Shown: piece by piece, positions 1 through 64,000 of the stretch
How positions within the stretch are numbered: position 1 is the first letter of the stretch
Layout: each line of letters begins with the position of its first letter
Assembly (NCBI GenBank): GCA_013388635.1
Contig: JACAEX010000080.1
Span: 5,803 to 69,802, forward strand
DNA from: Syntrophaceae bacterium
GTDB taxonomy: Bacteria; Desulfobacterota; BSN033; UBA1163
Direction: 5' to 3'
DNA: 64,000 bases
Made by a program: the position numbers and the translations under genes
The notes under the pieces: model-generated
Seen by the model: the letters and a program-made list of their open reading frames with translations, nothing else
Told to the model about the DNA's origin: nothing
Database searches by the model: none

Positions 1-1
1 A

Positions 2-505
2 ATCGATTCGATCGAGCATGGCTATTTTATTACCGATCGGGAGATCGATCTCCTGATCAAGAGGGATCGATGGCTCATTTTAACACCGAGCCCCTATCTT
101 ATGGAGGAACGATTGGAGGCCTTGCCCCTTGAGATGGCTGAGGCTTTCAGACGCGGTCAGCAGGAGGCCGGGGAACGCATGGCCGCTGCGATCAAGGGAG
201 GCGTGAAGTTTGCGGTGGGCAGCGACGCAATCCATGGCCGGCTCGCCCAGGAGATGGAATACCTTGTCAAATTAGGGGCTACGGAGAGGCAGGCGATCAT
301 CGCTGGGACCCGGGATGGAGCCAGGGTCTGCGGTCTTGAACAAGACATCGGAACCCTTGAACCCGGCAGGATCGCTGACATCCTGGCGATTGAGGGCAAC
401 CCATTGAGCGATATCCAGGCGCTTCAGAAGGTCAAAGCTGTGATCTGCAGGGGAAAGCTTTCTTATTCTCAGCAGGGGTGCAGGATGACCTCTCGGTCAA
501 AATGA
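2..505 (+). CDS. amidohydrolase-family protein, C-terminal fragment (5' end lies outside window)
   Basis: Frame is open from the window edge (IDSIEHGYFITDREIDLLIKRDRW precedes the tracked Met at 101). The C-terminal region resembles metal-dependent amidohydrolases (GSDAIHG motif). Confidence 0.5.
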   Translation: MDSIEHGYFITDREIDLLIKRDRWLILTPSPYLMEERLEALPLEMAEAFRRGQQEAGERMAAAIKGGVKFAVGSDAIHGRLAQEMEYLVKLGATERQAIIAGTRDGARVCGLEQDIGTLEPGRIADILAIEGNPLSDIQALQKVKAVICRGKLSYSQQGCRMTSRSK

Positions 506-545
506 GGGACGAGGGAGAATTTCAGGAGATCCAGAAAAAGAGGAG

Positions 546-1355
546 ATGATGGAACTGGAAATAGGCTTTACGGCCTCTCCGAAGCCGGTTGAGGAGTATT
601 TCAAATTTGCGGCTGACAACGGGTTCCCCCGTCTGGACCTGGGCTGTGAGAGCCCGGTCAATTTTCCCCAGACGTTTACAGCGCAGAGGGTCCGGAGGAT
701 CAAAAGACTGGCGGAGAAGCACGGGATCAGGTACGGGCTCCATTCCGCCTCCTTTGTCAATACGGCGGAGATCATGCCCACGGTCCGGAAGGCGTCCGAA
801 GAGCATCTGTTAGAATATATCCGGCTTTCAAAGGAGCTTTCGGCTGAGTATTGTGTGATCCATTGCGGATACCATTTCAGCCTGTTTAAGGAAGTGGTCA
901 TGGAGAACCTTTTGAGGACGTTGCGGGCCGCTGTCCGCCTGGCTGAAAAGATTCGCCTTCCGCTGGTCATCGAAAATATGAATGTGGTCCATCCCGACTG
1001 CGAAATCGTCTACCTTGGGGTGACTGTGGATGAGCTGGCCCAGGTTTTTGGAGCCATCCCCTCTCCCTATCTCGGGCTTGCACTTGATCTCGGTCATGCC
1101 AACCTGCTCCCCGGCGGAGCCGACCCATTCATCGAAACATTCCCGGATAAGATCTGCCATCTTCATATCAGCGATAATAACGGGGTACTGGACCAGCACC
1201 TCCGGGTTGGAGAGGGAAATATAAATTTTAAATCGATCTTTGGCCGACTTGAAGAAATCGGTTTTGCCGGGACCGCCACCTTAGAGGTTTCCTCTGATGA
1301 AGACCGGGTCGAAAGCCGCCGAAGACTCCTGAGCCTTTTAAACCCCGGTCAATAA
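546..1355 (+). CDS. sugar phosphate isomerase/epimerase (xylose-isomerase-like TIM barrel)
   Basis: 269-aa ORF with an RBS-like GGAG upstream. Typical AP-endonuclease-2/xylose-isomerase-like TIM-barrel motifs (HxxHxG-like CVIHCGYHF; ENM metal site VIENMN; LDLGHANL). Confidence 0.7.
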   Translation: MMELEIGFTASPKPVEEYFKFAADNGFPRLDLGCESPVNFPQTFTAQRVRRIKRLAEKHGIRYGLHSASFVNTAEIMPTVRKASEEHLLEYIRLSKELSAEYCVIHCGYHFSLFKEVVMENLLRTLRAAVRLAEKIRLPLVIENMNVVHPDCEIVYLGVTVDELAQVFGAIPSPYLGLALDLGHANLLPGGADPFIETFPDKICHLHISDNNGVLDQHLRVGEGNINFKSIFGRLEEIGFAGTATLEVSSDEDRVESRRRLLSLLNPGQ

Positions 1356-1372
1356 CCAAATCACAATTTGTA

Positions 1373-1401
1373 TTGACAGGCTTTTTCGATTTTGGTATAC
1401 A
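1373..1401 (+). promoter_or_regulatory. sigma70-like promoter (TTGACA-N17-TATACA) upstream of TRAP operon
   Basis: TTGACA at 1373-1378, a 17-nt spacer, then TGgTATACA (extended -10) at 1396-1401. It lies about 120 nt upstream of the dctP start. Confidence 0.4.
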
Positions 1402-1523
1402 AGCATGCAAAATTCAAGGAAGTTCCACTGGACGGGGTCAAAAAAATTTAGCAGCAGGGAGGGTCTTTTTTTTGTCCGGTCATCTTTTGAAGAAGGATGA
1501 CAATTCCGGAGAGGAGGAGAGAG

Positions 1524-2579
1524 ATGAAGAGAGAGTCAGAAGGATTTGCCGGGAAAGGTATTTTTGTCTTAGCCGTAATTGGTTTCATTGTCTTTGGCAT
1601 GACCTTTGGCTATGCTGCAGAACCGGCCAAGGGGAGATTTCCAAAGATGGAGATCAAGCTTGGCCATTCCGGCGTTGTGGAGATGTCCTATCATAAGGGG
1701 TGTGTCAAGTTTGCTGAGCTGATGAAGGAGCGGACGGACGGGGCTGTCACAGTCCATGTCTTCCCAGCGAACCAGCTGGGGAGCGAGAAGGACATGCTGG
1801 AGCAGGTCAAAAACGGCGTCATTCACATCTCTTTGACCGGTCCCAGCATGCTGGGTCAGTTCAAGGGCTGGGGGCCGATCGGTGTGCTCGGCATGCCCTA
1901 CGTTCTGAAGGGCAATACCGAGGATGAGCTTCGGCCCAAACTGATCAAGGTCGCACGCGGGCCCCTCATGAAGGAGCTGAATGAGCGGGCTGCGAAGGAG
2001 AGCGGGATCCGCATCCTTGACATGGGCTGGTGGTACGGGGAAAGACACCTGACCACAAAGACCAAACAGGTGAAAAAGCCTGACGACGTCAAAGGTCTGA
2101 AGATCCGGACCATGGATTCTCCCATGGCCAGGGCCGCGATGGCGGCACTGGGTGCGGCCACTGTCCCCATGCCTGTTGCAGAGCTCTACACCGCCCTTCA
2201 GCTTGGTGTGGTGGAAGGACAGGAGAATCCGCTGAACACGATCTATTCTCACAAGTTCTACGAGGTGCAGAAATACGTGGCGCTCACCGGTCATATGGCG
2301 ATGAACCTTGTCCTGGTGATCAATGATAAGTTCTACCAGAGCCTCTCCCCTGAGCTTCAGAAGATCTTTGTGAAGAGCATGGAGGATGCCGGAGACTTTG
2401 AGAGCGAGATGCAGATTGCGATGAACAAGAAGAATGCGCAGGACCTCAAGGACAAGGGAATGATCATCACGGCGGTCAACAAGGCCGAGTTCGCCGAGCG
2501 GACCAAGGACGCCTGGAAACAGTTTGAACCCGTTTTCGGAAAGGGATTCTACGAAAAGGTGGTCGAAGCTGCCAGGTAG
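1524..2579 (+). CDS. dctP: TRAP transporter substrate-binding protein DctP family
   Basis: Tracked ORF 1497..2579. The second in-frame ATG at 1524 has a GGAGGAG RBS 6-8 nt upstream. Signal-peptide-like N-terminus. DctP-family motifs are present (periplasmic SBP; FYEVQKYVALT tail typical of DctP). Confidence 0.85.
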   Translation: MKRESEGFAGKGIFVLAVIGFIVFGMTFGYAAEPAKGRFPKMEIKLGHSGVVEMSYHKGCVKFAELMKERTDGAVTVHVFPANQLGSEKDMLEQVKNGVIHISLTGPSMLGQFKGWGPIGVLGMPYVLKGNTEDELRPKLIKVARGPLMKELNERAAKESGIRILDMGWWYGERHLTTKTKQVKKPDDVKGLKIRTMDSPMARAAMAALGAATVPMPVAELYTALQLGVVEGQENPLNTIYSHKFYEVQKYVALTGHMAMNLVLVINDKFYQSLSPELQKIFVKSMEDAGDFESEMQIAMNKKNAQDLKDKGMIITAVNKAEFAERTKDAWKQFEPVFGKGFYEKVVEAAR

Positions 2580-2658
2580 GTCCTTACACGTGAAGGGGCG
2601 GGAGATGGCCGATCTTCCGTCCCTCTCTTTTTCTTCCCGATGGAGTCTGAACCCCCCC

Positions 2659-3141
2659 ATGCAGACCATCCGCTTCTTCGTGAAGTACTTTGAAGAGATC
2701 CTGTCCGGGGTCTTCATGGTTCTCATGTTTCTCGCCACCTTTGCCAATGTGCTGGCCCGATATATTTTTAACAGCCCCATCCAGTGGGCGGAAGAGTTTT
2801 CACGGTATGCCTTCATCTGGGTCGTCTTCCTGGGTGCAGTCGTCTGCAGCAAGCACAAGAGGCACATCGGGATTGACTCGTTGGTGAAGATCCTGCCCGG
2901 TCGCATCCAACCATGGGTGTATGTTGCCGCAGATCTGTTTACGCTTGCCCTGATGGTGATCATAATCTGGTATGGCTGGATACTCACCCGATCGGCCACC
3001 CAGATTACGGCGACCCTGCAGATACCACAATACGTCATCTACATCGTCGTCCCGTCCTCTGGAGTCTTGGGAATTTTTTATGGCCTGGGCGATTTCAGGC
3101 GCCATCTCAGGGAGGCCTTGGGAGAAAGGCAGGCGACCTGA
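2659..3141 (+). CDS. dctQ: TRAP transporter small permease DctQ family
   Basis: Tracked ORF 2524..3141. The likely start is the ATG at 2659 (MQTIRFFVKYFEEILSGVFMVLMFLATF...). It is about 160 aa with four hydrophobic segments. Its stop overlaps the dctM start (TGATG). Confidence 0.75.
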   Translation: MQTIRFFVKYFEEILSGVFMVLMFLATFANVLARYIFNSPIQWAEEFSRYAFIWVVFLGAVVCSKHKRHIGIDSLVKILPGRIQPWVYVAADLFTLALMVIIIWYGWILTRSATQITATLQIPQYVIYIVVPSSGVLGIFYGLGDFRRHLREALGERQAT

Positions 3142-4418
3142 TGATCTGGCTCTTCGTGATCATGCTCACGCTTTTTGTCATCAATGTGCCCATTGCGTGG
3201 TCGATGGCCATTGCGGCCACGGTCTACATGGCCTTCGGCCCCCATGTCCCGCTTCAGGGCATGGTTCAGCGGATGATCGGAGGGATCGATACCTTTCCGC
3301 TCTTGGCAATCCCCTTCTTCATCCTTGCGGGGAATTTGATGAATACCGGAGGGATCACTGATCGGCTGGTTCGGCTCGCAAGGGCTATGGTGGGGCACAT
3401 TACCGGAGGTTTGGCCCACGTGGTGGTGGTGACCAACATGATCATGGCGGGCATGTCAGGCTCAGGCGTGGCTGATGCTGCAGGCAGTGGTACGATTCTC
3501 ATCCCGGCCATGAAAAAGGCTGGCTATACCGTTCGTTTTTCTGCAGCAATCGTGGGCGCCGCCAGCACCATCGGTCCGATCATCCCCCCGAGTATTCCCT
3601 TTGTCGTCTACGGCTCGATCGCAAGCGTCTCCATCGGACGGCTTCTTTTAGGGGGGGCAGTCCCAGGGGTGCTGATGGGGATCATGCTGATGATTTTTGT
3701 TTATGTGATTGCCAAGAGGCGGAGGTATCCGAGCGAAAAACGGGCTACGTGGAAGGAGCTCGTTCATGCGGCACTCTATGCGATCCCGCCCATGGGGATG
3801 CCAGCGATCATCCTGGGCGGTATCATCTTTGGAGTGATGACGCCGACAGAGGCGGCAGCCGCTGGTGCAGCCTACGCCTTCATCCTCGGGTTCTTCATCT
3901 ACAGGGAAATCACCTTGGCTCAGATCCCAAGGATTGTCATCGAATCGGTCATGGGGACAGCCTCTATCATGATCATCATGTCCGCCGCACAGCCGTTCAG
4001 TTGGATCCTGACCTATGAGCTGGCCCCCCAGAAGGTCCTCGCCCTCTTTGAGAACGTTCAACTGGCCCAGTGGCAGATCCTATTGATCATCAATGGGGCG
4101 ATGTTCACCATTGGATGCTTTATGGAAAGCCTGTCAGTCATGATCATGGCAGTACCAGTGCTCCTTCCGCTCCTGGAGCATGCAAGAGTGAATCTCGTTC
4201 ACTTCGGGGTCTTCTTCGTCCTCAACTGCATGATCGCGGCGATCACCCCGCCTGTGGGCACTATGATGTATGTGGTCTGTTCCCTGAGCAAGACCTCGAT
4301 TGTCGAGTTTGCGATGGAAGTCTGGCCTTTCGTCATTGCACTGGTCATCGCACTGCTGATCGTGACCTATGTGCCGATTTTGTCCCTTTGGCTTCCCAAC
4401 CTGATCATTCCGGGATGA
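3141..4418 (+). CDS. dctM: TRAP transporter large permease DctM family
   Basis: Tracked ORF 2913..4418. The probable start is the ATG at 3141, overlapping the dctQ stop (MIWLFVIMLTLFVINVPIAW...). It is a polytopic membrane protein with the DctM signature spacing. Confidence 0.85.
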   Translation: MIWLFVIMLTLFVINVPIAWSMAIAATVYMAFGPHVPLQGMVQRMIGGIDTFPLLAIPFFILAGNLMNTGGITDRLVRLARAMVGHITGGLAHVVVVTNMIMAGMSGSGVADAAGSGTILIPAMKKAGYTVRFSAAIVGAASTIGPIIPPSIPFVVYGSIASVSIGRLLLGGAVPGVLMGIMLMIFVYVIAKRRRYPSEKRATWKELVHAALYAIPPMGMPAIILGGIIFGVMTPTEAAAAGAAYAFILGFFIYREITLAQIPRIVIESVMGTASIMIIMSAAQPFSWILTYELAPQKVLALFENVQLAQWQILLIINGAMFTIGCFMESLSVMIMAVPVLLPLLEHARVNLVHFGVFFVLNCMIAAITPPVGTMMYVVCSLSKTSIVEFAMEVWPFVIALVIALLIVTYVPILSLWLPNLIIPG

Positions 4419-4443
4419 AGATAAGAAAGGCCGCACCTCCCCA

Positions 4444-5178
4444 TTGAGCTGCGGACAGGAAAGGGATGTGAAAGCATCGACGATCCAAGAAAGAGCGGTT
4501 ATCGTCCCACCCAATTCGATCTCAGATCAGATCTATGAGGTTCTGAAGGAACGGATTTTGCTCGGCAAGATTGCCCCTGGAGAACGGATCATAGAGAACA
4601 GCATTGCTGAGAGTCTCAAGACAAGCAGGACGCCGGTTCGGGAGGCCTTCCAACGTCTCGTGCAGGACGGACTGGCAGAACGCGTGCCCCAGGGTGGCGT
4701 TCGGGCCACCATTATTACTCCGAGAATGGTCAGGGAGATATTTGGCATTCGAGCGGTATTGGAGGTTTATGCCGTTGAACTGGCGTGTGACCAGATTGAC
4801 GCAGAGACAATTCGTAAACTTAAGGAATTGGCCCGGCAGGCCCGAAAACTCCTCTCCTCGCCTGAGGCGAATCGTTTGGAGGAGTTGATCTCGCTTTGGA
4901 AGATCAATACTTCCTTTCATGAGACCATCTACAGGGCAACAGGGAGTGAATATCTTTTGAAATTAATAGATCAGCTGAACTGTCTGGTCAGACGTTTTCG
5001 ATTCCTCTCAATGAGAAAGACGAGGATACAGGCCTGGGATCAACATGAGCTGATCATCAGATACCTTGAGGATAGAAACAAGAGGGCCCTTGTCGAACTG
5101 ATGAAGGCCCATATCGAACACGCTGCGTCGGACACGCTCAAGGCGCTGGAAAATGATCGGTGGGAGAAGGACGTATAA
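4444..5178 (+). CDS. GntR-family transcriptional regulator (FadR/FCD C-terminal domain)
   Basis: N-terminal winged HTH (SISDQIYEVLKERILLGKIAPGERIIENSIAESLKTSRTPVREAF) plus an FCD-type all-helical C-domain. The tracked start is TTG, so the exact start is uncertain. Confidence 0.7.
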   Translation: MSCGQERDVKASTIQERAVIVPPNSISDQIYEVLKERILLGKIAPGERIIENSIAESLKTSRTPVREAFQRLVQDGLAERVPQGGVRATIITPRMVREIFGIRAVLEVYAVELACDQIDAETIRKLKELARQARKLLSSPEANRLEELISLWKINTSFHETIYRATGSEYLLKLIDQLNCLVRRFRFLSMRKTRIQAWDQHELIIRYLEDRNKRALVELMKAHIEHAASDTLKALENDRWEKDV

Positions 5179-5260
5179 TCCGGTTGATGATTTTTCGTAG
5201 AACTTTAGCTCCCCGATACCGAGCCGCTTCATCGCGCTCCTTGACAAAAACCTCAAATAT

Positions 5261-5274
5261 TGTTAACGTTAACA
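5261..5274 (+). promoter_or_regulatory. perfect 14-bp palindrome TGTTAACGTTAACA overlapping a candidate promoter of the por operon; candidate GntR operator
   Basis: TGTTAACGTTAACA is its own reverse complement and carries two GT-N-AC half-sites, as typical for GntR-family operators. A TTAACA(5269-5274)-N17-TAAAAT(5292-5297) sigma70-like promoter overlaps it. An alternative -35 TTGACA sits at 5241-5246. Confidence 0.35.
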
Positions 5275-5419
5275 CAATTAAGCTGCCTGAATAAAATATT
5301 GAGTGATATTCATGGGTTGTAATTCAACTTCTACTTGTGAAGAAATTTCATTCAGTACTTGAAAAGGTGGCCGGAATATTGTATAGTCCCTCTGTTTCTC
5401 AGGTTTAAGGAGAGTCGAG

Positions 5420-5968
5420 ATGATTGAGATTCGATTTCATGGAAGGGGTGGCCAGGGGTCGGTCACGTGTGCGGAACTGCTCGCTTTGGCAGCGATCGGA
5501 GAAGGGAAGTATGCTCAGGCCTTTCCGAGCTTTGGCCCGGAACGAAGGGGTGCTCCTGTGGTGGCCTTCTGCCGGATCAGCGATCAGCCGATCCGGATCA
5601 GGGCCAATATCTATGAGCCTGACATCGTCGTGGTCCTCGATCCAACTCTTCTGAAGATCGTCAATGTGGCTGCAGGGCTGAAACCCAATGGCATGGTGGT
5701 GACCACAAGCAAAGACAGCCCTGAGGTGGTGAAAGAGGCGTTGGGGATCAATAATCGAGTTGCCGTCGTGGATGCGATCAAGATTGCAATGGAGGTTCTC
5801 GGGGTCCCTATTACGAATACGTCGATGTTAGGATCTTTGACCCGCGCATCGAACCTCGTTCGAAAAGAGTCCTTTATCCCTCCTTTGAAGGAGCGGTTTG
5901 GCCGGATCGCTGAGAAGAATATGGCTGCCTTCGAGCGAGCCTATCAAGAGACCGTCCTCATTCAATAG
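5420..5968 (+). CDS. porG: pyruvate:ferredoxin oxidoreductase gamma subunit
   Basis: MIEIRFHGRGGQGSVTCAELLALAA... is typical of the PorC/PorG gamma subunit. RBS AAGGAGAG lies upstream. Confidence 0.85.
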   Translation: MIEIRFHGRGGQGSVTCAELLALAAIGEGKYAQAFPSFGPERRGAPVVAFCRISDQPIRIRANIYEPDIVVVLDPTLLKIVNVAAGLKPNGMVVTTSKDSPEVVKEALGINNRVAVVDAIKIAMEVLGVPITNTSMLGSLTRASNLVRKESFIPPLKERFGRIAEKNMAAFERAYQETVLIQ

Positions 5969-5993
5969 ATTTCTATCACAAGAGGTGAAAGGA

Positions 5994-6293
5994 ATGACAA
6001 AACCCGATTCGGAATGGAAGTGGAAGGAACTGCCAGAAGGAACAGTCATGCTGGAACCCGGAAACGCCGATCAATATCGGACAGGGGACTGGAAGACCCT
6101 CAAGCCGGTTCTGAATAAAGAGCTCTGTATTCATTGCGGACTGTGCTATATCTTCTGCCCGGACAGCTCCTATAATCTCGACGCAGAGGGATATTTCATC
6201 GTAAACCTTTTCTACTGCAAGGGATGTGGCATCTGTGCAAAAGAGTGTCCCACCGGAGCGATCACGATGGTGGTGGAAGAGGAGGAGAAATAA
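5994..6293 (+). CDS. porD: pyruvate:ferredoxin oxidoreductase delta subunit (2x[4Fe-4S] ferredoxin)
   Basis: The start is an internal ATG of tracked ORF 5898..6293 (MTKPDSEWKWKEL...). Two CxxCxxCxxxCP motifs are present. Its stop overlaps the porA start (TAATG). Confidence 0.85.
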   Translation: MTKPDSEWKWKELPEGTVMLEPGNADQYRTGDWKTLKPVLNKELCIHCGLCYIFCPDSSYNLDAEGYFIVNLFYCKGCGICAKECPTGAITMVVEEEEK

Positions 6294-7468
6294 TGGGAAA
6301 GAGAGTCGGAATGGAGGTTTCGATTGCCGCAGCCGAGGCAGTCAAACAGGCCAATGTGGATGTGATCTCAGCCTACCCCATTACGCCGCAGACCCACGTG
6401 GTTGAGCACCTTTCCGAATTAGTGGCGAACGGAGAGCTGGATGCGGAGTTTTTCTGCGTGGAATCGGAACACTCTGCCCTGAGCGTCTGTGTGGGAAGCG
6501 AGGCGACCGGAGCCAGGTCGTTCACGTGTACGAGTTCTCAGGGACTGGCCCTGATGAGCGAGATCACTTACATCGCCTCAGCTCTGAGACTCCCCATTGT
6601 GATGATCATTGCCAACCGGGCGCTTTCTGCGCCGATCAGCATCTGGAACGACCACAGCGATGTGATGTCGATCCGGGACTGTGGGTGGATCCAGTTTTTT
6701 GCGGAGAACGGGCAGGATGTCTACGACCACGTCTTCATCGCCTACCGATTAGCAGAGGACCGGAACGTTCTTCTCCCTGCCATTATCAATATGGATGGCT
6801 TCACCCTCAGCCATGTGATCGAACCCATCGAGTTCATCGAACAGGAGAAGATCGATCGGTTCCTGCCACCCTATCAGCCTGTTCACCGCCTCCATCCCGA
6901 TCGGCCAGTTTCGATGGGCGGGATCGCATTGCCCCCAATCTTTACGGAGACAAAGAAGGCGCACGAGGTTGCGCTTCAAGGTTCGATGCCCAAGATCTTG
7001 GAGACGTGGAAGGCCTTTGGCGATATGACGGGTCGGTATTACCAACCGGTTGAGACCTATAAGGCGGAAGATGCGGAGACCATCATGGTCATCATGGGAA
7101 GCTTTGGTGAGACCGCCTCTGCGGCAGTTGATTTGATGAGGGAAGAGGGAAGGTCGGTCGGGCTGGCGAAGATCAGGCTGTGGCGGCCCTTCCCCTTCGA
7201 GGCCTTTAAGCAGGCCACGCTCCATGCCAAGCAACTGGTGGTGATAGACCGGGCCATCTCCATCGGAGGGCCTGGCGGACCTGTGGCCTCTGAAGTGAAA
7301 GCCGCGCTCTATGGAGAGCCGATCCGTCCGGTGGTCTATAATTTTGTCGCAGGGCTCGGGGGAAGGGATGTCTCGCCTTCCGATTTTATCAAGATGGTGG
7401 ATAAGGCTGAAATTGAGATTGAGGAAGGGAACCGAGAAGGCTATGAGATTTACGGGGTGAGAGAATGA
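6293..7468 (+). CDS. porA: pyruvate:ferredoxin oxidoreductase alpha subunit
   Basis: [38 protein letters not shown]... is a PorA/VorA-type alpha subunit. The tracked ORF 6224..7468 has an upstream extension that I reject. Confidence 0.9.
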
Positions 7469-8403
7469 CAGAAAAGCTAAATGTTTTTGCGGTTCGAACA
7501 TTGACGCAGAAGGAATATTTTGCACCCGGCCATCGGGCGTGTCAGGGATGTGCAGAGGCACTGGCCGTGCGATTGGTTGCCAAAGCGCTGGGAAGGAATG
7601 TGATCATCGCCTCTGCTACAGGGTGCATGGAGGTCGTCTCGTCTCCTATTCCCTTTACGGCATGGAGAGTCCCATGGTTCCATGTGGCCTTTGAGAACGC
7701 CGCGGCTGTGGCCTCAGGGATTGAATCGGGTTTGAAGGTTTTGATGAGAAAGGGAAGGCTTCCGCGTAAAAAGATCGTGACCATCGCCCTGGCCGGTGAC
7801 GGAGGCACGGCAGACATCGGTCTTCAGGCCCTTTCAGGGGCCCTGGAGAGGGGCCATGACTTCATCTACATCTGCACCGATAATGAGGCCTACATGAACA
7901 CGGGAATCCAGAGATCTTCATCAACGCCTTTCGGTGCGTCGACGACCACCTCTCCCGCTGGGAAGGTGAAGATGGGTCAGATCACCTGGAAGAAGAACAT
8001 GCCTGCGATTGCAGCCGCGCACAACATCCCCTACGTGGCCACGGCCTGCCCGAGCTATCCGATCGATCTTGTCGAGAAGGTGAAGAAGGCGGCCAGCATC
8101 GAGGGGCCAGCCTATCTCCATATCCTTTCTGTCTGTCCTACGGGCTGGAGATCTGCACCCGAGCTTTCGATCAAATTGGGTCGGTTAGCTGTCGAGACAG
8201 GGATTTTCCCGCTCTACGAAGTGGAGCATGGGAAATATCACCTGAGCATCGATTTCCCTCGATTGAGGCCCATTAAAGAATACATCAGACTTCAGGGAAG
8301 GTTTCGACACCTGACCGAGGAGATGATCGGACAGATTGAGGAGCGGGTCCGAAAGGAATACGCGGAACTGAAGGAGAAGGCAGCAAAAGGAGTTGCGAGA
8401 TGA
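7465..8403 (+). CDS. porB: pyruvate:ferredoxin oxidoreductase beta subunit (TPP-binding)
   Basis: GDGG TPP-binding motif ([12 protein letters not shown]) and the cysteine cluster CQGCAE...C are present. There is an ATGA overlap with porA. Confidence 0.9.
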
Positions 8404-8888
8404 CACAATCGGAAATCGAAGCCATCATCGAACGGTATGGAAGAAAGGAATCTTCCATCCTTTCTATTCTTCAGGACATACAGACCAGGGAGAAATACCT
8501 TCCGAGAGAAGCCCTCGAGTATGTGGGCGAGAAACTCCAGATCCCTTTAAATAAGATTTACAGGATTGCAACCTTCTACCGGGCCCTGAGCCTGATGCCT
8601 CGGGGAAGACATGAGGTCTGCGTCTGTATGGGGACGGCCTGTCATGTTCGCGGAGCACAGAGGGTTCTTGATCAACTCAAACTGGAATTGGGCATCGCGC
8701 CTGGAGAGACCACAAAGGATTTAAACTTCACCCTCGAAACGGTCAACTGCCTGGGCGTATGTGCTGCCGGACCGGTTGTGGCGATCGACGGTCAATACTT
8801 TGGAAAGATGAATCCGACCAAGGTGGAAGGGACTTTAAAGCAGTTTCGTTCTGACAAGAAGAAGGAGGCCGCGGATGGGAAGGCTTAG
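8400..8888 (+). CDS. NuoE-like [2Fe-2S] thioredoxin-fold subunit (NADH dehydrogenase 24 kDa / HydC/HoxE family)
   Basis: Cys pattern CVCMGTAC...C...C with the NuoE fold. It is translationally coupled to porB (ATGA overlap) and to the following nuoF-like gene. Confidence 0.85.
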
Positions 8889-10746
8889 TTCTCCTCAGGA
8901 GTTGGAAAAATACAGGGAAGGGATCCGCCGCAGAAGAGACCCCCATCAGGCCTTCATCACGGTTTGCGGGGGAACGGGGTGTCATGCCTCAGGATGTCAT
9001 GCCGTGGTGGATGCCTTCAAAAAGGTCATTCAGGAGAAGGCCAAGGGCAATGGGGTGGGCCTTCGCGTGACAGGGTGTCACGGCTTCTGTGAAAGAGGGC
9101 CATTGGTGGTCCTTCATCCCCAGAAGGTCCTTTACCAGCGAGTCAAACCAGAGGATGCGCCAAAGATCTTTGAAGAGACGGTCCTGAATGGAAAGATTGT
9201 GGAATCCTTGCTTTATGAACATCCGACCACAGGGGAGAAGATCGTTTCGGAAGAGGAGGTCCCCTTCTACAAAAAACAGATGCGGATCATCTTCGGGAAT
9301 AATGGAAGTATCGACCCCGCTCAGATCGAGGACTATCTGGCGGTCGGAGGATATCAAGCCTTATGTAAGGCCCTTTTTTCGATGAAGCCGGAAGAAGTCA
9401 TTCGAGAGGTGAAGAAGGCCAACCTGAGAGGAAGAGGGGGAGGAGGATTCCCGGCTGGTCTGAAGTGGGAACAGTGCCGGAATGCGCCGGGTGAGATCAA
9501 GTATGTGATCTGCAATGCAGATGAAGGAGACCCCGGGGCCTATATGGACCGGAGCCTTTTGGAGGGAAATCCTCATAGCGTACTCGAAGGCATGATCATC
9601 GGGGCCTATGCGATCGGAGCCCATGAAGGGTATGTATTTGTCCGGCACGAATACCCGCTGGCCGTTGTGAATATTGGCATTGCGATCCAACAGGCCCGGG
9701 AATTGGGGCTTCTTGGAAAAGAGATCCTCGGATCGGGATTTTCGTTCGATGTTCAGATCAGCAGGGGAGGCGGGGCCTTTGTAGCAGGAGAATCGACCGC
9801 TCTCATGGCCACGATTGAAGGGAATGTGGGAGAGCCGAGAGCCAAGCACATCCATACGGTCATCAGTGGTCTCTGGGATAGGCCGACCAATCTGAACAAC
9901 GTGGAGACCTGGGCCAATGTACCCCTGATCATCGATCGGGGTGCTGATTGGTACACCCAGATTGGTACCGAGGGGAGCAAAGGGACGAAGATCTTCTCCC
10001 TCGTCGGTAAGGTGAACAATACCGGTCTGGTCGAAGTCCCCATGGGAATTACCCTCAGGGAGATCGTTTATGATATCGGAGGTGGCATCCCGGGAGGAAA
10101 GAAATTAAAAGCCGTGCAAACCGGAGGGCCATCGGGTGGATGCATTCCTGAGTCTCTCATCGATTTGCCTGTGGACTTCGATCGACTTACCGAAGTGGGT
10201 TCCATGATGGGCTCAGGCGGAATGATCGTCATGGACGAGTCGACCTGCATGGTGGACGTGGCCAAGTATTTTATGAACTTCCTCAAGGACGAATCGTGCG
10301 GGAAGTGTACCTCCTGCCGCGAGGGCACGAGACGGATGCATGAGATCCTGATGGAGATTACGGAGGGGAGGGGAACCCTGGACCACCTCGACCTTCTCGA
10401 GGAATTGGGCTGGGTCACTGCTGAGGCTTCCCTCTGCGCCCTGGGAGGGACAGCGCCCAATCCAGTCCTTTCCACCCTTCGCTATTTCCGGGATGAGTAT
10501 AAAGAACATATTCTGAACAAACGATGTCCGGCCAAGGTCTGCCGCGCTCTTCTGAAATACCGGATTCTTTCCGATGTGTGCACGATGTGCGGGAGGTGTG
10601 CGAAGGCCTGCCCGGTTGAGGCGATCAGCGGTAAGGTCAAGACAAAGAAAGAGAAGGGAATCCCTTTCAAGATCGACGAGCAGAAATGTATTAAGTGCGG
10701 GATGTGTTTCGAGTCCTGTAAATTTGAAGCAATCGAAGTCCAATAA
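8875..10746 (+). CDS. NuoF-like NAD(P)H-binding flavoprotein subunit (HydB/HndC architecture)
   Basis: 623 aa. N-terminal thioredoxin-like 2Fe-2S domain (CGGTGCHASGCHAV). NuoF core with FMN/NADH motifs (GRGGGGFPAG) and a 4Fe-4S cluster (ESCGKCTSCREG). Two C-terminal CxxCxxCxxxCP ferredoxin motifs. Confidence 0.85.
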   Translation: MGRLSSPQELEKYREGIRRRRDPHQAFITVCGGTGCHASGCHAVVDAFKKVIQEKAKGNGVGLRVTGCHGFCERGPLVVLHPQKVLYQRVKPEDAPKIFEETVLNGKIVESLLYEHPTTGEKIVSEEEVPFYKKQMRIIFGNNGSIDPAQIEDYLAVGGYQALCKALFSMKPEEVIREVKKANLRGRGGGGFPAGLKWEQCRNAPGEIKYVICNADEGDPGAYMDRSLLEGNPHSVLEGMIIGAYAIGAHEGYVFVRHEYPLAVVNIGIAIQQARELGLLGKEILGSGFSFDVQISRGGGAFVAGESTALMATIEGNVGEPRAKHIHTVISGLWDRPTNLNNVETWANVPLIIDRGADWYTQIGTEGSKGTKIFSLVGKVNNTGLVEVPMGITLREIVYDIGGGIPGGKKLKAVQTGGPSGGCIPESLIDLPVDFDRLTEVGSMMGSGGMIVMDESTCMVDVAKYFMNFLKDESCGKCTSCREGTRRMHEILMEITEGRGTLDHLDLLEELGWVTAEASLCALGGTAPNPVLSTLRYFRDEYKEHILNKRCPAKVCRALLKYRILSDVCTMCGRCAKACPVEAISGKVKTKKEKGIPFKIDEQKCIKCGMCFESCKFEAIEVQ

Positions 10747-10942
10747 AGTCAATGGTCGAAGGGTAACGGCAAGGAGGTCCGTTTCGTTAGGGGGTTAGGT
10801 TTTCAGAGTCTTTTAGCCGTAACCCATTCACGATATACGAAACCGGCTTTGTAACCATAACCCATTGACCATTTCGCTGTTTGTAGGTGACGAAATCGAC
10901 CCAATGACTCAATGATTTGTTCTTGATCAGGAGGAGCAGATA

Positions 10943-11659
10943 ATGATCCCCATTACGATTGATGGCCAGCCTGTTGAGGGAAAAGAGGGTGAGAATATCT
11001 TGCAAGTGGCACTCGATGCGGGATTTGATATTCCCCATCTCTGTTATAACGAAAATGTTAAGCCTTATGGCGCTTGCCGTCTCTGCCTGGTGGAGGTGGT
11101 CCGGAGAGGGAGGTCGAGAATGACCACTGCCTGCACCTATCCTGTCATGGAGGGGATTGAGGTGCTCACCCAATCGGAAAAGGTCTTGCGGGCTCGGCGG
11201 ATGATCATGGAACTTATCCTCGCCATGTGTCCGGGAGATAAACTGATCCAGGACATGGCGAAGCAGATGGGGGTTGAGCAGGTTCGTTTCAAGAAGGACG
11301 ATAATAAAGATTGTATCCTCTGCGGTCTCTGTGCCAGGGTGTGCGATGAAGTGGTGGGTGCCCATGCCATCAGCTTTGCCTTCAGGGGAGATCGGAGAGA
11401 GATGGTGCCTCCGTTTCTCGGGGAGGCGATGAATTGCATTGCCTGTGGAGCTTGCGTGGTTGTCTGTCCGGTGGATGTGATCCGGATGAAAGAGGAGGGG
11501 GATGAGCGGACGATCATCCGGTGGAAGCGGACCCTGAAGATGAAGCAGTGCAAGGTCTGCGGGAACTATTTTGCTCCCTGGTTTCAGCTGGAGAAGTTTA
11601 AAGAAAGGGCCAAGCTCCCGAAGGACTTTTTTGATGTCTGCTTCACCTGTCGGGGTTGA
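10943..11659 (+). CDS. NuoG-N-terminal-like iron-sulfur protein (2Fe-2S plus His/Cys 4Fe-4S and 4Fe-4S dicluster)
   Basis: 238 aa. A plant-type 2Fe-2S ferredoxin start (ITIDGQPVEGKEGENILQVALDAGFDIPHLCY...C...C) is followed by 4Fe-4S motifs (CILCGLCARVCDE; CIACGACVVVCPVD). It lacks any catalytic hydrogenase or FDH domain. RBS GGAGGAG lies upstream. Confidence 0.7.
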   Translation: MIPITIDGQPVEGKEGENILQVALDAGFDIPHLCYNENVKPYGACRLCLVEVVRRGRSRMTTACTYPVMEGIEVLTQSEKVLRARRMIMELILAMCPGDKLIQDMAKQMGVEQVRFKKDDNKDCILCGLCARVCDEVVGAHAISFAFRGDRREMVPPFLGEAMNCIACGACVVVCPVDVIRMKEEGDERTIIRWKRTLKMKQCKVCGNYFAPWFQLEKFKERAKLPKDFFDVCFTCRG

Positions 11660-11719
11660 CATCATCGACGAATTGGAATATAGTTATTTCAATACAGTTT
11701 ATCATAGGGAGTTGCAGGT

Positions 11720-12163
11720 ATGGTGTATGTGAAGTGGGAGCCTTTTCGGGACCTGATGGCCATGCAGGACCGGATGGCCCGACTCTTTGACGAGACGCTA
11801 TCCCGCATCTGGAAGGAGGAGGTTCCCCAGAGAGTCTGGTCTCCTCCGGTCGATATTCTGGAGGGGGAGGGCGAAGTAGTTCTGAAGGTGGATCTGCCCG
11901 AGGTCAACCAGAATGATATCGATATCAAGGTCGAAGAGGACACGCTGATCATTCAAGGGGAGAGAAAGTTCATCAAAGAGACATCCGCTGAGAATGTTCT
12001 CAAAATCGAAAGGCCATATGGAAATTTCCATCGGACCTTTTCCATTCCAAGAATGATTGACCGTGAAAAGATCAGAGCCGCCTATAGAGATGGTGTGCTC
12101 AGGGTTGTCCTGCCCAAGAAGACAGAGGTTCACCGAAAACAGATCCTCGTTGATGAGAGATGA
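11720..12163 (+). CDS. Hsp20/alpha-crystallin family small heat-shock protein
   Basis: 147 aa. Alpha-crystallin domain motifs (VDILEGEGEVVLKVDLPEV...DIDIKVEEDTLIIQGER...RPYGNFHRTFSIP). Confidence 0.85.
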   Translation: MVYVKWEPFRDLMAMQDRMARLFDETLSRIWKEEVPQRVWSPPVDILEGEGEVVLKVDLPEVNQNDIDIKVEEDTLIIQGERKFIKETSAENVLKIERPYGNFHRTFSIPRMIDREKIRAAYRDGVLRVVLPKKTEVHRKQILVDER

Positions 12164-12176
12164 CGGAGAAGGCGAA

Positions 12177-12204
12177 AGGGGCCTGAATCAGGGCCCCTTT
12201 TTTA
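12177..12204 (+). terminator. Rho-independent terminator after hsp20
   Basis: Stem AGGGGCC / GGCCCCT with loop TGAATCA, followed by a T7 run. Confidence 0.6.
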
Positions 12205-12294
12205 TTGTCTAAGAATTTATTCCAATCCCCCGAAAAGAGATTTCGCTCCGATGCGCTCATCCACGGACCCCGGTTAGAATTTTACTCAGCGCAC

Positions 12295-12329
12295 ATAAAA
12301 AAGGCGGCAGGGGTTTATCCCTGCCACCT
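12295..12329 (-). terminator. Rho-independent terminator after the OmpA-domain gene (minus strand)
   Basis: On the minus strand, GGTGGCAGGG-ataaac-CCCTGCCGCC is followed by TTTTTTAT. Confidence 0.5.
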
Positions 12330-12361
12330 CTCAGAGTTCAAATCAATGAAAAACTCAATTT

Positions 12362-13186
12362 CTACGGAATTACCCGGAACTCGACCCTTCTGTTCTTGGC
12401 CCTGCCTTCTTTGGTTGTATTATCTGCAATGGGCTTTATGCTTCCGTACCCTTTTACGATCAACCGATCCTCTGGGATGTTAAACTTATCTTGCAGATAC
12501 TTCTTCGCGCTAAGGGCCCTCTTTTCTGATATCTTCTGGTTCGCGGTTGCCGAGCCGGCTCCATCGGTATGCCCTCCGATTTCCACCTTGAGCTGGGGGT
12601 TTCCTTTAAGGATCATCCCGTTTCGATCCAGCGCCTTGGCTGCCAGAGGGCTGATATTTGTCTTGTTGGGTTCGAAATAGATCGTGTCAAACACCGGAGG
12701 CGCAACCGGTTTTGGTGGAGGAGCTGGTTTGGGTGGGGGAGGCGGTGGCGGCGGAGGAGGCGCTGCTGGTGTAGGCGGTGGCGGCGCAGGAGGCGCCGGA
12801 GGCGGAGGTGCTGCTGGTGTAGGCTCTGGCGGCGTAGGAGGCGCCGGAGGCGGTGGAGGTGGCGCTGGCGGTGCTGGTGGTGCCGGCGGTTTTTCGCAGA
12901 TCCTAATCGCTTCTAAGGACCTCTCTTTCGATATCGCAATGGCTTGGTCTATCTTATCAGTGGGCTTCAACCAAAATTTACGGATCCCATAGTCAGCCAG
13001 AGCCAGGTTCGCCTCCGCGGCAGCGTATTCACAAGGTGCGCACTTTTTTGCTCCGATCAATGTGGCCTTTTGAAATAGATCTTTAGCTTCATCATAGGCC
13101 ATCATGGTCTCTCGGCTAACGGCACATCCTGAAGCGATCATTGCTCCCAAGATAAGAACGATCAACATCATCCACTTCTTGCTCAT
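12362..13186 (-). CDS. OmpA-family lipoprotein with N-terminal DUF4398-like domain and long proline-rich (PAPP) linker
   Basis: Lipoprotein signal (LILGAMIASGC). The C-terminal OmpA peptidoglycan-binding motifs are NTDxxGxxxYNxxLSxxRA-like (HTDGAGSATANQKISEKRALSAKKYL). The linker of roughly 75 aa is almost pure P/A/T. Confidence 0.8.
   Translation of the reverse strand: MSKKWMMLIVLILGAMIASGCAVSRETMMAYDEAKDLFQKATLIGAKKCAPCEYAAAEANLALADYGIRKFWLKPTDKIDQAIAISKERSLEAIRICEKPPAPPAPPAPPPPPPAPPTPPEPTPAAPPPPAPPAPPPPTPAAPPPPPPPPPPKPAPPPKPVAPPVFDTIYFEPNKTNISPLAAKALDRNGMILKGNPQLKVEIGGHTDGAGSATANQKISEKRALSAKKYLQDKFNIPEDRLIVKGYGSIKPIADNTTKEGRAKNRRVEFRVIP
12700..12900 (-). repeat. low-complexity GC-rich (GGN/CCN) tract encoding the Pro/Ala-rich linker
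   Basis: Degenerate repeats of ggcgg/ggagg/gctgg units on the plus strand. They lie within the coding sequence of the OmpA-domain gene. Confidence 0.7.
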
Positions 13187-13213
13187 ATTTCACCCCCTTC
13201 TGTTCTGGTCCTA

Positions 13214-13504
13214 CTATTTCTTCTTCACCTGGGTCAGACCGGACTCAGCAGCAGATTTCGACTGCTCTGCAAATTTCTGAGCTCCCTTAAAATCGTTATT
13301 ATAGAATTCGACTTGAGAGATCCCAAAATTACTCCCGGCGCTGCAATACTCATAGGGAGCCAGTTTTTCTCCTCCTGCTGCTTTGAGTTCGAGAATGAGC
13401 TTCTCCGCATCCTTCATCTCTCTCTTCGCTGAAAAGTAGTAACAACCGGAGAGAAGAAAGGAGAGAAGGACAAATCCCATCAATAATAGATGCGTCTTCT
13501 TCAT
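13214..13504 (-). CDS. DUF4398-like lipoprotein
   Basis: Internal ATG at 13504 (MKKTHLLLMGFVLLSFLLSGC...) with an AGGAGG RBS. The motif APYEY...A...NF is shared with the N-domain of the downstream OmpA-family protein. The tracked N-terminal extension is rejected. Confidence 0.6.
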   Translation of the reverse strand: MKKTHLLLMGFVLLSFLLSGCYYFSAKREMKDAEKLILELKAAGGEKLAPYEYCSAGSNFGISQVEFYNNDFKGAQKFAEQSKSAAESGLTQVKKK

Positions 13505-13561
13505 GGGTACACCTCCTTTCACATTGTTTATAACAATATATAAAAGCGTCCCATTTGTCAA

Positions 13562-13813
13562 TTATTTTTTCTCTTCAAGATATCTTTTAAGACAGTCCGG
13601 GTTGCAAAAAAAATGGTCCTTTCCTCCGACTCTCTTTTTTATGGCGGATCGTTTCGGGATATAGGTCTTGCAATAGGGATCCTCAACCAGTTCTTCCGGC
13701 TCGGATCTTCCATCCCTTCTCTTTCTGAAGAGCAAGATGTCCTTGATCAGGAAGTAGAGAACATAGTAGAAAACGGAGACGAGAATAATGAAAAAGATGA
13801 GTCGAACCATCAC
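13562..13813 (-). CDS. small membrane-anchored YHS/TRASH-like metal-binding domain protein
   Basis: 83 aa with an N-terminal TM helix. The C-terminal DPYCKTY...GGKDHFFCNPDCLKRY matches the YHS-domain pattern (DPVCGM...GKxYYFCSxxC). Confidence 0.5.
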   Translation of the reverse strand: MMVRLIFFIILVSVFYYVLYFLIKDILLFRKRRDGRSEPEELVEDPYCKTYIPKRSAIKKRVGGKDHFFCNPDCLKRYLEEKK

Positions 13814-13885
13814 CAGCCCAGCTTCAAGAAACGACCGTCCGGGAGCACAGGGCGTAGCGAAAAATTTCTTGGTATGCGCCTTGCT

Positions 13886-14386
13886 CTATGCCCTTTGCGT
13901 TTCAATTCTTTCCACCCCCTGATCCTCTTTGATCTCGTCCAGGAGCTCTCCCACACTCTTTTTTAGCACAGGATGGATCAAGTTTCGATCGATCTCGGCA
14001 AGGGGGATGAGGACGAACTGGCGCTCATGAAGGAGAGGATGTGGGATCTGGAGCTCTTCTGTTCTGATCTTCCTATCATCGAACATGAGGATGTCGAGAT
14101 CGATCACGCGCGGACCGTATCGGAACGTTTGTTTGCGGCCCAGACGGGTTTCGATCAGCTTCAGCTCCCGGAGGAGCCTGAGAGGTTCAAGGGCTGTTTC
14201 GATCTTTATCACGCCATTGACGAACCAATCCTGGTCGGTGTAACCCACCGGTTTCGTTTTGAAGAGCGAGGATTTTGCCAGGAGCCTATGGTTATCCACG
14301 ACCAGAATTTCGGCGATGGCCTGTTCGCACTGGTGAACTTTGTTCCCAACGTTTGAACCGATCCCAATATAGGCAATATGGCTCAT
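13886..14386 (-). CDS. folK: 2-amino-4-hydroxy-6-hydroxymethyldihydropteridine diphosphokinase
   Basis: HPPK motifs (IAYIGIGSNVG...GPRVIDLDIL...ERQFVL). The start is taken at an internal ATG (MSHIAYIG). Confidence 0.8.
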   Translation of the reverse strand: MSHIAYIGIGSNVGNKVHQCEQAIAEILVVDNHRLLAKSSLFKTKPVGYTDQDWFVNGVIKIETALEPLRLLRELKLIETRLGRKQTFRYGPRVIDLDILMFDDRKIRTEELQIPHPLLHERQFVLIPLAEIDRNLIHPVLKKSVGELLDEIKEDQGVERIETQRA

Positions 14387-14521
14387 TCTGGCCGGAGAGG
14401 AGAGGCCCCCAGTTTCACCCTGCACCGTTCAAGACCCCGTCTTCTAATCAAGTAAGGAAATCCCTTTTAGGGAGAGATCCTCCCGATCAAAATGGGGGCT
14501 TCAAGGAGATGCGGCACGGGT

Positions 14522-14713
14522 TTACTTTTTCTCCGAGACTTCTTCGCTCTTTTTCGGAGTGACGTCGATCTCTTCCTGGTCCTTGGTCGCCTTCCTGAAG
14601 TTCCGGATCCCTTTACCAATACCCTCACCGATCTGGGGCAGTTTTCCAGCACCAAAAATGATCAGAACGATCACCAGGATCACGATCAACTCCGGCATCC
14701 CTATCCCGAACAT
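14522..14713 (-). CDS. tatA: twin-arginine translocase subunit TatA/E
   Basis: 63 aa. [29 protein letters not shown]... is the canonical TatA N-terminus, followed by a charged tail. Confidence 0.85.
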
Positions 14714-14798
14714 CTTTTCCTCCTTTTAAACCGCAGAGGGCAAAGGGCAGAGCGTTTTGGTTTTACACTGAGCTCTATGCTCCATGCGTCTGTCAGGT

Positions 14799-14893
14799 TG
14801 GCGGAAGTGCATGGGAATCGAACCCACCGCGGACATCTTCTGCCCGCCACTGGATTTGAAGTCCAGGAGGCCCACCAGGACCTAACCACTTCC
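14799..14893 (-). tRNA. selC: tRNA-Sec (selenocysteine tRNA, anticodon UCA)
   Basis: The minus-strand read is GGAAGTGGTTAGGTCCTGGTGGGCCTCCTGGACTTCAAATCCAGTGGCGGGCAGAAGATGTCCGCGGTGGGTTCGATTCCCATGCACTTCCGCCA (95 nt). Anticodon stem CTGGA/TCCAG with loop CTTCAAA gives anticodon TCA. Long variable arm (GCGGGCA-GAAGA-TGTCCGC). T-loop TTCGATT with a 5-bp stem. 7-8 bp acceptor stem and an encoded CCA. Confidence 0.8.
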
Positions 14894-14900
14894 AGCTCTC

Positions 14901-14929
14901 AGAATAATAGGTTTTCTCTTTAAAGTCAA
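14901..14929 (-). promoter_or_regulatory. sigma70-like promoter for selC (TTGACT-N17-TATTCT)
   Basis: On the minus strand, TTGACT-ttaaagagaaaacctat-TATTCT ends 7 nt before the tRNA 5' G. Confidence 0.45.
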
Positions 14930-14973
14930 CCCATTCGAGGGGCTCGGCCGGTTGTCAGAGAGGTCTCCCTCTC

Positions 14974-15234
14974 TCAAAGACCCAGCTTGCTCAGGGTTTG
15001 CGGGCCAGAGATCCTTAGCGTCTTCTCTCGGGAGTGATGGCCCCTGATGATTTTGATTTGGGAGGGCGAGATCTGTAATTCCTCGGCTAAGAACAGGATC
15101 AGGCCGCGGTTTGCTTTTCCCTCAACCGGAGGGGCAGCCACCCTTATCTTCACTCCGTCTCGGTATGGACCGACGATCTCGTTCTTTGCCGATTTTGGTT
15201 GAACGTAAACCTTCAAGATAATGCTTTCCATCAC
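14974..15234 (-). CDS. DUF167 (YggU/UPF0235) family protein
   Basis: 86 aa. The motif VKIRVAAPPVEGKANRGLILFLAEEL is typical of DUF167. The tracked start is GTG. Confidence 0.7.
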   Translation of the reverse strand: MMESIILKVYVQPKSAKNEIVGPYRDGVKIRVAAPPVEGKANRGLILFLAEELQISPSQIKIIRGHHSREKTLRISGPQTLSKLGL

Positions 15235-15282
15235 CGGTTTGATTTGTGCCAGCTGCTATTCTGAGGTCATTCCCTCGGGATA

Positions 15283-15350
15283 ATGGAATAGTGGAACAAT
15301 GGAATAATGAAGACAACCAATTTTCCATCATTCCATTATTTCGTTATTCC
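15283..15350 (-). repeat. array of TGGAAT/ATTCCA hexamer repeats forming an imperfect palindrome
   Basis: ATGGAATA-GTGGAACA-ATGGAATAATGAAG-acaaccaatt-TTCCATCATTCCATT-atttcg-TTATTCC gives three direct and three inverted copies. The coordinates are approximate. The array lies in the pgeF/DUF167 intergenic region and overlaps the pgeF stop. Confidence 0.4.
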
Positions 15351-16127
15351 GATGAATGAGAGTTGTCTTCCTGTCTGACCTTCTCCTCGGTAGGAGAAGA
15401 AGAGCTCCCTGTGGCAGCTGGTGCAGAGATCGATCCTGAAGATCTGCTCTTCTCGAATCCCCTCTTTTTTCATCTGGTCGATATTGATCGCAACAAGGTC
15501 CACGTTCCATCTTCCACCTCCTTTTGGAATGGAGAAGGATTCCCACTCTGGCCGAAAGACCTTGGCATCGATTTCATAGCAACATGGTCCGATGGAGGGG
15601 CCCAGGGCGATGAGGAGGTTTTCTGATAGACAGCCGAATTCTGTCTTCATCCTTCTTAGAACCTTTGTGGTGATACCAAGGCCTGTGCCCGCTCTTCCGG
15701 AATGGATCGCTGCGATCACCTTCCTTTTCCGGTCGGCGACGAAGATGGGAAGGCAGTCCGCTGTGAGGATGCCGAGAAAGATATTGGGGCAATCCGTGAT
15801 CATCGCATCATATTCTAAACGGTGAGCAAGAGCGGTCAGAGGTTCTCTGACCCAGAGAATCTGGTCTTGATGGCTTTGACGAAGAAGAACCAGGCGGCCT
15901 GGATCGAAATCAAACGCCCGGGCAATCAGACTCTTATTATTGGAAACGCGCTCTTCTTTATCACCGTTATCATCGCTCAGGTTGAGAGAATCATAAGGTG
16001 GAGAACTCACCCCTCCCTGACGGCTGAGGAAGGCGTGTTGGAGCCAACCGGTTTTTGAAAGTTCACGGATCTCAAAGTAGGGCAGACCATTTTTCGTTTT
16101 TAGAGAAGATCGATCGATGATGTTCAT
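15336..16127 (-). CDS. pgeF: peptidoglycan editing factor PgeF (YfiH/laccase-domain, purine nucleoside phosphorylase-like)
   Basis: Start at the internal ATG 16127 (MNIIDRSSLKTKNGLPYFEI...). Motifs ADCLPI, GPCCYEI and LCTSCH are present. It is adjacent to rluD, as in E. coli. The tracked 72-aa N-terminal extension is rejected. Confidence 0.8.
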   Translation of the reverse strand: MNIIDRSSLKTKNGLPYFEIRELSKTGWLQHAFLSRQGGVSSPPYDSLNLSDDNGDKEERVSNNKSLIARAFDFDPGRLVLLRQSHQDQILWVREPLTALAHRLEYDAMITDCPNIFLGILTADCLPIFVADRKRKVIAAIHSGRAGTGLGITTKVLRRMKTEFGCLSENLLIALGPSIGPCCYEIDAKVFRPEWESFSIPKGGGRWNVDLVAINIDQMKKEGIREEQIFRIDLCTSCHRELFFSYRGEGQTGRQLSFIGITK

Positions 16128-16156
16128 CTGAATTACCGAACGTAGCCCTAAAGAAT

Positions 16157-17173
16157 TCACCCTCGCCCTCTCCCGTTGGGGGAGAGGGCAGATGTTGTTC
16201 GGCGTGAGCGTAACCGTTCCAGTACTTCGTTCATATCTTGAGGGATCGGAGAAATGAATCGGACCCTTTCCCCTGTTCGGGGATGATCGAACCCCAGTCG
16301 ATGGGCATGAAGGGCCTGGCGATTCATCCTCGCCACACATTCCTTCAAGAAAGGATCATGGATACTCCCCGGTCTTCCCTTCCTTCCATAAACAGGGTCT
16401 CCTAATAGGGGATGGCCCGTCGAGGAGAAATGGACCCGGATCTGGTGGGTCCGACCTGTCTCGGGGAAGACCTCGAGGAGGGTGAAACCATAAAACCTTT
16501 CGATCACCTTCCATCGGGTGATGGCCATCCTTCCCTTTTTGGTGCGAGTGGACATTCGTTTTCTTTCACTCGGATGTCTTCCAATAGGAGAATCGATCAG
16601 GCCTTCATCCTTGCTGAATTGACCATAGGCGATGGCCAGATAGACCTTTTCCACTGTGCGGTTTTTGAATTGCTTGGTCAATTGATGATAGGCCTGATCA
16701 TCTTTGGCAACGACCATCACGCCCGACGTATCCTTATCCAAACGATGGACGATCCCAGGCCGCAAGGTTCCATTAATCCCGCCAAGGTCTTTACAATGAT
16801 GGAGAAGTGCGTTGACCAGCGTGCCGGAAGGGTTTCCAGCGGCTGGATGAACGACCATTCCTGGAGGCTTATCGACGACAATGATCGAAGGGTCCTCATA
16901 GAGGATGTTGAGGGGAAACGGCTCGGGTTTAACGTCGAGCGGCCTGGGCTGAGGAATAATTCCCGATACCCGATCGCCCGGTTTCACCCGCACACCGGGT
17001 TTCGTCGGCCTCTGGTTCAGCAGGATGCTTCCCGCATCGATCAGTTTCTTGATCTGAGAGCGGGAGAGATTGAGATCGGCTTCAGAGAGGAATTGATCGA
17101 GGCGTCTTCCCTCGTCCCGTTTTGTTATGGTGATGGAGAAATGTTTTCCTATCTCAAATCTATTCTCATACAT
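16157..17173 (-). CDS. rluD: 23S rRNA pseudouridine synthase RluD (RluA family)
   Basis: Start at internal ATG 17173 (MYENRFEIGKH...). S4 domain followed by the HRLDKDTSG catalytic motif. Confidence 0.85.
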   Translation of the reverse strand: MYENRFEIGKHFSITITKRDEGRRLDQFLSEADLNLSRSQIKKLIDAGSILLNQRPTKPGVRVKPGDRVSGIIPQPRPLDVKPEPFPLNILYEDPSIIVVDKPPGMVVHPAAGNPSGTLVNALLHHCKDLGGINGTLRPGIVHRLDKDTSGVMVVAKDDQAYHQLTKQFKNRTVEKVYLAIAYGQFSKDEGLIDSPIGRHPSERKRMSTRTKKGRMAITRWKVIERFYGFTLLEVFPETGRTHQIRVHFSSTGHPLLGDPVYGRKGRPGSIHDPFLKECVARMNRQALHAHRLGFDHPRTGERVRFISPIPQDMNEVLERLRSRRTTSALSPNGRGRG

Positions 17174-17231
17174 TGCATGTGGATTGATCGTGCATCTTTC
17201 AAGGATCGTAGAACATAATCTTTTTGGTTCG

Positions 17232-18680
17232 CTATGCACGATGCGCTTTGCTCTCTGCGGTTTTTGCAAGGGCCTTTTCAATTCCGGCGGCTAAGAGAGG
17301 AATCTCTTCATCCGAAATCGTTCTCATGTCCAGGATCAGTCCGTCCTTGCTGATTCGGGAGATGATCGGAGGCTCGGCTTTCCTCAAACCTTCTTCGAGA
17401 CCGTTCACGGACAGATCAACGGGCTTGAGGCGAACGACGACCGTTGGAAGTTCCTGAAGGGGGAGAGCTCCTCCACCGACCTGAGAGATATCCTCCTTGA
17501 GGACCGGGGTTGTCTTCTGCTTAATCCTTTCTGACAGGCTTCTTAGGAGACGCCTTGCCCTCCTCTTCAGTACAGCCCGATCGATTTTCAACATTCGAAG
17601 GGTCGGGATTTCTTCCATCGCCATCTTTTCATCGAGGTAGAGGAGGAGTGTGGATTCGAGCGCAGCTAAGGTCAGCTTGTCGATGCGAAGGGCTCGGGTC
17701 AGGGGATTGATTTTGACGAGGTCTAAGATGGCCTTCTTCCCCAAGATGATTCCGGCCTGGGGACCGCCCAGAAGTTTATCGCCGCTAAAAGTGACCAGGT
17801 CCACACCGGTCTGGATCGCCTCCGGGACAGTGGGTTCTCTTTCCAATCCATATTGACTGAGGTCAAGAAAGCAACCGCTTCCCAAGTCGTGCATCACAGG
17901 GAGGTGATTCTCTTTTCCCAGTTGAACGAGATCTTGGAGAGGGGTATCGGCGGTGAAGCCCATCACCCTGAAGTTGCTGGTATGGACCTTCAGGAGCAAG
18001 GCCGTCTGGGGGCCGATCGCCCTCTGATAGTCGCCGATATAGGTTCGATTCGTCGTCCCGACCTCTCTGAGAAAAGCTCCACTCCGTTTCATCACGTCAG
18101 GGATCCGAAACGCCCCTCCGATCTCGACCAGCTCCCCTCTCGAGACGATCACCTCTTTTCCTTCTGCGATCGTATTGAGGGCCAGCAAGACCGCGCCGGC
18201 GTTGTTGTTCACCACCATGGCCGACTCCGCACCTGAGAGACGGCAGAGGATCCCTTCCACATGGGTATAGCGGCTTCCCCGATCGCCCCGATCGAGGTCG
18301 TATTCCAGATTGGAGTAACCTCTGGCGATCTCTATCATGTGCTGAAGCGCAGAAGGGGCCAGGGGTGATCTTCCGAGATTGGTGTGGATCACCACTCCGG
18401 TCGCATTGATGACGCGACAGAGCCGGGGCTGGATCTGAACGGTGACCTCCCTCTGGAAAAGGGGATAAAGATTCTCGAAGGAGAATATCCCATCGTCAAG
18501 ATCGGAGAGGTCTTCCGTTTTCAGGATCTCTGAACGGAGCCTTTCCAGTCCCTTTCGAACGGCCTCCACCACGACGGCTCGAGGATGGACCTTCAAAAGG
18601 TCAGCCATCTCTGGCCTTGAGAGGATTTCATCGACCTTCGGTATCTTACGAAGGACCTGTTGACGAAGGGAGGGAGACAT
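17232..18680 (-). CDS. selA: L-seryl-tRNA(Sec) selenium transferase
   Basis: 482 aa. SelA motifs are present (INATGVVIHTNLGRS; FSGDKLLGGPQAGII with the PLP lysine). The N-terminus SLRQQVLRKIPKVDEIL resembles E. coli SelA SLYSQLPAIDRLL. Its 5' end overlaps the 3' end of the upstream radical-SAM ORF by about 35 nt. Confidence 0.9.
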   Translation of the reverse strand: MSPSLRQQVLRKIPKVDEILSRPEMADLLKVHPRAVVVEAVRKGLERLRSEILKTEDLSDLDDGIFSFENLYPLFQREVTVQIQPRLCRVINATGVVIHTNLGRSPLAPSALQHMIEIARGYSNLEYDLDRGDRGSRYTHVEGILCRLSGAESAMVVNNNAGAVLLALNTIAEGKEVIVSRGELVEIGGAFRIPDVMKRSGAFLREVGTTNRTYIGDYQRAIGPQTALLLKVHTSNFRVMGFTADTPLQDLVQLGKENHLPVMHDLGSGCFLDLSQYGLEREPTVPEAIQTGVDLVTFSGDKLLGGPQAGIILGKKAILDLVKINPLTRALRIDKLTLAALESTLLLYLDEKMAMEEIPTLRMLKIDRAVLKRRARRLLRSLSERIKQKTTPVLKEDISQVGGGALPLQELPTVVVRLKPVDLSVNGLEEGLRKAEPPIISRISKDGLILDMRTISDEEIPLLAAGIEKALAKTAESKAHRA

Positions 18681-20412
18681 TCGGTTTCCTCCTCATCAGG
18701 AGCGTCTTCACAATCTTGATGAAGTTCATCCGGATGAATCGGGTGGGCCACTCCAGTTCCTTCTTCTCGCAGACCGTTGACATGCTGTAGGCGTGAAGGG
18801 AGAGATCCCCGGGCAAAATCGAATCCAGGGCCCTCTCCCTTTCCTTCGGGTCAGAAAGGGCCATGATCTCGTCGATCTGTTTCATCACCCGGACAGCAGC
18901 CTCGATCCGCCTCTCGACCGATTCAGCCGTCTTTCGGTCGATCAGGCCAAATTCGGCCTTCAGACGATTGAGCCTCTTCCCCGCTTCATAGGTGCTATAG
19001 ACGATTTCATCACGGCTCATCCATCGGGTTTCGTAGTTGAGGATGTATTTCCAGCTGGGGGCCATTAAGGCCTGACGGTGCTCTTCAACGGTCCTGCAGA
19101 AAAGCCGGTATCCATATCTCTCCGGTTCTTCGAAGGCAGCGCTTCCAGGGTCTAAGAAAGGGGCGAGGGGAGAGATGAAGGGAATGAGTTTCGGATAGGG
19201 CTGGAATCGCTTTAAGAGGTATTGGCAGTAATCAACCGTCTCCAGCACCGAGTGATAGGTCTGCCCTGGAAGACCGGTCATGAAGAAGAGATCGATCCGT
19301 TTGGAACCGAGGTCAATGGCATCGCCGATCATCCTCTCCAGAGATTTGTTGTCATAAGGCCTTCCGAAGGTCTTTCGAACCTCTTCGTCGTGCGATTCCG
19401 GAGAGATCTCGATATTGAAATTCGGAATGGCCTCGGCAATCCTTTCGAGTCGATCCCTTGAGGGAGGGACAAAGAATTCGAAGGCGATGTGATTGGTGAT
19501 CCGCCTCTTTTTCATCTCCTGAAGAAAGGTGAGGCCATAGGCCTCACCGGGCTGGAAGATATCGCCGATGATCATCACCGGCGCGAGGAGGTGGTCTGCG
19601 ATATGGAAGATATCCTGGGCCAGAAGCCTTGGGTCTCGGTAGGCGGGTCTCCTCCGGTTAGCCATGGACCGAAACGTCTGGGACGAGCCGCCGCACGTTT
19701 TGCAGTGATAGCTACATCCGCGGCAGGTGAAGACCGCCGTAACCGGATAGGTGTACCAGTCGATAAAAGGCTGGTAACCCACGGGATCGGCATACCTGAC
19801 CACCTTCTTCATGATGTGGCGGTAGTCGATCGCCATGTCGTCGAGGTTCTCCGGCACGTAGGAGAGGGGATTGACCCGAATCCCATTTCCTCCGTCGCGG
19901 TAGGTGAGATTGGGAATATTTTGGAAATCTCCCTTTCCCTTGATCGCCCGGAGGAGCTGGAGAAGAGGCTTCTCCGTGGAATCTCCTTTGACCACAAAAT
20001 CGACGAAAGGATATTGGCGGAGGATCTCCTCGTGATAGTAGGTGGCGGAGAGACCGCCTAAAATGACCGGTGTTTCAGGGTGAAATCTCTTGATGATCTC
20101 CGCCAGAGCCAGCGCGCCCTGGACATGGGCCATCCAGTGAAGATCGAGACCGAAGGCCACGGGCTTACTCTTTTGGATGAGCCGTTCCACATCGAACCTT
20201 CTATCCTTCAGCATCTTCAAAGCGATATTGATAATCCTCACCCGGAGGCCGTGGCGTTCCAGGTATTCTGAGAGGCTGGCAAATCCAATCGGGTACATCT
20301 CAAAGATAGGGGTTGACGGAACGACATCACTGATCGGGCCATGGATCCCGGGTCTTTTCCTGAAATCGTAAAGGGTAGGGGGGTGGAGAAGGATCAGGTC
20401 AATGGTGGCCAT
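18646..20412 (-). CDS. B12-binding-domain radical SAM protein (class B; BchE/HpnJ-like)
   Basis: 588 aa. N-terminal cobalamin-binding Rossmann-like domain (DLILLHPP...YPIGFASLSEYL...VILGG). Radical-SAM CxxxCxxC motif (CSYHCKTC). Confidence 0.8.
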   Translation of the reverse strand: MATIDLILLHPPTLYDFRKRPGIHGPISDVVPSTPIFEMYPIGFASLSEYLERHGLRVRIINIALKMLKDRRFDVERLIQKSKPVAFGLDLHWMAHVQGALALAEIIKRFHPETPVILGGLSATYYHEEILRQYPFVDFVVKGDSTEKPLLQLLRAIKGKGDFQNIPNLTYRDGGNGIRVNPLSYVPENLDDMAIDYRHIMKKVVRYADPVGYQPFIDWYTYPVTAVFTCRGCSYHCKTCGGSSQTFRSMANRRRPAYRDPRLLAQDIFHIADHLLAPVMIIGDIFQPGEAYGLTFLQEMKKRRITNHIAFEFFVPPSRDRLERIAEAIPNFNIEISPESHDEEVRKTFGRPYDNKSLERMIGDAIDLGSKRIDLFFMTGLPGQTYHSVLETVDYCQYLLKRFQPYPKLIPFISPLAPFLDPGSAAFEEPERYGYRLFCRTVEEHRQALMAPSWKYILNYETRWMSRDEIVYSTYEAGKRLNRLKAEFGLIDRKTAESVERRIEAAVRVMKQIDEIMALSDPKERERALDSILPGDLSLHAYSMSTVCEKKELEWPTRFIRMNFIKIVKTLLMRRKPNVSLPSSTGPS

Positions 20413-20417
20413 GTCAA

Positions 20418-21563
20418 TTATCTCGCGGACTGGGCTTTCTTCGGTTCTGGAAATTTTGATAGATAGAGATCGACCATCTTTCGGATGCGAGGGTCATCTT
20501 TCGTACTTTCGCCGAGCAGGAAGATCGCATTGGTAAATTCGTTCTTTCCCTGGAGTTGTCTGAGGTTTCGCTCAACCTCCTCTTTTGCCTTTTGCCATTG
20601 GGCCTTTTCGGCCTCTGTTGCCCCTTTTTCCATCAATCGATAGTGGAGGCTCCTCAGGCCCTGTTCCATGGTCTGCTTGGCCGCGGTGTTGTAAAAGAAG
20701 GGTTCTCGATTATGAAAGGTAAGATCGATTCTTCCCGCATACATTCCCTTCGGGGCGGTCTGGAGGACGATCGTTCTGTTATAAGCGACACGGGGATAGG
20801 GAAGGTTGATCCCTGTATGACTGCCTATGATGAGGTGAATTCCAGAAAGGGTGTTTGCCAACTCCAGATCCTTGGGATAGCCCAGGTGGCTCAAGAGGAT
20901 GACGAGATCGGTTTTGGGTTGAAGTTCTTTGATCATGTTCTGGGCCGTTTCAACAGGAGATTTGAGGATCAGGCCTTTTTTTCTAAGATCTCCTTCGCCC
21001 AGGAAAAGATCAGGGGAGAGAAGGCCAAAGATACCTATTCGCAGACCGTCGATCTCTTTTAAGAGATAGGGCTGAAAAAGAGGTTTTCCTGATGACTCAT
21101 CAAAGAGGTTGGCAGAGAGGAGAGGGAAATTGGCCTTCTTCGCAATCTCTAAGAGGAAGTCCTTCCCGAGGGTGAGATCGTCATCGCCAACCCCCAGGGC
21201 GTCATAACCCATCAGATTGAAACTCTCGATGATCAGGTGAGCCCTTTCAGCGACCATCTTCAGCTCATCTTCCTGAACGGGCTTAGAAAACTTCTTAAAT
21301 AGAAGATCGCCTGCATCTAAGACCAGCACTCGTTTTTCAGCCTCCCTCGTTTCCCTCACCCATGTTGCCCTTCTGGCCAGACCGCCAAAACGATTCCTCG
21401 GGTCTCAGCCAGGACAGGGCTCGATCTCCCCATTGATATTATTGCTGTAAAGGATCGTAAGGTTCTTGACCGGGTTTTGGGCATGACAAGGGATGCTCGG
21501 ATTTGCCCAGAGAAACCCCAAGATCGAAAGGAGGATAAATAGCAGTTTTGCAGGCCCCATCAT
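20418..21563 (-). CDS. candidate selenoprotein: secreted 5'-nucleotidase-like metallophosphoesterase-domain protein with in-frame TGA (CPGU motif)
   Basis: The minus-strand frame runs from ATGATG at 21563 (GAGGGG RBS) through 52 codons (MMGPAKLLFILLSILGFLWANPSIPCHAQNPVKNLTILYSNNINGEIEPCPG). It then hits TGA at 21405-21407 and continues in frame (DPRNRFGGLARRATWV) into tracked ORF 20418..21359, whose annotated start is GTG. Homology to the UshA-type N-domain is continuous across the TGA. If the TGA is a true stop, the gene is split or a pseudogene. Confidence 0.5.
21405..21407 (-). other. in-frame TGA (putative Sec codon) in metallophosphoesterase-like gene
   Basis: Codon 53 of the 20418..21563 reading frame. 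Local context is C-P-G-TGA, a CxxU-like motif. Confidence 0.45.
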
Positions 21564-21879
21564 TTACCCCTCAATTCAATCAAATTCATATATACCCCAT
21601 CCCTCCCTTAGAGTCAAATAGGGACAGCGCCCATTAAACATAATTTTTTGCTTCGATAGATGAGACAAGATTGGCGTTGAAACCTTTTGGGGAATCCCGG
21701 CTTTCTCAGGATTTCAGCAATCCAGAACGTTGGCTGCTCAGTGCGGGCAAGGATCTTCTTCCGCATGAATTGTGAGGATCGCTCGATTTAGGGTGGAAAT
21801 AGGATTTTATCCACCTACACAGAGGACCACGAGGTTTGCGGTGTGGGGATTCGATACTCGTATATCCTTTTCTGATCAA

Positions 21880-22722
21880 TTATGAAGTCCAGGGGTTTGG
21901 GACGGGCCGATTATACCCTTTCTGAGAGGCTAAGATGTCGAGATGGAGAGTAGCCACATCCTCTAAGATTGGTTCACATTCTTCGATCTTTCTCAGGTCG
22001 ATGGTCTTGATATATTGATGGCATTTTTCGCAAAGGTCGATGCGATAGGCTTCCTCCCCCTCGGCATAGAAGTATTGCAGGGAGCCCCGTTCTTTGTTTC
22101 CGCAGAAAGGACATGACAGTCTATCGATTCGCCACTCAAATCCGCAATAGGAGCAGAGGAGGTAACGTTTTCCTCCCTCGCCTTTCAAGAGAGCAAAGGA
22201 GGGTAGGGAACCACAGATCGGGCAGTGGCCTTTGAGCCAGGTTTCAGCATCCACTTCTTGACCGAGCCTTTTCACCCCTTCCTCAAGAGAGGGCTTCAAG
22301 CTTTCATGAAGAAGGAAGAGAAAGACCTTCCGATCCATTTCGAATTGATCAGCCACCTTTTCTCCTTCTATCTCTCCGGTGAACACCTTCTTCAGATCGA
22401 ATCTTTTTTGGCTGATAACCTCCCGGATCTTTTCCACCTGCTCAGCCATATGAGGGGTTGCCTCTTTTGCAATGTTGCAGAGCGAGTGAAATAAAAGAGA
22501 GGAGGCCTCAAGGTCCACCGGGAAATCCTTTCTTTCGAGCATTGAAAAGCCTTCCCTGGCCAACAGCTCCTTCCACTCCTTTTTGAGATGAACGGGTTCG
22601 ACTTTCAAGGAATCTTTGATCTTCTCCTGCTCTTCCCTGACTTGCTGGTAGAAGTTCAGGATCTCTGTGTAGCCGGGTCGCTTCTTTTTGAGATGCTGAA
22701 TCCTTTTTCTTAGCTTTTCCAA
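21880..22722 (-). CDS. fdhE: formate dehydrogenase accessory protein FdhE
   Basis: 280 aa with four CxxC pairs (CPICG...CSYCG...CPFCG...CEKCH), the characteristic FdhE arrangement. Confidence 0.8.
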   Translation of the reverse strand: MEKLRKRIQHLKKKRPGYTEILNFYQQVREEQEKIKDSLKVEPVHLKKEWKELLAREGFSMLERKDFPVDLEASSLLFHSLCNIAKEATPHMAEQVEKIREVISQKRFDLKKVFTGEIEGEKVADQFEMDRKVFLFLLHESLKPSLEEGVKRLGQEVDAETWLKGHCPICGSLPSFALLKGEGGKRYLLCSYCGFEWRIDRLSCPFCGNKERGSLQYFYAEGEEAYRIDLCEKCHQYIKTIDLRKIEECEPILEDVATLHLDILASQKGYNRPVPNPWTS

Positions 22723-23121
22723 AGAAACTCTCCTAACCTCCCTCTATTCCGCTCTTGACTTAAGGGGGGATGAAGGGGGGTCATGAAAGAAACGGGCTTG
22801 TTTCGGAACTTCCATACCCAAAACAAGCCCTTCCGTTTCCCCGTCCCCCATCGGAGACTGTGTTATAACTTGCCAGAAACCGTTTCCGTTGCCACACAGA
22901 AGAGGCGGTCAGGTGACGAAGCCTTAAGGCGGAAACCTCTTATTCGATCAGCTTCTGAGTCCCAAGCCGAAGAAAGAAATCGCATTTCCCACAAGGCCGA
23001 TGACCCATAACTTTAAATGACCGCATCCTAAGGCTGAGGATGCCTGACTGCCTCTCCCACCTGGACCAGCTCCCTATCACGATTCCGACAAAGTCTCTCG
23101 ATAGGGAGGAAGAGTAAGGGA

Positions 23122-23856
23122 TTACCCGATCGTCATGCTTCTCAGGGGTTGAAAGATACGTCTAAGGGCCATCTTCCTTGTGATCCCGATCGTATTGTCC
23201 GCCACAGCTCTCTTATGATACTTCTTGGGATCGTCCACGAGGAGGTAAATCACCCTCACGTCATCCGGATTGGCCAGCATGGCTTCCTGATAAAGACCTT
23301 TGACTTCTTCGAGCCTCTTGTTTGCCCTCTCCAGGATCTCCCTCCGATCACCGAAACTCATCGCTCCGGTGGGACAGGTCTTGACGCAGGCAGGCAGCAT
23401 TCCCTCCTTGACCCTGTCGAAACACATTGTGCATTTCGCCATGGTTCCAGAAGCGGGATGGAACCTTGGGATGTCGTAGGGACAGGCCTCTCGGATCTCT
23501 TTAAACTCGTCGGCCTTTATCTTCACCTTCGGGTTGAAAACCACTGCCCCGGTCTTTTCGTCCTGGATGATGGCGCCCTTTGCCTTCCCGTCTGCCACCT
23601 CTTTGCAGGGAGGGGTGAGACAGTGGCGACATTGATCCGGGAAGAAATACCATTTCGGTTCCCCTCCGGGTATTGCCACCTCATTGAATCTTACCAACTT
23701 AAACGTGTAAACGGAAAGATCAGCTGGATTTTGATGATTTCCTCGCTGAAGGGTTTTCGTCCCAGGATTCTTATTCCACTGCTTGCAGGCGATCTGGCAG
23801 CCTCGGCAGGCAGTACATTTCGTCGTGTCGATAAAGAAAGATTTTCCTTCTGTCAT
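23122..23856 (-). CDS. fdhB: formate dehydrogenase iron-sulfur (beta) subunit, FdnH/HybA-like 4x[4Fe-4S]
   Basis: Multiple CxxCxxCxxxCP motifs (CTACRGCQIACK; CRHCLTPPCKEV; CPYD; CTMC...CVKTCP). A GAGGAGGTGAG RBS lies 6-8 nt upstream. It sits immediately downstream of fdhA. Confidence 0.85.
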   Translation of the reverse strand: MTEGKSFFIDTTKCTACRGCQIACKQWNKNPGTKTLQRGNHQNPADLSVYTFKLVRFNEVAIPGGEPKWYFFPDQCRHCLTPPCKEVADGKAKGAIIQDEKTGAVVFNPKVKIKADEFKEIREACPYDIPRFHPASGTMAKCTMCFDRVKEGMLPACVKTCPTGAMSFGDRREILERANKRLEEVKGLYQEAMLANPDDVRVIYLLVDDPKKYHKRAVADNTIGITRKMALRRIFQPLRSMTIG

Positions 23857-23872
23857 TTATCTCACCTCCTCC

Positions 23873-26800
23873 TCAGCCCTTTTTCGCGGCCGGTTTTTGC
23901 GTGATCTTGCGAACGTTGGCCATAAAGGCCTTGGATTCCGGAATCATGGTATTGGGATCACCGATCGTAGGAGTGAGGAGATTCGCACTCTCTCCTCCGT
24001 CCTTTGGGTGGAGCCAGCCAAAATGCCACGGAATTCCTATCTGGTGAACGGTCTGCCCGGCGACGTTGAACGGCTTCAGCCGAGAGGTCACAATAGCCAC
24101 GGCCACGAGCCTTCCCCTTGGAGTTTCCACAGACACCCGGTCACCGTTTTTGATCCCTCGCAGCTTGGCCAGTTCGATGCTCATCTCACAAAAGACCTGA
24201 GGTTCAGCCTCAATCAGCCAGGGCAGCCATCGGGTCAATACGCCGGTCTGCCAGTGTTCGGTAACCCGGTAGGTGCTGCAAACAAAGGGGTATCTCGGAT
24301 CGCAGGTCGCAAATGTGTCCGGACCTCCCTCGAAGATCTTGACCACAGGGTTGATCCTCTGGCTGGACATCAGATTCTTCTCGATCGGACATTCGAGAGG
24401 CTCGTAGTGTTCAGGGAAAGGACCGTCCTTCAAGCCAGGTCCGAAGATGGATGATACTCCATCGGGTTTCATAATGAACGGATAGGCTCCGGTGGTCCCC
24501 ATGGGAGGCACGGCATTGTCAGGGACGTCGCCTATCCATTTCTTTTCCGTCGGGTCCCATCTGAGGAGGGGCCGTTTTGGGTCTCGAGGATTTCCGTCAA
24601 GATCCACTGAGGCTCTGTTGTAGATGATTCTGCGATTCAGTGGCCAGCACCATGACCACTCGGGATAGAGGCCCAATCCGGTCGGGTCGGTCTTCTTTCT
24701 ACGGGCAGCCATATTCCCGGCCTCGGTATAGCTGGCAGAATAGAGCCAGTTCCCGCAAGAGGTCGTCCCATCATCTTTTAAAGCGACAAAATTGGGAACT
24801 AATTTGCCGGTCGTGAGATCGTAGCCGTTGATCTCTTTTGCAACCTTATGGATATCAAAATGGCCACCGGATTCGTAGTCCCACTTCAGGTTTAAAATCG
24901 GCTCCGGGAAGGCCCCCTTTTCCTTTTCATAGAGGGCCCGAACCTTCTTAAAGAGTTCATATATGATATCGCCATCGGGCTTCGCCTCTCCAGGAGGATT
25001 GGCACATTTATAGCGCCATTGCATCCAGCGACCGCTGTTCGAGATGCTTCCTTCTTTTTCGAGGAAGGCGGCACAGGGGAGCTGGAAGACCTCGGTCTTG
25101 ATCTTCTTCGGATCCATTCCCGGGCCCTTCCAGAACGATCCTGTCTCGCTGTCGAAGACGTTGACATTGACCATCCAGTCAAGCTTTGCCAAGGCCTGGC
25201 GGACCTTTCCCGCATGGGCGCTTGAACAAGCAGGATTCATTCCCCAGGCAAAGAAACCGGTGAAGGTCCCTTTATACATCTCATCGAAGAGATTTAACCA
25301 TGAGGCATCCTGAGTCGGATCGAGTTTGGGCATCCACGAGTATCCAAAATCGTTCTCTTTCGTCGCTTTCTCTCCAAACATCGATTTTAAGAAGCTCACT
25401 AGGTATTTGGGCCGGTGTCTCCACCAGTTCACACTTCTTGGGTCCTTCGTCGTCGGAGTCGTCTTATTGTAGTCGGCAATGGTTGGCCACTGGGCCCTTG
25501 GAGTGGGTAAATACCCGGGGAGGATATGGAAAAGCAATCCCTGATCGGTTGACCCCTGGACATTGGATTCACCCCGGAGGGCGTTGACACCTCCTCCTGC
25601 AATCCCCATATTTCCGAGGAGATCCTGGATGATCGCCATGGCTCGAATGTTCTGGACGCCGACCGTATGCTGAGTCCATCCCATCGCGTAGAGGACGGTC
25701 CCTGCTTTATCAGGGGCACCTGTTGAGCCATATGCCTTGTAGACGTTTTCCAGGTCGGCCATCGGGGTTCCAGTAATTTCAGAGACCTTTTGGAGGGTAT
25801 AGCGGGAATAATGTTTCTTCAGGATCTGGAAGACGCATCGTGGGTCTTGAAGGGTCATATCCCTCTTCGGAATCCCATTTTCGTCCTTCTCCAAAGCCCA
25901 GGTCGATTGATCATAAGCCCTCTTGACCGGATCATAGCCTGAAAAGAGGCCGTCATCAAAACTATACTTGGGGTTGACGATGAATGAGGCATTGGTATAG
26001 TTCTTGACATAAAATTCATCGTAGAGGTTGTGGTCGAGAATATACTTGATCATGCCTCCGAGAAAGGCGATATCGGTTCCCGAACGAAGCCGCACAAAGA
26101 GATCGGCCTTTGTCGAGGTCCGGGTGAATCTGGGATCCACATGGATAAAGATCGCCCCTCTATCCTTCGCGGCCTGAATCCATTTAAAAGAGACCGGGTG
26201 ATTCTCGGCCACGTTTCCACCCATGTTTAGGATCACATCCGCGTTTCTGAAGTCGATATAATGATTGGTCATTGCACCGCGTCCGTACGACTCTGCCAGA
26301 GCCGCTACCGTGGCGCTGTGTCAGATACGGGCCTGATGTTCGATATAGACGATCCCCAATGCCCTGAGGAACTTCTGATAGAGCCAGCATTCCTCATTGT
26401 CCAGGGCCGCGCTTCCAACGGATGCGATTCCATTGGTTCGATTGACCACCTGGCCCTGTGAATTTTTCTCCATAAAGCTTGCGTCACGGCTCTTCTTGAT
26501 GTTGGCCGCGATCTTATTCAGGGCCCATTCCCAGCTCACCTCTTTCCAGGTGGTGCTGTATGGGGCACGATAACGGACCTTCTGAAGCCGATGTGGATTG
26601 ACAGCGATTTGATAACTCGAGGCCCCTTTGGCGCAGAGAGCTCCTTCGTTGATGGGATGGTCAGGATCTCCCTCGGCGTTAATCACCTTTCCTTTGGCAT
26701 CGGTGTGAACGATGATTCCACAGCCGACCGAGCAGAAACAACAGATCGACGTCGTCTCCTTCGCACCCTTGATTCTAAGTTGTTGGGCATAGACATCCGC

Positions 26801-26890
26801 AGCGGACAGATCGAACCCCAGGCCGCCCATCACCGTCCCTGCAGCAGTGGCGCCCGAGATCTTTAAAAAGGTTCTTCGGGTAATCTTCAT
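23873..26890 (-). CDS. fdhA: formate dehydrogenase catalytic subunit, selenocysteine-containing, Tat-exported (FdnG/FdhA)
   Basis: Two tracked ORFs (26321..26890 and 23873..26272) are joined in frame through the TGA at 26321-26323. This gives ...GIVYIEHQARI-U-HSATVAALAESYGRGAMTNHYIDFRNADVIL..., the conserved Sec active-site context of FdnG/FdhF. The N-terminus has a twin-arginine signal (TRRTFLKISGATAAG) and a CxxCxxxC 4Fe-4S motif. Confidence 0.9.
26284..26309 (-). promoter_or_regulatory. putative SECIS hairpin downstream of fdhA UGA
   Basis: On the minus strand, after an 11-nt spacer from the UGA, GCGGCUC-UGGCA-GAGUCGU can form a roughly 7-bp GC-rich stem-loop. The spacing fits bacterial SECIS elements. 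It was folded by eye only. Confidence 0.3.
26321..26323 (-). other. UGA selenocysteine codon of fdhA
   Basis: It is the stop codon of tracked ORF 26321..26890. The frame continues into ORF 23873..26272 with the consensus Sec-FDH sequence. Confidence 0.85.
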
Positions 26891-26913
26891 AGCTATTTAT
26901 TCACCTTCCTTTC

Positions 26914-26929
26914 TTGAAATTTTGAAATC
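26914..26929 (-). repeat. TTGAAAT tandem motif in fdhA upstream region
   Basis: The plus strand reads ttgaaattttgaaatc, about 25-40 nt upstream of the fdhA start. The same ATTTCAA/TTGAAAT unit recurs in the lysA-upstream palindrome. Confidence 0.4.
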
Positions 26930-27059
26930 CGGAGTCAAATTCACCTCCTTTCCACACGTATAAAAATTCAGGGGAATCGACTGAGGATGATGATTTTCTT
27001 ACGAGATTCCCCTTCTTTGATCGTCATCTTTTTTAGGATTGGGCTAAGAATGTGGGAAG

Positions 27060-27557
27060 TCAAAGAGCATTGTGAAAGATACCACAAACGTTTTTTTTGT
27101 CAAGAAAAAAGTTTGCAAATTTCTTCATCCCGGAAAAAGCACTCACAATCGGCTTTCTCGTATCCGGATCGTCCGATAGCTCAAAGTTGAGTTGCTCTGA
27201 AAGGAGGCTAAGGGTTCTTTTTTTATCTGTCGGATGGATCCAGAGATCGTGGTCTGCTGTAAGAACGGGTGCACCATACAAGATGATGGCTCGACGACCA
27301 ACGATGAGGTATCGGATCTTATGGCGATTAAAGCTTCTTATGAGGTCAACGAATTTAACTTCTTTTCTGGTTTCATCCGTTTTTAAACCAAACTTATTGA
27401 TGAAGGTCTGAATTTCTTCCCATTCCCTGTCTATGTATGGTAGCCGTTCGACAGGGGAAAACTTAGAAAACCAGAGAAGGTCCTCGGCAAGCTGACGTTG
27501 TCTCCATAAGGGGATATCCTTAAGGGATTTTGGATATACGATCTTTTTTAAAGCCAT
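27060..27557 (-). CDS. hypothetical protein in AT-rich segment (possible nucleotidyltransferase-fold protein)
   Basis: 165-aa ORF in a region that looks lower in GC than its neighbours. The motif KIRYLIVGRRAIILYGAPVLTADHDLWIHP resembles a minimal nucleotidyltransferase fold (G[GS]x9-13DxD). The function is unassigned. Confidence 0.3.
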   Translation of the reverse strand: MALKKIVYPKSLKDIPLWRQRQLAEDLLWFSKFSPVERLPYIDREWEEIQTFINKFGLKTDETRKEVKFVDLIRSFNRHKIRYLIVGRRAIILYGAPVLTADHDLWIHPTDKKRTLSLLSEQLNFELSDDPDTRKPIVSAFSGMKKFANFFLDKKNVCGIFHNAL

Positions 27558-27635
27558 TCCCTCTCCTTTAAAAATAATCTAACATTTTCAGAAGAAATTT
27601 TTAATATAAAAAATGCAGGAACCGTCTAACTCTTT

Positions 27636-28586
27636 TTAAAACAAAGCCTGGACAAATTCGTTGGCATTAAACTCTTTGAGATCGTCGATCCCCTCGCCCA
27701 CGCCAATGTAGCGAATGGGAATTTTGAGCTCTTCGGTGATCCCCACAATGATCCCGCCCTTGGCCGTTCCATCCAGTTTGGTAAGGGCAATGCCTGTTAC
27801 GCCGATCACTTCGTTAAAAAGTTTTGCCTGAGAGATGGCATTCTGACCGGTTGTGGCATCGAGGACGAGAAGGATTTCATGGGGCGCGCCCGGACATTCC
27901 CTTCCGATAATCCGCTTTACCTTCTTCAACTCTTCCATGAGGTTGACCTTGGTGTGAAGCCTTCCTGCTGTATCGATGAAGACGAGATCGATCTCTCTGG
28001 CTTTGGCGGCGTGGATGGAGTCGAAGGCAACGGCTGATGGGTCTGAGCCCCTGGATTGCCTGATCAGATCGGCTCCGACCCGATTGGCCCAGACCTCCAG
28101 CTGCTCGACTGCTGCAGCCCGAAAGGTGTCGGCCGCACCGATCAGGACCTTCCTCCCCTGGGATGAGTATTGGTGGGCGATCTTGGCAATGGTCGTTGTC
28201 TTGCCTGTGCCGTTGACGCCAACCACCATGAAGACAAAGGGTCTGGTCTGTGAGAAGTCGATGAAGAGGGGTTTCTCTCCTGATCTGAGGATTCGAAGCA
28301 TCTCCTGTTTAATGAATTCTTTGACCTTATCCGGTTCCTTTAGCTCCCCCTTTTTCAGTCCCTGCCGGACACCTTCGAGCAGTTGATCCGACGTCTTCAC
28401 ACCCAGATCGGCAGCGAAGAGGAGACCTTCAAGCTCATCTAAGAGCCCCTCGTCGATCGTCTTCTTCCCTAAAAAGAGGCGGTCCATCTGCTCCACAAAA
28501 CCCTGGTGGGTTTTTGAGAGGCCCTTTCTTAATTTTTCAAAAAAAGCCATGGCTTCCTCTCCTGCGATTGATTCCGATCCTAACAC
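27636..28586 (-). CDS. ftsY: signal recognition particle receptor FtsY
   Basis: NG domain with GVNGTGKTTTIAKIA, DTAGR and TKLDGTAKGG motifs. Confidence 0.9.
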   Translation of the reverse strand: MLGSESIAGEEAMAFFEKLRKGLSKTHQGFVEQMDRLFLGKKTIDEGLLDELEGLLFAADLGVKTSDQLLEGVRQGLKKGELKEPDKVKEFIKQEMLRILRSGEKPLFIDFSQTRPFVFMVVGVNGTGKTTTIAKIAHQYSSQGRKVLIGAADTFRAAAVEQLEVWANRVGADLIRQSRGSDPSAVAFDSIHAAKAREIDLVFIDTAGRLHTKVNLMEELKKVKRIIGRECPGAPHEILLVLDATTGQNAISQAKLFNEVIGVTGIALTKLDGTAKGGIIVGITEELKIPIRYIGVGEGIDDLKEFNANEFVQALF

Positions 28587-28668
28587 CCTGGAGGGTCAAA
28601 ATCAAATAATCCTGGATTGGCCGTTTCTGAAAAAAAGCGGGCGGGGAGGAATTTAAAATTGCTCGCTC

Positions 28669-28696
28669 AAAAAAAAGGCGAGGTTTTGACCTCGCC
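28669..28696 (-). terminator. Rho-independent terminator downstream of dnaK
   Basis: On the minus strand, GGCGAGGT-caaa-ACCTCGCC is followed by a T8 run. Confidence 0.6.
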
Positions 28697-28723
28697 CTCT
28701 CTTCACGTTCTTTTCATGAAGGA

Positions 28724-30640
28724 TTATTTTTTTACGTCCTCGAAATCGGCATCGACCACATCCTCCTGGCTGGCTCGCCTCGGGCCTTCCTGAGCTCCTG
28801 CCTCAGCACCGGCTCCTGCCGCTCCAGCTCCCTTTGAGGCTTTGGCATACATCGCCTCCGCCAATTTATGGGAGGAACGGGTGAGGTCTTCCTGTGCCGA
28901 TTTGATCGTGCCCGGGTCATTCGACTCCATCGCCTTTTTCGCCTTGGCGATGGCCTCTTCGATGTTCTGTTTATCAGCGGCCTCGATCTTATCGCTGTAT
29001 TCCTTCAGAGATTTTTCGGTCGTGTAGATCAGGCTATCGAGCTGGTTTCTCGCCTCGGCCAGTTCCCGTCTCTTCTTATCCTCTGCCGCATGGGCCTCGG
29101 CGTCCCTGACCATCTTTTTGATTTCCTCTTCCGTCAAGCCGCTCGAAGCAGTGATCCGGATCGATTGTTCCTTGCCTGTCCCGAGGTCTTTTGCGGAGAC
29201 ATGGACAATCCCATTGGCATCGATATCGAAGGTGACCTCAATCTGCGGAACCCCTCTCGGAGCAGGAGGGATGCCGACCAGCTCAAACTGGCCCAGGGTC
29301 TTATTATCCGCGGCCATCTCCCTTTCTCCCTGAAGCACATGGATCGTCACTGCTGGCTGGTTATCCGATGCCGTTGAGAAGATCTGACTCTTCCTCGTGG
29401 GGATCGTCGTATTTCGCTCGATCAGCCTCGTAAAAACACCACCCAGCGTTTCGATTCCAAGGGAGAGGGGGGTGACGTCCAGGAGCAACACATCCTTGAC
29501 CTCGCCCTTCAGAACGCCTGCCTGAATGGCTGCCCCGATCGCCACGGCCTCGTCAGGGTTGACGCTCTTGTTCGGTTCCTTTCCGAAGATCGCCTTCACC
29601 TTCTCCTGCACCTTGGGCATCCGGGTCATGCCGCCGACCAGAATCACCTCATCAATATCCCTGGGCGAAAGCCCGGCGTCCGCAAGGGCCTGACGGCAGG
29701 GTCCCTCCACCATCTCAATCAGATCCTCTGTCAGTTTTTCCAGCTTAGCACGGGTCAGCTTCATATTCAGATGCTTCGGCCCAGAGGCGTCAGCCGTGAT
29801 GAAGGGAAGGTTGATATCGGTCTCCATCATGGAGGAGAGCTCAATCTTCGCCTTTTCAGCAGCCTCTTTCAGCCGCTGGAGGGCCATTCGATCCTTTCTC
29901 AGATCGATCCCCTGATCCTTTCGAAATTCATCGGCTAAGTAGTCGATGATCCGCTGGTCAAAGTCATCTCCACCGAGGTGGGTGTTTCCATTGGTCGATT
30001 TGACCTCGAAGACGCCCTCGCCTAACTCTAAGATCGAGATATCGAAGGTCCCGCCTCCCAGATCGAAGACAGCGATCTTCTCATCCTTCTTCTTGTCCAA
30101 TCCGTAAGCGAGAGAGGCGGCTGTCGGCTCGTTGATGATTCGGATGACATTGAGGCCTGCAATCCTTCCCGCATCCTTGGTCGCCTGTCGTTGACTGTCG
30201 TTGAAGTAGGCCGGGACCGTGATCACCGCATCGGTCACCTTTTCACCGAGATAGGCCTCTGCCGTCTCCTTCATCTTCTGAAGGATGAAGGCGGAGATTT
30301 CAGGAGGGCTGTAGTCCTTATCCCTCACCCTGACCCACGCATCCCCGTTCTTGTTTTCGACGATCTTGTAGGGAAGGATCTTGCGGTCCTTCACCACCTC
30401 TGGATCGTTATACTTCCTTCCCATCAGACGCTTGATGGAGAAGATCGTATTCTCAGAGTTTGTGATCGCCTGCCGTTTGGCAATCTGTCCCACCACTCTT
30501 TCACCTTTATCTGTAAAGGCAACGACGGAAGGAGTGGTTCGGCTCCCCTCGGGGTTGGCGATCACCACCGGGTCGCCTCCTTCCATGACTGCCACTACAG
30601 AGTTCGTTGTTCCTAAATCAATTCCAATTGTTTTTGCCAT
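28724..30640 (-). CDS. dnaK: molecular chaperone DnaK (Hsp70)
   Basis: 638 aa. Canonical Hsp70 signatures are present (IDLGTTNS; DLGGGTFD; [11 protein letters not shown]). Confidence 0.95.
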
Positions 30641-30674
30641 TGTCTTTCCCCCTTCTTAAACGTAGTATGAACGA

Positions 30675-31289
30675 TCATTCCGTTACCTGAGCCTCCTTCT
30701 CGATCGGCTTCGATACCGAGACAGTAGCCGGTCTCAAGAGACGGTCGTTGAATAGATAGCCTTTCTGAAATTCCTCCACCACCTGATTCGGTTCGTATTG
30801 ATCCGTTGGCACCACCAAGATCGCCTCGTGAAGGGCCGGATCGAAGGGCTTTCCGCGCGACTCAAACGAAGAGAGCCCAAACCTCCGCAGCTCCTGAAGA
30901 AGCTGCTGAATTGTTAGCCGCACGCCCTCGATCAGAACGCCCGTGTCCTCCACCTTTTCAGCGTGATTGACCGCCCTCTCCAGATTGTCGATAAAAGGGA
31001 GGATGGTCCTCATCAAATCCTCGTTTGCAAACTTGGTCCAATCCTCCTTCTCTCTCGCTGCCCTTTTCTTGTAGTTATCAAAGTCAGCAGCCACCCTCAG
31101 CAAGCGGTCGTAATGTTCCTTGGCCTCCTTTTCTTTCTCCTCCAATTTCTTCTTCAATTCCTCTATCTCCTTTTCCTTCTCTTCCAGGTGCATCTGGGGT
31201 TCCTGGCCGAGGTGATCGAGGAGAGTCTCGCTTCTCTCCCCTTCTGAAGTTCCCTGATGCTTATTCTTTCCTTCCTTCTTTTCACCCAT
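30675..31289 (-). CDS. grpE: nucleotide exchange factor GrpE
   Basis: C-terminal GrpE domain plus an acidic/lysine-rich N-terminal tail. The start is uncertain. The tracked TTG is at 31334. The in-frame ATG at 31289 has a GGGAG RBS. Confidence 0.8.
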   Translation of the reverse strand: MGEKKEGKNKHQGTSEGERSETLLDHLGQEPQMHLEEKEKEIEELKKKLEEKEKEAKEHYDRLLRVAADFDNYKKRAAREKEDWTKFANEDLMRTILPFIDNLERAVNHAEKVEDTGVLIEGVRLTIQQLLQELRRFGLSSFESRGKPFDPALHEAILVVPTDQYEPNQVVEEFQKGYLFNDRLLRPATVSVSKPIEKEAQVTE

Positions 31290-31341
31290 TCTTCTTACTC
31301 CCATCTTTTCGTGCATCAAATTCGAAACAGTCAAAGCAGGT

Positions 31342-32376
31342 TTAGGGGGCCTCCAGAACCTCTGTCAGAAGCTTCGCCGTATAATCGACCAGAGGAATCA
31401 CCCTCGAATAGTTCATCCGACGGGGTCCGATCACCCCTAAGGCTCCCCAGACCTTTCCTGGACAGCCATAGGTCGAGGTGACCAGACTGCAGTTCTCCAT
31501 TTCCTGGACCTGGCTTTCAGAGCCGATTGCGATCTGCACACCCCTGGGTTGCATCAACTTGTCCAGAAGTTTGACCATGGTCGCCTTTTCTTCAAAGGCC
31601 CGGAAGAGATCGGTCATCCTTGAAATGTTACAGAACTCAGGTTCCTGAAGGATGTTCGACCTCCCCTCGATGAACACATCGGTCTCGTCGATGGAGGAGA
31701 GGGCCTTTTCTCCCAATTTGAGCGCCTGTTCCAGCAGGCGGTCATAAGCATTCTTTTCCACCCTCATCTGTTCGAGAAGTTTTTCTCTGGCCTGCAGAAG
31801 GGTGAGCCCGCTGAGGAGATCGTTCATGTAATCCGAGAGACGATCCAGCTGGGATTGAGAGAGGTCTTCATTCACCTCGATCATCCGGTTGTGGACCAGG
31901 CCAGTGGTGCTCACCAGAATGGCCAGGACCAGATACTTCCTCAATCTCACAAACTCAATATGCTGAAGCAGGACGGAACTCATCCTCGGGGCCCAGACCA
32001 CGGCCAGATAGTGAGAGGATGAGGAGAGGATCCGGCATGTTTCACGAAACAGATCTTTGACTTCGGTTTGATGGCCGAAGTATTTGGAGCGGATCTGCTG
32101 CTTTTCCTCGTCACTCAAGGCGCGGACGTCGAGAATAGAATCGACATAGAATCGGAACCCCTTCTCCGTCGGAACCCTCCCTGCTGAAGGGTAGGGTTGA
32201 AAGATCAAGCCGAGCTCCTCCAGATCGGCCATGATGTTTCGGATCGTAGCAGGGCTGAGGTTGAGCCTCGATGCCTTTGAAACCGCTTTCGAACCCACCG
32301 GTTCAGCAGTAAGGATGTAATCCTCGACAATATTCTTAAGAACGAGTCTCATTCGCTCAGAAATCGAAAAAACCAT
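31342..32376 (-). CDS. hrcA: heat-inducible transcription repressor HrcA
   Basis: 344 aa. N-terminal winged HTH (LTAEPVGSKAVSKASRLNLSPATIRNIMADLEELG) and the HrcA C-domain. It is the first gene of hrcA-grpE-dnaK. Confidence 0.85.
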   Translation of the reverse strand: MVFSISERMRLVLKNIVEDYILTAEPVGSKAVSKASRLNLSPATIRNIMADLEELGLIFQPYPSAGRVPTEKGFRFYVDSILDVRALSDEEKQQIRSKYFGHQTEVKDLFRETCRILSSSSHYLAVVWAPRMSSVLLQHIEFVRLRKYLVLAILVSTTGLVHNRMIEVNEDLSQSQLDRLSDYMNDLLSGLTLLQAREKLLEQMRVEKNAYDRLLEQALKLGEKALSSIDETDVFIEGRSNILQEPEFCNISRMTDLFRAFEEKATMVKLLDKLMQPRGVQIAIGSESQVQEMENCSLVTSTYGCPGKVWGALGVIGPRRMNYSRVIPLVDYTAKLLTEVLEAP

Positions 32377-32450
32377 AAATCCCTCTCGGTCTTGGCCAGC
32401 CTCGTCTCGGAGGTTGATCGGTTAGGAATAAGTGTCCTATTTTTAAGTAA

Positions 32451-32479
32451 AAAATAATAACGGGCACACGGTTTGTCAA
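32451..32479 (-). promoter_or_regulatory. sigma70-like promoter upstream of hrcA (TTGACA-N17-TATTTT)
   Basis: The minus strand reads CTTGACA-aaccgtgtgcccgttat-TATTTT, about 75 nt upstream of the hrcA ATG. No canonical CIRCE (TTAGCACTC-N9-GAGTGCTAA) was seen. Confidence 0.3.
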
Positions 32480-32498
32480 GAAAATGGATGAGGCTGGA

Positions 32499-33500
32499 CT
32501 ACTCTTCTTCTAATATATTTTTAACAATATTTTCAGGGGGTTCTGTCTGGTCCCATGGCTCGGCTGCGTAGAAGAACTGCTCGAATGCGCGATGATAGTG
32601 AGTCCATTTCGATCCCGGCTGGACTTCGGCTCTTAGAAATTGTTTAATTCCATTAATCTTTGCATCCATGTCATCAAGATAGTGGAGCATCACCGCCTCT
32701 AAGGTCATAGGCCTTTTGGGAGAACCCCAACTATATTGACCGTGATGGCTGATGAGGAGGTGTTTTAGCAGCATTGAAAGATCTTTTGGGAAATCGGGTA
32801 GTTGACGGATTTTAGCTTCCACCCTTTCGATTCCAAGAACGATGTGGCCGAGGAGGCGCCCCTCATCGGAGTAGCCAAAAGACCGCCGGTAGGAGAGCTC
32901 ATCCACCTTGCCCAGGTCGTGGAGAATGGATCCTGTGATGAGCAGGTCGATGTTCAGGCCGGGGTAGTGGCTCGCGTTGTTCAGTACCAGCTGGGTTAGG
33001 GAAAGGGTATGCTCCAACAGGCCGCCCAAACAGGTATGGTGAAGCCAGGTGGAGGCAGGGGCGATCCTAAACTTTTCCACAAAGGCCGTATCTTCCCAGA
33101 AGAGGCGCAGAAGCTGGCTGAGGTGTTCGTTTCGGACCTGCTGACCGATTTCGATAAGAGACTGAAGCATCTCCTCGATATTTTTTTCAGTCATGGGGAA
33201 GAAGTCGGAGAGAGCGATTTCCTCCTCTTTGAGTTTCTCGATATGAGTGACATTGATTTGGAGACGATCCTGAAAAGAGACTGCTTTCCCCTTTACCAGG
33301 ACGAAGTCATCCCTCTCAAAAGATCCCTCGAACGCCTCCACGGACGTCCAAATCCTGGCTTCTATCTCACCTGAACGGTCGGTCAGTTTCAGCTTCAGGT
33401 AGGGATTTCCGTTTCTTGTCACACCCGAGGATTTTTCTTTGACGAGAAAGGATGAGTCCACATGGTCGTTCTCTCTGATCTCATGAATATAGGTTTTCAT
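32499..33500 (-). CDS. YhaM-like 3'-5' exoribonuclease (OB-fold plus HD domain)
   Basis: HD-domain motifs (HHTCLGGLLEHT...HDLGK...SHHG) follow an N-terminal OB-fold. Start at the internal ATG 33500 (MKTYIHEIRE). The tracked start at 33533 is TTG. Confidence 0.7.
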   Translation of the reverse strand: MKTYIHEIRENDHVDSSFLVKEKSSGVTRNGNPYLKLKLTDRSGEIEARIWTSVEAFEGSFERDDFVLVKGKAVSFQDRLQINVTHIEKLKEEEIALSDFFPMTEKNIEEMLQSLIEIGQQVRNEHLSQLLRLFWEDTAFVEKFRIAPASTWLHHTCLGGLLEHTLSLTQLVLNNASHYPGLNIDLLITGSILHDLGKVDELSYRRSFGYSDEGRLLGHIVLGIERVEAKIRQLPDFPKDLSMLLKHLLISHHGQYSWGSPKRPMTLEAVMLHYLDDMDAKINGIKQFLRAEVQPGSKWTHYHRAFEQFFYAAEPWDQTEPPENIVKNILEEE

Positions 33501-33624
33501 CAAATTTACCCAACCTGTAAAAACAGAGGTCAATGGTCATAAGGTTAAGGCTAAGATGCCCGTTTCCTCAAGGGGTAGTGTCTTTGGTCTTTAAGATCTT
33601 TTGACCGTAACCCTTCGACTATCT

Positions 33625-34632
33625 TCACTTGAAGTGTTCAAAACCCAGGCGATCAGGTGAATATTCTCTTCCATCTCTTTGGACGATGCGGAGTCCTTTT
33701 TTTCGATGGACAATTTCTCCGATACGGGTGATCGGTATCCTTAAGGAGTGGGATAGGGTTAAGATCTCCTTCCTCTTTTCTGGAGGTGCAGTGAAAAGGA
33801 GTTCGTAATCCTCACCTCCGGCAAGGGCGATCTCATAAAGATCTTTCGAATAGGAGCGGATCCACTTCCGGTAAGGCCTCGAGAGGGGAAGCTGTTCCTC
33901 CCGGATCCGAGCCCCTACCTTGCTCTCTTTCAGGAGATGGGTTGTATCGATCAGGAGGCCATCACTGACATCGATCATCGCCGTTGCCAGACGATGGCCT
34001 GCAATCGCCTGGCCCAATTCGATTCTCGGTCGGGGAGAGAGGTGCTTCTCAATCAATCGGCTGGCGTCTCCCTTCGCTCCTCCTTTCTCAAGCATCCTTA
34101 GCCCCAGAGCAGCGTCGCCCAGTGTTCCAGAGACAAAGAGATCATCGCCGACTCTTGCCCCTTTTCTGAAGAGAAGGCCTCCTTTCGTTCCTTCTCCGAG
34201 GAGGCAGATGTTGATGATGATCCTCGGAGAGAGCGAGGTATCCCCTCCCACAAGATCGACTCCGAAGCGCCTCGAGCCGTCTTTTAACCCGCGGTAGAAT
34301 GAGGTGACAAAGGAAAGGCTGAGGTTCTTTGGAAGACCAAGGGAGATCAGAAAGTATTTCGGCACGCCGCCCATCGCGGCAATGTCGCTGAGATTGACGG
34401 CTATGGCCTTCCTTCCCAATCGGTAAGGATCGCTCCAGGAGCGCTTGAAGTGGATGTCTTCGATGAGGATGTCAGTGGTGGCGAGCAGGACTTTGCGACG
34501 CATCTCGATCACAGCCACGTCATCTCCGATACCTTGGAGCAGGGCCGGATCAGATGAGCCCGTCCACCTTCTGATTCGATCGATGATGCCGAATTCACCT
34601 ATTTCCCGTAGGATTTTGTCAGTCACTCTCAA
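33625..34632 (-). CDS. thiL: thiamine-monophosphate kinase
   Basis: The AIR-synthase-related fold has the ThiL signature (EFGIIDRI...GDDVAVI...LLATTDILIEDIHF...GGDTS). The start is TTG. Confidence 0.8.
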   Translation of the reverse strand: MRVTDKILREIGEFGIIDRIRRWTGSSDPALLQGIGDDVAVIEMRRKVLLATTDILIEDIHFKRSWSDPYRLGRKAIAVNLSDIAAMGGVPKYFLISLGLPKNLSLSFVTSFYRGLKDGSRRFGVDLVGGDTSLSPRIIINICLLGEGTKGGLLFRKGARVGDDLFVSGTLGDAALGLRMLEKGGAKGDASRLIEKHLSPRPRIELGQAIAGHRLATAMIDVSDGLLIDTTHLLKESKVGARIREEQLPLSRPYRKWIRSYSKDLYEIALAGGEDYELLFTAPPEKRKEILTLSHSLRIPITRIGEIVHRKKGLRIVQRDGREYSPDRLGFEHFK

Positions 34633-34649
34633 CTCCGAACTCTGAACTC

Positions 34650-37001
34650 CTAACTCCTATTCTTGGCGAGAGCGATCCGTAGGACTTCGTCCATATGTTT
34701 GACGGGCAGAAAGTCGATCTTCTTCCGGACGTAGGATGGAAGATCGGTAAGGTCCTTCTTGTTCAGATATGGGATGACAACCTTCTTGATATTGTTTCGC
34801 AAGGCGGCCAGGGCCTTCTCCTTCAGCCCCCCTACCGGCAGGACCCTTCCCCTCAGGGTGATCTCACCCGTCATGGCTACGTCTTTTCGGATGGGAGTAC
34901 CGGTGAGGACGGAGATCAGGGCGACAGCCATGGTAATCCCTGCGGAGGGCCCATCCTTCGGAATAGCCCCGGCAGGGACATGGATATGGATCTCCTTGTT
35001 ATTGAAGGCCTCGGGCTTAATCCGATACGCCTTGCTTTTCGAGCGGGCGTAAGTCAGGGCGGCCTGGGCCGACTCCTTCATCACCTCTCCCAGGTGACCC
35101 GTGAGGATGAGATTGCCCTTGCCCGGAGTGGTGGAGGCCTCCACATGAAGGATTTCACCACCGGTCTCTGTCCAGGCCAGACCCGTGGCCACGCCGATTT
35201 CATTCCGCTTCTGTTCTTCATCGGGTAAGAAGGGGGGAGGGCCCAAAAATCGATGAATATTTCTGGTATGGATGACGGTCTTTTCTTTCTTTCCCTCTGC
35301 CACTTTCCTTGCTACCTTCCGACAGATGGAGGCCAGTTGCCTCTCAAGGTTCCGAAGGCCTGCCTCCTGAGTATATTGAGAGATGATCTGGAGGATCGCC
35401 TTATCGGAGATCTGGAGTTCCTTCGGGCTGATCCCATTCTCCTCCATCTGCCGTGGCAGGAGGAAGGTTCGGGCGATCTTAACTTTTTCGATATCGGTGT
35501 ATCCGGGAAGGTGGATGATCTCCATCCGGTCTCTGAGAGCGCTCGGGATGGGATCGGTCAGGTTCCCTGTCGTGATAAACATGACCTTGGAGAGATCGAA
35601 GGGAACGTTGAGGTAATGGTCGCTGAACGCATAGTTCTGCTCCGGGTCGAGGACCTCCAGAAGGGCAGACGCGGGGTCTCCACGGAAGTCATTCCCGATC
35701 TTGTCCACCTCGTCCATCATAAAGACTGGGTTATTGGTACCGGCCTGTTTGATCGATTGGATGATCCTTCCTGGCATGGCACCGATATAGGTCCGGCGAT
35801 GTCCGCGTATCTCAGCCTCGTCCCGAATTCCGCCGAGGGAGATCCTGACAAATTTCCTGCCCAGCGCTCTGGCGATCGATCTTCCCAGAGAGGTTTTTCC
35901 CACTCCTGGGGGGCCGATGAAGCAGAGGATGGGCCCCTTCATCTTTCTCTTCAATTTGCGAACGCTCAGGAATTCTAAAATGCGTTCTTTCACCTTTTCC
36001 AGGTTGTAATGATCCTCATCCAGGACCTTCTTGGCCTTTCGAATATCGAGGCTGTCGACGGTCGATCTGGACCAGGGCATCTCCACCAGCCAGTCGAGGT
36101 AGGTGCGGACCATGGAGGCCTCTGCCGCATCGGGATGCATCTGCTCCAACCGACTCAGTTCGCGTCGGGCCTCCTTCTCCACCTCTTTTGGCATATTTGC
36201 CTTTTTGATCTTCTGACGAAGTTCTCTCAATTCCTTGGTCCGTTCATCCACCTCTCCGAGTTCACTTCGGATGGCCCTCATCTGCTCTCGGAGAAAGTAT
36301 TCCCTCTGACTTTTTGTGATCTCCTCCTTTGCCTGGGACTGGATCTTCGCCTGCATGGTGAGGACCTGGACCTCTTTTCCGAGAACCTCGTTGAGTGCCC
36401 GAAGTCTCTGGACAGGGTCGAAGATCTCCAGAATCTCTTGGGCCTTCTCCACGGTCAAATCCAAATTGGAGGCAACCAGATCAGCCAATCTTCCGGGATC
36501 GTCGACGCTTTCGAGGACGAACATCAGATCGGGCGAAAGGAGCTTTCCGTAAGAGACGATCCTCTCCAGCTGTTCTTTGACATTCCTCATCAGGGCTTCG
36601 GTCTCAAGGGTGATCTCCGTAATGAAGGGGTCTTTTATATTTTCTAACCTCACAAGAAAGAAAGGGGTGGTCCGGAGGACTTCTTTGATCGAGGCCTTGG
36701 AGAGACCCTGGATGAGGATCTTGACCTTTCCGTCAGGAAGCTTAAGCATCTTCATCACGATGGCCACTGTGCCCACTTGATAGAGGTCTTTCAGGGAGGG
36801 TTCCTCTTCGTTAAGATTTTGTTGGGCCACCAGGAAGATCAGTCGGTCCTTGGAGAGGGCCTCTTCCAGCGCCTTGATCGATTTTTCCCGGCTTATAAAG
36901 AGGGGGAGGACCATATAAGGAAAGACGACGATATCCCTGACGGGAAGGAGAGGAAGTGTTTCAGGAAGGGAGAGCAGGTCTTGTTCAGATCTTTTTTCCA
37001 T
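34650..37001 (-). CDS. lon: ATP-dependent Lon protease
   Basis: 783 aa. LON N-domain, AAA+ motifs ([11 protein letters not shown]) and the proteolytic Ser-Lys dyad region (PKDGPSAGI). Confidence 0.95.
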
Positions 37002-37473
37002 AACGTTCTAATATCTTTTGAATCAGATTGGAGGTCGAGGAGCCTTCTACAAAGGGAAGGAGGATGACCTCTCCACCCGATCCTTCGACCACCTCCCTTC
37101 CCACGATGGCCTCCTTGGTCCAGTCCCCGCCCTTGACGAGAACGTCAGGCTGAAGGGAGGAGATTAGCTCGAGAGGGGTCTTTTCATCAAATATGGTAAT
37201 GTAATCCACACATCCAAGGCTTGAGAGGATCTCTGCCCTCTCCTCCTGAGGAAGGATCGGTCGTTCAGGCCCTTTTAAGCTGCGGACCGAGGCATCGCTG
37301 TTCAACCCAACGACCAGTACATCACCAAGAGATTTGGCACTCTCGAGATACCGAACGTGGCCGAGATGGAGAAGATCGAAACAACCATTGGTGAAGACGA
37401 TTCGTCTTCCTTCTTTCTTGAGATCCTTGACAATCCGGCGAAGATCTTCTCTTGTCTGAATCTTTTCCTTCAA
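36985..37473 (-). CDS. D-glycero-beta-D-manno-heptose 1-phosphate adenylyltransferase-like cytidylyltransferase (RfaE domain II family)
   Basis: 162 aa. [13 protein letters not shown] nucleotidyltransferase motif and [17 protein letters not shown]. The start is TTG and overlaps the first codons of lon. Confidence 0.7.
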
Positions 37474-37526
37474 TGATTTCCTCTATTGAAACCGTATCAG
37501 ATTTAATACCCACAGTCAACGACCTA

Positions 37527-37768
37527 TTGGGGTCAGGTCTTGAAATATCATTTTTTGTTTACCTTTTCCCTCCCTGTCACTTTCCTTACCGCGGTATCGT
37601 CCTTTCTGCTGGATATTTATCCAGACCCGGCCGGTTTACAAATTGTACCAAGTGGCCATGGCCTCCGGGCTATGAAGGGAACCCCCCTGATCCTGATCGT
37701 CTCCGAATATCTTCTACCTCGTAACCAATCTAACAAAGATAAACTTATATTTCAAGACCTGACCCCAA
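37527..37768 (+). mobile_element. MITE-like element: 242 bp bounded by perfect 22-bp terminal inverted repeats
   Basis: TTGGGGTCAGGTCTTGAAATAT at 37527-37548 and its exact reverse complement ATATTTCAAGACCTGACCCCAA at 37747-37768. The roughly 198-bp interior has no convincing coding capacity; tracked ORFs 37452..37724 and 37540..37788 run through the repeats. It sits in the divergent rfaE-like/gntR intergenic region. Confidence 0.5.
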
Positions 37769-37823
37769 CTGGTGAAATTTTGTCTTGACAAGAATAATTA
37801 TCCGTGATACCAGAATCTTTAAA

Positions 37824-37851
37824 ATATATTAAAAATATTTTTTTAATATAT
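37824..37851 (+). promoter_or_regulatory. AT-rich palindrome ATATATTAAAAA-tat-TTTTTTAATATAT upstream of gntR
   Basis: Near-perfect dyad 25 nt upstream of the GntR ATG. It could be a candidate autoregulatory operator or an UP element. A TTGACA sits at about 37785. Confidence 0.3.
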
Positions 37852-37875
37852 CGGAATGGACGTCGGAGATAGGTC

Positions 37876-38520
37876 ATGAAGAGGAACGCCAGGAGCAAGA
37901 AAGCCGTTGTTTACGAGAACCTGAAGAACAGGATTATCAACAACCTCATCAAGCCAGGGGAACCTCTCAATGAGGGCAGCCTTTCAAAAGAGCTTAAAAT
38001 CAGCAAAACCCCGGTCAGGGAGGCACTGCAGCAGCTTGAAAAGGAGGGGTTTGTTGAAAATATCCCCGTAAAGGGAGCTTTCGTCTCCAAGATTTCTGTT
38101 CAGGACATCAGAGAGCTATTCGAGATAAGGGAGATCTTGGAATGTGAGGTGATCAAGCGGGCGGTGAACAAGGTGGATCCAGCCAAGGTCAGACTCCTCA
38201 GGGATAGGTTCGTCTCTTCCGAAAGCGAGAATAGCCGATCTGCTCCGAGTCACTTCAGGTCCGGAGATCAGATCCATACCTTTATTTTTGAGACCTTCGG
38301 GAACCGTCGTTTAATGGAGATTTATAAAAGGCTTCAGGATCATGTGGTCAGAAACCGCATCTTTTTCTTCGATCAATCACATCCGGGGCGGTCCGAAGAG
38401 TCCTTTAAAGAGCACCTGGAGATATTGGATGCCTTAGAGGCAAAAGATCCTTTAAGAGCGGAGCAGGCGGTCAGAAGCCACCTCAGAAACTCCTTAGAAT
38501 ATCTGAAAAAGATCTTATGA
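37876..38520 (+). CDS. GntR-family transcriptional regulator (FCD domain)
   Basis: 214 aa. HTH LSKELKISKTPVREALQQLEKEGFV plus an FCD C-domain. Confidence 0.8.
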   Translation: MKRNARSKKAVVYENLKNRIINNLIKPGEPLNEGSLSKELKISKTPVREALQQLEKEGFVENIPVKGAFVSKISVQDIRELFEIREILECEVIKRAVNKVDPAKVRLLRDRFVSSESENSRSAPSHFRSGDQIHTFIFETFGNRRLMEIYKRLQDHVVRNRIFFFDQSHPGRSEESFKEHLEILDALEAKDPLRAEQAVRSHLRNSLEYLKKIL

Positions 38521-38550
38521 AACAAAGAGTCGAGAGGGAGGGATCCATCC

Positions 38551-39222
38551 GTGATCCATGTCATCACCCAGATTGAGAGGCCTCCAAAGGAATTGATCGA
38601 TCGATTTCGTGGGATCGGGACGGCTACCGTTCATGAAGCATCCGGGAGAAAGGGGGCGGTCGATCCGGCGATCAAGCCGATCAGCAGAGGGGTTCGGATC
38701 TGTGGTCCTGCTTTCACGGTTCAGTGCCATCCCCTGGACAACCTGATGCTCCACAAGGCTCTGGAAAAGGCTCAGCCTGGAGATGTCCTGGTGGCAACGG
38801 TTGGAGGACATTATGAAGGCGGCTATTTCGGGGGGTTGATGGCCACCTCCGCCCTCGCCAAAAAGATCGGGGGTTTGGCGATTGACGGGTGCATCCGGGA
38901 TTCTGCTGAAATCATCAGAATGGGATTTCCGATATTCTGCCGTGGGTTCTGCATTCGTGGAACGACCAAGACGGTCCTGGGTTCGATCAATCATCCAACT
39001 CTTTTTGGTGGGGTCTTGGTCAACCCCGGCGATTTGATCCTCGGGGATGATGACGGCATGGTTGTTGTTGAGCGGACAGAATCCGAAGAGGTACTGGAGA
39101 AATCGATCAAAAGGGCAGAGGCGGAGAAGTTGAAATCGGAGAAACTGAAAGCCGGGATCTCCAGCGTCGAGCTGAACCAATTGGAAAAGGTCTTCGAATT
39201 TTTAGGCCTGGTTGAAGGTTAG
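38551..39222 (+). CDS. RraA-family protein (4-hydroxy-4-methyl-2-oxoglutarate aldolase / oxaloacetate decarboxylase-like)
   Basis: 223 aa. RraA/MenG-like fold motifs (GDVLVATVGG...GGLMA...IDGCIRD). GTG start with a GAGAGGGAGGG RBS. Confidence 0.7.
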   Translation: MIHVITQIERPPKELIDRFRGIGTATVHEASGRKGAVDPAIKPISRGVRICGPAFTVQCHPLDNLMLHKALEKAQPGDVLVATVGGHYEGGYFGGLMATSALAKKIGGLAIDGCIRDSAEIIRMGFPIFCRGFCIRGTTKTVLGSINHPTLFGGVLVNPGDLILGDDDGMVVVERTESEEVLEKSIKRAEAEKLKSEKLKAGISSVELNQLEKVFEFLGLVEG

Positions 39223-39226
39223 TTTC

Positions 39227-40273
39227 ATGAAAATTCAGGTAGAAAAATTGAAGGAGGCCTCGGTCCAGATCCTAAGGGGGTTAAAGGCCACCGATGAGGA
39301 GGCAGCCTTGGTGGCAGAGTGTCTGGTCCGGGCCGAGATGAGGGGGATCGATACCCACGGGGTCTATTTTTTGAAACTTCTATCGGACCGGATTGATGCT
39401 CAGATGATCCGTATTCCCACCGCTCTGAAGGTGATCCGCGAAGACAAGACGACTGCGGTCCTCGACGGAGGGAATGGATTAGGCCAGGTCGCCGCTCATC
39501 GGGCCATGAAGATGAGCATTCAAAAGGCCCGGGATTTCGGGACGGGAATGACACTCATCCGAAACACAAACCATGTCGGTATCCTTGCCTTCTATACTCT
39601 CATGGCGGCTGAGCAAGGAGTGGTCGGAATCATGATGAGCAATTCAGCCCCTTCGATGTCCCCCTGGGGAGGGGCAGAGCCTTTTTTAGGGACGAACCCA
39701 CTCTCCATTGCCATTCCAGGCGGTTTAGATGGTCCTGTCGTGCTGGATATGTCGTCGAGCGTCGTTGCCCGGGGAAAGATTCGACGGGCCGAGCGAATGA
39801 AGGAAAGCATCCCCTTGGGTTGGGCTCTCGATGAGACAGGGTCTCCAACCACAGACCCTGCGGCTGCCCTAAGGGGTACGCTCCTGCCTATCGGGGGTCC
39901 AAAGGGGTATGGCTTGGCCCTGATGATCGATATCCTTGCCGGCCTGCTTTCCGGTTCGCGGTATGGCCCTGAGGTCAAGACGTTTCACCAGCCCGAGGGA
40001 CCAACCGGAATCGGCGTCTTCACCATGGCCATCGATATTGAGAGATTTATGCCTCTTCCCCAATTCAGACGATTGATGGAATCTTACGTCACATCGATCA
40101 AGGGGACGAGGAAGGCGAAAGGGGTTTCCAGGATCTATCTACCAGGAGAGATCGAACGCGAAAAAGAGAAGCAGAGCTCAGCAGAGGGGATTGAGATTGG
40201 TTCAGAGCTGGCAAAGGATCTGAACACCCTTCTTCAAAAAGCTGGGAGCCGGCTGAGATTGGGGGAAGAGTAG
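39227..40273 (+). CDS. Ldh_2-family NAD(P)H-dependent oxidoreductase (malate/L-sulfolactate/ureidoglycolate dehydrogenase-type)
   Basis: Family motifs are present (GIDTHG...NHVG...GTNPLSIA...GGPKGYGLALMIDILAG). The ATG at 39227 is preferred over the tracked TTG at 39212. Confidence 0.8.
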   Translation: MKIQVEKLKEASVQILRGLKATDEEAALVAECLVRAEMRGIDTHGVYFLKLLSDRIDAQMIRIPTALKVIREDKTTAVLDGGNGLGQVAAHRAMKMSIQKARDFGTGMTLIRNTNHVGILAFYTLMAAEQGVVGIMMSNSAPSMSPWGGAEPFLGTNPLSIAIPGGLDGPVVLDMSSSVVARGKIRRAERMKESIPLGWALDETGSPTTDPAAALRGTLLPIGGPKGYGLALMIDILAGLLSGSRYGPEVKTFHQPEGPTGIGVFTMAIDIERFMPLPQFRRLMESYVTSIKGTRKAKGVSRIYLPGEIEREKEKQSSAEGIEIGSELAKDLNTLLQKAGSRLRLGEE

Positions 40274-40280
40274 AAGGGCC

Positions 40281-42011
40281 ATGAAGTGGATTATTCGAGT
40301 CAATACGAGAACCGGGAAGATTACGAAGCAGGAGGCCTCAGCCGAGGAGAGGCGATGGGGAGGCCGACTGCTGGTCTCAAAATTCCTTCTGAGAGAGGTC
40401 CCTCCCACATGCGATCCCCTTGGACGTCACAACAAGCTGATCATCGCCCCAGGGCTCTTAGGAGATACCCTGGTGACTACGGCCGGCAAGTTTTCAGTTG
40501 GAGGCAAGAGCCCGCTGACGCGTGGCGTTAAGGAGAGCGATGTCGGAGGAGAGGCCGGGAAGAAGATGGCCAGGCTCGGGATCAAGGCCCTGGTGCTGGA
40601 GGATATTCCTGAAAGAGCCGTGACGAAGATCCTCACGATCACCGCGAATCAAATCGCGCTCTCCGATTCTCCTGAGTTGGGAGGGAAGCCTGTCTCGGAG
40701 ACGATTCAACTCCTCCGGAGGCGCTTCGGTGGCCAGGTCGGAATGATCTGCATCGGCCCCGCGGGAGAGATGAAGATGGCAAGCGCAGGTGTAGCGGTGA
40801 CCGATGTCCAGGATGTACAGATCCGCTACGCGGCCAGAGGAGGGCTGGGCGCGGTGATGGGCTCCAAAGGGATTAAGGCGATCGTCGTGGATGATGCAGA
40901 GGCTGTGCCGGTTCAGGTTTCTGATGAGGCCCTTCTTCGAGAGGCAAGCAAAGCCCTGGCTCAAGCCATCTTAGCCGATCCCAAGACAGAAAACAGACAT
41001 CGGTATGGAACCCCTGCAATCCTCATGGTGGCAAATGAAATCGGCCTTCTTCCAACTCGAAATTTCAGCGCGGGTCAGTTTGAAAAAGCAGAGGAGATCG
41101 CTGGAGAACGGATCGCCGAAGTGATCGGGGCGCGTGGGGGGGAGGGGTGTTCAGGGGCACCCTGTTTGAGAGGCTGCGTGATTTCATGCTCCAATGTCTT
41201 TCCAGACCCATCGGGGAAGAAGACGGTTGCCTCGATCCAATATGAGAACATCGCCCTTCTTGGGCCAAACTGTGGGATTGGCGACCTTGACAGCATCGCG
41301 GAGCTGAACCGTCTTTGCAATGAGGTGGGTGTGGATACGATCGAGACCGGAGCTGCGATAGCGGTCGCCATGGAGGCCGGGGTGATTTCATTCGGTGACG
41401 CCCAAGGGGCCAAAGACCTGGTTCGGCAGATCGGCCAGGGCACCTACCTTGGACGGATCCTTGGAAATGGGGTGGTGATCACGGGCCGCGTATTGGGCGC
41501 AAGGCGTATCCCGGCTGTTAAGGGTCAGGCGATTCCAGGCTATGATCCTCGTGCATTGAAGGGCAACGGCGTCACCTACATCACTTCTCCAATGGGAGCG
41601 GACCACACCGCCGGAAATGCCTTCGAGACCGCTCAGTCCATCAATCCAATCGGTAAAGAAAATCAGGTTGAGATTTCGAGGAGGCTTCAGATCAGAGCAG
41701 CTATCCTCGACACCATGGGCCTATGTCTTTTCACTCGGCCTCCCTTTGTAAAGAGACCAGAACTCTTTGCTCATTTCTTGAGGGGACGCTACGGATGGAA
41801 CGTGGGTTACGAAGACGTCCAGCGAATTGGGATCGATGCGCTGGAGACAGAAAGAGAGTTTAACCGGCGTGCCGGGGTTTCAGAAGAGTTTTATGATATT
41901 CCGGAATTCATGAGGGAAGAACCGCTGCCTCCGAGAAATTCTGTTTTCGACCTCTCTCTGGAGGAGGTGCAGCGAATCTGGGAGGTCAAGATCCCGAACG
42001 ATATGTTTTAG
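40281..42011 (+). CDS. aldehyde:ferredoxin oxidoreductase (tungsten/molybdopterin AOR family)
   Basis: 576 aa. AOR N-domain (MKWIIRVNTRTGKITKQE...) and the C-terminal domains with CxxC 4Fe-4S ligands (RGGEGCSGAPC...C). Confidence 0.9.
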   Translation: MKWIIRVNTRTGKITKQEASAEERRWGGRLLVSKFLLREVPPTCDPLGRHNKLIIAPGLLGDTLVTTAGKFSVGGKSPLTRGVKESDVGGEAGKKMARLGIKALVLEDIPERAVTKILTITANQIALSDSPELGGKPVSETIQLLRRRFGGQVGMICIGPAGEMKMASAGVAVTDVQDVQIRYAARGGLGAVMGSKGIKAIVVDDAEAVPVQVSDEALLREASKALAQAILADPKTENRHRYGTPAILMVANEIGLLPTRNFSAGQFEKAEEIAGERIAEVIGARGGEGCSGAPCLRGCVISCSNVFPDPSGKKTVASIQYENIALLGPNCGIGDLDSIAELNRLCNEVGVDTIETGAAIAVAMEAGVISFGDAQGAKDLVRQIGQGTYLGRILGNGVVITGRVLGARRIPAVKGQAIPGYDPRALKGNGVTYITSPMGADHTAGNAFETAQSINPIGKENQVEISRRLQIRAAILDTMGLCLFTRPPFVKRPELFAHFLRGRYGWNVGYEDVQRIGIDALETEREFNRRAGVSEEFYDIPEFMREEPLPPRNSVFDLSLEEVQRIWEVKIPNDMF

Positions 42012-42106
42012 AGGAGGGCGAAGGAAGAAGTTCGGAGTTATGAGTTCAGAGAAGGAGACGAGGATCAGAGGAGCGTTCTTTGTCCGAGAAAAAGGAGGGC
42101 TCTTAG

Positions 42107-42853
42107 ATGGAATTGAAGGAATTGGTGGCCATTGTCACAGGTGGAGGGAAAGGGATCGGGAAGACCATTGCTGAAAAGTTTTACGGAGAGGGGGCCAGGG
42201 TGGCGATATGGGACATCGACCTTTCCTCCGCTGAGAATTTAGCCATTTCATTGGATCCTTCAGGCGATAGGACGATGGCGGTTAAGGTGGATATTACCAA
42301 TGAGGGAGAAGTTGCCAACGGGACTTCCGAGGTGCTCAAAAAGTTTAAACGGATTGACATCCTTGTCAACAATGCGGGAATTTCCCGGCACAGACCCATT
42401 GAAGAGATGAGCCTTGAAATTTTTGAGTCGGTCCTGAAGGTCAATTTGACCGGGACGTTTCTCTGTTGCCGGGCGGTCACCCCGATAATGAAAAAACAGG
42501 GAGGAGGAAAAATCATCAATATTGCCTCCCTCGGAGGCCGAACGGGTCGACCCGGAGTCGGGATCAATTATGCCGCATCCAAGGCAGGGGTCATCGGCTT
42601 AACCCAGACCCTGGCCCGAGAACTCGGGCCTTCCGGGATTTATGTGAATGCCATTGCTCCAGGCCCCATCCTGACGGAACAGACCAAACAGTATCCAGCA
42701 GAAGTCTTCGCAACATGGAATGTGGGCCGGGCCATCCAAAAAGATGGTCTGCCAGAGGATGTGGCCGACGCAGCCATCTTCCTCGGTTCAGCCCGTTCTG
42801 ATTGGGTGACGGGTGTCACCTTAGATGTCAATGGAGGGATCCTCATAAGGTAG
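42107..42853 (+). CDS. SDR-family oxidoreductase (3-oxoacyl-ACP reductase-like)
   Basis: TGGGKGIGKTIA Rossmann motif, the NNAG motif and the YxxxK catalytic motif (YAASKAG). Confidence 0.85.
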   Translation: MELKELVAIVTGGGKGIGKTIAEKFYGEGARVAIWDIDLSSAENLAISLDPSGDRTMAVKVDITNEGEVANGTSEVLKKFKRIDILVNNAGISRHRPIEEMSLEIFESVLKVNLTGTFLCCRAVTPIMKKQGGGKIINIASLGGRTGRPGVGINYAASKAGVIGLTQTLARELGPSGIYVNAIAPGPILTEQTKQYPAEVFATWNVGRAIQKDGLPEDVADAAIFLGSARSDWVTGVTLDVNGGILIR

Positions 42854-42910
42854 ATCTCCTGCCTCTCCTCTGAAGGAAAAGGCGGGCGGAAATCTGAAAA
42901 TTAGGAGACG

Positions 42911-43273
42911 ATGATGTCCGAGCTAAAAGTTGTCCATATGAAGGATGTGAAAGGCGAGCGTCGAGACCCTCCCCGAATGTCGTGGATCCTCGTTTCTGAA
43001 AAGACCGTGGGGTCGCAGAATCTGGCCATGGGAGTCAACGAGACCTATCCAGGGGGCATGGTACCGGAACACAAGCATGAGAATGAAGAGGAGGTCATGT
43101 TTTTTGTTTCAGGGAGAGGAGTCTTTGTGACTGAAGACAGGGAGATTCCCCTTGAGCCAGGCGTCTGCATCTACAATCCGCCCGGCAAGCTTCACCAGAT
43201 TTTGAATACGGGGGACGAGGTCTTGAGATTCATCTGGATCTATTCCCCGCAGTTACCCAGCCATAGGAAGTGA
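42911..43273 (+). CDS. cupin-domain protein
   Basis: 120 aa. Cupin motifs G(x)5HxH(x)3-4E...G and PxGxxHxxxN (PEHKHENEEEVMFFVSGRG...PPGKLHQILNTG). Confidence 0.7.
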   Translation: MMSELKVVHMKDVKGERRDPPRMSWILVSEKTVGSQNLAMGVNETYPGGMVPEHKHENEEEVMFFVSGRGVFVTEDREIPLEPGVCIYNPPGKLHQILNTGDEVLRFIWIYSPQLPSHRK

Positions 43274-43313
43274 TGGTGAAAGGTAAAAAGTATATTAAAT
43301 GAGGAGGATAAAG

Positions 43314-44279
43314 ATGGGAAATTGGAAGTTACCACCGGAAGGCGGGCACATGGATAAGCCCAGCAAGATCTATTTCCAGACGATGACGAAAAAGGATGTG
43401 GAGGAGCGGCTTAAGAAGAACGATCTGATCCTCATCCCGCTCGGCTCCACAGAGAACCATGGAGCGGCCGGTCCCTACGGCGAGGATATCTTTATGGTGA
43501 CCCGAATGGCAGAGGAGGTGGCCAGGGTAACCGGGTGTACGGTCGCTCATCCGGTCTGTTACGGATCCCACCCCTATCATCATTTGGGACAGCCCGGAAC
43601 CGTCGTCATTCCGGACGATGTCTTCTCCGCTTATCTCAGGGCGATCATGGCCGGTTTCTGGAACACGGGTTTCCGGAAACAGATCTTCATGAGCCTCCAC
43701 GGCCAGGAGTATATCGTCCCCTCGGCGATCAATGAGTTCGGGAAGAAGTACCAGGTCCCTGCGATCATCATCTTCCTCGACATCCCGAGGATCATGGGAG
43801 ACACCTTAAAGGATAAGGCCCACGGAGGCCCTTATGAGAATCCGTTCCAGCATGCCTGTGAAGCAGAGACCTCCCTCTCGATGGCCCTCTTCCCTGAGAT
43901 GGTCAAGCTCGAAGATGCCGAGGACAATACACCCTGGGGATTTTTGCCTCCGGGCCATCTGGACAGGGGAGGGGACATCTACGGGAATCCGATCCCAGGC
44001 CATTGCCAGATCGGTTGCGGCGGCATTGAATGCGTCATCTATCCTGAGGGGGTCATCGGAAAGCCCTCGCTGGCCGACCCGAGAAAGGCATACAAGAGCG
44101 TTGAAGTCTACCTCGATTATGTGAAGAAACTTCACGACGATATTATGGCCAAGTTTCCTGCAGGGGTGTTGCCTGAGAGCAAATATTTGAGCCAGCGACC
44201 CAAGGAGGAGATTGAGGCTCTCCTGAAGGGCCCGATGAAAGGTGGAAGGCATCTCTATACCGTAGCCTTTCCGCCATAA
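43314..44279 (+). CDS. creatininase-family amidohydrolase
   Basis: LIPLGSTENHG motif of the creatininase family, with a GAGGAGG RBS before the ATG at 43314. The tracked ORF starts at 43299. Confidence 0.75.
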   Translation: MGNWKLPPEGGHMDKPSKIYFQTMTKKDVEERLKKNDLILIPLGSTENHGAAGPYGEDIFMVTRMAEEVARVTGCTVAHPVCYGSHPYHHLGQPGTVVIPDDVFSAYLRAIMAGFWNTGFRKQIFMSLHGQEYIVPSAINEFGKKYQVPAIIIFLDIPRIMGDTLKDKAHGGPYENPFQHACEAETSLSMALFPEMVKLEDAEDNTPWGFLPPGHLDRGGDIYGNPIPGHCQIGCGGIECVIYPEGVIGKPSLADPRKAYKSVEVYLDYVKKLHDDIMAKFPAGVLPESKYLSQRPKEEIEALLKGPMKGGRHLYTVAFPP

Positions 44280-44354
44280 CGAATAACCGCATTGAACAAA
44301 GGATATTCCTACGCTCTGCCCTTTGCGATTCGCGATTCAAAGAGGGGGATTTTT

Positions 44355-45386
44355 ATGAAAGCGATTATTAAGGCAAGTCAGGAGGCAGGATCTCTTGAGG
44401 TCAAAGAGCTTCCCGTGCCAAAGCCGGGTCCGGGTGAAATCCTTGTCCAGATGAAGGCTGCGGGGATCTGTTACAGCGATGTGATGATCCTCACGAATAA
44501 GTATAAAGGGAGAGTGCCTGTTCCCATCCCGTTGATCATGGGACATGAGGGAGCAGGCGTGGTGGCAGAGGTGGGTCAAGGGGTGGGTCACGTTAAGCCT
44601 GGAGACAGAGTAGGACTCAATCCCCTGTGGGGCTGCGGGCAATGTGTAAACTGTCTGAACGGATTTCCGAACATGTGTATGCAGTGGAGACACCTTGGCA
44701 TCACCTGCGACGGGACGTTTGCCGAATACCGGGTGGTGCCTGATTTTGTCGCTTACAAATTGCCGGAAAGCATTTCGATGATCGATGCTGCATTTCTTGA
44801 GCCCATCAGCCTGACCGTCCGAACCCTCGAGCATGTGAGACCCATGGTAGGAGATACCGTGGCCATCATTGGCCCTGGGTCGATCGGCATGTTTCATCTC
44901 CAGGCCTTTAAGTCAGCCGGAGCTTCGGTCGTCATCGTGATCGGTCTTGATCAGGATGCGAAACGATTTGAGGTTGCGAAGAGGCTTGGGGCGGATTTGA
45001 TTGTCAACGGCAGCAAAGAGGATGTGGTGAAACGGGTCAAAGAGATTACAAACGGGGCAGGGGTGGATATCGTGGTGGAGACAGCCAATCATCCTTCAAC
45101 CGTTCCTCTTGCCATCAACCTGGCAGCCGCCAGAGGCCGTGTGGTTCTCTTCGGTCTCTATCCCGAGGCCACCATGAGTCCGCTCACCTTTTTGAGGAGT
45201 GGTCTAACCATGGCTGGAGATGTGGCAGTCGTTCCAAGACAGTTTCTCAGAGCCATCCGCTGGGTGGAACATAAGAAGGTGTTGGCTGAGCCGATGATTA
45301 GCCGACGGTTTAAGCTGGATCAGGCGAAAGAGGCATTCGAGGCTTTTTACCAGGGAGATATTGTAAAGGTGCCTTTTGAGATGTAG
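44355..45386 (+). CDS. zinc-dependent alcohol dehydrogenase (MDR family, threonine/sorbitol dehydrogenase-like)
   Basis: GHEGAG zinc site, GCGQCVNCLNG structural zinc Cys4, and GPGSIG NAD motif. Start at the internal ATG 44355 with an AGAGGGGG RBS. Confidence 0.85.
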   Translation: MKAIIKASQEAGSLEVKELPVPKPGPGEILVQMKAAGICYSDVMILTNKYKGRVPVPIPLIMGHEGAGVVAEVGQGVGHVKPGDRVGLNPLWGCGQCVNCLNGFPNMCMQWRHLGITCDGTFAEYRVVPDFVAYKLPESISMIDAAFLEPISLTVRTLEHVRPMVGDTVAIIGPGSIGMFHLQAFKSAGASVVIVIGLDQDAKRFEVAKRLGADLIVNGSKEDVVKRVKEITNGAGVDIVVETANHPSTVPLAINLAAARGRVVLFGLYPEATMSPLTFLRSGLTMAGDVAVVPRQFLRAIRWVEHKKVLAEPMISRRFKLDQAKEAFEAFYQGDIVKVPFEM

Positions 45387-45516
45387 GGGCTTTCCCAGAA
45401 AAAAGATTCCTCACTTTGCTTGGAAAGAGAAACGACCTCTCCCCGTCCGAGGCGAAGCTGAGGCAATCTACTTTGGGTATCAACCGGGGAGGGATTAAAG
45501 AAAGGAGGAAGGAGAG

Positions 45517-46548
45517 ATGAGAAGGTTTCAGTTGTTTTCAGGTATCATGGTCGGTCTGTTTGTCATAGCCTTGGCCATTGCGCCTGCTTGGGCGGCTCCC
45601 ATTGAGATCAAGTTTGGCCATGTCGATCCACCCGATGTCTGTACATCCAAAAAGGGAGCGGCCGGCGCAGCCTTTAAGAATATTGTGGAGGCTGAAACAG
45701 CGGGTGGCGTAGAGGTCAAGGTCTTTCCGGCCGGTCAGCTCGGCGGAGAGCGGGAGTTGATCGAGGCCACCAAACTTGGGACCATCCAGATGTGCATGGT
45801 CTCTGCGGCAATCGCAGGATATTATAAGGAAGCCCAGGTGCTGGATATTCCCTATCTCTTTTCTTCGGCTCCTGTTGCCTGGAAGGTGATGGATGGCCGG
45901 TTTGGAAAAGAGATGGCAGAGGACTGTCTGAAGAAGACAGGAATGCGAGTCCTGGCCTACGGAGAGACGGGGTTCAGGAACTTCACCACCTCGGTCCGGC
46001 TGATCAAATCGCCTGCCGACATGAAGGGCCTGAAAATCCGAGTCATGGAGAGCCCGGTCTATATCAATATGGTCAAGGCGCTTGGAGCTGCTCCCACTCC
46101 GATCGCCTGGCCTGAGACCTATACCGCTCTTCAACAGAAGGTCGTGGATGGCCAGGAGAATCCGGTTTCCGTGATCCTTTCCGTCAAATTTTTTGAGGTT
46201 CAAAAATACCTGACGCTCGATGGCCATTCCTACGGTGTGGATTTCATTCTGATCAACGATAAATTTTTCCAGGGCCTTCCCAAAGAGACCCAACATATCC
46301 TAAAGACAGCGGCCATCAATGCCGGCCTGATCGGAAGGGGGATTCAACAACTCAACTCAGCCATTGGGGTCTCCCAATTGAAAGAAAAGGGGATGGAGGT
46401 CTATTCTCCCAATCCCAAAGAAAGGGCGATGTTCCGGGAGGCAGCGCAGAAGCCGGTCATGGAGTACATCGAAAAGCAGATTGGAAAGGCCTGGATCGAT
46501 AAATTGATGAAGGCGGTAAAAGAGGCTGAGGCTGAATTGGCCAAGTGA
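45517..46548 (+). CDS. dctP: TRAP transporter substrate-binding protein DctP family (second system)
   Basis: 343 aa. Signal peptide, DctP family, with a strong AGGAGGAAGGAGAG RBS. Confidence 0.85.
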   Translation: MRRFQLFSGIMVGLFVIALAIAPAWAAPIEIKFGHVDPPDVCTSKKGAAGAAFKNIVEAETAGGVEVKVFPAGQLGGERELIEATKLGTIQMCMVSAAIAGYYKEAQVLDIPYLFSSAPVAWKVMDGRFGKEMAEDCLKKTGMRVLAYGETGFRNFTTSVRLIKSPADMKGLKIRVMESPVYINMVKALGAAPTPIAWPETYTALQQKVVDGQENPVSVILSVKFFEVQKYLTLDGHSYGVDFILINDKFFQGLPKETQHILKTAAINAGLIGRGIQQLNSAIGVSQLKEKGMEVYSPNPKERAMFREAAQKPVMEYIEKQIGKAWIDKLMKAVKEAEAELAK

Positions 46549-46623
46549 TCTGACGGAATCCCCCCGATCCCTCTCAACAAAGGAGGGGGAGGGGGGATTG
46601 AAACGAGGGGATTGTCTTTAGCC

Positions 46624-47133
46624 ATGGAGAAATTTCAAAACCGGATCCTCCGGGTCGAAGAGGGTTTACATGGGTTGATGAGGTGGACCCTTTTTCTGAT
46701 TACAGGGGCTATGACTGGGATCGTCCTCCTCGGGGTTCTCTTTCGGTATATCCTGAGAGCTCCACTTCCCTGGTCAGAGGAATTGGCCCGATATCTGATG
46801 GTATGGGGTGCCTCTCTTGGGGCCTCGGTCGCCTACCGGGAGGGAGCCCATATCGCGATCACCATCCTCGTTGATAAGTTCCACGGGATGACGGGTCGGG
46901 TGATCACATCGATCACTCAAATCATCGTCATTGTCTTTATGACCATCATCGTGTTCAAGGGGTTTGTTCTTGTTTTTGAGCTTTCAGGACAGACCTCTCC
47001 TGCGATGGAGATTCCCATGGCGTGGCCCTATTTGGCGATTCCCGTCGGTTGTCTCTTCATTCTCTTTGAGGCCGTCATCACCACGTTTTGGAAGGGCCAG
47101 CGTATGGGAAAGAAAGGGACGGAGCCCTTATGA
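46624..47133 (+). CDS. dctQ: TRAP transporter small permease DctQ family (second system)
   Basis: Start at ATG 46624 (MEKFQNRILRVEEGLHGLMRWTLFLITGA...). Four TM segments. ATGA overlap with dctM. Confidence 0.75.
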   Translation: MEKFQNRILRVEEGLHGLMRWTLFLITGAMTGIVLLGVLFRYILRAPLPWSEELARYLMVWGASLGASVAYREGAHIAITILVDKFHGMTGRVITSITQIIVIVFMTIIVFKGFVLVFELSGQTSPAMEIPMAWPYLAIPVGCLFILFEAVITTFWKGQRMGKKGTEPL

Positions 47134-48413
47134 ATCTCCTGATCGCGATCAGCTTTTTCGTGTCTTTGGCGTTGGGGATTCCCATTGCCTTTGTGATGGG
47201 AATCAGCGCTTTGGCAGCCCTCTTTGCGCTGCCCAATGTGCCACTCCACCTGATCCCTCAGCGGCTCTTCACAGGCATGGACTCTTTTCCCATCATGGCC
47301 GTCCCCTTCTTTATCCTCGGTGGTGATCTGATGAACGCTGCAAAGATTACGGACCGGATTCTTGATTTTTCCAAGCTGCTGGTGGGGAGGATCCGGGGCG
47401 GGCTGGGCCATGTCAATATTGTGGGCAGCATGTTTTTTGCTGGGATCAGCGGTTCCGCAGTGGCGGATGCCTCATGTCTTGGGTCCATACTGATTCCGGC
47501 CATGCAAAAGGATGGTTATGAGGTTCATTACGCCTCTGCGATCACCGCGTCAGCAGCCATCATCGGTCCGATTATCCCTCCGAGCATTCCCATGGTGGTG
47601 CTTGCCCTGGTGGCGAACCTCTCCGTAGGGGCGCTCTTTTTAGGCGGGGTGCTGCCAGGGGTTTTTATCGGGCTGGGATTGATGGCGGTGAACTATGTGA
47701 TCTCAAGAAGAAGAGATTATGCGAGGGTTAACCAACCCCTGACGTTCAGGATATTTTTCAGTACCCTTATCGGCGCCATCATTCCTCTTCTGATGCCGCT
47801 GATCATCATGGGAGGAATTCTGAGCGGGGTTTTCACCCCTACGGAAGCGGCTTCCATTGCTGTGGCCTATGCCCTTTTTGTGGGGTTCTTCGTTCTTCGG
47901 ACCCTCACGCTGAAAGACCTTCCGAGGATCTTTTTCAGGAGCGCGGTCGCTACCAGCACGATCCTGATTGTGATGGCAATGGCCAATGCCTTCAGCTGGA
48001 TTCTGGCGACCCAGCAGATCCCTCAACAGGTTAGCCAGTTCATCTTTTCCATCTCCAGGGATCCTTATGTCATCCTTTTTCTGATCAATATCTTTCTCCT
48101 GATCGTGGGTTGTTTCCTGGAGGGGCTGGCCGCCATCATTCTGATCGTCCCGATCCTCATGCCTGTGGTGACACAGCTTGGAATCCACCCCATCCATTTT
48201 GCCCTGATCGTGGTGGTCAACCTGATGATCGGTCTCCTGACACCGCCCCTGGGGCTCTGCCTCTTTGTGGTCTGCGGTATTTCCAAGATAAAGCTCGGGC
48301 CCCTTTTTAAAGAGGTCGTCCCATTCCTGATCGTGGAGATCGTCATTCTATTCGTGATCACCTATATGCCCTGGTTTACGCTGACCCTTCCTCGCCTGTT
48401 TAAGCTTTTGTGA
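47130..48413 (+). CDS. dctM: TRAP transporter large permease DctM family (second system)
   Basis: Start at ATG 47130 (MNLLIAISFFVSLALGIPIAFVMG...). Paralogous to dctM at 3141. Confidence 0.85.
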   Translation: MNLLIAISFFVSLALGIPIAFVMGISALAALFALPNVPLHLIPQRLFTGMDSFPIMAVPFFILGGDLMNAAKITDRILDFSKLLVGRIRGGLGHVNIVGSMFFAGISGSAVADASCLGSILIPAMQKDGYEVHYASAITASAAIIGPIIPPSIPMVVLALVANLSVGALFLGGVLPGVFIGLGLMAVNYVISRRRDYARVNQPLTFRIFFSTLIGAIIPLLMPLIIMGGILSGVFTPTEAASIAVAYALFVGFFVLRTLTLKDLPRIFFRSAVATSTILIVMAMANAFSWILATQQIPQQVSQFIFSISRDPYVILFLINIFLLIVGCFLEGLAAIILIVPILMPVVTQLGIHPIHFALIVVVNLMIGLLTPPLGLCLFVVCGISKIKLGPLFKEVVPFLIVEIVILFVITYMPWFTLTLPRLFKLL

Positions 48414-48472
48414 CCCCTGTTTTACCGATTTCAGACTTGACAATCCTCCGGGATTCCTTTAGTTTTTAAAAA

Positions 48473-49078
48473 ATGAAAAACCGTCTCATCCTGGCCTCAA
48501 GGTCTCCCCGTCGATATGAGTTGCTCAAACAAATCGGTCTTGATTTCGATGTGATCCCGAGCGGGATCGAAGAGGACTTCGTTCCTGACGAGTCTCCCAG
48601 GGAACATGTGATTCGATTGGCAGAGGCAAAGGCCTTCGATGTAGGGAACCGATACCCTGACCGTTGGGTGATTGCCGCGGATACCATGGTCTATGTGGAT
48701 GGTGATGTCTTAGGAAAGCCGAAGACCATGGAAGAGGCCATGGAGATGTTGAAACGCCTCAGCGGAAGGGAACACCGGGTGTTGACCGGATTTTCTGTCC
48801 GGCACTTTGGGAAAGGGATCCGAGATCAGGAGGCGGTCGAGACGGCGGTGAGGGTGAAGGGCCTGACACCTGCTGAGATGGACTGGTATGTCCGGACAGG
48901 AGAGCCTTTTGATAAGGCAGGAGGTTATGCGATTCAAGGGATCGGATCCTTCATGATCGAGTCGATCCGGGGATCATACACCAATGTGGTGGGCCTTCCG
49001 GTCTGCGAGGTGATTCAGATGCTCAATCGCCTGGGGGCCCTGACCATTGCAGATTTCAGATTGCAGATTTCAGATTGA
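48473..49078 (+). CDS. maf: Maf-family nucleoside triphosphate pyrophosphatase
   Basis: LILASRSPRR...GKP...ADTVV-type Maf motifs (ILASRSPRRYELLKQIG; IAADTMVYVDGDVLGKP). Confidence 0.85.
   Translation: MKNRLILASRSPRRYELLKQIGLDFDVIPSGIEEDFVPDESPREHVIRLAEAKAFDVGNRYPDRWVIAADTMVYVDGDVLGKPKTMEEAMEMLKRLSGREHRVLTGFSVRHFGKGIRDQEAVETAVRVKGLTPAEMDWYVRTGEPFDKAGGYAIQGIGSFMIESIRGSYTNVVGLPVCEVIQMLNRLGALTIADFRLQISD
49049..49076 (+). repeat. 2 x 14-bp tandem repeat (GCAGATTTCAGATT; heptad AGATTNC x4) inside the maf 3' end
   Basis: The plus strand reads gcagatttcagatt gcagatttcagatt and encodes the Maf C-terminal IADFRLQISD. It ends at the yggS TTG start. Confidence 0.7.
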
Positions 49079-49761
49079 ATATGTCATCCATCAAAGAAAA
49101 TTATGTAAAAGTGATAGAGCGAGTGGAGAAGGCAGCGAAGAGATCGGGAAGAGATCCAAAGGAGATCAAGCTGGTTGCTGTCTCCAAGACGGTGGAGCCT
49201 GCTCGCATCAAAGAGGCCATCGAGGCCGGAGTCTCCATTCTTGGTGAGAACTACGTTCAGGAGGCGCAGAGGAAGATCGAGGAGATCGGTCGATCAGTCT
49301 CCTGGCATTTCATCGGACACCTTCAATCGAACAAGGCAAAGTATGCGGTCCGACTTTTTGATATGATACACTCTTTGGACAGTATCGCCCTGGCCGAGGA
49401 GTTGAACCGGAGAGCTGAAAGAGAAGGCAAGGTGATGGAAGTGATGATCGAGGTCAATCTCTCCGGAGAGGCCAGCAAATTTGGTGCGGAAGGTGAGAAG
49501 GCCTTGGACATCGCAAGAAGGGTTCTGGATCTTAAGAATCTTTCATTAGTGGGATTGATGACCATGCCACCCTACTTCGATTCGCCTGAGATGAGCAGGC
49601 CATACTTCATTCAACTTCGAGAGTTAAAGGAGAGGATGGCAGCGCAAGGCATCTCTCTAAGGGAGCTTTCCATGGGCATGTCGAATGACTTTGAAATCGC
49701 CATCGAAGAAGGGGCCACCTATGTGAGGGTGGGAACAGCGATCTTTGGACCACGAAGATGA
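49075..49761 (+). CDS. yggS: YggS-family pyridoxal-phosphate homeostasis protein
   Basis: PLP-binding lysine context (KLVAVSKT) and the alanine-racemase N-domain-like barrel. TTG start overlapping the maf stop. Confidence 0.85.
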   Translation: MNMSSIKENYVKVIERVEKAAKRSGRDPKEIKLVAVSKTVEPARIKEAIEAGVSILGENYVQEAQRKIEEIGRSVSWHFIGHLQSNKAKYAVRLFDMIHSLDSIALAEELNRRAEREGKVMEVMIEVNLSGEASKFGAEGEKALDIARRVLDLKNLSLVGLMTMPPYFDSPEMSRPYFIQLRELKERMAAQGISLRELSMGMSNDFEIAIEEGATYVRVGTAIFGPRR

Positions 49762-50837
49762 ACAAAAGAGTTCAAAGTTCAAAGTTCAAAGTTCGAAGTT
49801 TTAAGTCCCAATTGGGAAGTATCACCCTTCTTGGAATAGTATTGATGATATTAGGTGGTTGTGGTGTGAAGGGGCGGCCTGTTCCCTGGGAGACAGTTGT
49901 TCCCAAGAGGATCGTCGACCTTGAGGCCATTCCGCGGGATGGCCATCTTCTCTTGGAATGGACCTCTCCAAAGGAGAATACCGACAAATCACCTCTCGTT
50001 GATCTGGTCAAGTTTCAAATCTTCAGGTCAGAAGGGATTCTCGTCGAGGACGGATGCAAGGGATGTGGGGAGAGAAGGAGAGTGGTCTATGAGATGAAGT
50101 TGGAGGGGAAGGAGGAGATGAAGAGCAGAAGGATGTCCGTCCTGCTTGAGGATCATGAGGCGAGAAGGGTCTATGTCTACGAGGTGGTTTCCATCAACCG
50201 GCGAGGGCACCCCAGTTCTCCCTCCAATCCGGTTTGGGTCTATTGGGATCATCCACCCGAACCACCGAAGATGTTGAAAGGAGAAGGAGGAGATAAGAGG
50301 GTGGACCTCTCATGGGAAGCCGTGGAGGAGGCAACAGGGTATAACGTTTACAGAAGGTTGGCGGACGAGGCCTTTCCGACCAGGCCTCTCAACAGAGAGC
50401 CTCTGACTGTGACCGGGTATACAGATCTCAATGTGGAGAATGAAAAGCAGTATATCTATTCCGTCAGGGCATTGAGACGGGTGGTCAAGACCGATGTTGA
50501 AGGAAAGGGGTCTCCTGACCTTCCGGTCACCCCTGTGGATCTCGTTCCACCCAGCGCTCCTCTGGGCCTTACGGCCATCCCTGTCAAAAATGGGATAGAG
50601 CTGAGCTGGAACAGGAATCGAGAGCCGGACCTGTTGGGTTATTACGTTTACCGGAGAAAGTCAGGGGAGAGGGACTTCAAGAGATTGCATGAGACTCCTC
50701 TGGAGAAGGAGGCCTACTTTGACACTCAGGTTGAGTTGGAGCAGAATTATGACTATGCGGTGACGGCAGTGGATAACTCGGCCCGAAGAAACGAAAGCCC
50801 ATTGTCTGAGGAAGTGAGAGTGAAATATATCTATTGA
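49758..50837 (+). CDS. lipoprotein with three fibronectin-type-III-like repeats
   Basis: Lipobox LGGCG. There are three repeats of about 100 aa, each with LxW...GYxVYR...PL...Y.D........Y.Y.V.A.D..G..S. Confidence 0.6.
   Translation: MNKRVQSSKFKVRSFKSQLGSITLLGIVLMILGGCGVKGRPVPWETVVPKRIVDLEAIPRDGHLLLEWTSPKENTDKSPLVDLVKFQIFRSEGILVEDGCKGCGERRRVVYEMKLEGKEEMKSRRMSVLLEDHEARRVYVYEVVSINRRGHPSSPSNPVWVYWDHPPEPPKMLKGEGGDKRVDLSWEAVEEATGYNVYRRLADEAFPTRPLNREPLTVTGYTDLNVENEKQYIYSVRALRRVVKTDVEGKGSPDLPVTPVDLVPPSAPLGLTAIPVKNGIELSWNRNREPDLLGYYVYRRKSGERDFKRLHETPLEKEAYFDTQVELEQNYDYAVTAVDNSARRNESPLSEEVRVKYIY
49769..49800 (+). repeat. heptad tandem repeat (AGTTCAA)x4.5 at the 5' end of the lipoprotein gene
   Basis: The plus strand reads agttcaa agttcaa agttcaa agttcga agtt and encodes KFKVRSFKS near the N-terminus. 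Confidence 0.7.
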
Positions 50838-50840
50838 TCG

Positions 50841-50917
50841 CAGATTTCAGATTTAAGATTTCAAATTGAGGTTTCTATCTTTTCAATCTGAAATTTGAAA
50901 TTTGAAATCTGAAATTT
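50841..50917 (+). repeat. large imperfect palindrome built from ATTTCAA/AGATTTC heptads between the lipoprotein gene and lysA
   Basis: The left arm cagatttcagatttaagatttcaaatt and the right arm aatctgaaatttgaaatttgaaatctgaaattt are near reverse complements, separated by about 17 nt. The structure ends 16 nt before the lysA ATG. Confidence 0.6.
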
Positions 50918-50932
50918 CATGCGGAGGGAAGG

Positions 50933-52189
50933 ATGCATTTTTTTGAATATCAGGACCATCAGCTTCATTGTGAGGGGGTTCCGGTTGAAGCGATCGCTGA
51001 GAAGGTGGGGACCCCTTTCTATCTTTACAGTTACCATACTCTGGTGAGGCATTTTACCGTCTTTGATAAGGCCTTCGATGGAATTCCTCATTTAGTCTGC
51101 TATTCTGCCAAGGCCAATTCCAATCTGGCACTTCTCCGTCTCTTCGTCAACCTCGGAGGGGGTGTCGATATCGTCTCCGGAGGGGAGCTCTACCGGGCCC
51201 TTCAAGCCGGGGCCGATCCGCAAAAGATCGTCTTTTCGGGAGTGGGGAAGAGGCCCGACGAGATCGAGTACGGCCTGAGGGCAGGGATCCTCATGTTCAA
51301 TGTAGAATCTTCCCAGGAGCTCCAGGCGCTCGACGAGGTGGCCGGTCGCATCGGAAAAAAGGCGAGCATTTCGATCCGGGTCAACCCTGACATCGATCCT
51401 AAAACCCATCCCTATATCTCCACTGGACTGAAGCAGAATAAATTTGGGATCGATATCCTCCGGGCGCCGATGGCTTATCGCATGGCCACGCAGTTGCCGA
51501 ACCTGAAGATCGTAGGGATCGACTGCCATATCGGTTCGCAGCTGATCGAAGTGGAGCCGGTGATCGAGGCCCTGCGAAAGCTGAAACGGCTGGTCGAGGA
51601 TCTGAGAAAAGAGGGGATAGAAATCCGATACCTGGATTTAGGAGGGGGTCTCGGCATCACCTATGAGGATGAAGAGCCTCCCCATCCCACGGATTATGCG
51701 GCCAGTATCCTGGAAGAGATCAAAGGATTCGGTTGCACCCTGATCCTGGAACCGGGCCGGGTGATTGTGGGCAATGCGGGGATTCTGGTTTCAAAGGTCC
51801 TCTATATGAAAGAGAACGAGGAGAAGCAATTTGTCATTGTCGATGCGGGCATGAACGATCTGGTCCGGCCGAGCTACTATGGCTCCTATCATCAGATCCT
51901 TCCGGTGAAGGAGGAGGCACGGGAGGAGATCGTGGCAGACGTGGTCGGTCCGATCTGCGAGTCGAGCGACTTTTTGGCCAAGGGACGGAGGATGCCGAAG
52001 GTCAAACCCGGTGAGTTGATCGCTGTGATGAGCGCGGGCGCGTACGGGTTTTCCATGTCGACCAACTATAACTCGAGGCCGAGGGTGGCTGAGGTGATGG
52101 TTCGGGACGATCAGATGTATGTCATCCGGCGGAGAGAGGGTTATGAGGATCTGATTCGAGGAGAAGAGATACCGGAGTTCTTGCTCTGA
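50933..52189 (+). CDS. lysA: diaminopimelate decarboxylase
   Basis: 418 aa. Fold-III PLP decarboxylase motifs (YSAKANSN with the lysine; GGG; EPGR; SDF). Confidence 0.9.
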   Translation: MHFFEYQDHQLHCEGVPVEAIAEKVGTPFYLYSYHTLVRHFTVFDKAFDGIPHLVCYSAKANSNLALLRLFVNLGGGVDIVSGGELYRALQAGADPQKIVFSGVGKRPDEIEYGLRAGILMFNVESSQELQALDEVAGRIGKKASISIRVNPDIDPKTHPYISTGLKQNKFGIDILRAPMAYRMATQLPNLKIVGIDCHIGSQLIEVEPVIEALRKLKRLVEDLRKEGIEIRYLDLGGGLGITYEDEEPPHPTDYAASILEEIKGFGCTLILEPGRVIVGNAGILVSKVLYMKENEEKQFVIVDAGMNDLVRPSYYGSYHQILPVKEEAREEIVADVVGPICESSDFLAKGRRMPKVKPGELIAVMSAGAYGFSMSTNYNSRPRVAEVMVRDDQMYVIRRREGYEDLIRGEEIPEFLL

Positions 52190-52354
52190 AAATTCGAGGC
52201 ATCCCAAAGGGATCAATCCGAAACAAATCCAAATGACCCAAGCACTCAATTCGAAACGAAAAGCAGCAATGTTCAGGACATTTGGCCATTCGAATTTTAA
52301 ATTTGTTTCGAGTTTCGATATTCGAATTTCGGATTTTCAAAACCGGAGGTTTTG

Positions 52355-53176
52355 GTGAAGATTCCTTTCATGAAGATGAGCGGGAGCGGCAATGACTTCA
52401 TCCTGATCGATCATCGTATTCCGTTTCTCGGTCAGGACGAGATGAAAGGTTTTGCCTGCAAGGTCTGCCAGAGAAGAGTCTCTGTCGGTGCGGATGGCCT
52501 GATCCTGATCGAGAAATCGGAAAGGGCAGATTTCAGATGGCGGTTCTTCAATGCCGACGGAAGCGAGGCAGAGATGTGCGGCAACGGCGGCCGTTGCGCG
52601 GCCCGCTTTGCCAATTTGAAAGGGATCGCCGGGCCTTCGCTGACCTTTGAGACCCTGGCCGGGATCGTGTCTGCAGAAGTCAATGGAAAACGGGTAAAGC
52701 TGGAAATGACCAAACCCCACGGCCTGAAGCTGGACGAAAAGATTTCAATCGAAGGGAAGGATGTGATGCTCTCAAGCATCAACACCGGAGTCCCTCATGC
52801 TATCTTGTTCTTGAAAGATCTTGAACAGGTCGATGTGGTTCAAACGGGAAAGGCGATCCGATTCCATCCCCATTTCAAACCAGCTGGGACGAATGTGAAT
52901 TTTGTTCAGGTGGAGAATCCTTCCCGGCTTTCCATCCGGACTTATGAACGGGGAGTGGAGGATGAGACCCTGGCCTGTGGCACCGGTGCAGTGGCCTCGG
53001 CCCTGGTCTCTGCTTTTAAGGGATTGGTGAGCTCGCCGGTTTCGATCAGGACCCGGGGGGGCGAGATCCTCACGGTCTATTTTGAGATGGAAGACCGGGA
53101 CGTAAAGAGGGTCTTCTTTGAAGGAGATGTCCGTATCATTTATGAAGGTGAGATATGGGAGGAGGGGTACCGATGA
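52355..53176 (+). CDS. dapF: diaminopimelate epimerase
   Basis: N-terminal KMSGSGNDF, two catalytic Cys regions (GNGGRC; ACGTGAVA). The GTG at 52355 is 6 nt after GGAGG. The tracked TTG is at 52352, and an ATG at 52370 is also possible. Confidence 0.85.
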   Translation: MKIPFMKMSGSGNDFILIDHRIPFLGQDEMKGFACKVCQRRVSVGADGLILIEKSERADFRWRFFNADGSEAEMCGNGGRCAARFANLKGIAGPSLTFETLAGIVSAEVNGKRVKLEMTKPHGLKLDEKISIEGKDVMLSSINTGVPHAILFLKDLEQVDVVQTGKAIRFHPHFKPAGTNVNFVQVENPSRLSIRTYERGVEDETLACGTGAVASALVSAFKGLVSSPVSIRTRGGEILTVYFEMEDRDVKRVFFEGDVRIIYEGEIWEEGYR

Positions 53177-53973
53177 AAGAGATCAGGGCGATCCTCGTGG
53201 GAGCAGCGGGGAGGATGGGGGCAAGGCTTGTTCATATCATCCAGGAGACAGCCGGGATAAAACTCTTTCGAGCGATTGAGCGGCCGGACCATCCCTCGAT
53301 CGGAAAGGATATCGGAGAGATCGTTGGCCTTGGAAATTTAGGGATTCCACTGGAGGGGAGGTTGAGAGAAGGAGGCGATGTGATCATCAATTTCAGCAGT
53401 CCTCAGGCCTCCTTAGAAAGTCTGGAGTTTGCCAACCAGGCAGGTCTGGCCATTGTGATCGGTACCACAGGCTTAAGTCCGGAGCAGATGGAGAGGGTGA
53501 GGGAGCTTTCGAAAGGCACACGCTGCGTCATGGCGCCCAATATGAGCGTCGGGATGAATGTGATGTTTCGCATCGTTCAGGAGATCGCCCGAGTGTTGGG
53601 CCCGGATTATGATATTGAAATCCTGGAGGCCCATCATCGTTTGAAGAAGGATTCTCCGAGCGGGACAGCCGTAAGGCTGGGAGAATTGATTGCCAGCGCC
53701 CTCGACAGAGACTTTGGAAAGGTGGGTGTTTATGGAAGAAAGGGCATGGTTGGTGAACGAAAAAGGGAGGAGATCGGGATGCAGGTGATCCGGGCAGGCG
53801 ATATCGTCGGAGAACACACGGTCCTCTTCGGAGGGATCGGAGAGCGTCTGGAGATCACCCACCGTGCTCACAGCCGGGACAACTTTGCTCGCGGGGCAGT
53901 GAGGGCTGCCCTCTGGGTGGTCGGCCAGCCCAACGGCCTTTATGACATGCAGGATGTGTTGGGATTGAGATAG
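53173..53973 (+). CDS. dapB: 4-hydroxy-tetrahydrodipicolinate reductase
   Basis: Start at ATG 53173 (MKEIRAILVGAAGRMG), with an ATGA overlap with dapF. E(L/A)HH motif (LEAHHRLKKDSPSGTA). Confidence 0.9.
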   Translation: MKEIRAILVGAAGRMGARLVHIIQETAGIKLFRAIERPDHPSIGKDIGEIVGLGNLGIPLEGRLREGGDVIINFSSPQASLESLEFANQAGLAIVIGTTGLSPEQMERVRELSKGTRCVMAPNMSVGMNVMFRIVQEIARVLGPDYDIEILEAHHRLKKDSPSGTAVRLGELIASALDRDFGKVGVYGRKGMVGERKREEIGMQVIRAGDIVGEHTVLFGGIGERLEITHRAHSRDNFARGAVRAALWVVGQPNGLYDMQDVLGLR

Positions 53974-54032
53974 ATGAGACGATGTCAAATCTCAAATTTT
54001 TTGCCTCGCCTTTGGCGGGATAGGCGGGAGTT

Positions 54033-55304
54033 TCACTGTGGAGATTTTTCAGGGGTTTCCTCAGAGAGGAGCCTATCGACCAGCTGGATGGGGTGGAGAA
54101 CGGTGATCTGATCGCTTTCGTCCATATTGCCGCTGATGGTGACGCGGCAGCCCGGACATCCGGTGACCACGATGGAGGCCCCTGTCTCACGAATGTTCTT
54201 GATCTTGTTCGCCGTGATCCCTTTGGAGACATCGGGAAAATCGAACTGAAAGGATCCGCCTCCGCCGCAGCAGACATTGGCATCCTTCATTTCAACAAAC
54301 TCCACCCCGGGCAGCGCCTTCAGGATCTTTCGAGGGGCCTGGCTCACTCCCTGGGCACGGACCAGGTGGCAGGGGTCGTGATAGGTGACCCGGATCTTCG
54401 GTCGATTCCGGTCTTTGCGAAACGGAAGCAGGTCTATCCGTTCTGCCACGTACTCCAGGACATCGAGCGTTTTCCCCTTAAGGATTTCGGCCTTTGAAGT
54501 GTCCATCCCTTTACGCCTGAGCAGGGCGATGTACTCTTTCTTAAAGGCAGCCCCGCAGGTGGCACAGTCGACCAGGACTGCATCGAGGTCTTCCCGTGCC
54601 AGGGTTGAGATGTTCTTCTCCACGCTCTTCATCGGAATCTCTTCCTCTCCGGAGAGGATCGCGGCAACGCCGCAGCAGTCCTGGCCGGATGGGATCTCGA
54701 TCTCCAGGTGGAGCCTCTTCAGTACATTGACCACGGCCTGGCCCACCTCCTCTGCAAAGTAATTCGTAAAGCAGCCGGTGAAGTAATAGACCCGGCCTCT
54801 GACCTCGCCTTCGGGCAGGACCAGGCCGTTGAAGCGGTCCCGGAATGGTTTTGGATTGACCCTGGGCAATCTTTCAACCGGGATATTTCCCAACCGCATG
54901 CCCTTGGCAAAGGTCTCAAGCAGCCAGTTTCGGCCAAGCCTTGCCAAGACAGAGGTCGAGTGAAGAAGTTTCTCGTTTGTCAGTAATTTATAGATAAGAC
55001 GCTTCTTCCAGTTCAGCCCGTATGTCTTGACCAGTTCGGTCCTTAAATCGGTAAAGACATGGTCGTGCTGGACTCCGCTCGGACAGTTGACCACGCAATT
55101 CTCACAGAGAAGGCAGGTGAGGAGGATCTCTTTGAATCGCGGAGAGAGCTCCATCCCGCCCTCTAAGTAACTCTTCACTAGCTGGACTTTACCCCTCGGG
55201 CTGGCCGCCTCCATCAGAAGTTGCTGGTAGACCGGACAGGCTGAAATGCAGAGCCCGCATTTATTACAGCGGTAGACCAGGTCTTTGGTTTCTTGTAGAT
55301 CCAT
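54033..55304 (-). CDS. (Fe-S)-binding subunit of FAD-linked oxidase (GlcF/LutA-like; 2x4Fe-4S plus two CCG domains)
   Basis: CxxCxxCxxxCP x2 near the N-terminus and two cysteine-rich CCG-type domains (CCGGGG...). Confidence 0.8.
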   Translation of the reverse strand: MDLQETKDLVYRCNKCGLCISACPVYQQLLMEAASPRGKVQLVKSYLEGGMELSPRFKEILLTCLLCENCVVNCPSGVQHDHVFTDLRTELVKTYGLNWKKRLIYKLLTNEKLLHSTSVLARLGRNWLLETFAKGMRLGNIPVERLPRVNPKPFRDRFNGLVLPEGEVRGRVYYFTGCFTNYFAEEVGQAVVNVLKRLHLEIEIPSGQDCCGVAAILSGEEEIPMKSVEKNISTLAREDLDAVLVDCATCGAAFKKEYIALLRRKGMDTSKAEILKGKTLDVLEYVAERIDLLPFRKDRNRPKIRVTYHDPCHLVRAQGVSQAPRKILKALPGVEFVEMKDANVCCGGGGSFQFDFPDVSKGITANKIKNIRETGASIVVTGCPGCRVTISGNMDESDQITVLHPIQLVDRLLSEETPEKSPQ

Positions 55305-55323
55305 CCATTACTCCAAAAGCGGT

Positions 55324-56706
55324 TCAGACGATTCGGACGACCTTGTCAGGATTGAGGATATTGAAGGGATCAAATGCCTTTTTCAGAGTTCGAGTGATCT
55401 CCATCGCTACCTCACCTATTTCATAGGGAAGGATCTCCCTCTTGGCGATCCCAATGCCATGTTCTCCGGTCAGGGTTCCGCCTAACTCCACAGCCTTGAT
55501 CGAAATCTCATCGATCGCCTTGACCACCCTTTCCATCTCTTCCTTATTCCGGATATCGGTCAGGATCTGGGGATGGAGGTTTCCATCTCCGGCATGGGCC
55601 ACGATCGGGATCAAGAGGTTATATTTCCGGGCGATCTTGGCCACCTCCTGAAACATGTCGACCAGCTTCGTGACCGGGACTGTACAGTCCTCTGCAATTG
55701 CAGTCGGCCTCAATCTCGCCTCAGCCCCGTAAGCCGATCGCCTCGCCCTCCAGATCTCCTCGTTCTCCTCTGCGGTCTTGGCGACCTTAATCTCATGGGC
55801 TCCCATCTCCCGGCAGAGTTTGGTCAGCCTTTCTGCCTGGTCGATGACGCCGGCCTCGGGTCCATCGACCTCGATCAGAAGCAGGGCTTCGGCCTCTCGG
55901 GGAAGACCGATGTGCGTATAGTCTTCGATAATGTTGATAAATACCTTGTCCAGAAGCTCCAGGGCAACCGGAAGGATCCCTCTCTCGAGGACCTTCACCA
56001 CGGTCTGCCCGGCATCGCTCAGATTCTTGTAGGCTGCCTGCAAGGTCCTCCGAGACTCAGGAAGGGGCAGAAGTTTGAGCGTGATCTCTGTGATCAGGCC
56101 CAGGGTTCCTTCAGAACCACAGAAGAGCTGGGTCAGATTGTATCCGGTCACATTCTTGATCGTCTTTCCACCTGTGTGCAGGATTTGACCCGAGGCTAAG
56201 ACGACCTCCAGACCGAGGAGGTAATCCTTGGTCACACCGTACTTCACGGCCCTGGGCCCGCCTGCATTTTCTGCCACGTTTCCTCCCATGGTCGTGACCG
56301 CCATGCTCCCAGGGTCAGGCGGATAGTAGAGGCCGTATTTGGTCAGCTCCTTCTGAAATTCCATATTGACCACACCGGGCTGCAACACGGCCACCCGATT
56401 CTCCTTATCGATGTCGAGGATCTTGTTCATCTTCGTGAAGCAGAGGACAATCCCTCCCTGTGTCGGTACAGATCCGCCTGTCAGGTTCGTTCCTGCTCCC
56501 CGGGCCGTGACCGGGATCCTCTCCCGAGAGGCCACCTTCATGATCTTTGAGACCTCTTCTGTTGTGATCGGAAGAAGGACGACCTCCGGTTGGGCCTGGA
56601 CCATGAAGGCATCATAGGAATAGAGCATCAGGTCTTCCTTGTTATCCAGGTACCTCCCGTCTCCCACAATAGCCCGGAGTTCCTTCTTGACCTCTTTGCC
56701 AATCAT
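55324..56706 (-). CDS. FAD-binding oxidoreductase (GlcD / D-lactate dehydrogenase-like)
   Basis: FAD-binding PCMH domain (RGAGTNLTGG) and the VAO-type C-domain. The start at ATG 56706 (MIGKEV) has a GGGAGG RBS. The tracked start is 56718. Confidence 0.8.
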   Translation of the reverse strand: MIGKEVKKELRAIVGDGRYLDNKEDLMLYSYDAFMVQAQPEVVLLPITTEEVSKIMKVASRERIPVTARGAGTNLTGGSVPTQGGIVLCFTKMNKILDIDKENRVAVLQPGVVNMEFQKELTKYGLYYPPDPGSMAVTTMGGNVAENAGGPRAVKYGVTKDYLLGLEVVLASGQILHTGGKTIKNVTGYNLTQLFCGSEGTLGLITEITLKLLPLPESRRTLQAAYKNLSDAGQTVVKVLERGILPVALELLDKVFINIIEDYTHIGLPREAEALLLIEVDGPEAGVIDQAERLTKLCREMGAHEIKVAKTAEENEEIWRARRSAYGAEARLRPTAIAEDCTVPVTKLVDMFQEVAKIARKYNLLIPIVAHAGDGNLHPQILTDIRNKEEMERVVKAIDEISIKAVELGGTLTGEHGIGIAKREILPYEIGEVAMEITRTLKKAFDPFNILNPDKVVRIV

Positions 56707-56740
56707 AAAACCTCCCATCCGCCGCTCCCGGCCTGATCCG

Positions 56741-57967
56741 CTACTTTTTCTCCTTCTTCACCTCATTGACGATCTTCTTGAACTCACTCTCCTTCAGCGT
56801 TCTCTTCAGATCATGGGCCTTGAGTTTCACCCGTCTCAGGACCTCCATGCTTTCCTCTTCGGTCAGGTTGATCCCTAACTTCGCAGACCAGATTAAGATG
56901 TTATCGATCCCGCTCTTCTTGCCCATCAGGATCTCTGGTTTTTTGTGTCCGACGAAATCAGGCCGAACAGGATAGACCGTCGTCGGATCTTTCTCAAAGA
57001 CATTTCTGAACCACCCGGTGACGATCCCGGACTCGATGTTATAGGCCCCCTCTCCGATGAAGGGACGGTTGGCCGGAACGGCTGTGCCTGAGAGTTTCTG
57101 TACCAGCTCGGAGAGCTCGTTGAGCTTGCCGTAGTTGATCCCCACATCGATATTGTACATCGTGAGCAGGGCCAGGGCGGTCTCCTCCATGGGCGTGTTG
57201 CCAGCTCGCTCTCCGATCCCGGTCACGGTGGAATGAATCACTTCAGCGCCGGCCAGGACGGCCATGATGGTGTTTGCCACGCCGAGGCCAAAGTCGGAGT
57301 GGAAATGGATCTCCAGGGGTTTGGAGACCCTCTCTTTGACCTTCTTGGTGAAGTAGCTTGCGCCGTGAGGCGAGAGCACCCCAAAGGTGTCGACCAGCGT
57401 GAAGGCATCCATATGGCCTTCCTTGGATACGCGGTCGATCAGGTCAAGCAACCAGTTCATCTCCGTCCTCGTTCCGTCGATGGTGAAGAAGACCGTGTAG
57501 AGTCCCTGCTCCCTGGCATAGGCCGTGGCCTTGATGGAGAGGTCGATCGCCTTTTCGAGAGGCCACTTGTAGGCGTGTTCGATCAGGTGGGCGCTGGCAG
57601 GGATCTCGATCACAATCCCTCGGACGCCACAATCAACCGCCCTTTTCACATCGTCCACCATGCAACGGCAGAAACAGAAGATCTCTGGACCGAGGTCTCG
57701 CTTGACGATCTCCTTGATCGCCGCCTCATCGAGCGGTGAGACAGCGGGCATGCCCGCCTCAATTCGATGCACGCCTGCCTCTGCCAGTTTTTCAGCGATT
57801 CGGATCTTGTCGTCCTTGGTAAAGGTGATCCCGGCCTGTTGTTCACCGTCCCGTAGGGTAATATCGTGGATCTTCACCCTCTTGGGCGGATGAAAATCTT
57901 TGGTCATCTCCTCCACGTAATTCCAGGGGCTGACAAACCAGTTTTCCGTTTTCCAGGGTGTGCTCAT
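56741..57967 (-). CDS. HMGL-like (pyruvate carboxyltransferase) family: 2-isopropylmalate/homocitrate/citramalate synthase-type enzyme
   Basis: DxxLRDGEQ motif (HDITLRDGEQQAG) and HxH metal site (IHFHSDFG). Start at the internal ATG 57967 with a GGAGGAG RBS. Confidence 0.75.
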   Translation of the reverse strand: MSTPWKTENWFVSPWNYVEEMTKDFHPPKRVKIHDITLRDGEQQAGITFTKDDKIRIAEKLAEAGVHRIEAGMPAVSPLDEAAIKEIVKRDLGPEIFCFCRCMVDDVKRAVDCGVRGIVIEIPASAHLIEHAYKWPLEKAIDLSIKATAYAREQGLYTVFFTIDGTRTEMNWLLDLIDRVSKEGHMDAFTLVDTFGVLSPHGASYFTKKVKERVSKPLEIHFHSDFGLGVANTIMAVLAGAEVIHSTVTGIGERAGNTPMEETALALLTMYNIDVGINYGKLNELSELVQKLSGTAVPANRPFIGEGAYNIESGIVTGWFRNVFEKDPTTVYPVRPDFVGHKKPEILMGKKSGIDNILIWSAKLGINLTEEESMEVLRRVKLKAHDLKRTLKESEFKKIVNEVKKEKK

Positions 57968-58070
57968 CTGCTTTCTCCTCCCTTTGTATGAAAAGTTTCT
58001 ATTTAAACTATAACCCAACCTGAGCGATTCAGCATCTCTGAGGGAGAGCAGACATTCTAATCCGTTTACC

Positions 58071-59426
58071 TCATCGGAGATCGCTCCGGGTCACAAATCT
58101 TCCCCATCCCGGTTCTCCGATCACCTCTCCCTCCTGCATGACGATTTTCCCACGGACCATGGTCATCACCACATCTCCTGTAATTTCCCTTCCGTGGTAT
58201 GGCGTCCAGCCGCATTTGGAGACAACCTTTGAGTTATCCAGGACCCTCTTGCGTCTCATGTCGACAAAGATCAGGTCCGCGTCGCAGCCGACCGAAAGAG
58301 ATCCTTTCTGACCTGTCAAGCCGTAGATCGCCGCAGGCCTTTCGCTCCGGACACGGACGACCTGGGAGATCGTGATTCTCCCATGAGCCACGCCGTCCAA
58401 GAGGAGCGGGGTGACGGTCTCCACGCCCGGGATGCCGAACGGCGCTGACCAGATATCGTTCCAGCCTCCCTCCTTTTCAGAGGCGGGATAGGGGCAATGA
58501 TCCGAGTTGACCATATCGATCAGGCCTTGAGCCAGGCACTTCCACATCCTCTCCATCTCTTCCCTCTTCCGGGGCGGAGGTGTAAATTTGACAAAAGGCC
58601 CTTTTGTCCTGAAGTCCTCTTCAGTTAAGGTGAGGTACTGCGCACAGGTCTCTGTGTAGATCGGAACCCCCTGAACCCGGGCCTGAGCCATCTGCTCTGC
58701 GAGAGAGGGAAGGCTCGTATGGGCAACGGCCACGCGCGCACCGGTCTGCTTCGCAACATAGATCAGGGTCTGAACAGATAGCTCCTCTGCCTCCGGACAT
58801 CTCCATTCCGGGATCAGTTGAGGATCCTTTCTCCCCTGTCTTCGGAGCTGCTCCTCCCTCTTCTTGAGAAGGGAGTCCTCCTCGCAGTGGAAGAGGGCGA
58901 TCCCGTTGAATCGCCGGATCTCGGTGAGGATCTCCATCAGGTGGCCGGGCAGGATCGCATCAGCCTCGTGCACGGCACAGGTGTACCCTTTGAAACCCAG
59001 GGCACCTGCCTCCCACATTCCGCGCAATGCCTCCAGATTGGTATAGTTCAGACCTCCCAAGAGCCCGAAGTCCACCACCGCCCGTTTCTGCAGATGGTCT
59101 CTCTTCTCCAGCAGCTCTTTCGCACCGAAGATCTCAGGAATGGTTCGATGGTGATCGATCACCATGGTCACGCCGCCTCGAGCGGCTGCCCTGGTCCCTG
59201 TTGTAAAATCCTCCCGCTCCGTATAACCAGGGTCCATCATGTGGACATGTCCATCAATAGCCCCGGGAAGGACGTAAAGTCCCTTCGCATCGATGATTTC
59301 CCGGGGTCGCTCTTTTAGGGATTGCGCAATCCCCACAATCCTTCCCTGGTCGATATAGAGAACTCCGGGATAGATCCTTTGTGAATCGACCAGGAGTCCA
59401 TTGGTCACGGCGAGATCGAGGCTCAT
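58071..59426 (-). CDS. cyclic amidohydrolase (dihydroorotase/dihydropyrimidinase/allantoinase family)
   Basis: HxH motif (IDGHVHM) and a later MVIDHHRT. 451 aa. Confidence 0.75.
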   Translation of the reverse strand: MSLDLAVTNGLLVDSQRIYPGVLYIDQGRIVGIAQSLKERPREIIDAKGLYVLPGAIDGHVHMMDPGYTEREDFTTGTRAAARGGVTMVIDHHRTIPEIFGAKELLEKRDHLQKRAVVDFGLLGGLNYTNLEALRGMWEAGALGFKGYTCAVHEADAILPGHLMEILTEIRRFNGIALFHCEEDSLLKKREEQLRRQGRKDPQLIPEWRCPEAEELSVQTLIYVAKQTGARVAVAHTSLPSLAEQMAQARVQGVPIYTETCAQYLTLTEEDFRTKGPFVKFTPPPRKREEMERMWKCLAQGLIDMVNSDHCPYPASEKEGGWNDIWSAPFGIPGVETVTPLLLDGVAHGRITISQVVRVRSERPAAIYGLTGQKGSLSVGCDADLIFVDMRRKRVLDNSKVVSKCGWTPYHGREITGDVVMTMVRGKIVMQEGEVIGEPGWGRFVTRSDLR

Positions 59427-59480
59427 CTTCTTATCTCTCCTTTCTGGTGGAGATTCTGATCGGTCTCTTCAAATCCAAAA

Positions 59481-60329
59481 TCATCTCTTCCGGTGGGCCT
59501 GAAACGAGGCCATCACGATCGCAGAGACCTTCTTGGCCCTGATCCCTAATCTTTCAAGGGCGAGGAGGCTCAGTTCTTCGAGAGGGGCTGATGGAGGAAG
59601 CTCTCTCTCCAGATCTGAAACGATTTCGTCGATCCGCTTGATATAGCGAAGGCCATCTTCCATCACTTTGTAGATCTGATCGCCTGAGATGGGATCGTGC
59701 CAGGAGGAGAAGAGATATTTCACCCCGGACACCTTCTGTAACTTTTCGATAGATCGGATCGAGGCCTTTGGGTCTGCATAAATAGGCAAAGCGCCAGCAG
59801 CCGGGATCGCATCTCCGGAAAAGAGCGCCCCTTCTTCTTCGTCAAGAAAGGAGACCGCACCCAAGGAATGTCCGGGCGTCTCCAGGACCCTGATCGTCTT
59901 TCCCTCGTCCCATGGGATCACGTCCCCTTCTCTCAGATCCCGGCTGATCGGGACAGGACCTTCCACCAGCTCAAAGAAATTGAGGATGGGCCTCTCCTGG
60001 TGCTGTTTCTTCACATCCTCGATCCATGGCCTATCTACGGGATGAGCGGCAAAAGAGGCCTGGGAATTTTTCTTAATCCCGAGACACCCGCCGATATGGT
60101 CAGGATGGGCATGGGTGAGGAGGACCATGGAGATCTCCTCTGGAGATCGGTTCATCTTTCTGATGTAGTCGAGGAGCGTGGAGCTTGAAGAGGCCACGCC
60201 TGTATCGATCAGGCAGATCTTTTTCCCGAAGAGGATGTAAGAATAGACCGAGCGATCCGCATAGAGCCCTTCGCCCACGGATAGCCGAAAGTGATGTTTG
60301 AGGGCGTGAATCGTGTCGGTGATTTTCAT
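59481..60329 (-). CDS. MBL-fold metallo-hydrolase
   Basis: HxHxDH motif (THAHPDHIGG) and a downstream His. Confidence 0.75.
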   Translation of the reverse strand: MKITDTIHALKHHFRLSVGEGLYADRSVYSYILFGKKICLIDTGVASSSSTLLDYIRKMNRSPEEISMVLLTHAHPDHIGGCLGIKKNSQASFAAHPVDRPWIEDVKKQHQERPILNFFELVEGPVPISRDLREGDVIPWDEGKTIRVLETPGHSLGAVSFLDEEEGALFSGDAIPAAGALPIYADPKASIRSIEKLQKVSGVKYLFSSWHDPISGDQIYKVMEDGLRYIKRIDEIVSDLERELPPSAPLEELSLLALERLGIRAKKVSAIVMASFQAHRKR

Positions 60330-60384
60330 CTCTTGATCTCCTTATCCCCACCGGTGATGAGAATCCCTCTCTTCAGGTTGTGAA

Positions 60385-61080
60385 TCAGACTCCGAGGTAA
60401 CGCTCCTTGATCTCACGGTTTTCCCAGAGTTCCTGGGGCGTAGAGGAATGGACGATTTTCCCCTTGCTCATCACATGGGTGTAGTCCGCAAATTTTATGG
60501 CAAAGGAGAGGTTCTGTTCGACCAGAAAGATCGACAGGCCCTCTCCTTTGAGCTGCCGGATTGCATCGCCCACCTCACGGACCAGGACCGGTGCCAGACC
60601 CTCTGTGGGTTCGTCCATCAGCAGGAAGATCGGATTGGATATCAGGGCCCTGGCAATGGCCAGCATCTGCTGTTCCCCGCCGCTCAGTTCGTTTCCCCGA
60701 TGCCGATCCCTTTCCCTGAGACGGGGGAAGAGAGCGAAGACCTTTTCAAAGTCCCAGGCCTGGCTGCCCGAGGTCCGTGCAGCAATGGCCAGGTTCTCTT
60801 TCACGGTCAGCGAGGGGAATATCCGTCTCCCCTGGGGAACGAGTCCCATACGGAGGCGGATGATCTTATATGAAGACAGGCGGGTGATATCCATCTCGTT
60901 GAAGAGGATTTGGCCTCTTCGGGCTGGCGTAAATCCGACGATCGATCTGATCAGAGTGGTCTTCCCAACGCCGTTTCGGCCGAGAAGGGCGACCACCGTC
61001 CCTTTGGCAACCTCGAGGCTGATCCCCTGGAGGACGTAGCTATCTCCGTAGTAGGTGTGGATATCGATGACCCTTAGCAT
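60385..61080 (-). CDS. livF: branched-chain amino acid ABC transporter ATP-binding protein (LivF-like)
   Basis: Walker A (GRNGVGKTT), ABC signature (LSGGEQQ) and Walker B (LLMDEPT). Confidence 0.85.
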   Translation of the reverse strand: MLRVIDIHTYYGDSYVLQGISLEVAKGTVVALLGRNGVGKTTLIRSIVGFTPARRGQILFNEMDITRLSSYKIIRLRMGLVPQGRRIFPSLTVKENLAIAARTSGSQAWDFEKVFALFPRLRERDRHRGNELSGGEQQMLAIARALISNPIFLLMDEPTEGLAPVLVREVGDAIRQLKGEGLSIFLVEQNLSFAIKFADYTHVMSKGKIVHSSTPQELWENREIKERYLGV

Positions 61081-61085
61081 ACGCC

Positions 61086-61883
61086 TTACTCCGCGCCCAG
61101 GTAGATCTCCTGGACGGTAGGATTATTCCTGATCTCCTCCTTTGTCCCTTCGGCAAGAAATTTTCCTTGATAGAGGACCGTTATCTTTTCTGCGAACTCA
61201 AAGGCCACGTCCATGTCGTGTTCGATCAACAGAATGGTGATCTTTGGATCCAATCTCTTCAGCAGAAGGGTCAGCGCATGGGTTTCTGCTGAAGAGAGCC
61301 CTGCGGCCGGCTCGTCGAGAAGAAGGAGGTGAGGCTTTCCCGCAAGGGCAATGGCGACCTCGATCTGTCTCTGATCCCCGTGGGAGAGATTCTTGACCAG
61401 CTCGTTCCGTTTATCCCAGAGGTCAAATTCTTTCAAAAGTTGGTCGCACCGATCCCTGAGGTGGTGATAAGAGGTGACGGGTCGGAACATCACAAATTTG
61501 GTCCGGCTCAAGGCCTGGCAGGCCATCAGGATATTTTCCGCCACGGTCAGGTTCGGAAAGAGATTGGTGATTTGATACGTCCTCGCAATCCCTAATGCTG
61601 CCCGACGATAGGGAGGGAGTTTGCTCACATCCTTCTGGAAGAAGAGGATCCTCCCCTCTGTGGCTGGATAGACTCCGCTGATCATATTGAAGAGCGTGGT
61701 CTTGCCTGCGCCGTTCGGGCCCATCAGGACCCGCCTCTCTCCTTGCTCGATCGTCAGATTGACCCCGTCCACCGCCCGGAGGCCACCGAAATCCTTTGAG
61801 AGGTTCTCAATCACCAGACACGGCACAGAATCCTTCACAAAGAGAGTACAGTCCTTTTTCTCATCTGTTTCAGTTTTGGCCAT
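61086..61883 (-). CDS. livG: branched-chain amino acid ABC transporter ATP-binding protein (LivG-like)
   Basis: Walker A (GPNGAGKTT), LSHGDQRQ signature and LLLLDEPAAG. Confidence 0.85.
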   Translation of the reverse strand: MAKTETDEKKDCTLFVKDSVPCLVIENLSKDFGGLRAVDGVNLTIEQGERRVLMGPNGAGKTTLFNMISGVYPATEGRILFFQKDVSKLPPYRRAALGIARTYQITNLFPNLTVAENILMACQALSRTKFVMFRPVTSYHHLRDRCDQLLKEFDLWDKRNELVKNLSHGDQRQIEVAIALAGKPHLLLLDEPAAGLSSAETHALTLLLKRLDPKITILLIEHDMDVAFEFAEKITVLYQGKFLAEGTKEEIRNNPTVQEIYLGAE

Positions 61884-61992
61884 CGATCATCACTTCTCCA
61901 CGAGGCATCTGAGATCTGAACGCTTCGTCACTCTTCAGTCCCATCTTTTTAGGGCGTGGGAGGAGTTCGATCTCCCCCACGCCAGCCTTTCA

Positions 61993-63237
61993 CTAAGGTT
62001 TGAGCGGAGGAAATTCCCTTGAGTAGACAGGCTGTTTCAGGAACTCCTCGGGTTTGTACTTCCAGAACTGCGAGACGTTCGGATAGGTATAGATGACAGT
62101 GTTCTGAAGTTCGCCGCGAACCCTCTCCACCTTGCGGATATAGACATTTTGAATCGGATTCCCATAATCATCCAGCCTGAAATTCCCCCGGGGGACATCC
62201 CTGAGCTCAACCTTTCTCAAGGCTTCCATGAACTTGGGCCTGTTCTCGACGTCTCCGTTGATCGCCTTGATCGCCTCGATAATCCATCTGGCTCCGGTGT
62301 ACGTTCCCTCCGAGTAGTAGGAAGCCGCCTTCTTTGCCTTTTCACGGAAGGCCTTGACAAACTTTTTGTTGGCCGGGTTATCCAGAACCTCGCTGTAATG
62401 AAGGGCTGTTATGATCCCTATGGCCTCATCTCCCATGGATGGAAGCGCATGCTCATCCGTTGTCGTTCCTCCTCCGATCAGAGGAAGTCTTCCTTTGAGA
62501 CCAAACTCCTGATACTGTTTGGTGAACTGAAGCGCGGACCGACCGGTGAACATGGCGTAGACCGCATCCGCTTCCTTGGAGATCTGTGCGAGGTAGGGAC
62601 TGAAATCGGTGACGGTCAAGGGGATCCATATCTTCTGGATGATCTTTCCTCCTGCTTCCTCAAAGGTCTTCTGGAAGCCTCCTACATTCTCCCAACCAAA
62701 GGCATAGTCTAAGGACATCGTGGCGATCTTCCTGAATTTCAGGACGTTGTAGGCATACTCTCCAAAAGGGTGGTTTGGCTGGCTGCTGTTCCAGCCTGTC
62801 CGGACAATCCATTTGGCCCTCTGCCGCTGGGTGAGGTCATCCGGAGCCATGATCGGATAGGTCATGGGGATCTCCTTGGAGTCGATATAAGGAGCGAGGG
62901 CATAGCCGGTGGAGGCCATCAAACCTCCGGACATGACATGGACCCCGTCCTTTTCCACTAACTTTCTCGTCTTCGTAAGGCCTGTCGCAGGAGTGGCCTC
63001 GTCGTCCTCGACAAAGAGCTCGATCTTGCGGCCTGCTACCTGGTAGCCGATCTCTTCAAGGTAGAGCTGGAAACCTGCTAACATGTCCTTTCCATTTGCC
63101 GCCATACCACCCGATAGGGGTGTGATAAATCCAATCTTGATCGGACCCCTGGCCTGAGCCCAAGGGGTCGAAGGGTTCAGTGCGATTAGGCTTCCCAGAA
63201 CCATAGCCAAAAATACCCAGAACAGAACCTTTCTCAT
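61993..63237 (-). CDS. ABC transporter substrate-binding protein (LivK/LivJ family)
   Basis: 414 aa with a signal peptide. Type I periplasmic binding fold. GGAGGAG RBS. Confidence 0.85.
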   Translation of the reverse strand: MRKVLFWVFLAMVLGSLIALNPSTPWAQARGPIKIGFITPLSGGMAANGKDMLAGFQLYLEEIGYQVAGRKIELFVEDDEATPATGLTKTRKLVEKDGVHVMSGGLMASTGYALAPYIDSKEIPMTYPIMAPDDLTQRQRAKWIVRTGWNSSQPNHPFGEYAYNVLKFRKIATMSLDYAFGWENVGGFQKTFEEAGGKIIQKIWIPLTVTDFSPYLAQISKEADAVYAMFTGRSALQFTKQYQEFGLKGRLPLIGGGTTTDEHALPSMGDEAIGIITALHYSEVLDNPANKKFVKAFREKAKKAASYYSEGTYTGARWIIEAIKAINGDVENRPKFMEALRKVELRDVPRGNFRLDDYGNPIQNVYIRKVERVRGELQNTVIYTYPNVSQFWKYKPEEFLKQPVYSREFPPLKP

Positions 63238-63294
63238 AATCTCCTCCTCATATAATATATTTGGAAAATGAGCATAGGCGTAGCGCCTACTCTT

Positions 63295-64000
63295 CTAAAC
63301 GATCCCTTTTAGTTCGGTCTTCTTCTCACCCCCTTTGAGCCAATCCCGGATAAGGTTGACGAGCCCCTGCGGAGCATAGAGAATTGTGAGGATATAGATC
63401 GTTCCCAGGATGAGCAGCCAGCGCTGGGTGTAGGCACTGATGAAGTTCTTCAGGAAGACGATAATCCCCGCGCCCAGGGCCGGGCCGACCAGGGTTCCCG
63501 GACCACCTAAGATGACCATCAGGATGATCTCGATCGATGCGGTGAGATCCATATTATAAGGGCTGATGAAACCGTCAAAATAGGCCCACAGGACACCCGC
63601 TACACTGCCAAAGGCCGCTGCAGAAACGTAACTCAGGTACTTGTGGAGCCATGTATGATAACCCAGAACCCGCATCCGGGATTCGCTTTCCCGAATCCCC
63701 TTGAGACTGTGGCCAAAAGGCGATCGGACATAGATCGCCATCAGGATCAGGCAGACCAGAAAGAAGACGAGGATCATATAATAATAGGTGAGAGGGTCCT
63801 TCAGGGAGAGAGGCAGCCCGAGATCGGGTCTCGGGATCCCAGAGATGCCGTTGTCCCCTCCGGTCATCGTGACCCAGCGGAAGGCGAGTCCCCAGAGGAC
63901 CATTCCCAAGGCCAATGTGATGATCAGAAAATAGACTCCAGTCGCATGAGCGACCAGCAGGCCAAAGATCATACTGATCGCGGTTGCGACTCCAATCCCA
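63295..64000 (-). CDS. branched-chain amino acid ABC transporter permease (LivM/LivH family), 5' end probably beyond window
   Basis: Polytopic membrane protein. The ORF appears to run to the window edge, so the tracked Met at 63972 is probably internal. Confidence 0.65.
   Translation of the reverse strand, partial: GIGVATAISMIFGLLVAHATGVYFLIITLALGMVLWGLAFRWVTMTGGDNGISGIPRPDLGLPLSLKDPLTYYYMILVFFLVCLILMAIYVRSPFGHSLKGIRESESRMRVLGYHTWLHKYLSYVSAAAFGSVAGVLWAYFDGFISPYNMDLTASIEIILMVILGGPGTLVGPALGAGIIVFLKNFISAYTQRWLLILGTIYILTILYAPQGLVNLIRDWLKGGEKKTELKGIV

Follow-up and report, generated by a model that had tools for sequence, protein, structure and literature searches.

Do the four pyruvate:ferredoxin oxidoreductase (PFOR) genes of an uncultured Syntrophaceae bacterium, and the three NuoE-, NuoF- and NuoG-like genes that follow them, encode one enzyme or two, and to which acceptors would the electrons of pyruvate pass? 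In the 64-kb stretch of DNA analyzed here (the window), the region is probably one operon that encodes a single cytoplasmic enzyme of seven subunits, of the "Por-Bfu" type. All the computational tests run agree with the central proposal of the original prediction, that a PFOR would here be attached to the HydB/HydC-type diaphorase half known from bifurcating enzymes by a short NuoG-like Fe-S adaptor, and might work in a bifurcating or confurcating way. The idea itself is not new, as a prediction of this architecture dates from 2022, under the name Por-Bfu, also Por-BfuABCDEFG, with Dehalococcoides mccartyi 195 as an example (Schut et al., Front Microbiol 13:946711, PMC9304861), and named again in PMC12318220; the novelty implied for this arrangement was therefore overstated. 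That independent prediction, together with the co-expression of all seven genes that Schut et al. cite for D. mccartyi 195 (a microarray with por and bfu genes at similar levels across growth phases), supports the reading as one Por-Bfu enzyme. No purified or assayed Por-Bfu enzyme was found in the searchable literature.

Gene Order and Transcription

The seven open reading frames follow one another in the order porG-porD-porA-porB-bfuC-bfuB-bfuA:

5420–5968, + strand: porG, PFOR gamma subunit, 182 aa (Pfam POR, E 6e-44)
5994–6293, + strand: porD, PFOR delta subunit, 99 aa, two [4Fe-4S] motifs (CxxCxxCxxxCP)
6293–7468, + strand: porA, PFOR alpha subunit, 391 aa (Pfam POR_N and PFOR_II)
7465–8403, + strand: porB, PFOR beta subunit, 312 aa (Pfam TPP_enzyme_C)
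8400–8888, + strand: bfuC, NuoE/HydC-like, 162 aa (Pfam 2Fe-2S_thioredx, E 2e-49), [2Fe-2S] cluster C1
8875–10746, + strand: bfuB, NuoF/HydB-like, 623 aa, FMN/NAD(H) site and B1–B5 ligands
10747–10942, + strand: bfuB–bfuA spacer, 196 nt, structured repeat copy
10943–11659, + strand: bfuA, short, NuoG/HydA-N-terminal-like, 238 aa (Pfam Fer2_4 and Fer4 motifs)

The overlaps from which a single operon had been proposed can be read directly: the porA start overlaps the porD stop as TAATG (GAAATAATGGG), porA/porB (GAATGACA) and porB/bfuC (AGATGACA) share ATGA, and bfuC and bfuB overlap by 14 nt (ATG at 8875, TAG at 8886–8888). porG and porD are separated by 25 nt, and each of the seven genes is preceded by a GGAG-type Shine-Dalgarno sequence. 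A site scan found no terminator-like site from porG to the hsp20 terminator, and in the bfuB–bfuA gap no terminator-like site and no promoter-like site on the + strand, so that with overlapping or abutting genes a separate transcription of the NuoEF-like genes is not indicated.

What counts against the single-operon reading is the unusual structured spacer of 196 nt, which could allow a separate expression. bfuA has an AGGAGG Shine-Dalgarno sequence of its own. The spacer contains a long imperfect hairpin (arms 10751–10787 and 10837–10873 in an inverted-repeat search; fold z = −2.45) and is 71% identical to an intergenic stretch around 33529–33613; it is one of the copies of a short repeat dispersed between genes and does not belong to the conserved parts of the operon. 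In most Por-linked relatives the spacer measures roughly 10–120 nt, and in one (L001) about 396 nt.

The Flavoprotein Core and Its Adaptor

By domains and ligands, BfuC and BfuB are recognizable as the conserved FMN/Fe-S core of the electron-bifurcating HydABC, NiFe-HydABCSL, NfnABC and WorABCSL. In the PDB, BfuC (cluster ligands Cys76, 81, 117 and 121) matches best with HydC from bifurcating hydrogenases (8a6t_C, 7p5h_C, 7t2r_C) and with WorC (9mqx_C, E 2e-38). BfuB has the HydB/HndC architecture that had been ascribed to it, with 2Fe-2S_thioredx (residues 23–101), Complex1_51K, SLBB and NADH_4Fe-4S domains and two C-terminal Fer4 motifs in Pfam; it also contains the motifs GRGGGGFPAG and NADEGDPG. 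It scores 664–794 bits against bifurcating subunits of solved structure (7t2r_B 794, 9mqx_B 781, 8a6t_B 736), as opposed to about 340–357 bits against complex I Nqo1/NuoF (Nqo1 357). Judged by alignment, it carries every ligand that marks electron-bifurcating HydB-type subunits, namely those of B5 (C31/36/68/72), B1 (C475/478/481/521), B3 and B4 (C569–579 and C605–615) and the His/Cys B2/Zn site, all of whose residues are present (C458, T496, H545, C551, C556). The ligands of B2/Zn, B3, B4 and B5 are invariant or near-invariant over 80 aligned BfuBs, including all 23 that are Por-linked. The B2/Zn-site His occurs in 1550 of 1558 BfuBs and is absent from non-bifurcating homologues, and the non-bifurcating HydB/NuoF proteins also lack the N-terminal 2Fe-2S and C-terminal 2x[4Fe-4S] domains (Schut et al., PMC9304861).

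BfuA, in turn, has the features of a short WorA-like Fe-S adaptor, presumed to stand between PorD and BfuBC. Its description as a 238-aa protein with the N-terminal cluster-binding domains of NuoG/HydA holds in that sites for a [2Fe-2S] (A1) and two [4Fe-4S] clusters (A2 and A4) are found and a catalytic domain is not, but the His-ligated [4Fe-4S] (A3) of NuoG/HydA is missing, the H-x3-C-x2-C motif being absent, and an additional C-terminal CxxC-x26-CxxC (C203, C206, C233, C236) forms a Cys4 zinc-finger motif, two residues before the end of the protein. The top PDB match is WorA (9mqx_A, 247 aa), with E 2e-44 over residues 2–212. All 22 Por-linked homologues have the cluster cysteines (C34/45/48/64, C124/127/130/134, C165/168/171/175), and 21 of them have C203/206/233/236. 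Por-linked BfuAs constitute a distinct size class of 233–262 aa, compared with about 200–223, about 585 or 1084 aa in other contexts. In L009 a replacement has affected part of bfuC and bfuB, with por, bfuA and hsp20 still at about 74% DNA identity, a pattern consistent with BfuA travelling with Por.

Proposed Reaction

Electrons from the decarboxylation of pyruvate would pass from the TPP site to the cluster of PorB and on to the two clusters of PorD, would enter BfuA at the distal [4Fe-4S] A4, and by way of A2 and A1 would reach the FMN/B1/C1/B5 site of BfuBC, where the four electrons from two pyruvates would give a hydride to NAD+ and two low-potential electrons that leave via B3/B4 to ferredoxin. 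The most likely stoichiometry would thus be bifurcating: 2 pyruvate + 2 CoA + NAD+ + 2 Fdox <-> 2 acetyl-CoA + 2 CO2 + NADH + H+ + 2 Fdred. Complex formation, NAD specificity and bifurcation are what we infer for the Syntrophaceae enzyme; by analogy with Wor-Bfu, where the need for both NAD and ferredoxin was shown experimentally (PMC9304861), each acceptor would be reduced only together with the other.

In the oxidative direction thermodynamics does not demand bifurcation, since pyruvate, with an E0' of about −500 mV, is able to reduce NAD+ and ferredoxin alike in uncoupled reactions (PMC9304861, Table 1). The reaction should be reversible, and in an acetyl-CoA-producing Syntrophaceae bacterium a confurcating pyruvate synthase would be the most plausible direction, in which half of the electrons would come from NADH and costly reduced ferredoxin would be saved. 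With pyruvate at about 0.1 mM and CO2 at 0.1 atm, the potential of the acetyl-CoA+CO2/pyruvate couple would, by a Nernst estimate, rise from −500 to about −410 mV, near the NADH/Fdred average of −390 mV. The gene context gives no indication of the physiological direction, a TRAP transporter and a GntR regulator lying upstream here and recR in relatives.

The same seven-subunit complex might instead be a simple, non-bifurcating pyruvate:NAD+ oxidoreductase, with electrons going from Por through BfuA and FMN to NAD+ and the B3/B4 branch left as a vestige or an optional side exit, a reading that we consider improbable. The direct reduction of NAD+ just mentioned would permit it, and a precedent exists in the NADH-dependent phenylglyoxylate dehydrogenase PadEFGHI (NCBIfam NF045762–NF045766), a PorGDAB-like 2-oxoacid oxidoreductase linked to NAD by an added flavoprotein; its PadE, F, G and I models are among the next-best NCBIfam matches of PorG, D, A and B (E 9e-57 to 1e-20), with all scores far under the Pad cut-offs. 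That NAD-linking subunit is a single flavoprotein unrelated to NuoE/F/G, and PadH, a different kind of subunit and not NuoF-like, counts against the simple reading; to our knowledge, bifurcation has never been proposed for PadEFGHI. The near-invariance of the bifurcation-type ligands over the 80 BfuBs also argues for selection on the ferredoxin branch, the domains concerned are those that non-bifurcating homologues lack, and the closest characterized relative, Wor-Bfu, which also has a low-potential donor, strictly requires both acceptors (PMC9304861).

The 2-Oxoacid Module

The bifurcating reading takes pyruvate as the substrate, and PorGDAB is, by its domains and motifs, a TPP-dependent, archaeal-type four-subunit PFOR. 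PorB, predicted to bind TPP and the proximal [4Fe-4S], contains the GDG-x26-N-x4-N TPP motif at residue 111 and Cys26, 29, 54 and 224, and PorD, with the Fe-S motifs CIHCGLCYIFCP at residue 45 and CKGCGICAKECP at residue 75, is presumed to be the electron exit towards BfuA. Two of the four subunits pass the pyruvate-specific NCBIfam equivalog cut-offs, PorB (NF008819, "pyruvate synthase subunit PorB", 430 bits, cut-off 405) and PorG (NF006321, "pyruvate ferredoxin oxidoreductase subunit gamma", 230 bits, cut-off 225). PorA (489 bits, cut-off 550) and PorD (top match PorD_Arch, 109 bits, cut-off 120) remain below theirs, which leaves room for another 2-oxoacid. It is accordingly conceivable, though we think it quite unlikely, that the module of an otherwise identical enzyme serves mainly 2-oxoisovalerate, oxalate, aryl- or indole-pyruvate: strong scores are also obtained with the models for VOR, oxalate oxidoreductase and phenylglyoxylate dehydrogenase, among solved structures oxalate oxidoreductase ranks second for PorA, and one locus (L066) pairs a distant OFOR (27–32% identity) with BfuCBA, so that other OFOR-Bfu combinations exist. 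Against this, Por models rank first for all four subunits, and the structure closest to PorA is a PFOR subunit alpha (9bt4_B, E 4e-98, versus 7.5e-73 for oxalate oxidoreductase).

Conservation Across Phyla

Of the 80 closest genomic loci, 22, belonging to several phyla, have the genes in the colinear order porGDAB-bfuCBA, and by this comparison of sequences the arrangement is far beyond chance. It is shared by relatives at 90–93% identity and persists from 93% to about 60% BfuB identity, which bears out the expectation of a conserved por-nuoEF synteny. Five phylum-level groups or more are represented among these loci (Thermodesulfobacteriota, Dehalococcoidia, SAR324, Bacillota and UBP1), so that Por-Bfu is now found in more groups (SAR324, Dethiobacter/Bacillota, UBP1) than among the 12 sequences analyzed in 2022. 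In the phylogeny that had been suggested as a check on the NuoF-like protein, the window BfuB falls in a clade whose members are all Por-linked (7/7), and not with hydrogenase or FDH diaphorases that have distant partners.

These data weigh on whether an ordinary ferredoxin-dependent PorABDG and an orphan BfuABC, partnered elsewhere by a hydrogenase, FDH or aldehyde oxidoreductase or acting as an NADH:ferredoxin oxidoreductase, are two separate enzymes that are co-transcribed. Close BfuB relatives do have other partners (HdrA/MvhD in Bam-like clusters in L039, a protein with a Glu_synthase domain in L008 and L011, a HydA-sized BfuA elsewhere), 196 nt separate bfuB from bfuA, and the window also has a tungsten-type aldehyde:ferredoxin oxidoreductase (40281–42011) and a Sec-FDH (23873–26890). 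Nevertheless, such a separation is very improbable given the porB/bfuC overlap, the gene order held across phyla, the entirely Por-linked clade and the similar por/bfu expression in D. mccartyi 195 cited by Schut et al. (PMC9304861), and since the aldehyde oxidoreductase gene lies 30 kb off in a different GntR/TRAP island, no WorS-like polyferredoxin stands beside Bfu, BfuA lacks the WorS-recruiting helix, and the window's single FDH is a periplasmic selenoenzyme exported by the Tat pathway (twin-arginine signal, FdhE), on the opposite strand and 12 kb from the operon, as against a cytoplasmic Bfu.

Relation to Known Enzymes

With the published Por-Bfu (PMC9304861) the single complex preferred here shares the four Por subunits, BfuC, BfuB and a short BfuA with A1, A2 and A4 only (Type 2 Bfu), the bifurcation-type BfuB signature and a reported host range that includes "syntrophic Proteobacteria", as well as the BfuA zinc finger without a C-terminal helix, as PMC12318220 describes; BfuB identity to the Por-Bfu of Dehalococcoidia is 57–69%. 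The Syntrophaceae copy differs in its unique upstream TRAP and GntR genes, in place of recR, and in the repeat-derived spacer before bfuA. WorABCSL of Acetomicrobium mobile (Wor-Bfu, PDB 9mqx) is also alike in its short BfuA with a Cys4 zinc finger and without A3, and in its low-potential donor (aldehyde, −560 mV, compared with pyruvate, −500 mV), whereas its catalytic module is a tungstopterin WorSL nanowire and not a TPP enzyme, and the C-terminal alpha-helix by which WorA recruits WorS (PMC12318220) has no room in a BfuA that stops so soon after its last Cys. The bifurcating hydrogenases, NiFe-HydABCSL (7t2r/7t30) and FeFe-HydABC (8a6t, 7q4v, 7p5h), have the BfuBC core (BfuB 794–664 bits) with all cofactor ligands; their third substrate, in contrast, is H2, and their BfuA is long (571–692 aa) and includes, besides the His-ligated cluster, a C-terminal domain that is either catalytic or a remnant. 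At position 496 BfuB has Thr here and in the FeFe enzymes (Zn-binding site), and Cys in the NiFe enzyme (modelled [2Fe-2S] cluster). Stand-alone PorABDG (e.g., PDB 9bt4) agrees in its subunits and in its TPP and Fe-S motifs, but delivers electrons to free ferredoxin only, while here porB overlaps bfuC and in relatives the module is always followed by bfuCBA.

Upstream Region

Two promoter-like elements precede porG:

5241–5274, + strand: distal promoter-like element, −35 TTGACA (5241–5246), 17-nt spacer, −10 TAACGT (5264–5269)
5359–5387, + strand: proximal promoter-like site TTGAAA-17-TATAGT, about 32 nt 5' of the porG ATG

A 14-nt perfect palindrome, TGTTAACGTTAACA, at 5261–5274 overlaps the −10 of the distal element and is the only site in the window that matches the conserved 16-nt element TTAACGTTAACRCAAT (two overlapping matches, versus 0.14 expected). 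The form TTGACA-N17-TAACGKTAAC is also found 5' of porG in L001, L083 and L084; in L085 it occurs with a spacer of 16 nt. The distal element may act as a promoter or operator; the link proposed between the palindrome and the adjoining GntR regulator is not supported, because TTGACA-N17-TAACGTTAAC is kept in relatives that have recR upstream and neither GntR nor TRAP genes. The porG leader gave no Rfam match and no unusual folding (z = +0.17). The proximal site scores 10/12 in a consensus scan, and a TTGCAA/GTGAAA...TATATT block occupies the equivalent position in L083, L085, L001 and L009.

Operon layout and class

The operon under study is a well-preserved further example of the known Por-Bfu class, predicted in 2022, in which a PorGDAB pyruvate:ferredoxin oxidoreductase (PFOR) is joined to a BfuABC module. 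Schut et al. (2022; PMC9304861) described the architecture of this class, named it, predicted its reaction and reported it from Dehalococcoidia and syntrophic Proteobacteria; it was mentioned again in 2025 (PMC12318220). Thus, the novelty that the original prediction implied for the union of por with a diaphorase has to be given up, the class being already in PMC9304861.

The seven ORFs lie on the plus strand at 5420-11659, in the same places as were originally proposed.

Genes of the operon in order (5420-11659, plus strand) and their features
porG: POR domain (Pfam)
porD: 2x[4Fe-4S], 2x CxxCxxCxxxCP
porA: POR_N + PFOR_II (Pfam)
porB: TPP_enzyme_C (Pfam)
bfuC, NuoE-like: 2Fe-2S_thioredx, Pfam PF01257, E 2e-49
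bfuB, NuoF-like, 623 aa: extra N-terminal thioredoxin-like 2Fe-2S domain, two C-terminal Fer4 motifs
bfuA, 238 aa: Fer2_4 + two 4Fe-4S motifs, without catalytic domain

The junctions, as read from the sequence, are TAATG in porD/porA, ATGA in both porA/porB and porB/bfuC, and an overlap of 14 nt in bfuC/bfuB; a GGAG-type ribosome-binding site precedes every one of the seven genes, a scan found no terminator-like hairpin within the porG-bfuA cluster, and the first strong terminator (12174-12201, 11 pairs and then a T run) is 3′ of hsp20. These junctions, with no terminator between them, bear out the single operon that had been proposed from the same overlaps, and separate transcription of the NuoEF-like genes, which would have spoken against it, does not fit this layout.

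The hsp20 gene (11720-12163, plus strand) is directly 3′ of bfuA and has its own promoter-like site (11656-11684, 11/12); the adjacency is kept in the related loci L001, L002 and L009 and in the close relatives L083-L085. We know of no functional link between hsp20 and Por-Bfu.

The bfuB-bfuA spacer holds one copy (10749-10845) of an intergenic repeat of ~95 nt, the other being found at about 33529-33613, with 71% identity between the two. The spacer copy folds as an imperfect, long hairpin with arms at 10751-10787 and 10837-10873 (fold z = -2.45). A conserved regulatory element was rejected for the spacer, because its sequence is that of a short repeat with dispersed copies, which the equivalent spacer of relatives does not have; for the repeat, a REP- or MITE-like element is one possibility and a small RNA another.

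The diaphorase subunits BfuB and BfuC

The best PDB matches of BfuB are the B subunits of structurally characterized bifurcating enzymes, far above complex I, and those of BfuC are the HydC/WorC subunits of bifurcating enzymes. WorB belongs to Wor-Bfu (WorABCSL), the bifurcating tungsten aldehyde oxidoreductase of Acetomicrobium mobile (PDB 9mqx; PMC12318220).

BfuB: match scores and cluster ligands
NiFe-HydB 7t2r_B: 794 bits
WorB 9mqx_B: 781 bits
HydB 8a6t_B: 736 bits
HydB 7q4v_B: 729 bits
NfnB: 712 bits
T. maritima HydB: 664 bits
Nqo1: 357 bits
E. coli NuoF: 340 bits
B5, N-terminal [2Fe-2S]: C31/36/68/72
B1, [4Fe-4S], N3-like: C475/478/481/521
B3/B4, C-terminal 2x[4Fe-4S]: C569/572/575/579 and C605/608/611/615

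The FMN/NAD motifs of BfuB are GRGGGGFPAG and NADEGDPG, and the C1 [2Fe-2S] ligands of BfuC are Cys76/81/117/121. The Bfu family is defined by its conserved BfuBC core, and in the A. mobile enzyme the B2 site is composed of five residues, C438, C476, H525, C531 and C536 (Schut et al., 2022; PMC9304861). In a gap-free alignment to 7t2r_B, the corresponding B2/Zn site is C458, T496, H545, C551 and C556; threonine at the second position occurs in about two-thirds of BfuBs, and also in FeFe enzymes. In the alignment of all 80 related loci, the ligands of B1 and B2 and most of the others do not vary, a few loci deviating at C31/C36 or showing gaps in B3/B4. The B2 histidine, present in 1550 of 1558 BfuBs and reported to be absent from non-bifurcating homologues (PMC9304861), is found as His545 in all of these loci (80/80). 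Less likely, as a first rival explanation, would be a non-bifurcating NAD-dependent PFOR.

BfuB and BfuC carry the cofactor ligands that define the Bfu (HydABC-type) electron-bifurcating family; domains, ligands and PDB scores agree on the HydB/HndC architecture that had been read for the NuoF-like protein. The NuoEFG module of respiratory complex I can be rejected as an identity, since there NuoF has no additional Fe-S domains at its N- and C-termini, NuoG is full-length and other nuo genes are adjacent, whereas here BfuB has the extra domains, BfuA is only 238 aa and ORF annotation of the window found no nuo membrane-arm genes; BfuB scores 464 bits against TIGR01959, below the cut-off of 558.65.

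The presumed connecting subunit BfuA

The best PDB match of BfuA is chain A of 9mqx (WorA; E 2e-44, residues 2-212). Its A1 [2Fe-2S] ligands are C34/45/48/64, and A2 and A4, of the ferredoxin-type [4Fe-4S], are at C124-134 and C165-175, all twelve Fe-S cysteines being kept throughout 22 Por-linked homologues. The H-x3-C-x2-C motif of a His-ligated cluster is absent, and the four cysteines of a C-terminal CxxC-x26-CxxC zinc finger are all kept in 21 of the 22. BfuA is thus like WorA: A1, A2 and A4 are present, the His-ligated cluster is absent, and a Cys4 zinc-finger motif occupies the place where A5 would be, in members described as Type 2 Bfu the BfuA being without A3 and A5 (PMC9304861). In the WorA homologue of Por-Bfu the zinc finger is said to be kept and the C-terminal helix that recruits WorS to be absent (PMC12318220); the C-terminus here lies two residues past the last Cys, and therefore fits that account. 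The description of the 238-aa protein as the N-terminal cluster-binding domains of NuoG/HydA only (Fer2_4 and two 4Fe-4S, no catalytic domain) holds.

The Por module and its substrate

All the features of the PorABDG type were found, namely a TPP beta subunit with a proximal [4Fe-4S], a delta with two [4Fe-4S], an alpha and a gamma, and PorB has the TPP motif GDGGTADIG...NEAYMN at residue 111 together with Cys26/29/54/224. Por models are the top NCBIfam match for all four subunits. A less likely alternative is that the substrate is another 2-oxoacid, and not pyruvate, for PorA (489 vs cut-off 550) and PorD (109 vs 120) score under the NCBIfam pyruvate equivalog cut-offs, although PorB (430 vs 405) and PorG (230 vs 225) score above them.

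Conservation of the linkage

An NCBI MAG protein labelled Syntrophaceae bacterium has the same sequence as BfuB (100% identity), and more than 100 metagenomic relatives of BfuB reach at least 85%. A scan, with one genome per species, gave 80 loci whose BfuB is 59-86% identical, which were searched with the proteins of the window. The complete colinear series porG-D-A-B-bfuC-B-A was found in 18/80; two further loci have the same order in incomplete form (L003, with a truncated contig, and L027, with no PorB match above the coverage cut-off), and in two more the genes are permuted (porG downstream in L060, por after bfuA in L031), so that, with these included, the Por-Bfu arrangement totals 22 of the 80. 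The hosts, by record title, are Thermodesulfobacteriota/Deltaproteobacteria, Syntrophus, Dehalococcoidia, SAR324, Dethiobacter (Bacillota), UBP1 and a Pseudomonadota MAG. In the relatives at 90-93% identity the order is recR-porGDAB-bfuCBA-hsp20, and in the window itself the four por genes are contiguous with bfuABC, as the Por-Bfu subtype demands.

In a neighbor-joining tree of the 80 BfuBs, that of the window groups with six loci, all of them Por-linked. The Por-linked BfuBs fall into three or more sub-clades, and between these lie BfuBs of other gene contexts, which include (i) HdrA-like and MvhD genes upstream and an enoyl-CoA hydratase downstream, hence Bam-like, in Desulfosarcina variabilis; (ii) a Glu_synthase-domain partner in some Dehalococcoidia and Thermoplasmatales; and (iii) a HydA-sized BfuA. 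In the published tree the Por sub-clades are clades 35, 44 and 45, and the mosaic obtained here resembles clade 45 as described by Schut et al. (PMC9304861). The expected por-nuoEF synteny is therefore conserved, both in these 22 loci and in the closest relatives, and in the BfuB phylogeny the protein of the window groups with Por-linked proteins and not with diaphorases having partners elsewhere. Synteny, tree and operon layout together leave no place for the three outcomes that would have told against the original prediction: separate transcription, a phylogenetic position among diaphorases of other enzymes, and absence of the operon from relatives. A second rival explanation, of low probability, is that of two unrelated enzymes which are co-transcribed.

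In L009 (JBBIRM010000019.1, a Deltaproteobacteria MAG), por, bfuA and hsp20 have ~74% DNA identity to the window, and the equivalent of 8510-9316, the C-terminal part of bfuC and the N-terminal 2Fe-2S domain of bfuB, has no detectable DNA similarity; protein identity is 60% for BfuC and 67% for BfuB, vs 80-86% for the Por subunits and 81% for BfuA. This pattern suggests local replacement or rapid divergence of mobile C1/B5 domains.

Promoter, leader and upstream region

A palindrome, TGTTAACGTTAACA (5261-5274), overlaps a -10-like TAACGT, with a perfect TTGACA at 5241-5246 and 17-nt spacing, and a second promoter-like site (TTGAAA-17-TATAGT, 5359-5387) is about 32 nt ahead of the porG ATG. The element TTGACA-N16/17-TAACG(T/G)TAAC(A/G)C also stands upstream of porG in L001, L083, L084 and L085, in which recR is upstream of por and neither GntR nor TRAP genes are there; it was not found in the more distant L002 and L009. 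Thus, the palindrome first proposed as an operator stands as a conserved feature of the lineage's por promoter, but its conservation is independent of the adjacent GntR; the long leader is better explained by the two promoter-like sites, both kept in relatives.

The adjacent GntR is not supported as the cognate por regulator, though in this genome it may still play that part, the palindrome being kept in four close relatives with recR upstream. No GntR homologue was detected near por in the 80 loci, and the por-adjacent GntR is 28% identical to a second FCD-GntR, which also adjoins a TRAP system; more likely, it serves the TRAP/TIM-barrel genes. A riboswitch or structured leader was rejected, because Rfam at gathering thresholds gave only tRNA-Sec, and no riboswitch, in the whole window, and the leader (5285-5422) is no more stably folded than its shuffled versions (z = +0.17).

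In relatives recR is directly upstream of porG (L001, L002, L009, L028, L083-L085), preceded by dnaX-ybaB in L083-L085. In the window, at least 5.4 kb in place of recR contain a xylose-isomerase-like TIM-barrel gene, TRAP dctPQM and the GntR/FCD, positions 1-5178 also holding the end of an ORF that runs off the window start; no part of the window gave a recR. An insertion or rearrangement specific to the lineage, and ending just upstream of the conserved por promoter, is thereby indicated. The TRAP solute-binding protein is uninformative as a clue to substrate or direction, its PDB matches being generic (DctP/SiaP-type), with no 2-oxoacid-specific match.

Other possible partners

About 50 ORFs of the window were annotated in search of another Bfu partner.

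Candidate partners and associated genes
23873-26890, minus strand: selenocysteine formate dehydrogenase alpha, split in two ORFs by an in-frame TGA (HQARI*HSATV)
21880-23856, 17232-18680, 14803-14893, minus strand: genes and RNA around the formate dehydrogenase (FdhB-like 4Fe-4S subunit, FdhE, SelA, tRNA-Sec)
40281-42011, plus strand: tungsten-type aldehyde:ferredoxin oxidoreductase, in a separate GntR/TRAP catabolic island

The formate dehydrogenase alpha has a twin-arginine signal (MKITRRTFLK), and is therefore periplasmic and unable to use the cytoplasmic Bfu core; the aldehyde oxidoreductase is in a distant operon, and no hydrogenase was found among the annotated ORFs. All three were thus rejected as the true partner.

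The catabolic island (37876-48413, plus strand) is headed by the second FCD-type GntR and includes an RraA-like aldolase, an Ldh_2-family dehydrogenase, the tungsten-type oxidoreductase, an SDR, a creatininase-family protein, a Zn-ADH and a second TRAP transporter. At 54033-58018 (minus strand), a GlcD-like FAD-linked oxidase and a CCG/4Fe-4S (GlcF/LldF-like) protein adjoin an HMGL-like enzyme; these genes may encode a dehydrogenase of the lactate or glycolate type that supplies pyruvate to the pool.

Proposed mechanism and direction

By analogy with NiFe-, FeFe-, Nfn- and Wor-Bfu, for which there are structures and assays, and given that Wor-Bfu, whose donor is also of low potential, needs both acceptors (PMC9304861), we infer that PorGDAB and the HydB/HydC-type diaphorase half would form a bifurcating or confurcating pyruvate enzyme. 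Electrons would pass from TPP to the PorB cluster, the PorD clusters, BfuA (A4, A2 and then A1) and the FMN/B1/C1/B5 site, and the four electrons from two pyruvates would be split, a hydride going to NAD+ and two low-potential electrons through B3/B4 to ferredoxin, in a reaction that would be reversible. The searchable literature yielded no report of an assay or purification of any Por-Bfu, only the 2022 prediction and the 2025 mention.

The reductive direction, that of a confurcating pyruvate synthase, is in our view the more likely physiological role for a member of the Syntrophaceae, and was suggested earlier for Por-Bfu by Schut et al. (PMC9304861). By our Nernst estimate the couple rises to about -410 mV at ~0.1 mM pyruvate and 0.1 atm CO2, little different from the -390 mV obtained as the mean of NADH (-280) and Fdred (-500).

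If the enzyme bifurcates or confurcates, the electron book-keeping at the pyruvate/acetyl-CoA node, central to anaerobic metabolism, would change: in the one case the oxidation of pyruvate would give NADH and reduced ferredoxin at a constant ratio of 1:2, and in the other pyruvate synthesis could be partly paid with NADH. This would be relevant to energy-limited syntrophs, to Dehalococcoidia and to the mechanism of single-FMN bifurcation in the Bfu family. As a test case for bifurcation by a PFOR, this operon has no advantage over those of cultured Dehalococcoides or Syntrophus. We would go further only tentatively, and with more doubt than confidence: Por-Bfu might be the main or only pyruvate synthase of this abundant, uncultured Syntrophaceae lineage, confurcating NADH and ferredoxin, with the lineage-conserved -10 palindrome marking a dedicated regulator other than the adjacent GntR. 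NADH would in that case provide half of the electrons with which carbon is assimilated from acetyl-CoA, sparing scarce reduced ferredoxin.

Distribution

The loci compared here extend the distribution of Por-Bfu beyond the 12 sequences of the first report. In L066 (JBDRSE010000355.1, 5137-10598) a distant 2-oxoacid oxidoreductase of alpha-beta-gamma order, 27-32% identical to PorA, PorB and PorG, is directly upstream of bfuCBA, and in L004 (11214-14657) a second, distant PorA/PorB pair is downstream of the Por-Bfu operon of that locus; from these, other OFOR-Bfu combinations may exist.

Follow-up and report, generated by a model that had tools for sequence, protein, structure and literature searches.

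A TIGR04190-family B12/radical SAM gene in a selenocysteine and formate dehydrogenase gene neighborhood of a Syntrophaceae-type genome

Results

Gene content and organization of the locus

In the window, meaning the whole 64,000-nucleotide stretch of DNA that was analyzed, the following genes and features were identified:

14799..14893, minus strand: selC, the tRNA-Sec gene, anticodon TCA (ARAGORN; Rfam RF01852, 81.3 bits against a gathering score of 47)
14901..14929, minus strand: promoter-like site of selC, TTGACT-17 nt-TATTCT, ending 8 nt before the tRNA (consensus scan)
14974..15234, minus strand: DUF167 (YggU family) protein (PF02594, 89.9 bits; TIGR00251, 93.7 bits)
15336..16127, minus strand: pgeF, YfiH/Cu-oxidase_4 family (TIGR00726, 162.6 bits against a cutoff of 141)
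16157..17173, minus strand: RluA-family pseudouridine synthase, RluD-like (TIGR00005, 319 bits)
17232..18680, minus strand: selA, L-seryl-tRNA(Sec) selenium transferase (TIGR00474, 622.6 bits against a cutoff of 267.9)
18646..20412, minus strand: TIGR04190-family B12-binding domain/radical SAM protein, hereafter rSAM (TIGR04190, 672.9 bits against a cutoff of 500)
20418..21563, minus strand: exported UshA-like selenoprotein, a signal peptide and then ...LYSNNINGEIEPCPG-U-DPRN... (NF041198, 257.2 bits)
21371..21390, minus strand: SECIS-like hairpin, UUUUGGC, loop GGUCUG, GCCAGAA (fold -20.1 kcal/mol, z = -1.95)
21405..21407, minus strand: UGA (Sec) codon of the UshA-like gene (relatives have TGA at the corresponding site)
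21589..21617, minus strand: promoter-like site 5' of the UshA-like gene, TTGACT-17 nt-TATATA (read from the sequence)
21880..22722, minus strand: fdhE-like formate dehydrogenase accessory protein (PF24860 and PF24859 above cutoffs)
23122..23856, minus strand: formate dehydrogenase iron-sulfur (beta-like) subunit (PF13247, 131.7 bits)
23873..26890, minus strand: Sec-containing, TAT-exported formate dehydrogenase (FDH) alpha subunit (TIGR01553; TAT signal PF10518)

An earlier, sequence-only reading had placed its named genes on the minus strand, which the HMM identities and ORFs bore out; since that strand carries every gene from 12362 to 37473, co-orientation is by itself weak evidence. The start of pgeF was set at Met72 of a long ORF, fitted to 262-aa homologues, and that of the RluD-like gene at Met37, fitted to 336-338-aa homologues; the product of the latter scored 276 bits against the RluD equivalog HMM, under its cutoff of 351. 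The SelA product also matched PF03841 and PF12390. Adjacent genes are separated by 80 nt (selC/DUF167), 101 nt (DUF167/pgeF), 29 nt (pgeF/rluD), 58 nt (rluD/selA), 5 nt (rSAM/UshA-like) and 316 nt (UshA-like/fdhE). The 3' end of the rSAM gene and selA overlap by exactly 35 nt, confirming the approximate figure given earlier, and the identical overlap was called independently in two related contigs. The Shine-Dalgarno sequence of selA (GAGGAGG, 7 nt 5' of the ATG) lies within the rSAM 3' end, which, together with the overlap, suggests coupled expression of the two genes.

In eight relatives, the promoter-like site 5' of the UshA-like gene stands out as a conserved island (CTTGTTTTCGAAGGATGGATGGGGTATAAATA) amid unalignable intergenic DNA, and it probably acts as the promoter of the UshA-like operon. 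At the selC site, the -35 TTGAC is invariant and the A/T-rich spacer is conserved in six relatives, whose sequences farther upstream are unrelated; the earlier suggestion that selC has its own promoter thus appears sound, with this site as the candidate. We propose that the region would comprise three neighboring minus-strand transcription units: fdhA(Sec)-fdhB-fdhE, which would yield a TAT-exported selenocysteine formate dehydrogenase; a second unit with its own promoter, running through the UshA-like selenoprotein, TIGR04190 rSAM, selA, rluD, pgeF and DUF167 genes; and selC, again with its own promoter. At one locus (L001), a ~7-kb insertion splits fdhE from the UshA-like gene and leaves UshA-like-rSAM-selA-rluD-pgeF unbroken. 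This gene order was found again in related Syntrophales-type contigs, and a metagenome scan of UshA-like loci having enough downstream sequence recovered the rSAM gene in 48 of 53 and selA in 25 of 28. The gene arrangement is conserved rather than accidental.

A selenocysteine formate dehydrogenase operon lies directly upstream

Directly upstream of the UshA-like gene lies an operon for a periplasmic Sec-FDH, fdhA[UGA]-fdhB-fdhE (21880-26890), that was absent from the sequence-only reading. The alpha subunit, of FDH-N type, matched TIGR01553 with its C-terminal part (1183 bits) and its N-terminal part (249 bits), and its UGA at 26321-26323 (...EHQARI-U-HSATV... in the read-through translation) puts Sec at the conserved active-site position. 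The iron-sulfur subunit reached 140 bits against TIGR01582, under the cutoff, and the FdhE-like product also stayed under the cutoffs of the NCBIfam FdhE equivalogs. No ORF for a membrane cytochrome b/quinone-reducing gamma subunit was found between fdhB and fdhE or nearby; related PVC/Spirochaete loci have an NrfD-like subunit instead.

The absence of selB and selD from the window, noted earlier, was confirmed: no frame of the whole window shows a G1 motif of the EF-Tu type, four SelB proteins used as tblastn queries against it gave nothing below E = 0.8, and its sole SelD-like (AIR-synthase-like) ORF is ThiL (TIGR01379, 331 bits). Neither gene was found in ~5 kb past one window end. The accompanying premise that selA is usually found with selD is not the norm, as selD is rarely contiguous to selAB and its location elsewhere is normal (PMC1273633). 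Among bacterial selenoproteins, FDH is the most widespread (PMC1273633). The co-directional Sec-FDH operon just upstream largely accounts for the location of selA and selC. The region, which has two UGA-containing genes in the space of 9 kb, is a selenoprotein neighborhood, and the gene row is mostly an ordinary selenocysteine-supply cluster beside a selenium-dependent formate dehydrogenase.

The UshA-like protein falls in a described selenoprotein group

What had been listed as a candidate selenoprotein falls, as a member or near-member, in the already described UshA-like (COG0737) selenoprotein group. COG0737 UshA-like, with a CxU motif, is listed as a selenoprotein (PMC2398784), and UshA-like selenoproteins have been catalogued under NF041198 (PCGU, CxU) and NF049981 (family 2, CxxU) (PMC13188914). 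The score of the window protein against NF041198, "UshA-like (seleno)protein", is a near-miss (cutoff 275), and the match spans only profile positions 14-382 of 519, indicating a short relative in which the C-terminal part is missing; against NF049981 it reached 79 bits (cutoff 140). Profile matches of the 5'-nucleotidase N-domain comprised UshA, 5'-NT and SoxB chains, and the AlphaFold model of a homologue (P0002; pLDDT 81, with the Sec loop below 50) matched E. coli UshA with E = 1e-21. The metal-ligand motifs are altered (SNNING, GDDDL and GSHTG), and the Sec motif reads ...EPCPG-U-D..., with the family form CP(G/T/S/V)U, i.e., CxxU as against CxU in NF041198. The known group consists of exported selenoproteins; in the window protein, some of the phosphoesterase metal ligands are replaced, and a Cys-x-x-Sec loop comes after the first metal-binding motif.

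In every related UshA-like locus examined, the TGA is kept at the same site (86 aligned directly, plus L010 offset by one codon), and the N-terminal extension is conserved on both sides of it. The apical loop of the SECIS-like hairpin starts 21 nt past the UGA codon (25th nt from the U); its upper 5 bp persist in 88-100% of 83 sequences, one more pair is U-A in 21 sequences and C-G in 19, and RNAalifold retains only 3 bp. Because the same region encodes an invariant GGLA peptide, conservation of the hairpin is confounded. Gene callers systematically shorten the UshA-like selenoprotein, to ~300 aa instead of 381.

TIGR04190 is a conserved family of B12-binding radical SAM proteins

The rSAM protein carries PF02310 and PF04055 domains, and the cysteines of its CxxxCxxC motif (Cys233, Cys237 and Cys240) are each conserved in at least 90% of aligned sequences (35 diverse homologues). 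It is not itself a selenoprotein, and a 100% identical NCBI MAG protein is named as TIGR04190 family. After TIGR04190, the next-best NCBIfam match is the lipid methylase HpnR, and no characterized family exceeded 58 bits, against cutoffs of 450-750. A sequence search of the PDB returned no relative, and the literature searched gave no biochemical or other account of TIGR04190 (the Ta0216 family). Judged from domain architecture and gene neighborhood, a methyltransferase activity is the most likely prediction.

Identity of the rSAM protein is 49-89% across phyla, with about 50% typical between phyla, and 82-89% among the best 120 database matches to the window protein. Its conservation equals that of FdhA and exceeds that of its neighbors (82% versus 60-77% at L004), and its tree mirrors taxonomy, which fits a single orthologous function. 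The family is widespread in MAGs, from taxa that are typically anaerobic.

Gene neighborhoods of TIGR04190 across genomes

Neighbors of the rSAM gene were tallied within 10 kb at 80 species-level genome loci. selA or selB was present at 17 of the 80, in at least three arrangements (rSAM->selA; selA-selB-rSAM; rSAM-selC-selA-selB). Genes for menA, ubiE/menG or polyprenyl synthase were present at 21 of the 80, in more phyla than the sel genes (Ignavibacteria, Nitrospirota, Aerophobetes, Planctomycetota, Lentisphaerae, Bacteroidota and Chloroflexota), and were mostly directly adjacent and co-directional; none was seen near the rSAM gene in the window or its close relatives. Neither context was found at 44 of the 80 loci, and in Anaerolineae the rSAM gene is located between MoxR and DUF58 genes. 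Planctomycetota/Spirochaetota loci bring fdh, mobA, menA, two rSAM genes and sel genes together in one cluster: L023-L025 share the order fdhAB-nrfD-fdhE-mobA-menA-polyprenyl synthase-PTO1314-type rSAM-TIGR04190 rSAM. In L024, selC-selA-selB come directly after this row; in L025, selB follows the rSAM gene, with selA and selC ~6 kb farther on the opposite strand, in both cases within 10 kb.

The sequence-only reading treated the selenoprotein and the radical SAM protein as a pair, tied to Sec insertion. The pair does not hold as a unit. A UshA-like gene is present at only 5 of the 80 rSAM loci (L004-L007 and L010), rSAM-selA occurs without any UshA-like gene at L008, L009, L011-L015 and L049, and UshA-like paralogues without rSAM lie beside multihaem cytochromes at L138, L144, L148, L157 and L159. 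The genes 5' of rSAM vary (UshA-like, rho-coaE and others), and the rSAM-selA junction, with a small gap or overlap, is kept down to 56% rSAM identity (L049). A dedicated maturase that modifies the adjacent UshA-like selenoprotein post-translationally would fit the 5-nt gap, the frequent succession of the two genes in the metagenome scan of close loci, and the existence in other systems of peptide-modifying B12-dependent rSAM enzymes (NCBIfam names). However, the distributions above, including the UshA-like subclade without rSAM, largely refute it, and the rSAM protein is far more conserved than the selenoprotein, the opposite of what is usual for a dedicated maturase and its substrate; we regard this explanation as very improbable. 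What stands of the proposed tie to Sec insertion is the conserved synteny and the recurrence of rSAM by selA/selB in several architectures. What falls away is the pairing, its two members being separable; menaquinone neighbors are as frequent, many loci have neither context, and the Sec-FDH next door had been overlooked.

A direct role of the rSAM in selenium or Sec biology, be it modification of tRNA-Sec or another part of the Sec pathway, selenium trafficking or Sec-FDH maturation, would agree with selA being its most frequent single neighbor family, with linkage in at least three rSAM clades and three architectures, with the 35-nt overlap that places the selA ribosome-binding sequence inside the rSAM gene, and with the presence of rluD, an RNA-modifying enzyme gene, in the same operon. 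Yet at 63 of the 80 loci the surrounding 10 kb are free of sel genes, the association with menaquinone genes covers a wider phylogenetic range, and FDH can account indirectly for the sel linkage, as in L023-L025. Furthermore, rluD and pgeF co-occupy the operon with no known Sec role, so adjacency to selA is not specific. We therefore consider a direct role rather improbable.

The mixture of rluD, pgeF and DUF167, which share no function with one another or with selA, could also point to no functional link at all, i.e., a "housekeeping" operon inherited vertically in Thermodesulfobacteriota, with the other sel/FDH co-occurrences coincidental. Such an explanation would suit a 25-kb stretch that is wholly co-oriented and the concentration of most Sec-linked loci in one rSAM clade. 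It is challenged by the 17 loci observed with a sel gene within 10 kb, where roughly 1 of 80 would be expected at random (a rough estimate), in at least three clades with differing gene orders, and by retention of the rSAM-selA junction while the upstream flanking genes change. This explanation is unlikely, if by no means negligible.

Discussion

Proposed role of the TIGR04190 protein

Across phyla, the rSAM gene has Sec machinery, formate dehydrogenase or menaquinone biosynthesis genes as neighbors. The protein is not a dedicated partner of the UshA-like selenoprotein. Most likely, it would be a (methyl)transferase of the cobalamin-dependent radical SAM type whose substrates come from the isoprenoid-quinone pool used in formate-linked respiration. 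The tight rSAM-selA coupling in Thermodesulfobacteriota would then reflect co-expression in an "FDH support" module, not a part in Sec insertion. Taken as a whole, this explanation (three units, a Sec-FDH neighborhood and an rSAM belonging to a formate dehydrogenase/quinone module) is the best available, with a probability of roughly 0.5. Several observations stand against this explanation: menaquinone genes were not seen near the rSAM gene in the window or close relatives, the local FDH has no membrane or quinone-binding subunit, more than half of the loci tallied have neither Sec nor quinone context, and the menaquinone ring C-methylases known so far, MenK/MqnK, belong to class C and do not depend on B12. 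In addition, persistence of the rSAM-selA junction at L049 and sel linkage in distinct architectures could equally mean a direct Sec role.

TIGR04190 might also assist selenium-dependent formate metabolism as an accessory factor, either because Sec-tRNA or Sec-FDH function requires it directly or because it makes a modified quinone or cofactor, possibly carrying selenium or a methyl group, that Sec-FDH needs. This would explain both the translational coupling to selA across Thermodesulfobacteriota and the wedging of rSAM between menaquinone genes and selC-selA-selB in PVC/Spirochaete genomes; we hold it to be a quite improbable variant.

That sel genes lie by Sec-FDH genes is already known, and the UshA-like selenoprotein family is catalogued. 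The new point is that an uncharacterized B12 radical enzyme recurs beside selenocysteine genes and elsewhere beside menaquinone genes. Its placement by selA/selB/selC, formate dehydrogenase and menA/ubiE yields a testable hypothesis, namely quinone tailoring for formate-linked respiration, with a Sec-related role less likely. The hypothesis is relevant to syntrophic and sediment bacteria, whose energy conservation depends centrally on periplasmic FDH and on electron transfer through menaquinone.

Comparison with known systems

The E. coli selAB, selC and fdnGHI-fdhE genes are an example of Sec-decoding loci clustered with FDH genes. Clustering of sel and fdh genes is likewise known from the fdn-selABD-selC region of Corynebacterium aurimucosum (PMC2830990). 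As in these loci, selA and selC here adjoin genes for a UGA-containing FDH alpha subunit, an Fe-S subunit and FdhE. Unlike them, the present locus has no selB after selA, which is overlapped by a B12/radical SAM gene and shares with rluD-pgeF-DUF167 an operon that starts with a second selenoprotein gene; in addition, the FDH comes without a membrane subunit gene.

MenK, MqnK and MenK2 are HemN-like and have no cobalamin domain. They offer a possible functional analogy, drawn from gene neighborhood, as radical SAM enzymes near men genes that tailor naphthoquinone for anaerobic formate-linked respiration, and they differ from TIGR04190 in fold class. These class C radical SAM menaquinone C-methyltransferases are cited in PMC8065906 and PMC10114718. 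With the cobalamin-dependent (class B) enzymes HpnR/HpnP, BchE, Fom3/PhpK and ThnL (names in part from PMC9407657), TIGR04190 shares an N-terminal B12-binding domain followed by a radical SAM domain with CxxxCxxC; in contrast to the characterized class B enzymes, it has no assigned substrate or solved sequence relative.

The UshA-like protein, whose CxxU spacing agrees with the listing of NF049981 (PMC13188914) although its score lies below that cutoff, shares with the NF041198 and NF049981 selenoproteins a 5'-nucleotidase-type N-terminal metallophosphatase fold, export, a Cys-x(1-2)-Sec motif shortly past the first metal-binding motif, and possibly a SECIS hairpin 3' of the UGA.

A Sec gene row beside a formate dehydrogenase operon

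Profile searches confirmed, on the minus strand, every gene that the sequence-only reading had named between selC and a candidate selenoprotein gene. Directly upstream of this row and on the same strand, we identified a selenocysteine (Sec) formate dehydrogenase (FDH) operon (21880-26890) that the sequence-only reading had overlooked.

Genes of the row and of the adjoining FDH operon (window positions, strand)
14799-14893, minus: tRNA-Sec (selC); ARAGORN and Rfam RF01852, 81 bits
14974-15234, minus: DUF167 protein; profile search
15336-16127, minus: pgeF; profile search
16157-17173, minus: RluD-like pseudouridine synthase; profile search
17232-18680, minus: selA; TIGR00474, 623 bits
18646-20412, minus: B12-binding/radical SAM protein (rSAM); profile search
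20418-21563, minus: 5'-nucleotidase-like (UshA-like) ORF, frame interrupted by a single TGA
21880-22722, minus: FdhE-like protein
23122-23856, minus: fdhB, Fe-S subunit
23873-26890, minus: fdhA, TAT-exported alpha subunit; TIGR01553; TGA at 26321-26323 in the classic ...QARI-U-HSATV... context

Since the FDH operon adjoins the row, selA and selC lie within 9 kb of two UGA-containing genes. Co-orientation of the row is by itself weakly informative, because every gene from 12362 to 37473 is on the minus strand. Genes at the 5' end of the row are closely packed: 5 nt separate the UshA-like stop from the rSAM start. The rSAM/selA overlap, previously put at about 35 nt, is exactly 35 nt and recurs identically in two related contigs whose genes were called independently, with the selA Shine-Dalgarno sequence GAGGAGG located within the rSAM gene.

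The absence of selB and selD from the window was borne out by motif, tblastn and profile checks: the EF-Tu-type G1 motif expected for selB was absent in all frames, tblastn of the window with four SelB queries gave no match, and the sole SelD-like ORF is ThiL. Neither gene was found in the ~5 kb beyond one window end. The accompanying premise, that selA usually occurs with selB or selD, is not the norm for selD, which is seldom contiguous to selAB (PMC1273633); its absence here is therefore not unusual, and the missing selB is the less usual of the two.

Beyond selC, on the minus strand, lie tatA (TatA/B/E family, 14522-14713), folK (13886-14425) and a gene for a small YHS-domain protein (13562-13813), a TatA-HPPK-YHS order retained in the related contigs L001 and L002. 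As the FDH is TAT-dependent, the proximity of tatA to its locus may not be coincidental. An OmpA-family lipoprotein gene (12362-13186, minus) encodes a proline/alanine-rich linker of ~70 residues (PPAPPAPPAPPPPPPAPP...), which accounts for spurious long ORFs in other frames of that segment. A 165-aa ORF directly upstream of fdhA (27060-27557, minus) and a 292-aa ORF (10787-11665, minus) matched no Pfam or NCBIfam profile. On the plus strand, the window also encodes a four-subunit-type pyruvate/2-oxoacid:ferredoxin oxidoreductase (PorC, PorA, PorB) followed by NuoE/HoxE-like and NuoF-like subunits (5420-10746), and a tungsten-type aldehyde:ferredoxin oxidoreductase with AFOR_N and AFOR_C domains (40281-42011).

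Putative transcription units

The 316-nt spacer between fdhE and the UshA-like gene contains a promoter-like site (TTGACT-17 nt-TATATA, 21617-21589), which in eight relatives forms a conserved island within otherwise unalignable DNA. In contig L001, an insertion of ~7 kb carrying unrelated genes, toxin-antitoxin genes among them, separates fdhE from the UshA-like gene, and the UshA-like-rSAM-selA-rluD-pgeF block is nevertheless intact. The separate promoter proposed earlier for selC is likewise supported as a putative element, as the TTGAC -35 box and the A/T-rich region upstream of selC do not vary among six relatives. Three of these have selC 3-4 kb more distant from the operon, with different genes preceding it. 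No terminator-like sites were found in the intergenic gaps. Within the FDH operon, fdhB and fdhE are 399 nt apart. The promoter-like sites, the L001 insertion, the displaced selC and the lack of gap terminators led us to propose three units, which would comprise fdhABE, the UshA-like gene to DUF167, and selC.

The UshA-like selenoprotein

The UshA-like ORF encodes a signal peptide and the sequence LTILYSNNINGEIEPCPG-U-DPRNRFGGLARR. It scored 257 bits against NCBIfam NF041198 'UshA-like (seleno)protein' (cutoff 275), matching only profile positions 14-382 of 519, and 79 bits against NF049981 'UshA-like selenoprotein family 2' (cutoff 140), while the Pfam profile search returned no match. The TGA is kept at the homologous site in all related loci examined (86 aligned directly, L010 one codon off), and the coding sequence N-terminal to it is conserved among homologues. 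Public gene calls of the protein (P0001-P0120) are nearly all truncated to ~300 aa at a downstream start; two full-length entries (P0002 and P0043) have W in place of Sec, which presumably reflects the use of a TGA=Trp code table.

Downstream of the UGA codon lies a hairpin whose GGUCUG apical loop begins 21 nt after that codon. The five upper pairs of its stem are conserved, with one additional pair switching between U-A and C-G. Covariation support for a longer SECIS helix was rejected, as RNAalifold retained only 3 bp and the lower helix of the single-sequence fold was not conserved (52% paired). Because the hairpin bases also encode an invariant GGLA peptide and so few pairs are retained, we regard the predicted hairpin as consistent with a SECIS element, not as a proven one.

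The protein has the fold of the N-terminal metallophosphatase domain of 5'-nucleotidases. An AlphaFold model of the homologue P0002 is good overall, with pLDDT <50 in the Sec loop, and does not place the Cys/Sec relative to the metal site. The metal-ligand motifs are altered (TNDxHG to SNNING, GNHEF to GDDDL, and GHxH to GSHTG); judging from these motifs, we think it unlikely that the site is that of an ordinary dinuclear phosphoesterase, and a Cys/Sec-based redox or metal site is plausible.

The UshA-like and rSAM genes occur without each other

Two scans were compared. The rSAM-based scan covered 80 loci (49-82% identity; the closer rSAM set, A2) from a genome collection with one genome per species, with neighbors assigned by tblastn and ORF clustering. 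The order rSAM-selA(-rluD-pgeF) was found in the Thermodesulfobacteriota-type loci L004-L015 and L049, and a partial selA at a contig end in L022. The UshA-like gene was present only in L004-L007 and L010; rho lies upstream of rSAM in L011, L013 and L014, and other genes do so in L008 and L009. The UshA-like-based scan covered 80 loci (52-71% identity) from a metagenome collection. Of the 53 loci here that extend 600 nt or more downstream, 48 carry rSAM, and selA is present in 25 of the 28 that extend 2.6 kb or more. Loci L138, L144, L148, L157 and L159 have no rSAM, selA or FDH gene nearby and carry the motif variant CPVU; they represent a paralogous UshA-like subclade beside multihaem c-type cytochromes, an outer-membrane-like protein and LolA/ABC-type genes, labels that come from reading translations and not from HMM matches. 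Both scans thus reveal that each gene occurs without the other, and this comparison of genomic contexts refutes the earlier proposal of a selenoprotein-rSAM pair as a unit. A role of the rSAM as a dedicated maturase would suit its frequent position downstream of the UshA-like gene, and, given the loci that have only one of the two, we consider it highly improbable.

Genomic contexts of the rSAM family

The window rSAM, a member of NCBIfam TIGR04190 ('Ta0216 family'), has a 100% identical counterpart in a 'Syntrophaceae bacterium' MAG and is otherwise 81-89% identical to its best 120 database matches; members from different phyla are ~50% identical, and the CxxxCxxC cysteines are nearly invariant. 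A PDB sequence search gave no match. The rSAM itself was rejected as a selenoprotein, as 80 homologues contained no in-frame TGA and only two terminal TAA codons, in the C-terminal tail.

Within 10 kb of rSAM, selA/selB were found in 17 of the 80 genome loci, menaquinone (MK) genes (menA, ubiE/menG or polyprenyl diphosphate synthase) in 21 and FDH genes in seven; FDH and MK genes co-occurred in four and Sec and MK genes in two, while 44 had none of these contexts. The MK genes are mostly immediate rSAM neighbors in the same direction, and their phyla (Ignavibacteria, Nitrospirota, Aerophobetes, Planctomycetota, Lentisphaerae, Bacteroidota and Chloroflexota) make this link broader than that to Sec. 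A third context, unrelated to Sec or quinones, comprises a MoxR gene and mostly also a DUF58 gene flanking rSAM in 16 of 80 loci, all labelled Chloroflexota/Anaerolineae; in L020, L026, L029, L036, L050, L082 and other Anaerolineae, rSAM lies between the MoxR-type AAA ATPase and DUF58 genes. In the Nitrospirota loci L033, L035, L042, L060, L072 and L079, a conserved trio of ubiE/menG, a 226-aa protein (no Pfam or NCBIfam match) and rSAM adjoins a multihaem cytochrome c and a cytochrome b-like membrane protein.

The Sec-linked architectures include rSAM-selA, selA-selB-rSAM (L016 and L021) and rSAM-selC-selA-selB, the last in the Planctomycetota locus L024, where tRNA-Sec, selA and selB directly follow rSAM. 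In the Spirochaetota locus L025, selB follows rSAM; ~6 kb downstream, the opposite strand carries selA and selC. Both clusters open with fdhA-fdhB-nrfD-like-fdhE, followed by menA and polyprenyl synthase in L024 or mobA and polyprenyl synthase in L025, and a PTO1314-type radical SAM gene. In such PVC/Spirochaete loci, a single cluster serves FDH, Moco, menaquinone and Sec functions. The series fdhA-fdhB-nrfD-like-fdhE-mobA-menA-polyprenyl synthase-PTO1314-type radical SAM-TIGR04190 occurs in L023, L024 and L025 (also L019, L027 and L030), whose MAG labels include Planctomycetota, Spirochaetota, Lentisphaerales and Aerophobetes. This series has the look of a compact 'formate:menaquinone' supercluster. 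A direct Sec-related role of the rSAM would fit its junctions with selA and selC; given the broader MK link, we consider it unlikely.

Discussion

The link between rSAM and Sec genes is more than chance, for which we roughly estimate about 1 in 80 loci, and is neither universal nor exclusive. Pure hitch-hiking, with no functional link, would suit an operon that also carries the functionally unrelated rluD, pgeF and DUF167; the neighbor-joining tree of rSAMs tracks taxonomy and places Sec-linked members in at least three clades, and we hold this explanation to be possible but doubtful.

The most economical reading of the gene neighborhoods is that TIGR04190 would have as its target the isoprenoid-quinone system that serves formate-linked anaerobic respiration. 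Sec genes may gather around this formate/quinone module because, as we propose, Sec is consumed mainly by FDH; among bacterial selenoproteins, this enzyme is the most widespread (PMC1273633). In Thermodesulfobacteriota, the rSAM-selA junction would have become fixed in an operon that also gained rluD-pgeF-DUF167. The quinone reading has weaknesses: the window has no menaquinone genes near rSAM, its FDH operon has no gene for a membrane/cytochrome b (quinone-binding) subunit, and more than half of the loci are uninformative. Also counting against it, the known menaquinone ring methylases are, to our knowledge, class C and not B12 enzymes. The earlier proposal is partly supported: a functional tie of the rSAM to its Sec/FDH neighborhood stays plausible, whereas the rSAM is probably not a Sec-insertion factor.

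In the literature searched, no paper mentioned TIGR04190 or Ta0216 or tied selA to a B12 radical SAM protein, and we found there neither the conserved TIGR04190-selA junction, with its predicted translational coupling, nor the family's dual Sec/menaquinone context. A B12-rSAM protein of Synechocystis, Slr0320, has been speculated to methylate quinones (PMC8065906). Other elements of the locus are already known. Selenoprotein catalogues have included the UshA-like/COG0737 group since 2008 (PMC2398784), a 2026 review lists it as well (PMC13188914), and the clustering of sel with fdh/fdn genes has a precedent in C. aurimucosum (PMC2830990).

Follow-up and report, generated by a model that had tools for sequence, protein, structure and literature searches.

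A predicted exported selenoprotein of a Syntrophaceae bacterium as candidate for a third subfamily of UshA-like selenoproteins

A minus-strand reading frame with an internal TGA codon raises the question whether a Syntrophaceae bacterium harbors two short genes or a single gene with a recoded UGA at this locus, and which kind of protein the latter would encode. The window, i.e. the whole stretch of DNA that was analyzed, has a length of 64,000 nucleotides. Re-reading of the sequence bore out the single frame that had been proposed from the letters alone: it extends from a ribosome-binding site and ATG through a signal peptide and NNINGEIEPCPG to an in-frame TGA, which is followed by 328 further codons (...TILYSNNINGEIEPCPG / TGA 21407-21405 / DPRNRFGGLARRATWVRETRE...). 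The gene comprises 381 codons with the TGA as codon 53; it starts with ATGATG at 21563-21558, preceded by GAGGGG (21572-21567), and terminates with TAA at 20420-20418. The 313-aa ORF from GTG 21359 is merely the portion of the gene 3' of the TGA. The main features of the locus are:

20418-21563, minus strand: complete gene of the predicted selenoprotein (reading frame; 257 bits with NF041198; phmmer against 5'-nucleotidases; AF2 model of a homolog and Foldseek)
21567-21572, minus strand: Shine-Dalgarno-like GAGGGG, 3 nt 5' of the ATG (sequence)
21480-21563, minus strand: putative Sec-type signal peptide MMGPAK / LLFILLSILGFLW / ANPSIPCHA, cut before Q (read off the sequence)
21405-21407, minus strand: in-frame UGA, predicted Sec codon 53 in the motif C50-P-G-U53 (conserved TGA column; Cys in relatives)

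The N-terminus of the protein resembles a signal peptide (MMGPAKLLFILLSILGFLWANPSIPCHA, cut before Q), and homologs keep both its hydrophobic core and the (S/T/H)xA site ahead of Q; we infer a periplasmic or exported location. The claim that homology to the N-domain of 5'-nucleotidases spans the TGA held as well, with phmmer alignments to 3ivd, 2z1a and 7d0v that begin at residues 32-34, and the alignments to PDB entries stop at about residue 286 of the window protein.

The sequence-only reading had proposed to look for Cys or TGA at this position in orthologs, and both are present. Our comparison covered 26 distinct related loci, whose TGA forms stem from Thermodesulfobacteriota or Syntrophia-type MAGs. 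The codon-53 column holds TGA in 24 of them, Cys in one and Leu in another, and never TAA or TAG. Residues flanking the TGA are nearly invariant, with coding conservation on both sides, and the recurrence of the in-frame TGA in 24 independent assemblies is far beyond chance. The Leu form (L002/L003) has a real TTA in the Sec column and represents one low-coverage population that was found in two assemblies. In L025, L028-L031 and P0121-P0161 this position is Cys, within the motif CPGC or CPSC in L025, L028-L030 and P0121-P0161, and P0257 carries CETC; CP[GS]C is the motif of the sister subfamily at this position.

Database annotation obscures this pattern, given that at least 117 of the best 120 database homologs were called solely from the part 3' of the TGA and that some records of the clade are mistranslated, with TGA given as Trp. 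Two full-length homologs with 'W', which could have been taken for non-Cys substitutions, were rejected for this reason, as their codon is a mistranslated TGA. The 267-aa calls of a 333-aa subfamily were rejected as Sec forms, too; the one examined, L028, carries Cys instead and has a stop within the part that encodes the signal peptide. We dismissed the use of another genetic code because 16 of the 41 long ORFs end with TGA as their normal stop, fdhA and rluD among them.

Folding of the region 3' of the TGA, where a search for a SECIS had been proposed, revealed a hairpin with a GGUCUG loop:

21368-21393, minus strand: putative SECIS hairpin with 5' stem 21390-21384 (UUUUGGC), loop 21383-21378 (GGUCUG) and 3' stem 21377-21371 (GCCAGAA) (RNA folds, invariance, synonymous sites)

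The hairpin, which gains two additional pairs from U21393/C21392 with G21368/G21369, spans 15-37 nt 3' of the UGA and is located within the codons of the conserved peptide F-G-G-L-A-R-R; its apical loop places G26 and U27, numbered from the U of the UGA. The core 5-bp helix and the loop are invariant across 25 sequences, with few compensatory changes from UA to CG or GC at the base. Third-position entropy of the codons G60-G61-L62-A63 amounts to 0, 0.48, 0.92 and 0.24 bits; elsewhere in the gene, conserved four-fold sites mostly have 1.3-2.0 bits (range 0.63-1.99). Among the TGA forms the synonymous sites of the hairpin are frozen; each of the five Cys forms deviates, with GGA as the codon of the first Gly, which breaks the loop-closing pair. 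Covariation of the stem is modest according to RNAalifold and pair counting, and most pairs never vary; the RNA-level argument thus leans mainly on synonymous-site conservation and on the contrast to the Cys forms. Scanned with Rfam at E<=10, the region 21250-21500 gave chance matches alone and no SECIS family. Together, the frozen sites and the broken pair of the Cys forms argue for RNA-level selection on the hairpin.

The genetic surroundings of the gene are provided by the following loci:

18646-20412, minus strand: TIGR04190-family B12-binding radical SAM gene (672.9 bits, cut-off 500), beginning 5 nt past the stop of the selenoprotein gene
17232-18680, minus strand: selA, L-seryl-tRNA(Sec) selenium transferase (TIGR00474, 622.6 bits), with a 35-nt overlap with the radical SAM gene
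14799-14893, minus strand: tRNA-Sec (selC), anticodon TCA, found in the window
23873-26890, minus strand: fdhA, Tat-signal formate dehydrogenase alpha subunit with Sec (HQARI-TGA-HS, TGA 26323-26321)
23122-23856: fdhB, after fdhA in the gene string
21880-22722: fdhE, after fdhA and fdhB in the gene string

All three components that the sequence-only reading had placed in or near the operon, i.e. selA, selC and a Sec-containing formate dehydrogenase, were hence located. The look-up of selB and selD covered 9-34 kb of the window. In at least 15 related loci, the UshA-like gene, the radical SAM gene and selA lie side by side or overlap, an arrangement that is suggestive of translational coupling of the window gene to the latter two. 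A literature search for TIGR04190 gave no papers. In other loci, nothing was conserved among the genes in the stretch between fdhE and the UshA-like gene. The Sec-containing fdhA represents a second, independent selenoprotein of the same gene string.

The conservation of the TGA, the presence of the SECIS hairpin and the Sec machinery in the window indicate that the encoded protein is very probably a genuine selenoprotein. These data and the Cys homologs also back the original notion of one gene with a recoded UGA.

The structure of the protein was approached via the homolog P0002, which is 69% identical to the window protein and was modeled with AF2 with its TGA read as W (pTM 0.82). Foldseek retrieved UshA and CD73 as top matches of this model (E 1e-19 to 1e-23, TMq 0.55-0.65). 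Its C-terminal region consists of helices and one strand, and the CPxU loop has a pLDDT below 50. For the window protein itself, Pfam Metallophos remains sub-threshold (12.9 bits, cut-off 21.5), and there is no Pfam match to the C-terminal substrate-binding domain of 5'-nucleotidases. Comparison with the canonical metallophosphoesterase motifs shows NxN in place of DxH and GDDD in place of GNH(E/D), while GD, H226 and GSH249 are kept. N41-N42-x-N44 and G-D-D-D are invariant in every Sec-form clade, with retention of D86, H226 and H249, so that the acidic replacement set N42, N44, D86, D127-D128-D129, H226 and H249 is invariant as a whole.

The invariance of NNxN and GDDD suggests that the ligand site has been remodeled and conserved and not decayed. 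The replacement of DxH and GNHE that had been read from the sequence is thereby corroborated, but the description of these ligands as degraded does not fit invariant motifs and the retained D86, H226 and H249. Furthermore, the CxxU motif does not take the place of HHGH or DxH, as had been supposed: N42-I-N44 holds the DxH position, and C50/U53 are located 6-9 residues onward in the loop ahead of the GGLAR helix. The loss of the catalytic His, of the Asp of the Asp-His dyad and of the DxH ligands suggests that the protein is not a nucleotidase.

The best overall explanation, which we consider probable, is an exported UshA-fold selenoprotein of a third UshA-like subfamily that is not a nucleotidase and performs Cys/Sec oxyanion chemistry at a remodeled site. 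UGA-53 would be decoded as selenocysteine with the aid of the downstream SECIS hairpin, and the remodeled site might bind a metal, a tetrahedral oxyanion as phosphate analogue, or both. The C50-x-x-U53 pair beside this site could then carry out nucleophilic or redox chemistry on the bound species via a selenenyl-sulfide cycle, for which the metallophosphoesterase-derived arsenate reductase Car1 would offer a parallel. The possible function as an oxyanion redox enzyme is suggested by the CxxU/CxxC pairing, the haem tail of the sister family, the ars neighbors of the paralogs and the Car1 precedent. The presumed co-translation with the B12/radical-SAM enzyme and selA hints at a selenium-related substrate, and the paralogs that adjoin acr3, arsC or arsM hint at arsenic.

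The evidence for the latter comes from the type-B paralogs, where acr3, arsC or arsM is present within about 5 kb upstream in six of the seven loci and directly adjoining in four; an ACR3 gene also adjoins the CxxC relative L031. For the window copy (type A), ars genes are absent from the entire 64 kb, and its arsenic link is carried over from the paralogs. Arsenate reduction for detoxification normally takes place in the cytoplasm, which agrees poorly with an exported protein. A wider proposal, which we regard as rather doubtful, is that UshA-like CxU/CxxU proteins are widespread exported reductases of arsenate, selenate/selenite or thio-oxyanions, with the type-A copy serving selenium acquisition or processing that feeds selenocysteine synthesis. 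Electrons would then be supplied by the fused multihaem tail (NF041198) or, in the window clade, by separate partners. If true, the type-A selenoprotein would itself help to supply selenium for the synthesis of selenocysteine.

The alternative that survives best, which takes up a proposal of the sequence-only reading, is a selenium-coordinating metalloprotein, in which Cys50 and Sec53 would be direct metal ligands of the rebuilt site and not a CxxU redox couple. The replacement of four canonical positions (D to N, H to N, N to D, H to D) next to the kept D86, H226 and H249, and the distance of only 6-9 residues between the first metal-binding motif and C50/U53 would be in agreement with this proposal, and coordination of metals by selenium has precedents in FdhA and in metal-resistance selenoproteins (PMC13188914). 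However, redox motifs typically show such a CxxU/CxxC spacing with a Pro in between, CxU is combined with a multihaem electron-transfer tail in the sister family, and the CPxU loop is not confidently placed in the model; we regard direct ligation as rather improbable. Less likely still is a non-catalytic periplasmic binder or chaperone whose Cys/Sec pair would trap As(III), Se or a soft metal for delivery to partners. Such a role would match the loss of the catalytic His-Asp dyad, the lack of a substrate-binding C-terminal domain and of any Pfam match beyond the sub-threshold Metallophos, and the neighborhood of ars genes (paralogs) and selA (window copy); yet D86, GDDD, H226, H249 and NNxN are strictly invariant across clades of only about 45-70 % identity, which favors a functional pocket over a mere thiol/selenol clamp, and Sec is usually kept for a catalytic advantage.

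That the protein is still a phosphoesterase/nucleotidase or a SoxB-like thiosulfohydrolase with an accessory Sec appears highly improbable. The fold and the best structural matches are those of 5'-nucleotidases and the second-best NCBIfam match is the SoxB thiosulfohydrolase (TIGR04486), but its 98.6 bits fall far below the cut-off of 550, Metallophos stays below its own cut-off, and DxH, GNHE(x)D and the 5'-nucleotidase C-terminal domain are absent. A tblastn search against plasmids returned canonical 5'-nucleotidases alone. Finally, the reading of the TGA as a lesion or true stop (pseudogene, assembly error, or a 52-aa ORF plus the 313-aa ORF from GTG 21359) can refer to the gene callers that split the locus in this way and to the one relative with TTA, but it is effectively refuted by a stop that is always TGA in 24 independent assemblies, by strong purifying selection before and after it, by uninterrupted Cys-form homologs, by the RNA-level selection on the SECIS, and by a downstream ORF that alone would be devoid of the first beta-strand, motif I and the signal peptide.

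We accordingly return to the exported selenoprotein with Cys/Sec chemistry and its place among known proteins. The sequence-only reading knew of no described Sec-containing metallophosphoesterase family, but this does not hold: COG0737 UshA-like selenoproteins (CxU) were among the families described by 2008 (PMC2398784), they are also covered by reviews of 2022 and 2026 (PMC9312934, PMC13188914), and NCBIfam provides the models NF041198 (CxU and multihaem tail) and NF049981 (CxxU). The latter, 'UshA_like_Sel_2' or UshA-like selenoprotein family 2, is characterized by its CxxU motif and designated 'GenBank annotated' (PMC13188914). Since Sec-containing UshA-like proteins are already known, the window clade most likely represents a third, unannotated sister subfamily and not a new selenoprotein class. 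Its features are the motif NNxNGEI(D/E)PCPxU and a helical C-terminal region, without a nucleotide-binding C-terminal domain or multihaem tail. The new part is narrower: the clade misses both curated HMM cut-offs, differs from NF041198 in spacing and architecture, and is mis-called in databases.

In databases, this abundant clade nearly always appears in the form of truncated calls of about 300-313 aa under the names 'cyclic-nucleotide phosphodiesterase' or 'hypothetical protein', and it escapes both NCBIfam selenoprotein models. An HMM of its own combined with a SECIS rule would fix hundreds of records and improve the selenoproteome counts of Thermodesulfobacteriota. No function has been proposed for UshA-like selenoproteins since 2008 or earlier, and functional work on the family did not turn up in our literature search on nucleotidases, selenoproteins and SECIS. 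The combination of the selA/radical-SAM operon, the paralogs in ars clusters, the haem-fused sister family and Car1 now leads to a testable hypothesis of Cys/Sec oxyanion redox chemistry.

The closest known system is NF041198 ('UshA_like_PCGU'), the COG0737 CxU family of Zhang & Gladyshev, which is the best HMM match of the window protein (257.2 bits; clade 207-257; curated cut-off 275). Both have the UshA-like N-domain and a signal peptide, the loop that precedes the GG(L)AR helix carries Sec or Cys in either case, and NF041198 proteins also lack canonical DxH and GNHE, as exemplified by GSDLRG with GDAD and SSNVVG with GEKD. However, the motif E-P-C-P-G-U of the window protein (C-P-x-U, CxxU) differs from P-C-G-U (CxU), and proteins that pass NF041198 have PCGC or PCSC. 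The match of the window clade is limited to positions 14-382 of 519, whereas genuine members, which have (D/E)PC[GS]C and CxxCH repeats, match the profile in its full length with 302-467 bits. The C-terminal multihaem region of about 140 residues with CxxCH (profile 383-519), a tail that matches a decahaem cytochrome ORF, is replaced by a helical segment in the window clade, and the window protein contains no CxxCH. The genomic context is different, too, as the window clade resides in the selA/rSAM operon or in ars clusters. NF049981 has the CxxU spacing (C50-P-G-U53) and the fold in common with the window protein, and the N-terminal ~90 residues align, with the best stretch at profile positions 1-89; the scores (window protein 79 bits, clade 59-82) stay below the cut-off of 140. 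Its profile has 262 positions versus 381 aa of the window protein, a comparison made by profile and not by member sequences.

The canonical enzymes UshA (1ush), CD73 (4h1s) and the 5'-nucleotidase of T. thermophilus (2z1a) are all secreted or periplasmic. They have the N-domain fold (TM about 0.63 with Foldseek, E about 1e-22) in common with the window protein, which also retains the two His ligands (H226, H249) and the bridging Asp (D86) but differs by NxN for DxH, GDDDL(S/T) for GNHExD, the lack of the C-terminal substrate-binding domain and the predicted Sec. The snake-venom 5'-nucleotidase (7d0v) has a Cys in the aligned loop at the U53 column, which would be the equivalent of Cys51 in a presumed Cys51-Cys57 disulfide of CD73.

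A functional parallel is offered by Car1 of Rufibacter tibetensis, an arsenate reductase that arose from a metallophosphoesterase (Shen et al. 2024, Mol Microbiol 122:201, as cited in PMC12124457). According to the account in PMC12124457, its metallophosphoesterase scaffold bears an essential close Cys pair (Cys74, Cys76), and the gene is located in ars operons beside arsM, as in the type-B paralog clade. Car1, as described there, has Cys-x-Cys without Sec, whereas the window copy has CxxU, is predicted to be exported and lies outside an ars cluster, and the two are likened by description only. Car1 is a published example of how a member of this superfamily can take on redox chemistry with oxyanions.

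The selenoprotein gene (21563 to 20418, minus strand) is read in a single frame that runs from ATGATG through MMGPAKLLFILLSILGFLWANPSIPCHAQNPVKNLTILYSNNINGEIEPCPG to the in-frame TGA at 21407-21405, and downstream of it through DPRNRFGGLARRATWVRETREAEKRVLVLDAGD… until the TAA at 20420-20418. Phmmer alignments to the 5'-nucleotidase structures 3ivd, 2z1a, 7d0v and 1ush start at residues 16-34 and cross the TGA, thereby bearing out the uninterrupted frame proposed in the sequence-only reading. The mechanical ORF list divides the gene into a 52-aa ORF and a 313-aa ORF from GTG 21359; it also divides fdhA, into 189-aa and 799-aa ORFs.

Features of the selenoprotein locus
21572-21567 and 21563-21558, minus strand: start region, GAGGGG and then ATGATG (sequence reading)
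21390-21371, minus strand: SECIS hairpin, UUUUGGC-GGUCUG-GCCAGAA, plus two basal pairs (RNA folding)
18646-20412, minus strand: TIGR04190-family B12-binding radical SAM gene (672.9 bits)
17232-18680, minus strand: selA
16157-17281, minus strand: RluD-like pseudouridine synthase ORF, listed from TTG, overlapping the selA 3' end by 50 nt
23873-26890, minus strand: formate dehydrogenase alpha subunit (fdhA) with Tat signal, Sec TGA at 26321-26323, HQARI-U-HS

Searched against 5.8 billion proteins, the read-through product returned 1095 matches. Among the best 120 of them, 117 are calls of 265-325 aa that start just past the TGA column, and three are full-length. Two of these three show W at the Sec column because the gene caller used a TGA=Trp code; their DNA reads TGA. 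Both public metagenome calls (P0002, L001:438-1577; P0043, L004:355-1524), apparently products of that code on short contigs, are full-length database proteins with a wrong sequence. The third carries TTA (Leu) on a contig of 4x coverage (L002:8133-8135), and this form is also present in a second assembly (L003:724-726), probably of the same run. The TTA relative retains all SECIS codons (GGC GGT CTG GCC) and the synteny of fdh, UshA-like, radical SAM and selA genes; TTA here may reflect erroneous sequencing, a mutation that arose very recently, or a variant in which Leu is tolerated.

Scanning a single genome for each GTDB species yielded 23 loci, all from MAGs labelled Thermodesulfobacteriota, Syntrophaceae, Syntrophorhabdus or Deltaproteobacteria. 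Across all fetched relative loci, TGA stands at exactly the Sec column in 24 of 26 distinct sequences and TAA or TAG in none, and the context (Y/F)(S/T)NNINGEI(D/E)PCPx-TGA is nearly invariant. Cysteine occupies the column in locus L025 (TGC, giving CPGC), which as a query retrieved a 333-aa sister subfamily containing dozens of IEPCP[G/S]C proteins whose frames are uninterrupted, and a 388-aa relative has EPCETC. Homologs with TGA and homologs with Cys at this position, a check that the sequence-only reading had proposed, are both found, and together they form the classic signature of a Sec/Cys pair. One Cys form of the 333-aa subfamily (CPSC; L028:5761-6120) is called as 267 aa because of an in-frame stop within its signal-peptide region, which could mean that the gene is a pseudogene, that another start is used and export is lost, or that the sequence is in error; the database homologs P0162-P0176 form a block of similar 267-aa calls.

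The SECIS hairpin begins 15 nt past the UGA, and no Rfam model matches it. Its five apical pairs and loop are essentially invariant across 25 TGA-containing sequences, and compensatory changes occur a few times among the lower pairs (four from UA to CG, one from UA to GC). Since codons of the conserved GGLAR peptide lie in the hairpin, conservation by itself is weak proof of RNA constraint, and two tests were used to separate RNA from protein constraint, namely, synonymous-site entropy and a comparison with Cys-form genes. The third-position entropy of codons G60, G61, L62 and A63 is 0, 0.48, 0.92 and 0.24 bits, compared with mostly 1.3-2.0 bits (range 0.63-1.99) at the remaining conserved four-fold degenerate sites in this alignment and 1.27-1.98 bits in ten other conserved Gly columns. 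In the Cys-form genes of five loci (L025, L028, L029, L030, L031) the GGLA peptide is kept and its codons differ: GGA specifies the first Gly in 5/5 Cys forms versus GGC in 25/25 Sec forms, so that the loop-closing C-G pair is lost. Synonymous sites are accordingly frozen in the TGA forms and the hairpin is disrupted in all five Cys forms. The fdhA gene has its own SECIS-like hairpin (GCGGCUCU-GGC-AGAGUCGU), whose G-containing apical loop likewise lies about 27 nt past the U of the UGA.

The window encodes tRNA-Sec, selA and the Tat-signal FdhA with HQARI-U-HS, in agreement with the earlier observation of selA, selC and a Sec-containing formate dehydrogenase nearby. In combination, the conserved TGA, the Cys forms, the SECIS and the Sec machinery make it virtually certain that 21563..20418 is a bona fide selenoprotein gene, i.e., one gene with a recoded UGA as originally claimed. 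The same combined evidence effectively excludes a pseudogene, an assembly error or two separate genes. A reassigned genetic code is ruled out because TGA works as an ordinary stop in this genome, where it ends 16 of 41 long ORFs, fdhA and rluD among them.

The radical SAM gene starts 5 nt past the selenoprotein stop and shares 35 nt at its 3' end with selA. This trio is found equally tightly spaced in at least 15 loci; fdhA-fdhB-fdhE is usually, but more loosely, located upstream, and no other conserved genes were found upstream of the trio in related loci. The radical SAM enzyme is translationally coupled to selA, and our literature search found no papers on TIGR04190. The true start of the RluD-like ORF is probably further downstream than the listed TTG.

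The AlphaFold2 model of P0002, which is 69 % identical to the window protein, is confident (pTM 0.82), and Foldseek matches it best to UshA, CD73 and further 5'-nucleotidase N-domains (E 1e-19 to 1e-23). Residues ~290-370 comprise a pair of long helices, then a strand returning to the sheet and a last helix; a 5'-nucleotidase C-terminal domain is absent from the model, and a Pfam search of the window protein gave no match above threshold.

Nucleotidase motifs in the window protein (phmmer motif mapping)
DxH: replaced by N42-x-N44, with N41 before
GD: kept, D86
GNHExD: replaced by G-D127-D128-D129-L-(S/T)
H: kept, H226
GH: kept, H249

The substitution of canonical ligands noticed in the sequence-only reading (NxN, GDDD) is confirmed, its description as degraded is not: the substitutions are invariant in all Sec-form clades, though these share only 45-70 % identity; the active site is remodelled and under selection. 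As the window protein lacks the His/Asp dyad that nucleotidases use for catalysis, nucleotidase activity is unlikely. C50 and U53 follow 6-9 residues past the DxH position in the loop preceding the GGLAR helix, a loop that scores below 50 pLDDT in the P0002 model. HMMER aligns U53 with a Cys of the same loop in the snake-venom 5'-nucleotidase 7d0v, which in CD73 numbering would be Cys51 of the Cys51-Cys57 disulfide.

The 2008 GOS study (PMC2398784) counts UshA-like proteins of COG0737 with CxU among the selenoprotein families known before it, and they appear in reviews of 2022 and 2026 (PMC9312934, PMC13188914); the novelty suggested in the sequence-only reading, which knew of no described Sec-containing metallophosphoesterase family, is therefore not upheld. 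The window protein scores 257.2 bits against the corresponding NCBIfam model NF041198 (profile positions 14-382 of 519; cut-off 275 bits) and 79 bits against the CxxU model NF049981, below its cut-off of 140 bits; four other clade members reach 207-248 and 59-82 bits, respectively. Exhaustively searching 1.84 billion representatives with a profile gave 603 clusters at E<=1e-30, from which we picked proteins of 520-570 aa with (D/E)PC[G/S]C and at least four C-terminal CxxCH motifs. These pass NF041198 with 302-467 bits across the whole profile (members include P0272, P0296, P0306, P0323 and P0338), and the last ~80 profile positions match a decahaem-cytochrome-like ORF (L026:3214-5364). NF041198 is thus a CxU UshA-like domain with a fused multihaem tail, and the C-terminal CxxCH motifs imply that this known UshA-like selenoprotein family is an electron-transfer enzyme. 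NF041198 members have PC[G/S]C or CxU and the multihaem tail, whereas the window clade has CPxU and a helical C-terminus without haem tail, and is a sister subfamily that escapes present annotation rules. In GenBank and JGI its members are truncated at the TGA and named 'hypothetical protein' or '2',3'-cyclic-nucleotide 2'-phosphodiesterase', a systematic annotation gap that the present analysis mends. The novelty is modest, an unannotated variant among known UshA-like selenoproteins and not the first Sec-containing metallophosphoesterase.

Sequence clustering separates the selA-linked clade of the window copy (type A) from a paralogous type B (tail …HDSRGTYRPKP), which has identical active-site residues and can occur within the same MAG. 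In six of seven type-B loci, acr3, LMW-PTP-type arsC or arsM lies within ~5 kb upstream of the gene, directly adjacent in four (ArsM 363-370 bits, ACR3 409 bits), and the CxxC relative P0257 adjoins an ACR3 gene 87 % identical to that of L027. The ars-linked loci are L016:113-1830, L018:211-3042, L019:1-7074, L020:4551-7161, L027:3477-6783, L004:2-1524 and, for the CxxC relative, L031:1253-3958; nearby genes often include a sigma-54 two-component pair and a thioredoxin-like lipoprotein. The type-B gene at L027:5881-6783 ends early at 300 aa, broken near the second His motif (…SHH--RYG), and is probably a frameshifted copy. No ars genes were found within the 64-kb window. The proximity of type B and the CxxC relative to ars genes suggests an arsenic-related role for the CPxU family, and together with the selA/radical-SAM operon it provides a testable functional hypothesis for the long-uncharacterised UshA-like selenoproteins.

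The Cys/Sec pair might perform redox or nucleophilic chemistry on an oxyanion resembling phosphate that the remodelled site would bind, with an arsenic-related substrate for type B and possibly a selenium-related one for type A. This specific mechanism is tentative and rather doubtful, with the predicted export of the window protein as a caveat; the ars-linked paralogs, the haem-fused sister family and the precedent of Car1 support oxyanion chemistry and do not prove it. Car1 of Rufibacter tibetensis is reported, in a study cited by PMC12124457, to be a metallophosphoesterase turned As(V) reductase that requires Cys74 and Cys76 and whose gene adjoins arsM. The likeness to the window family is drawn from the published description of Car1, at the level of the metallophosphoesterase superfamily.
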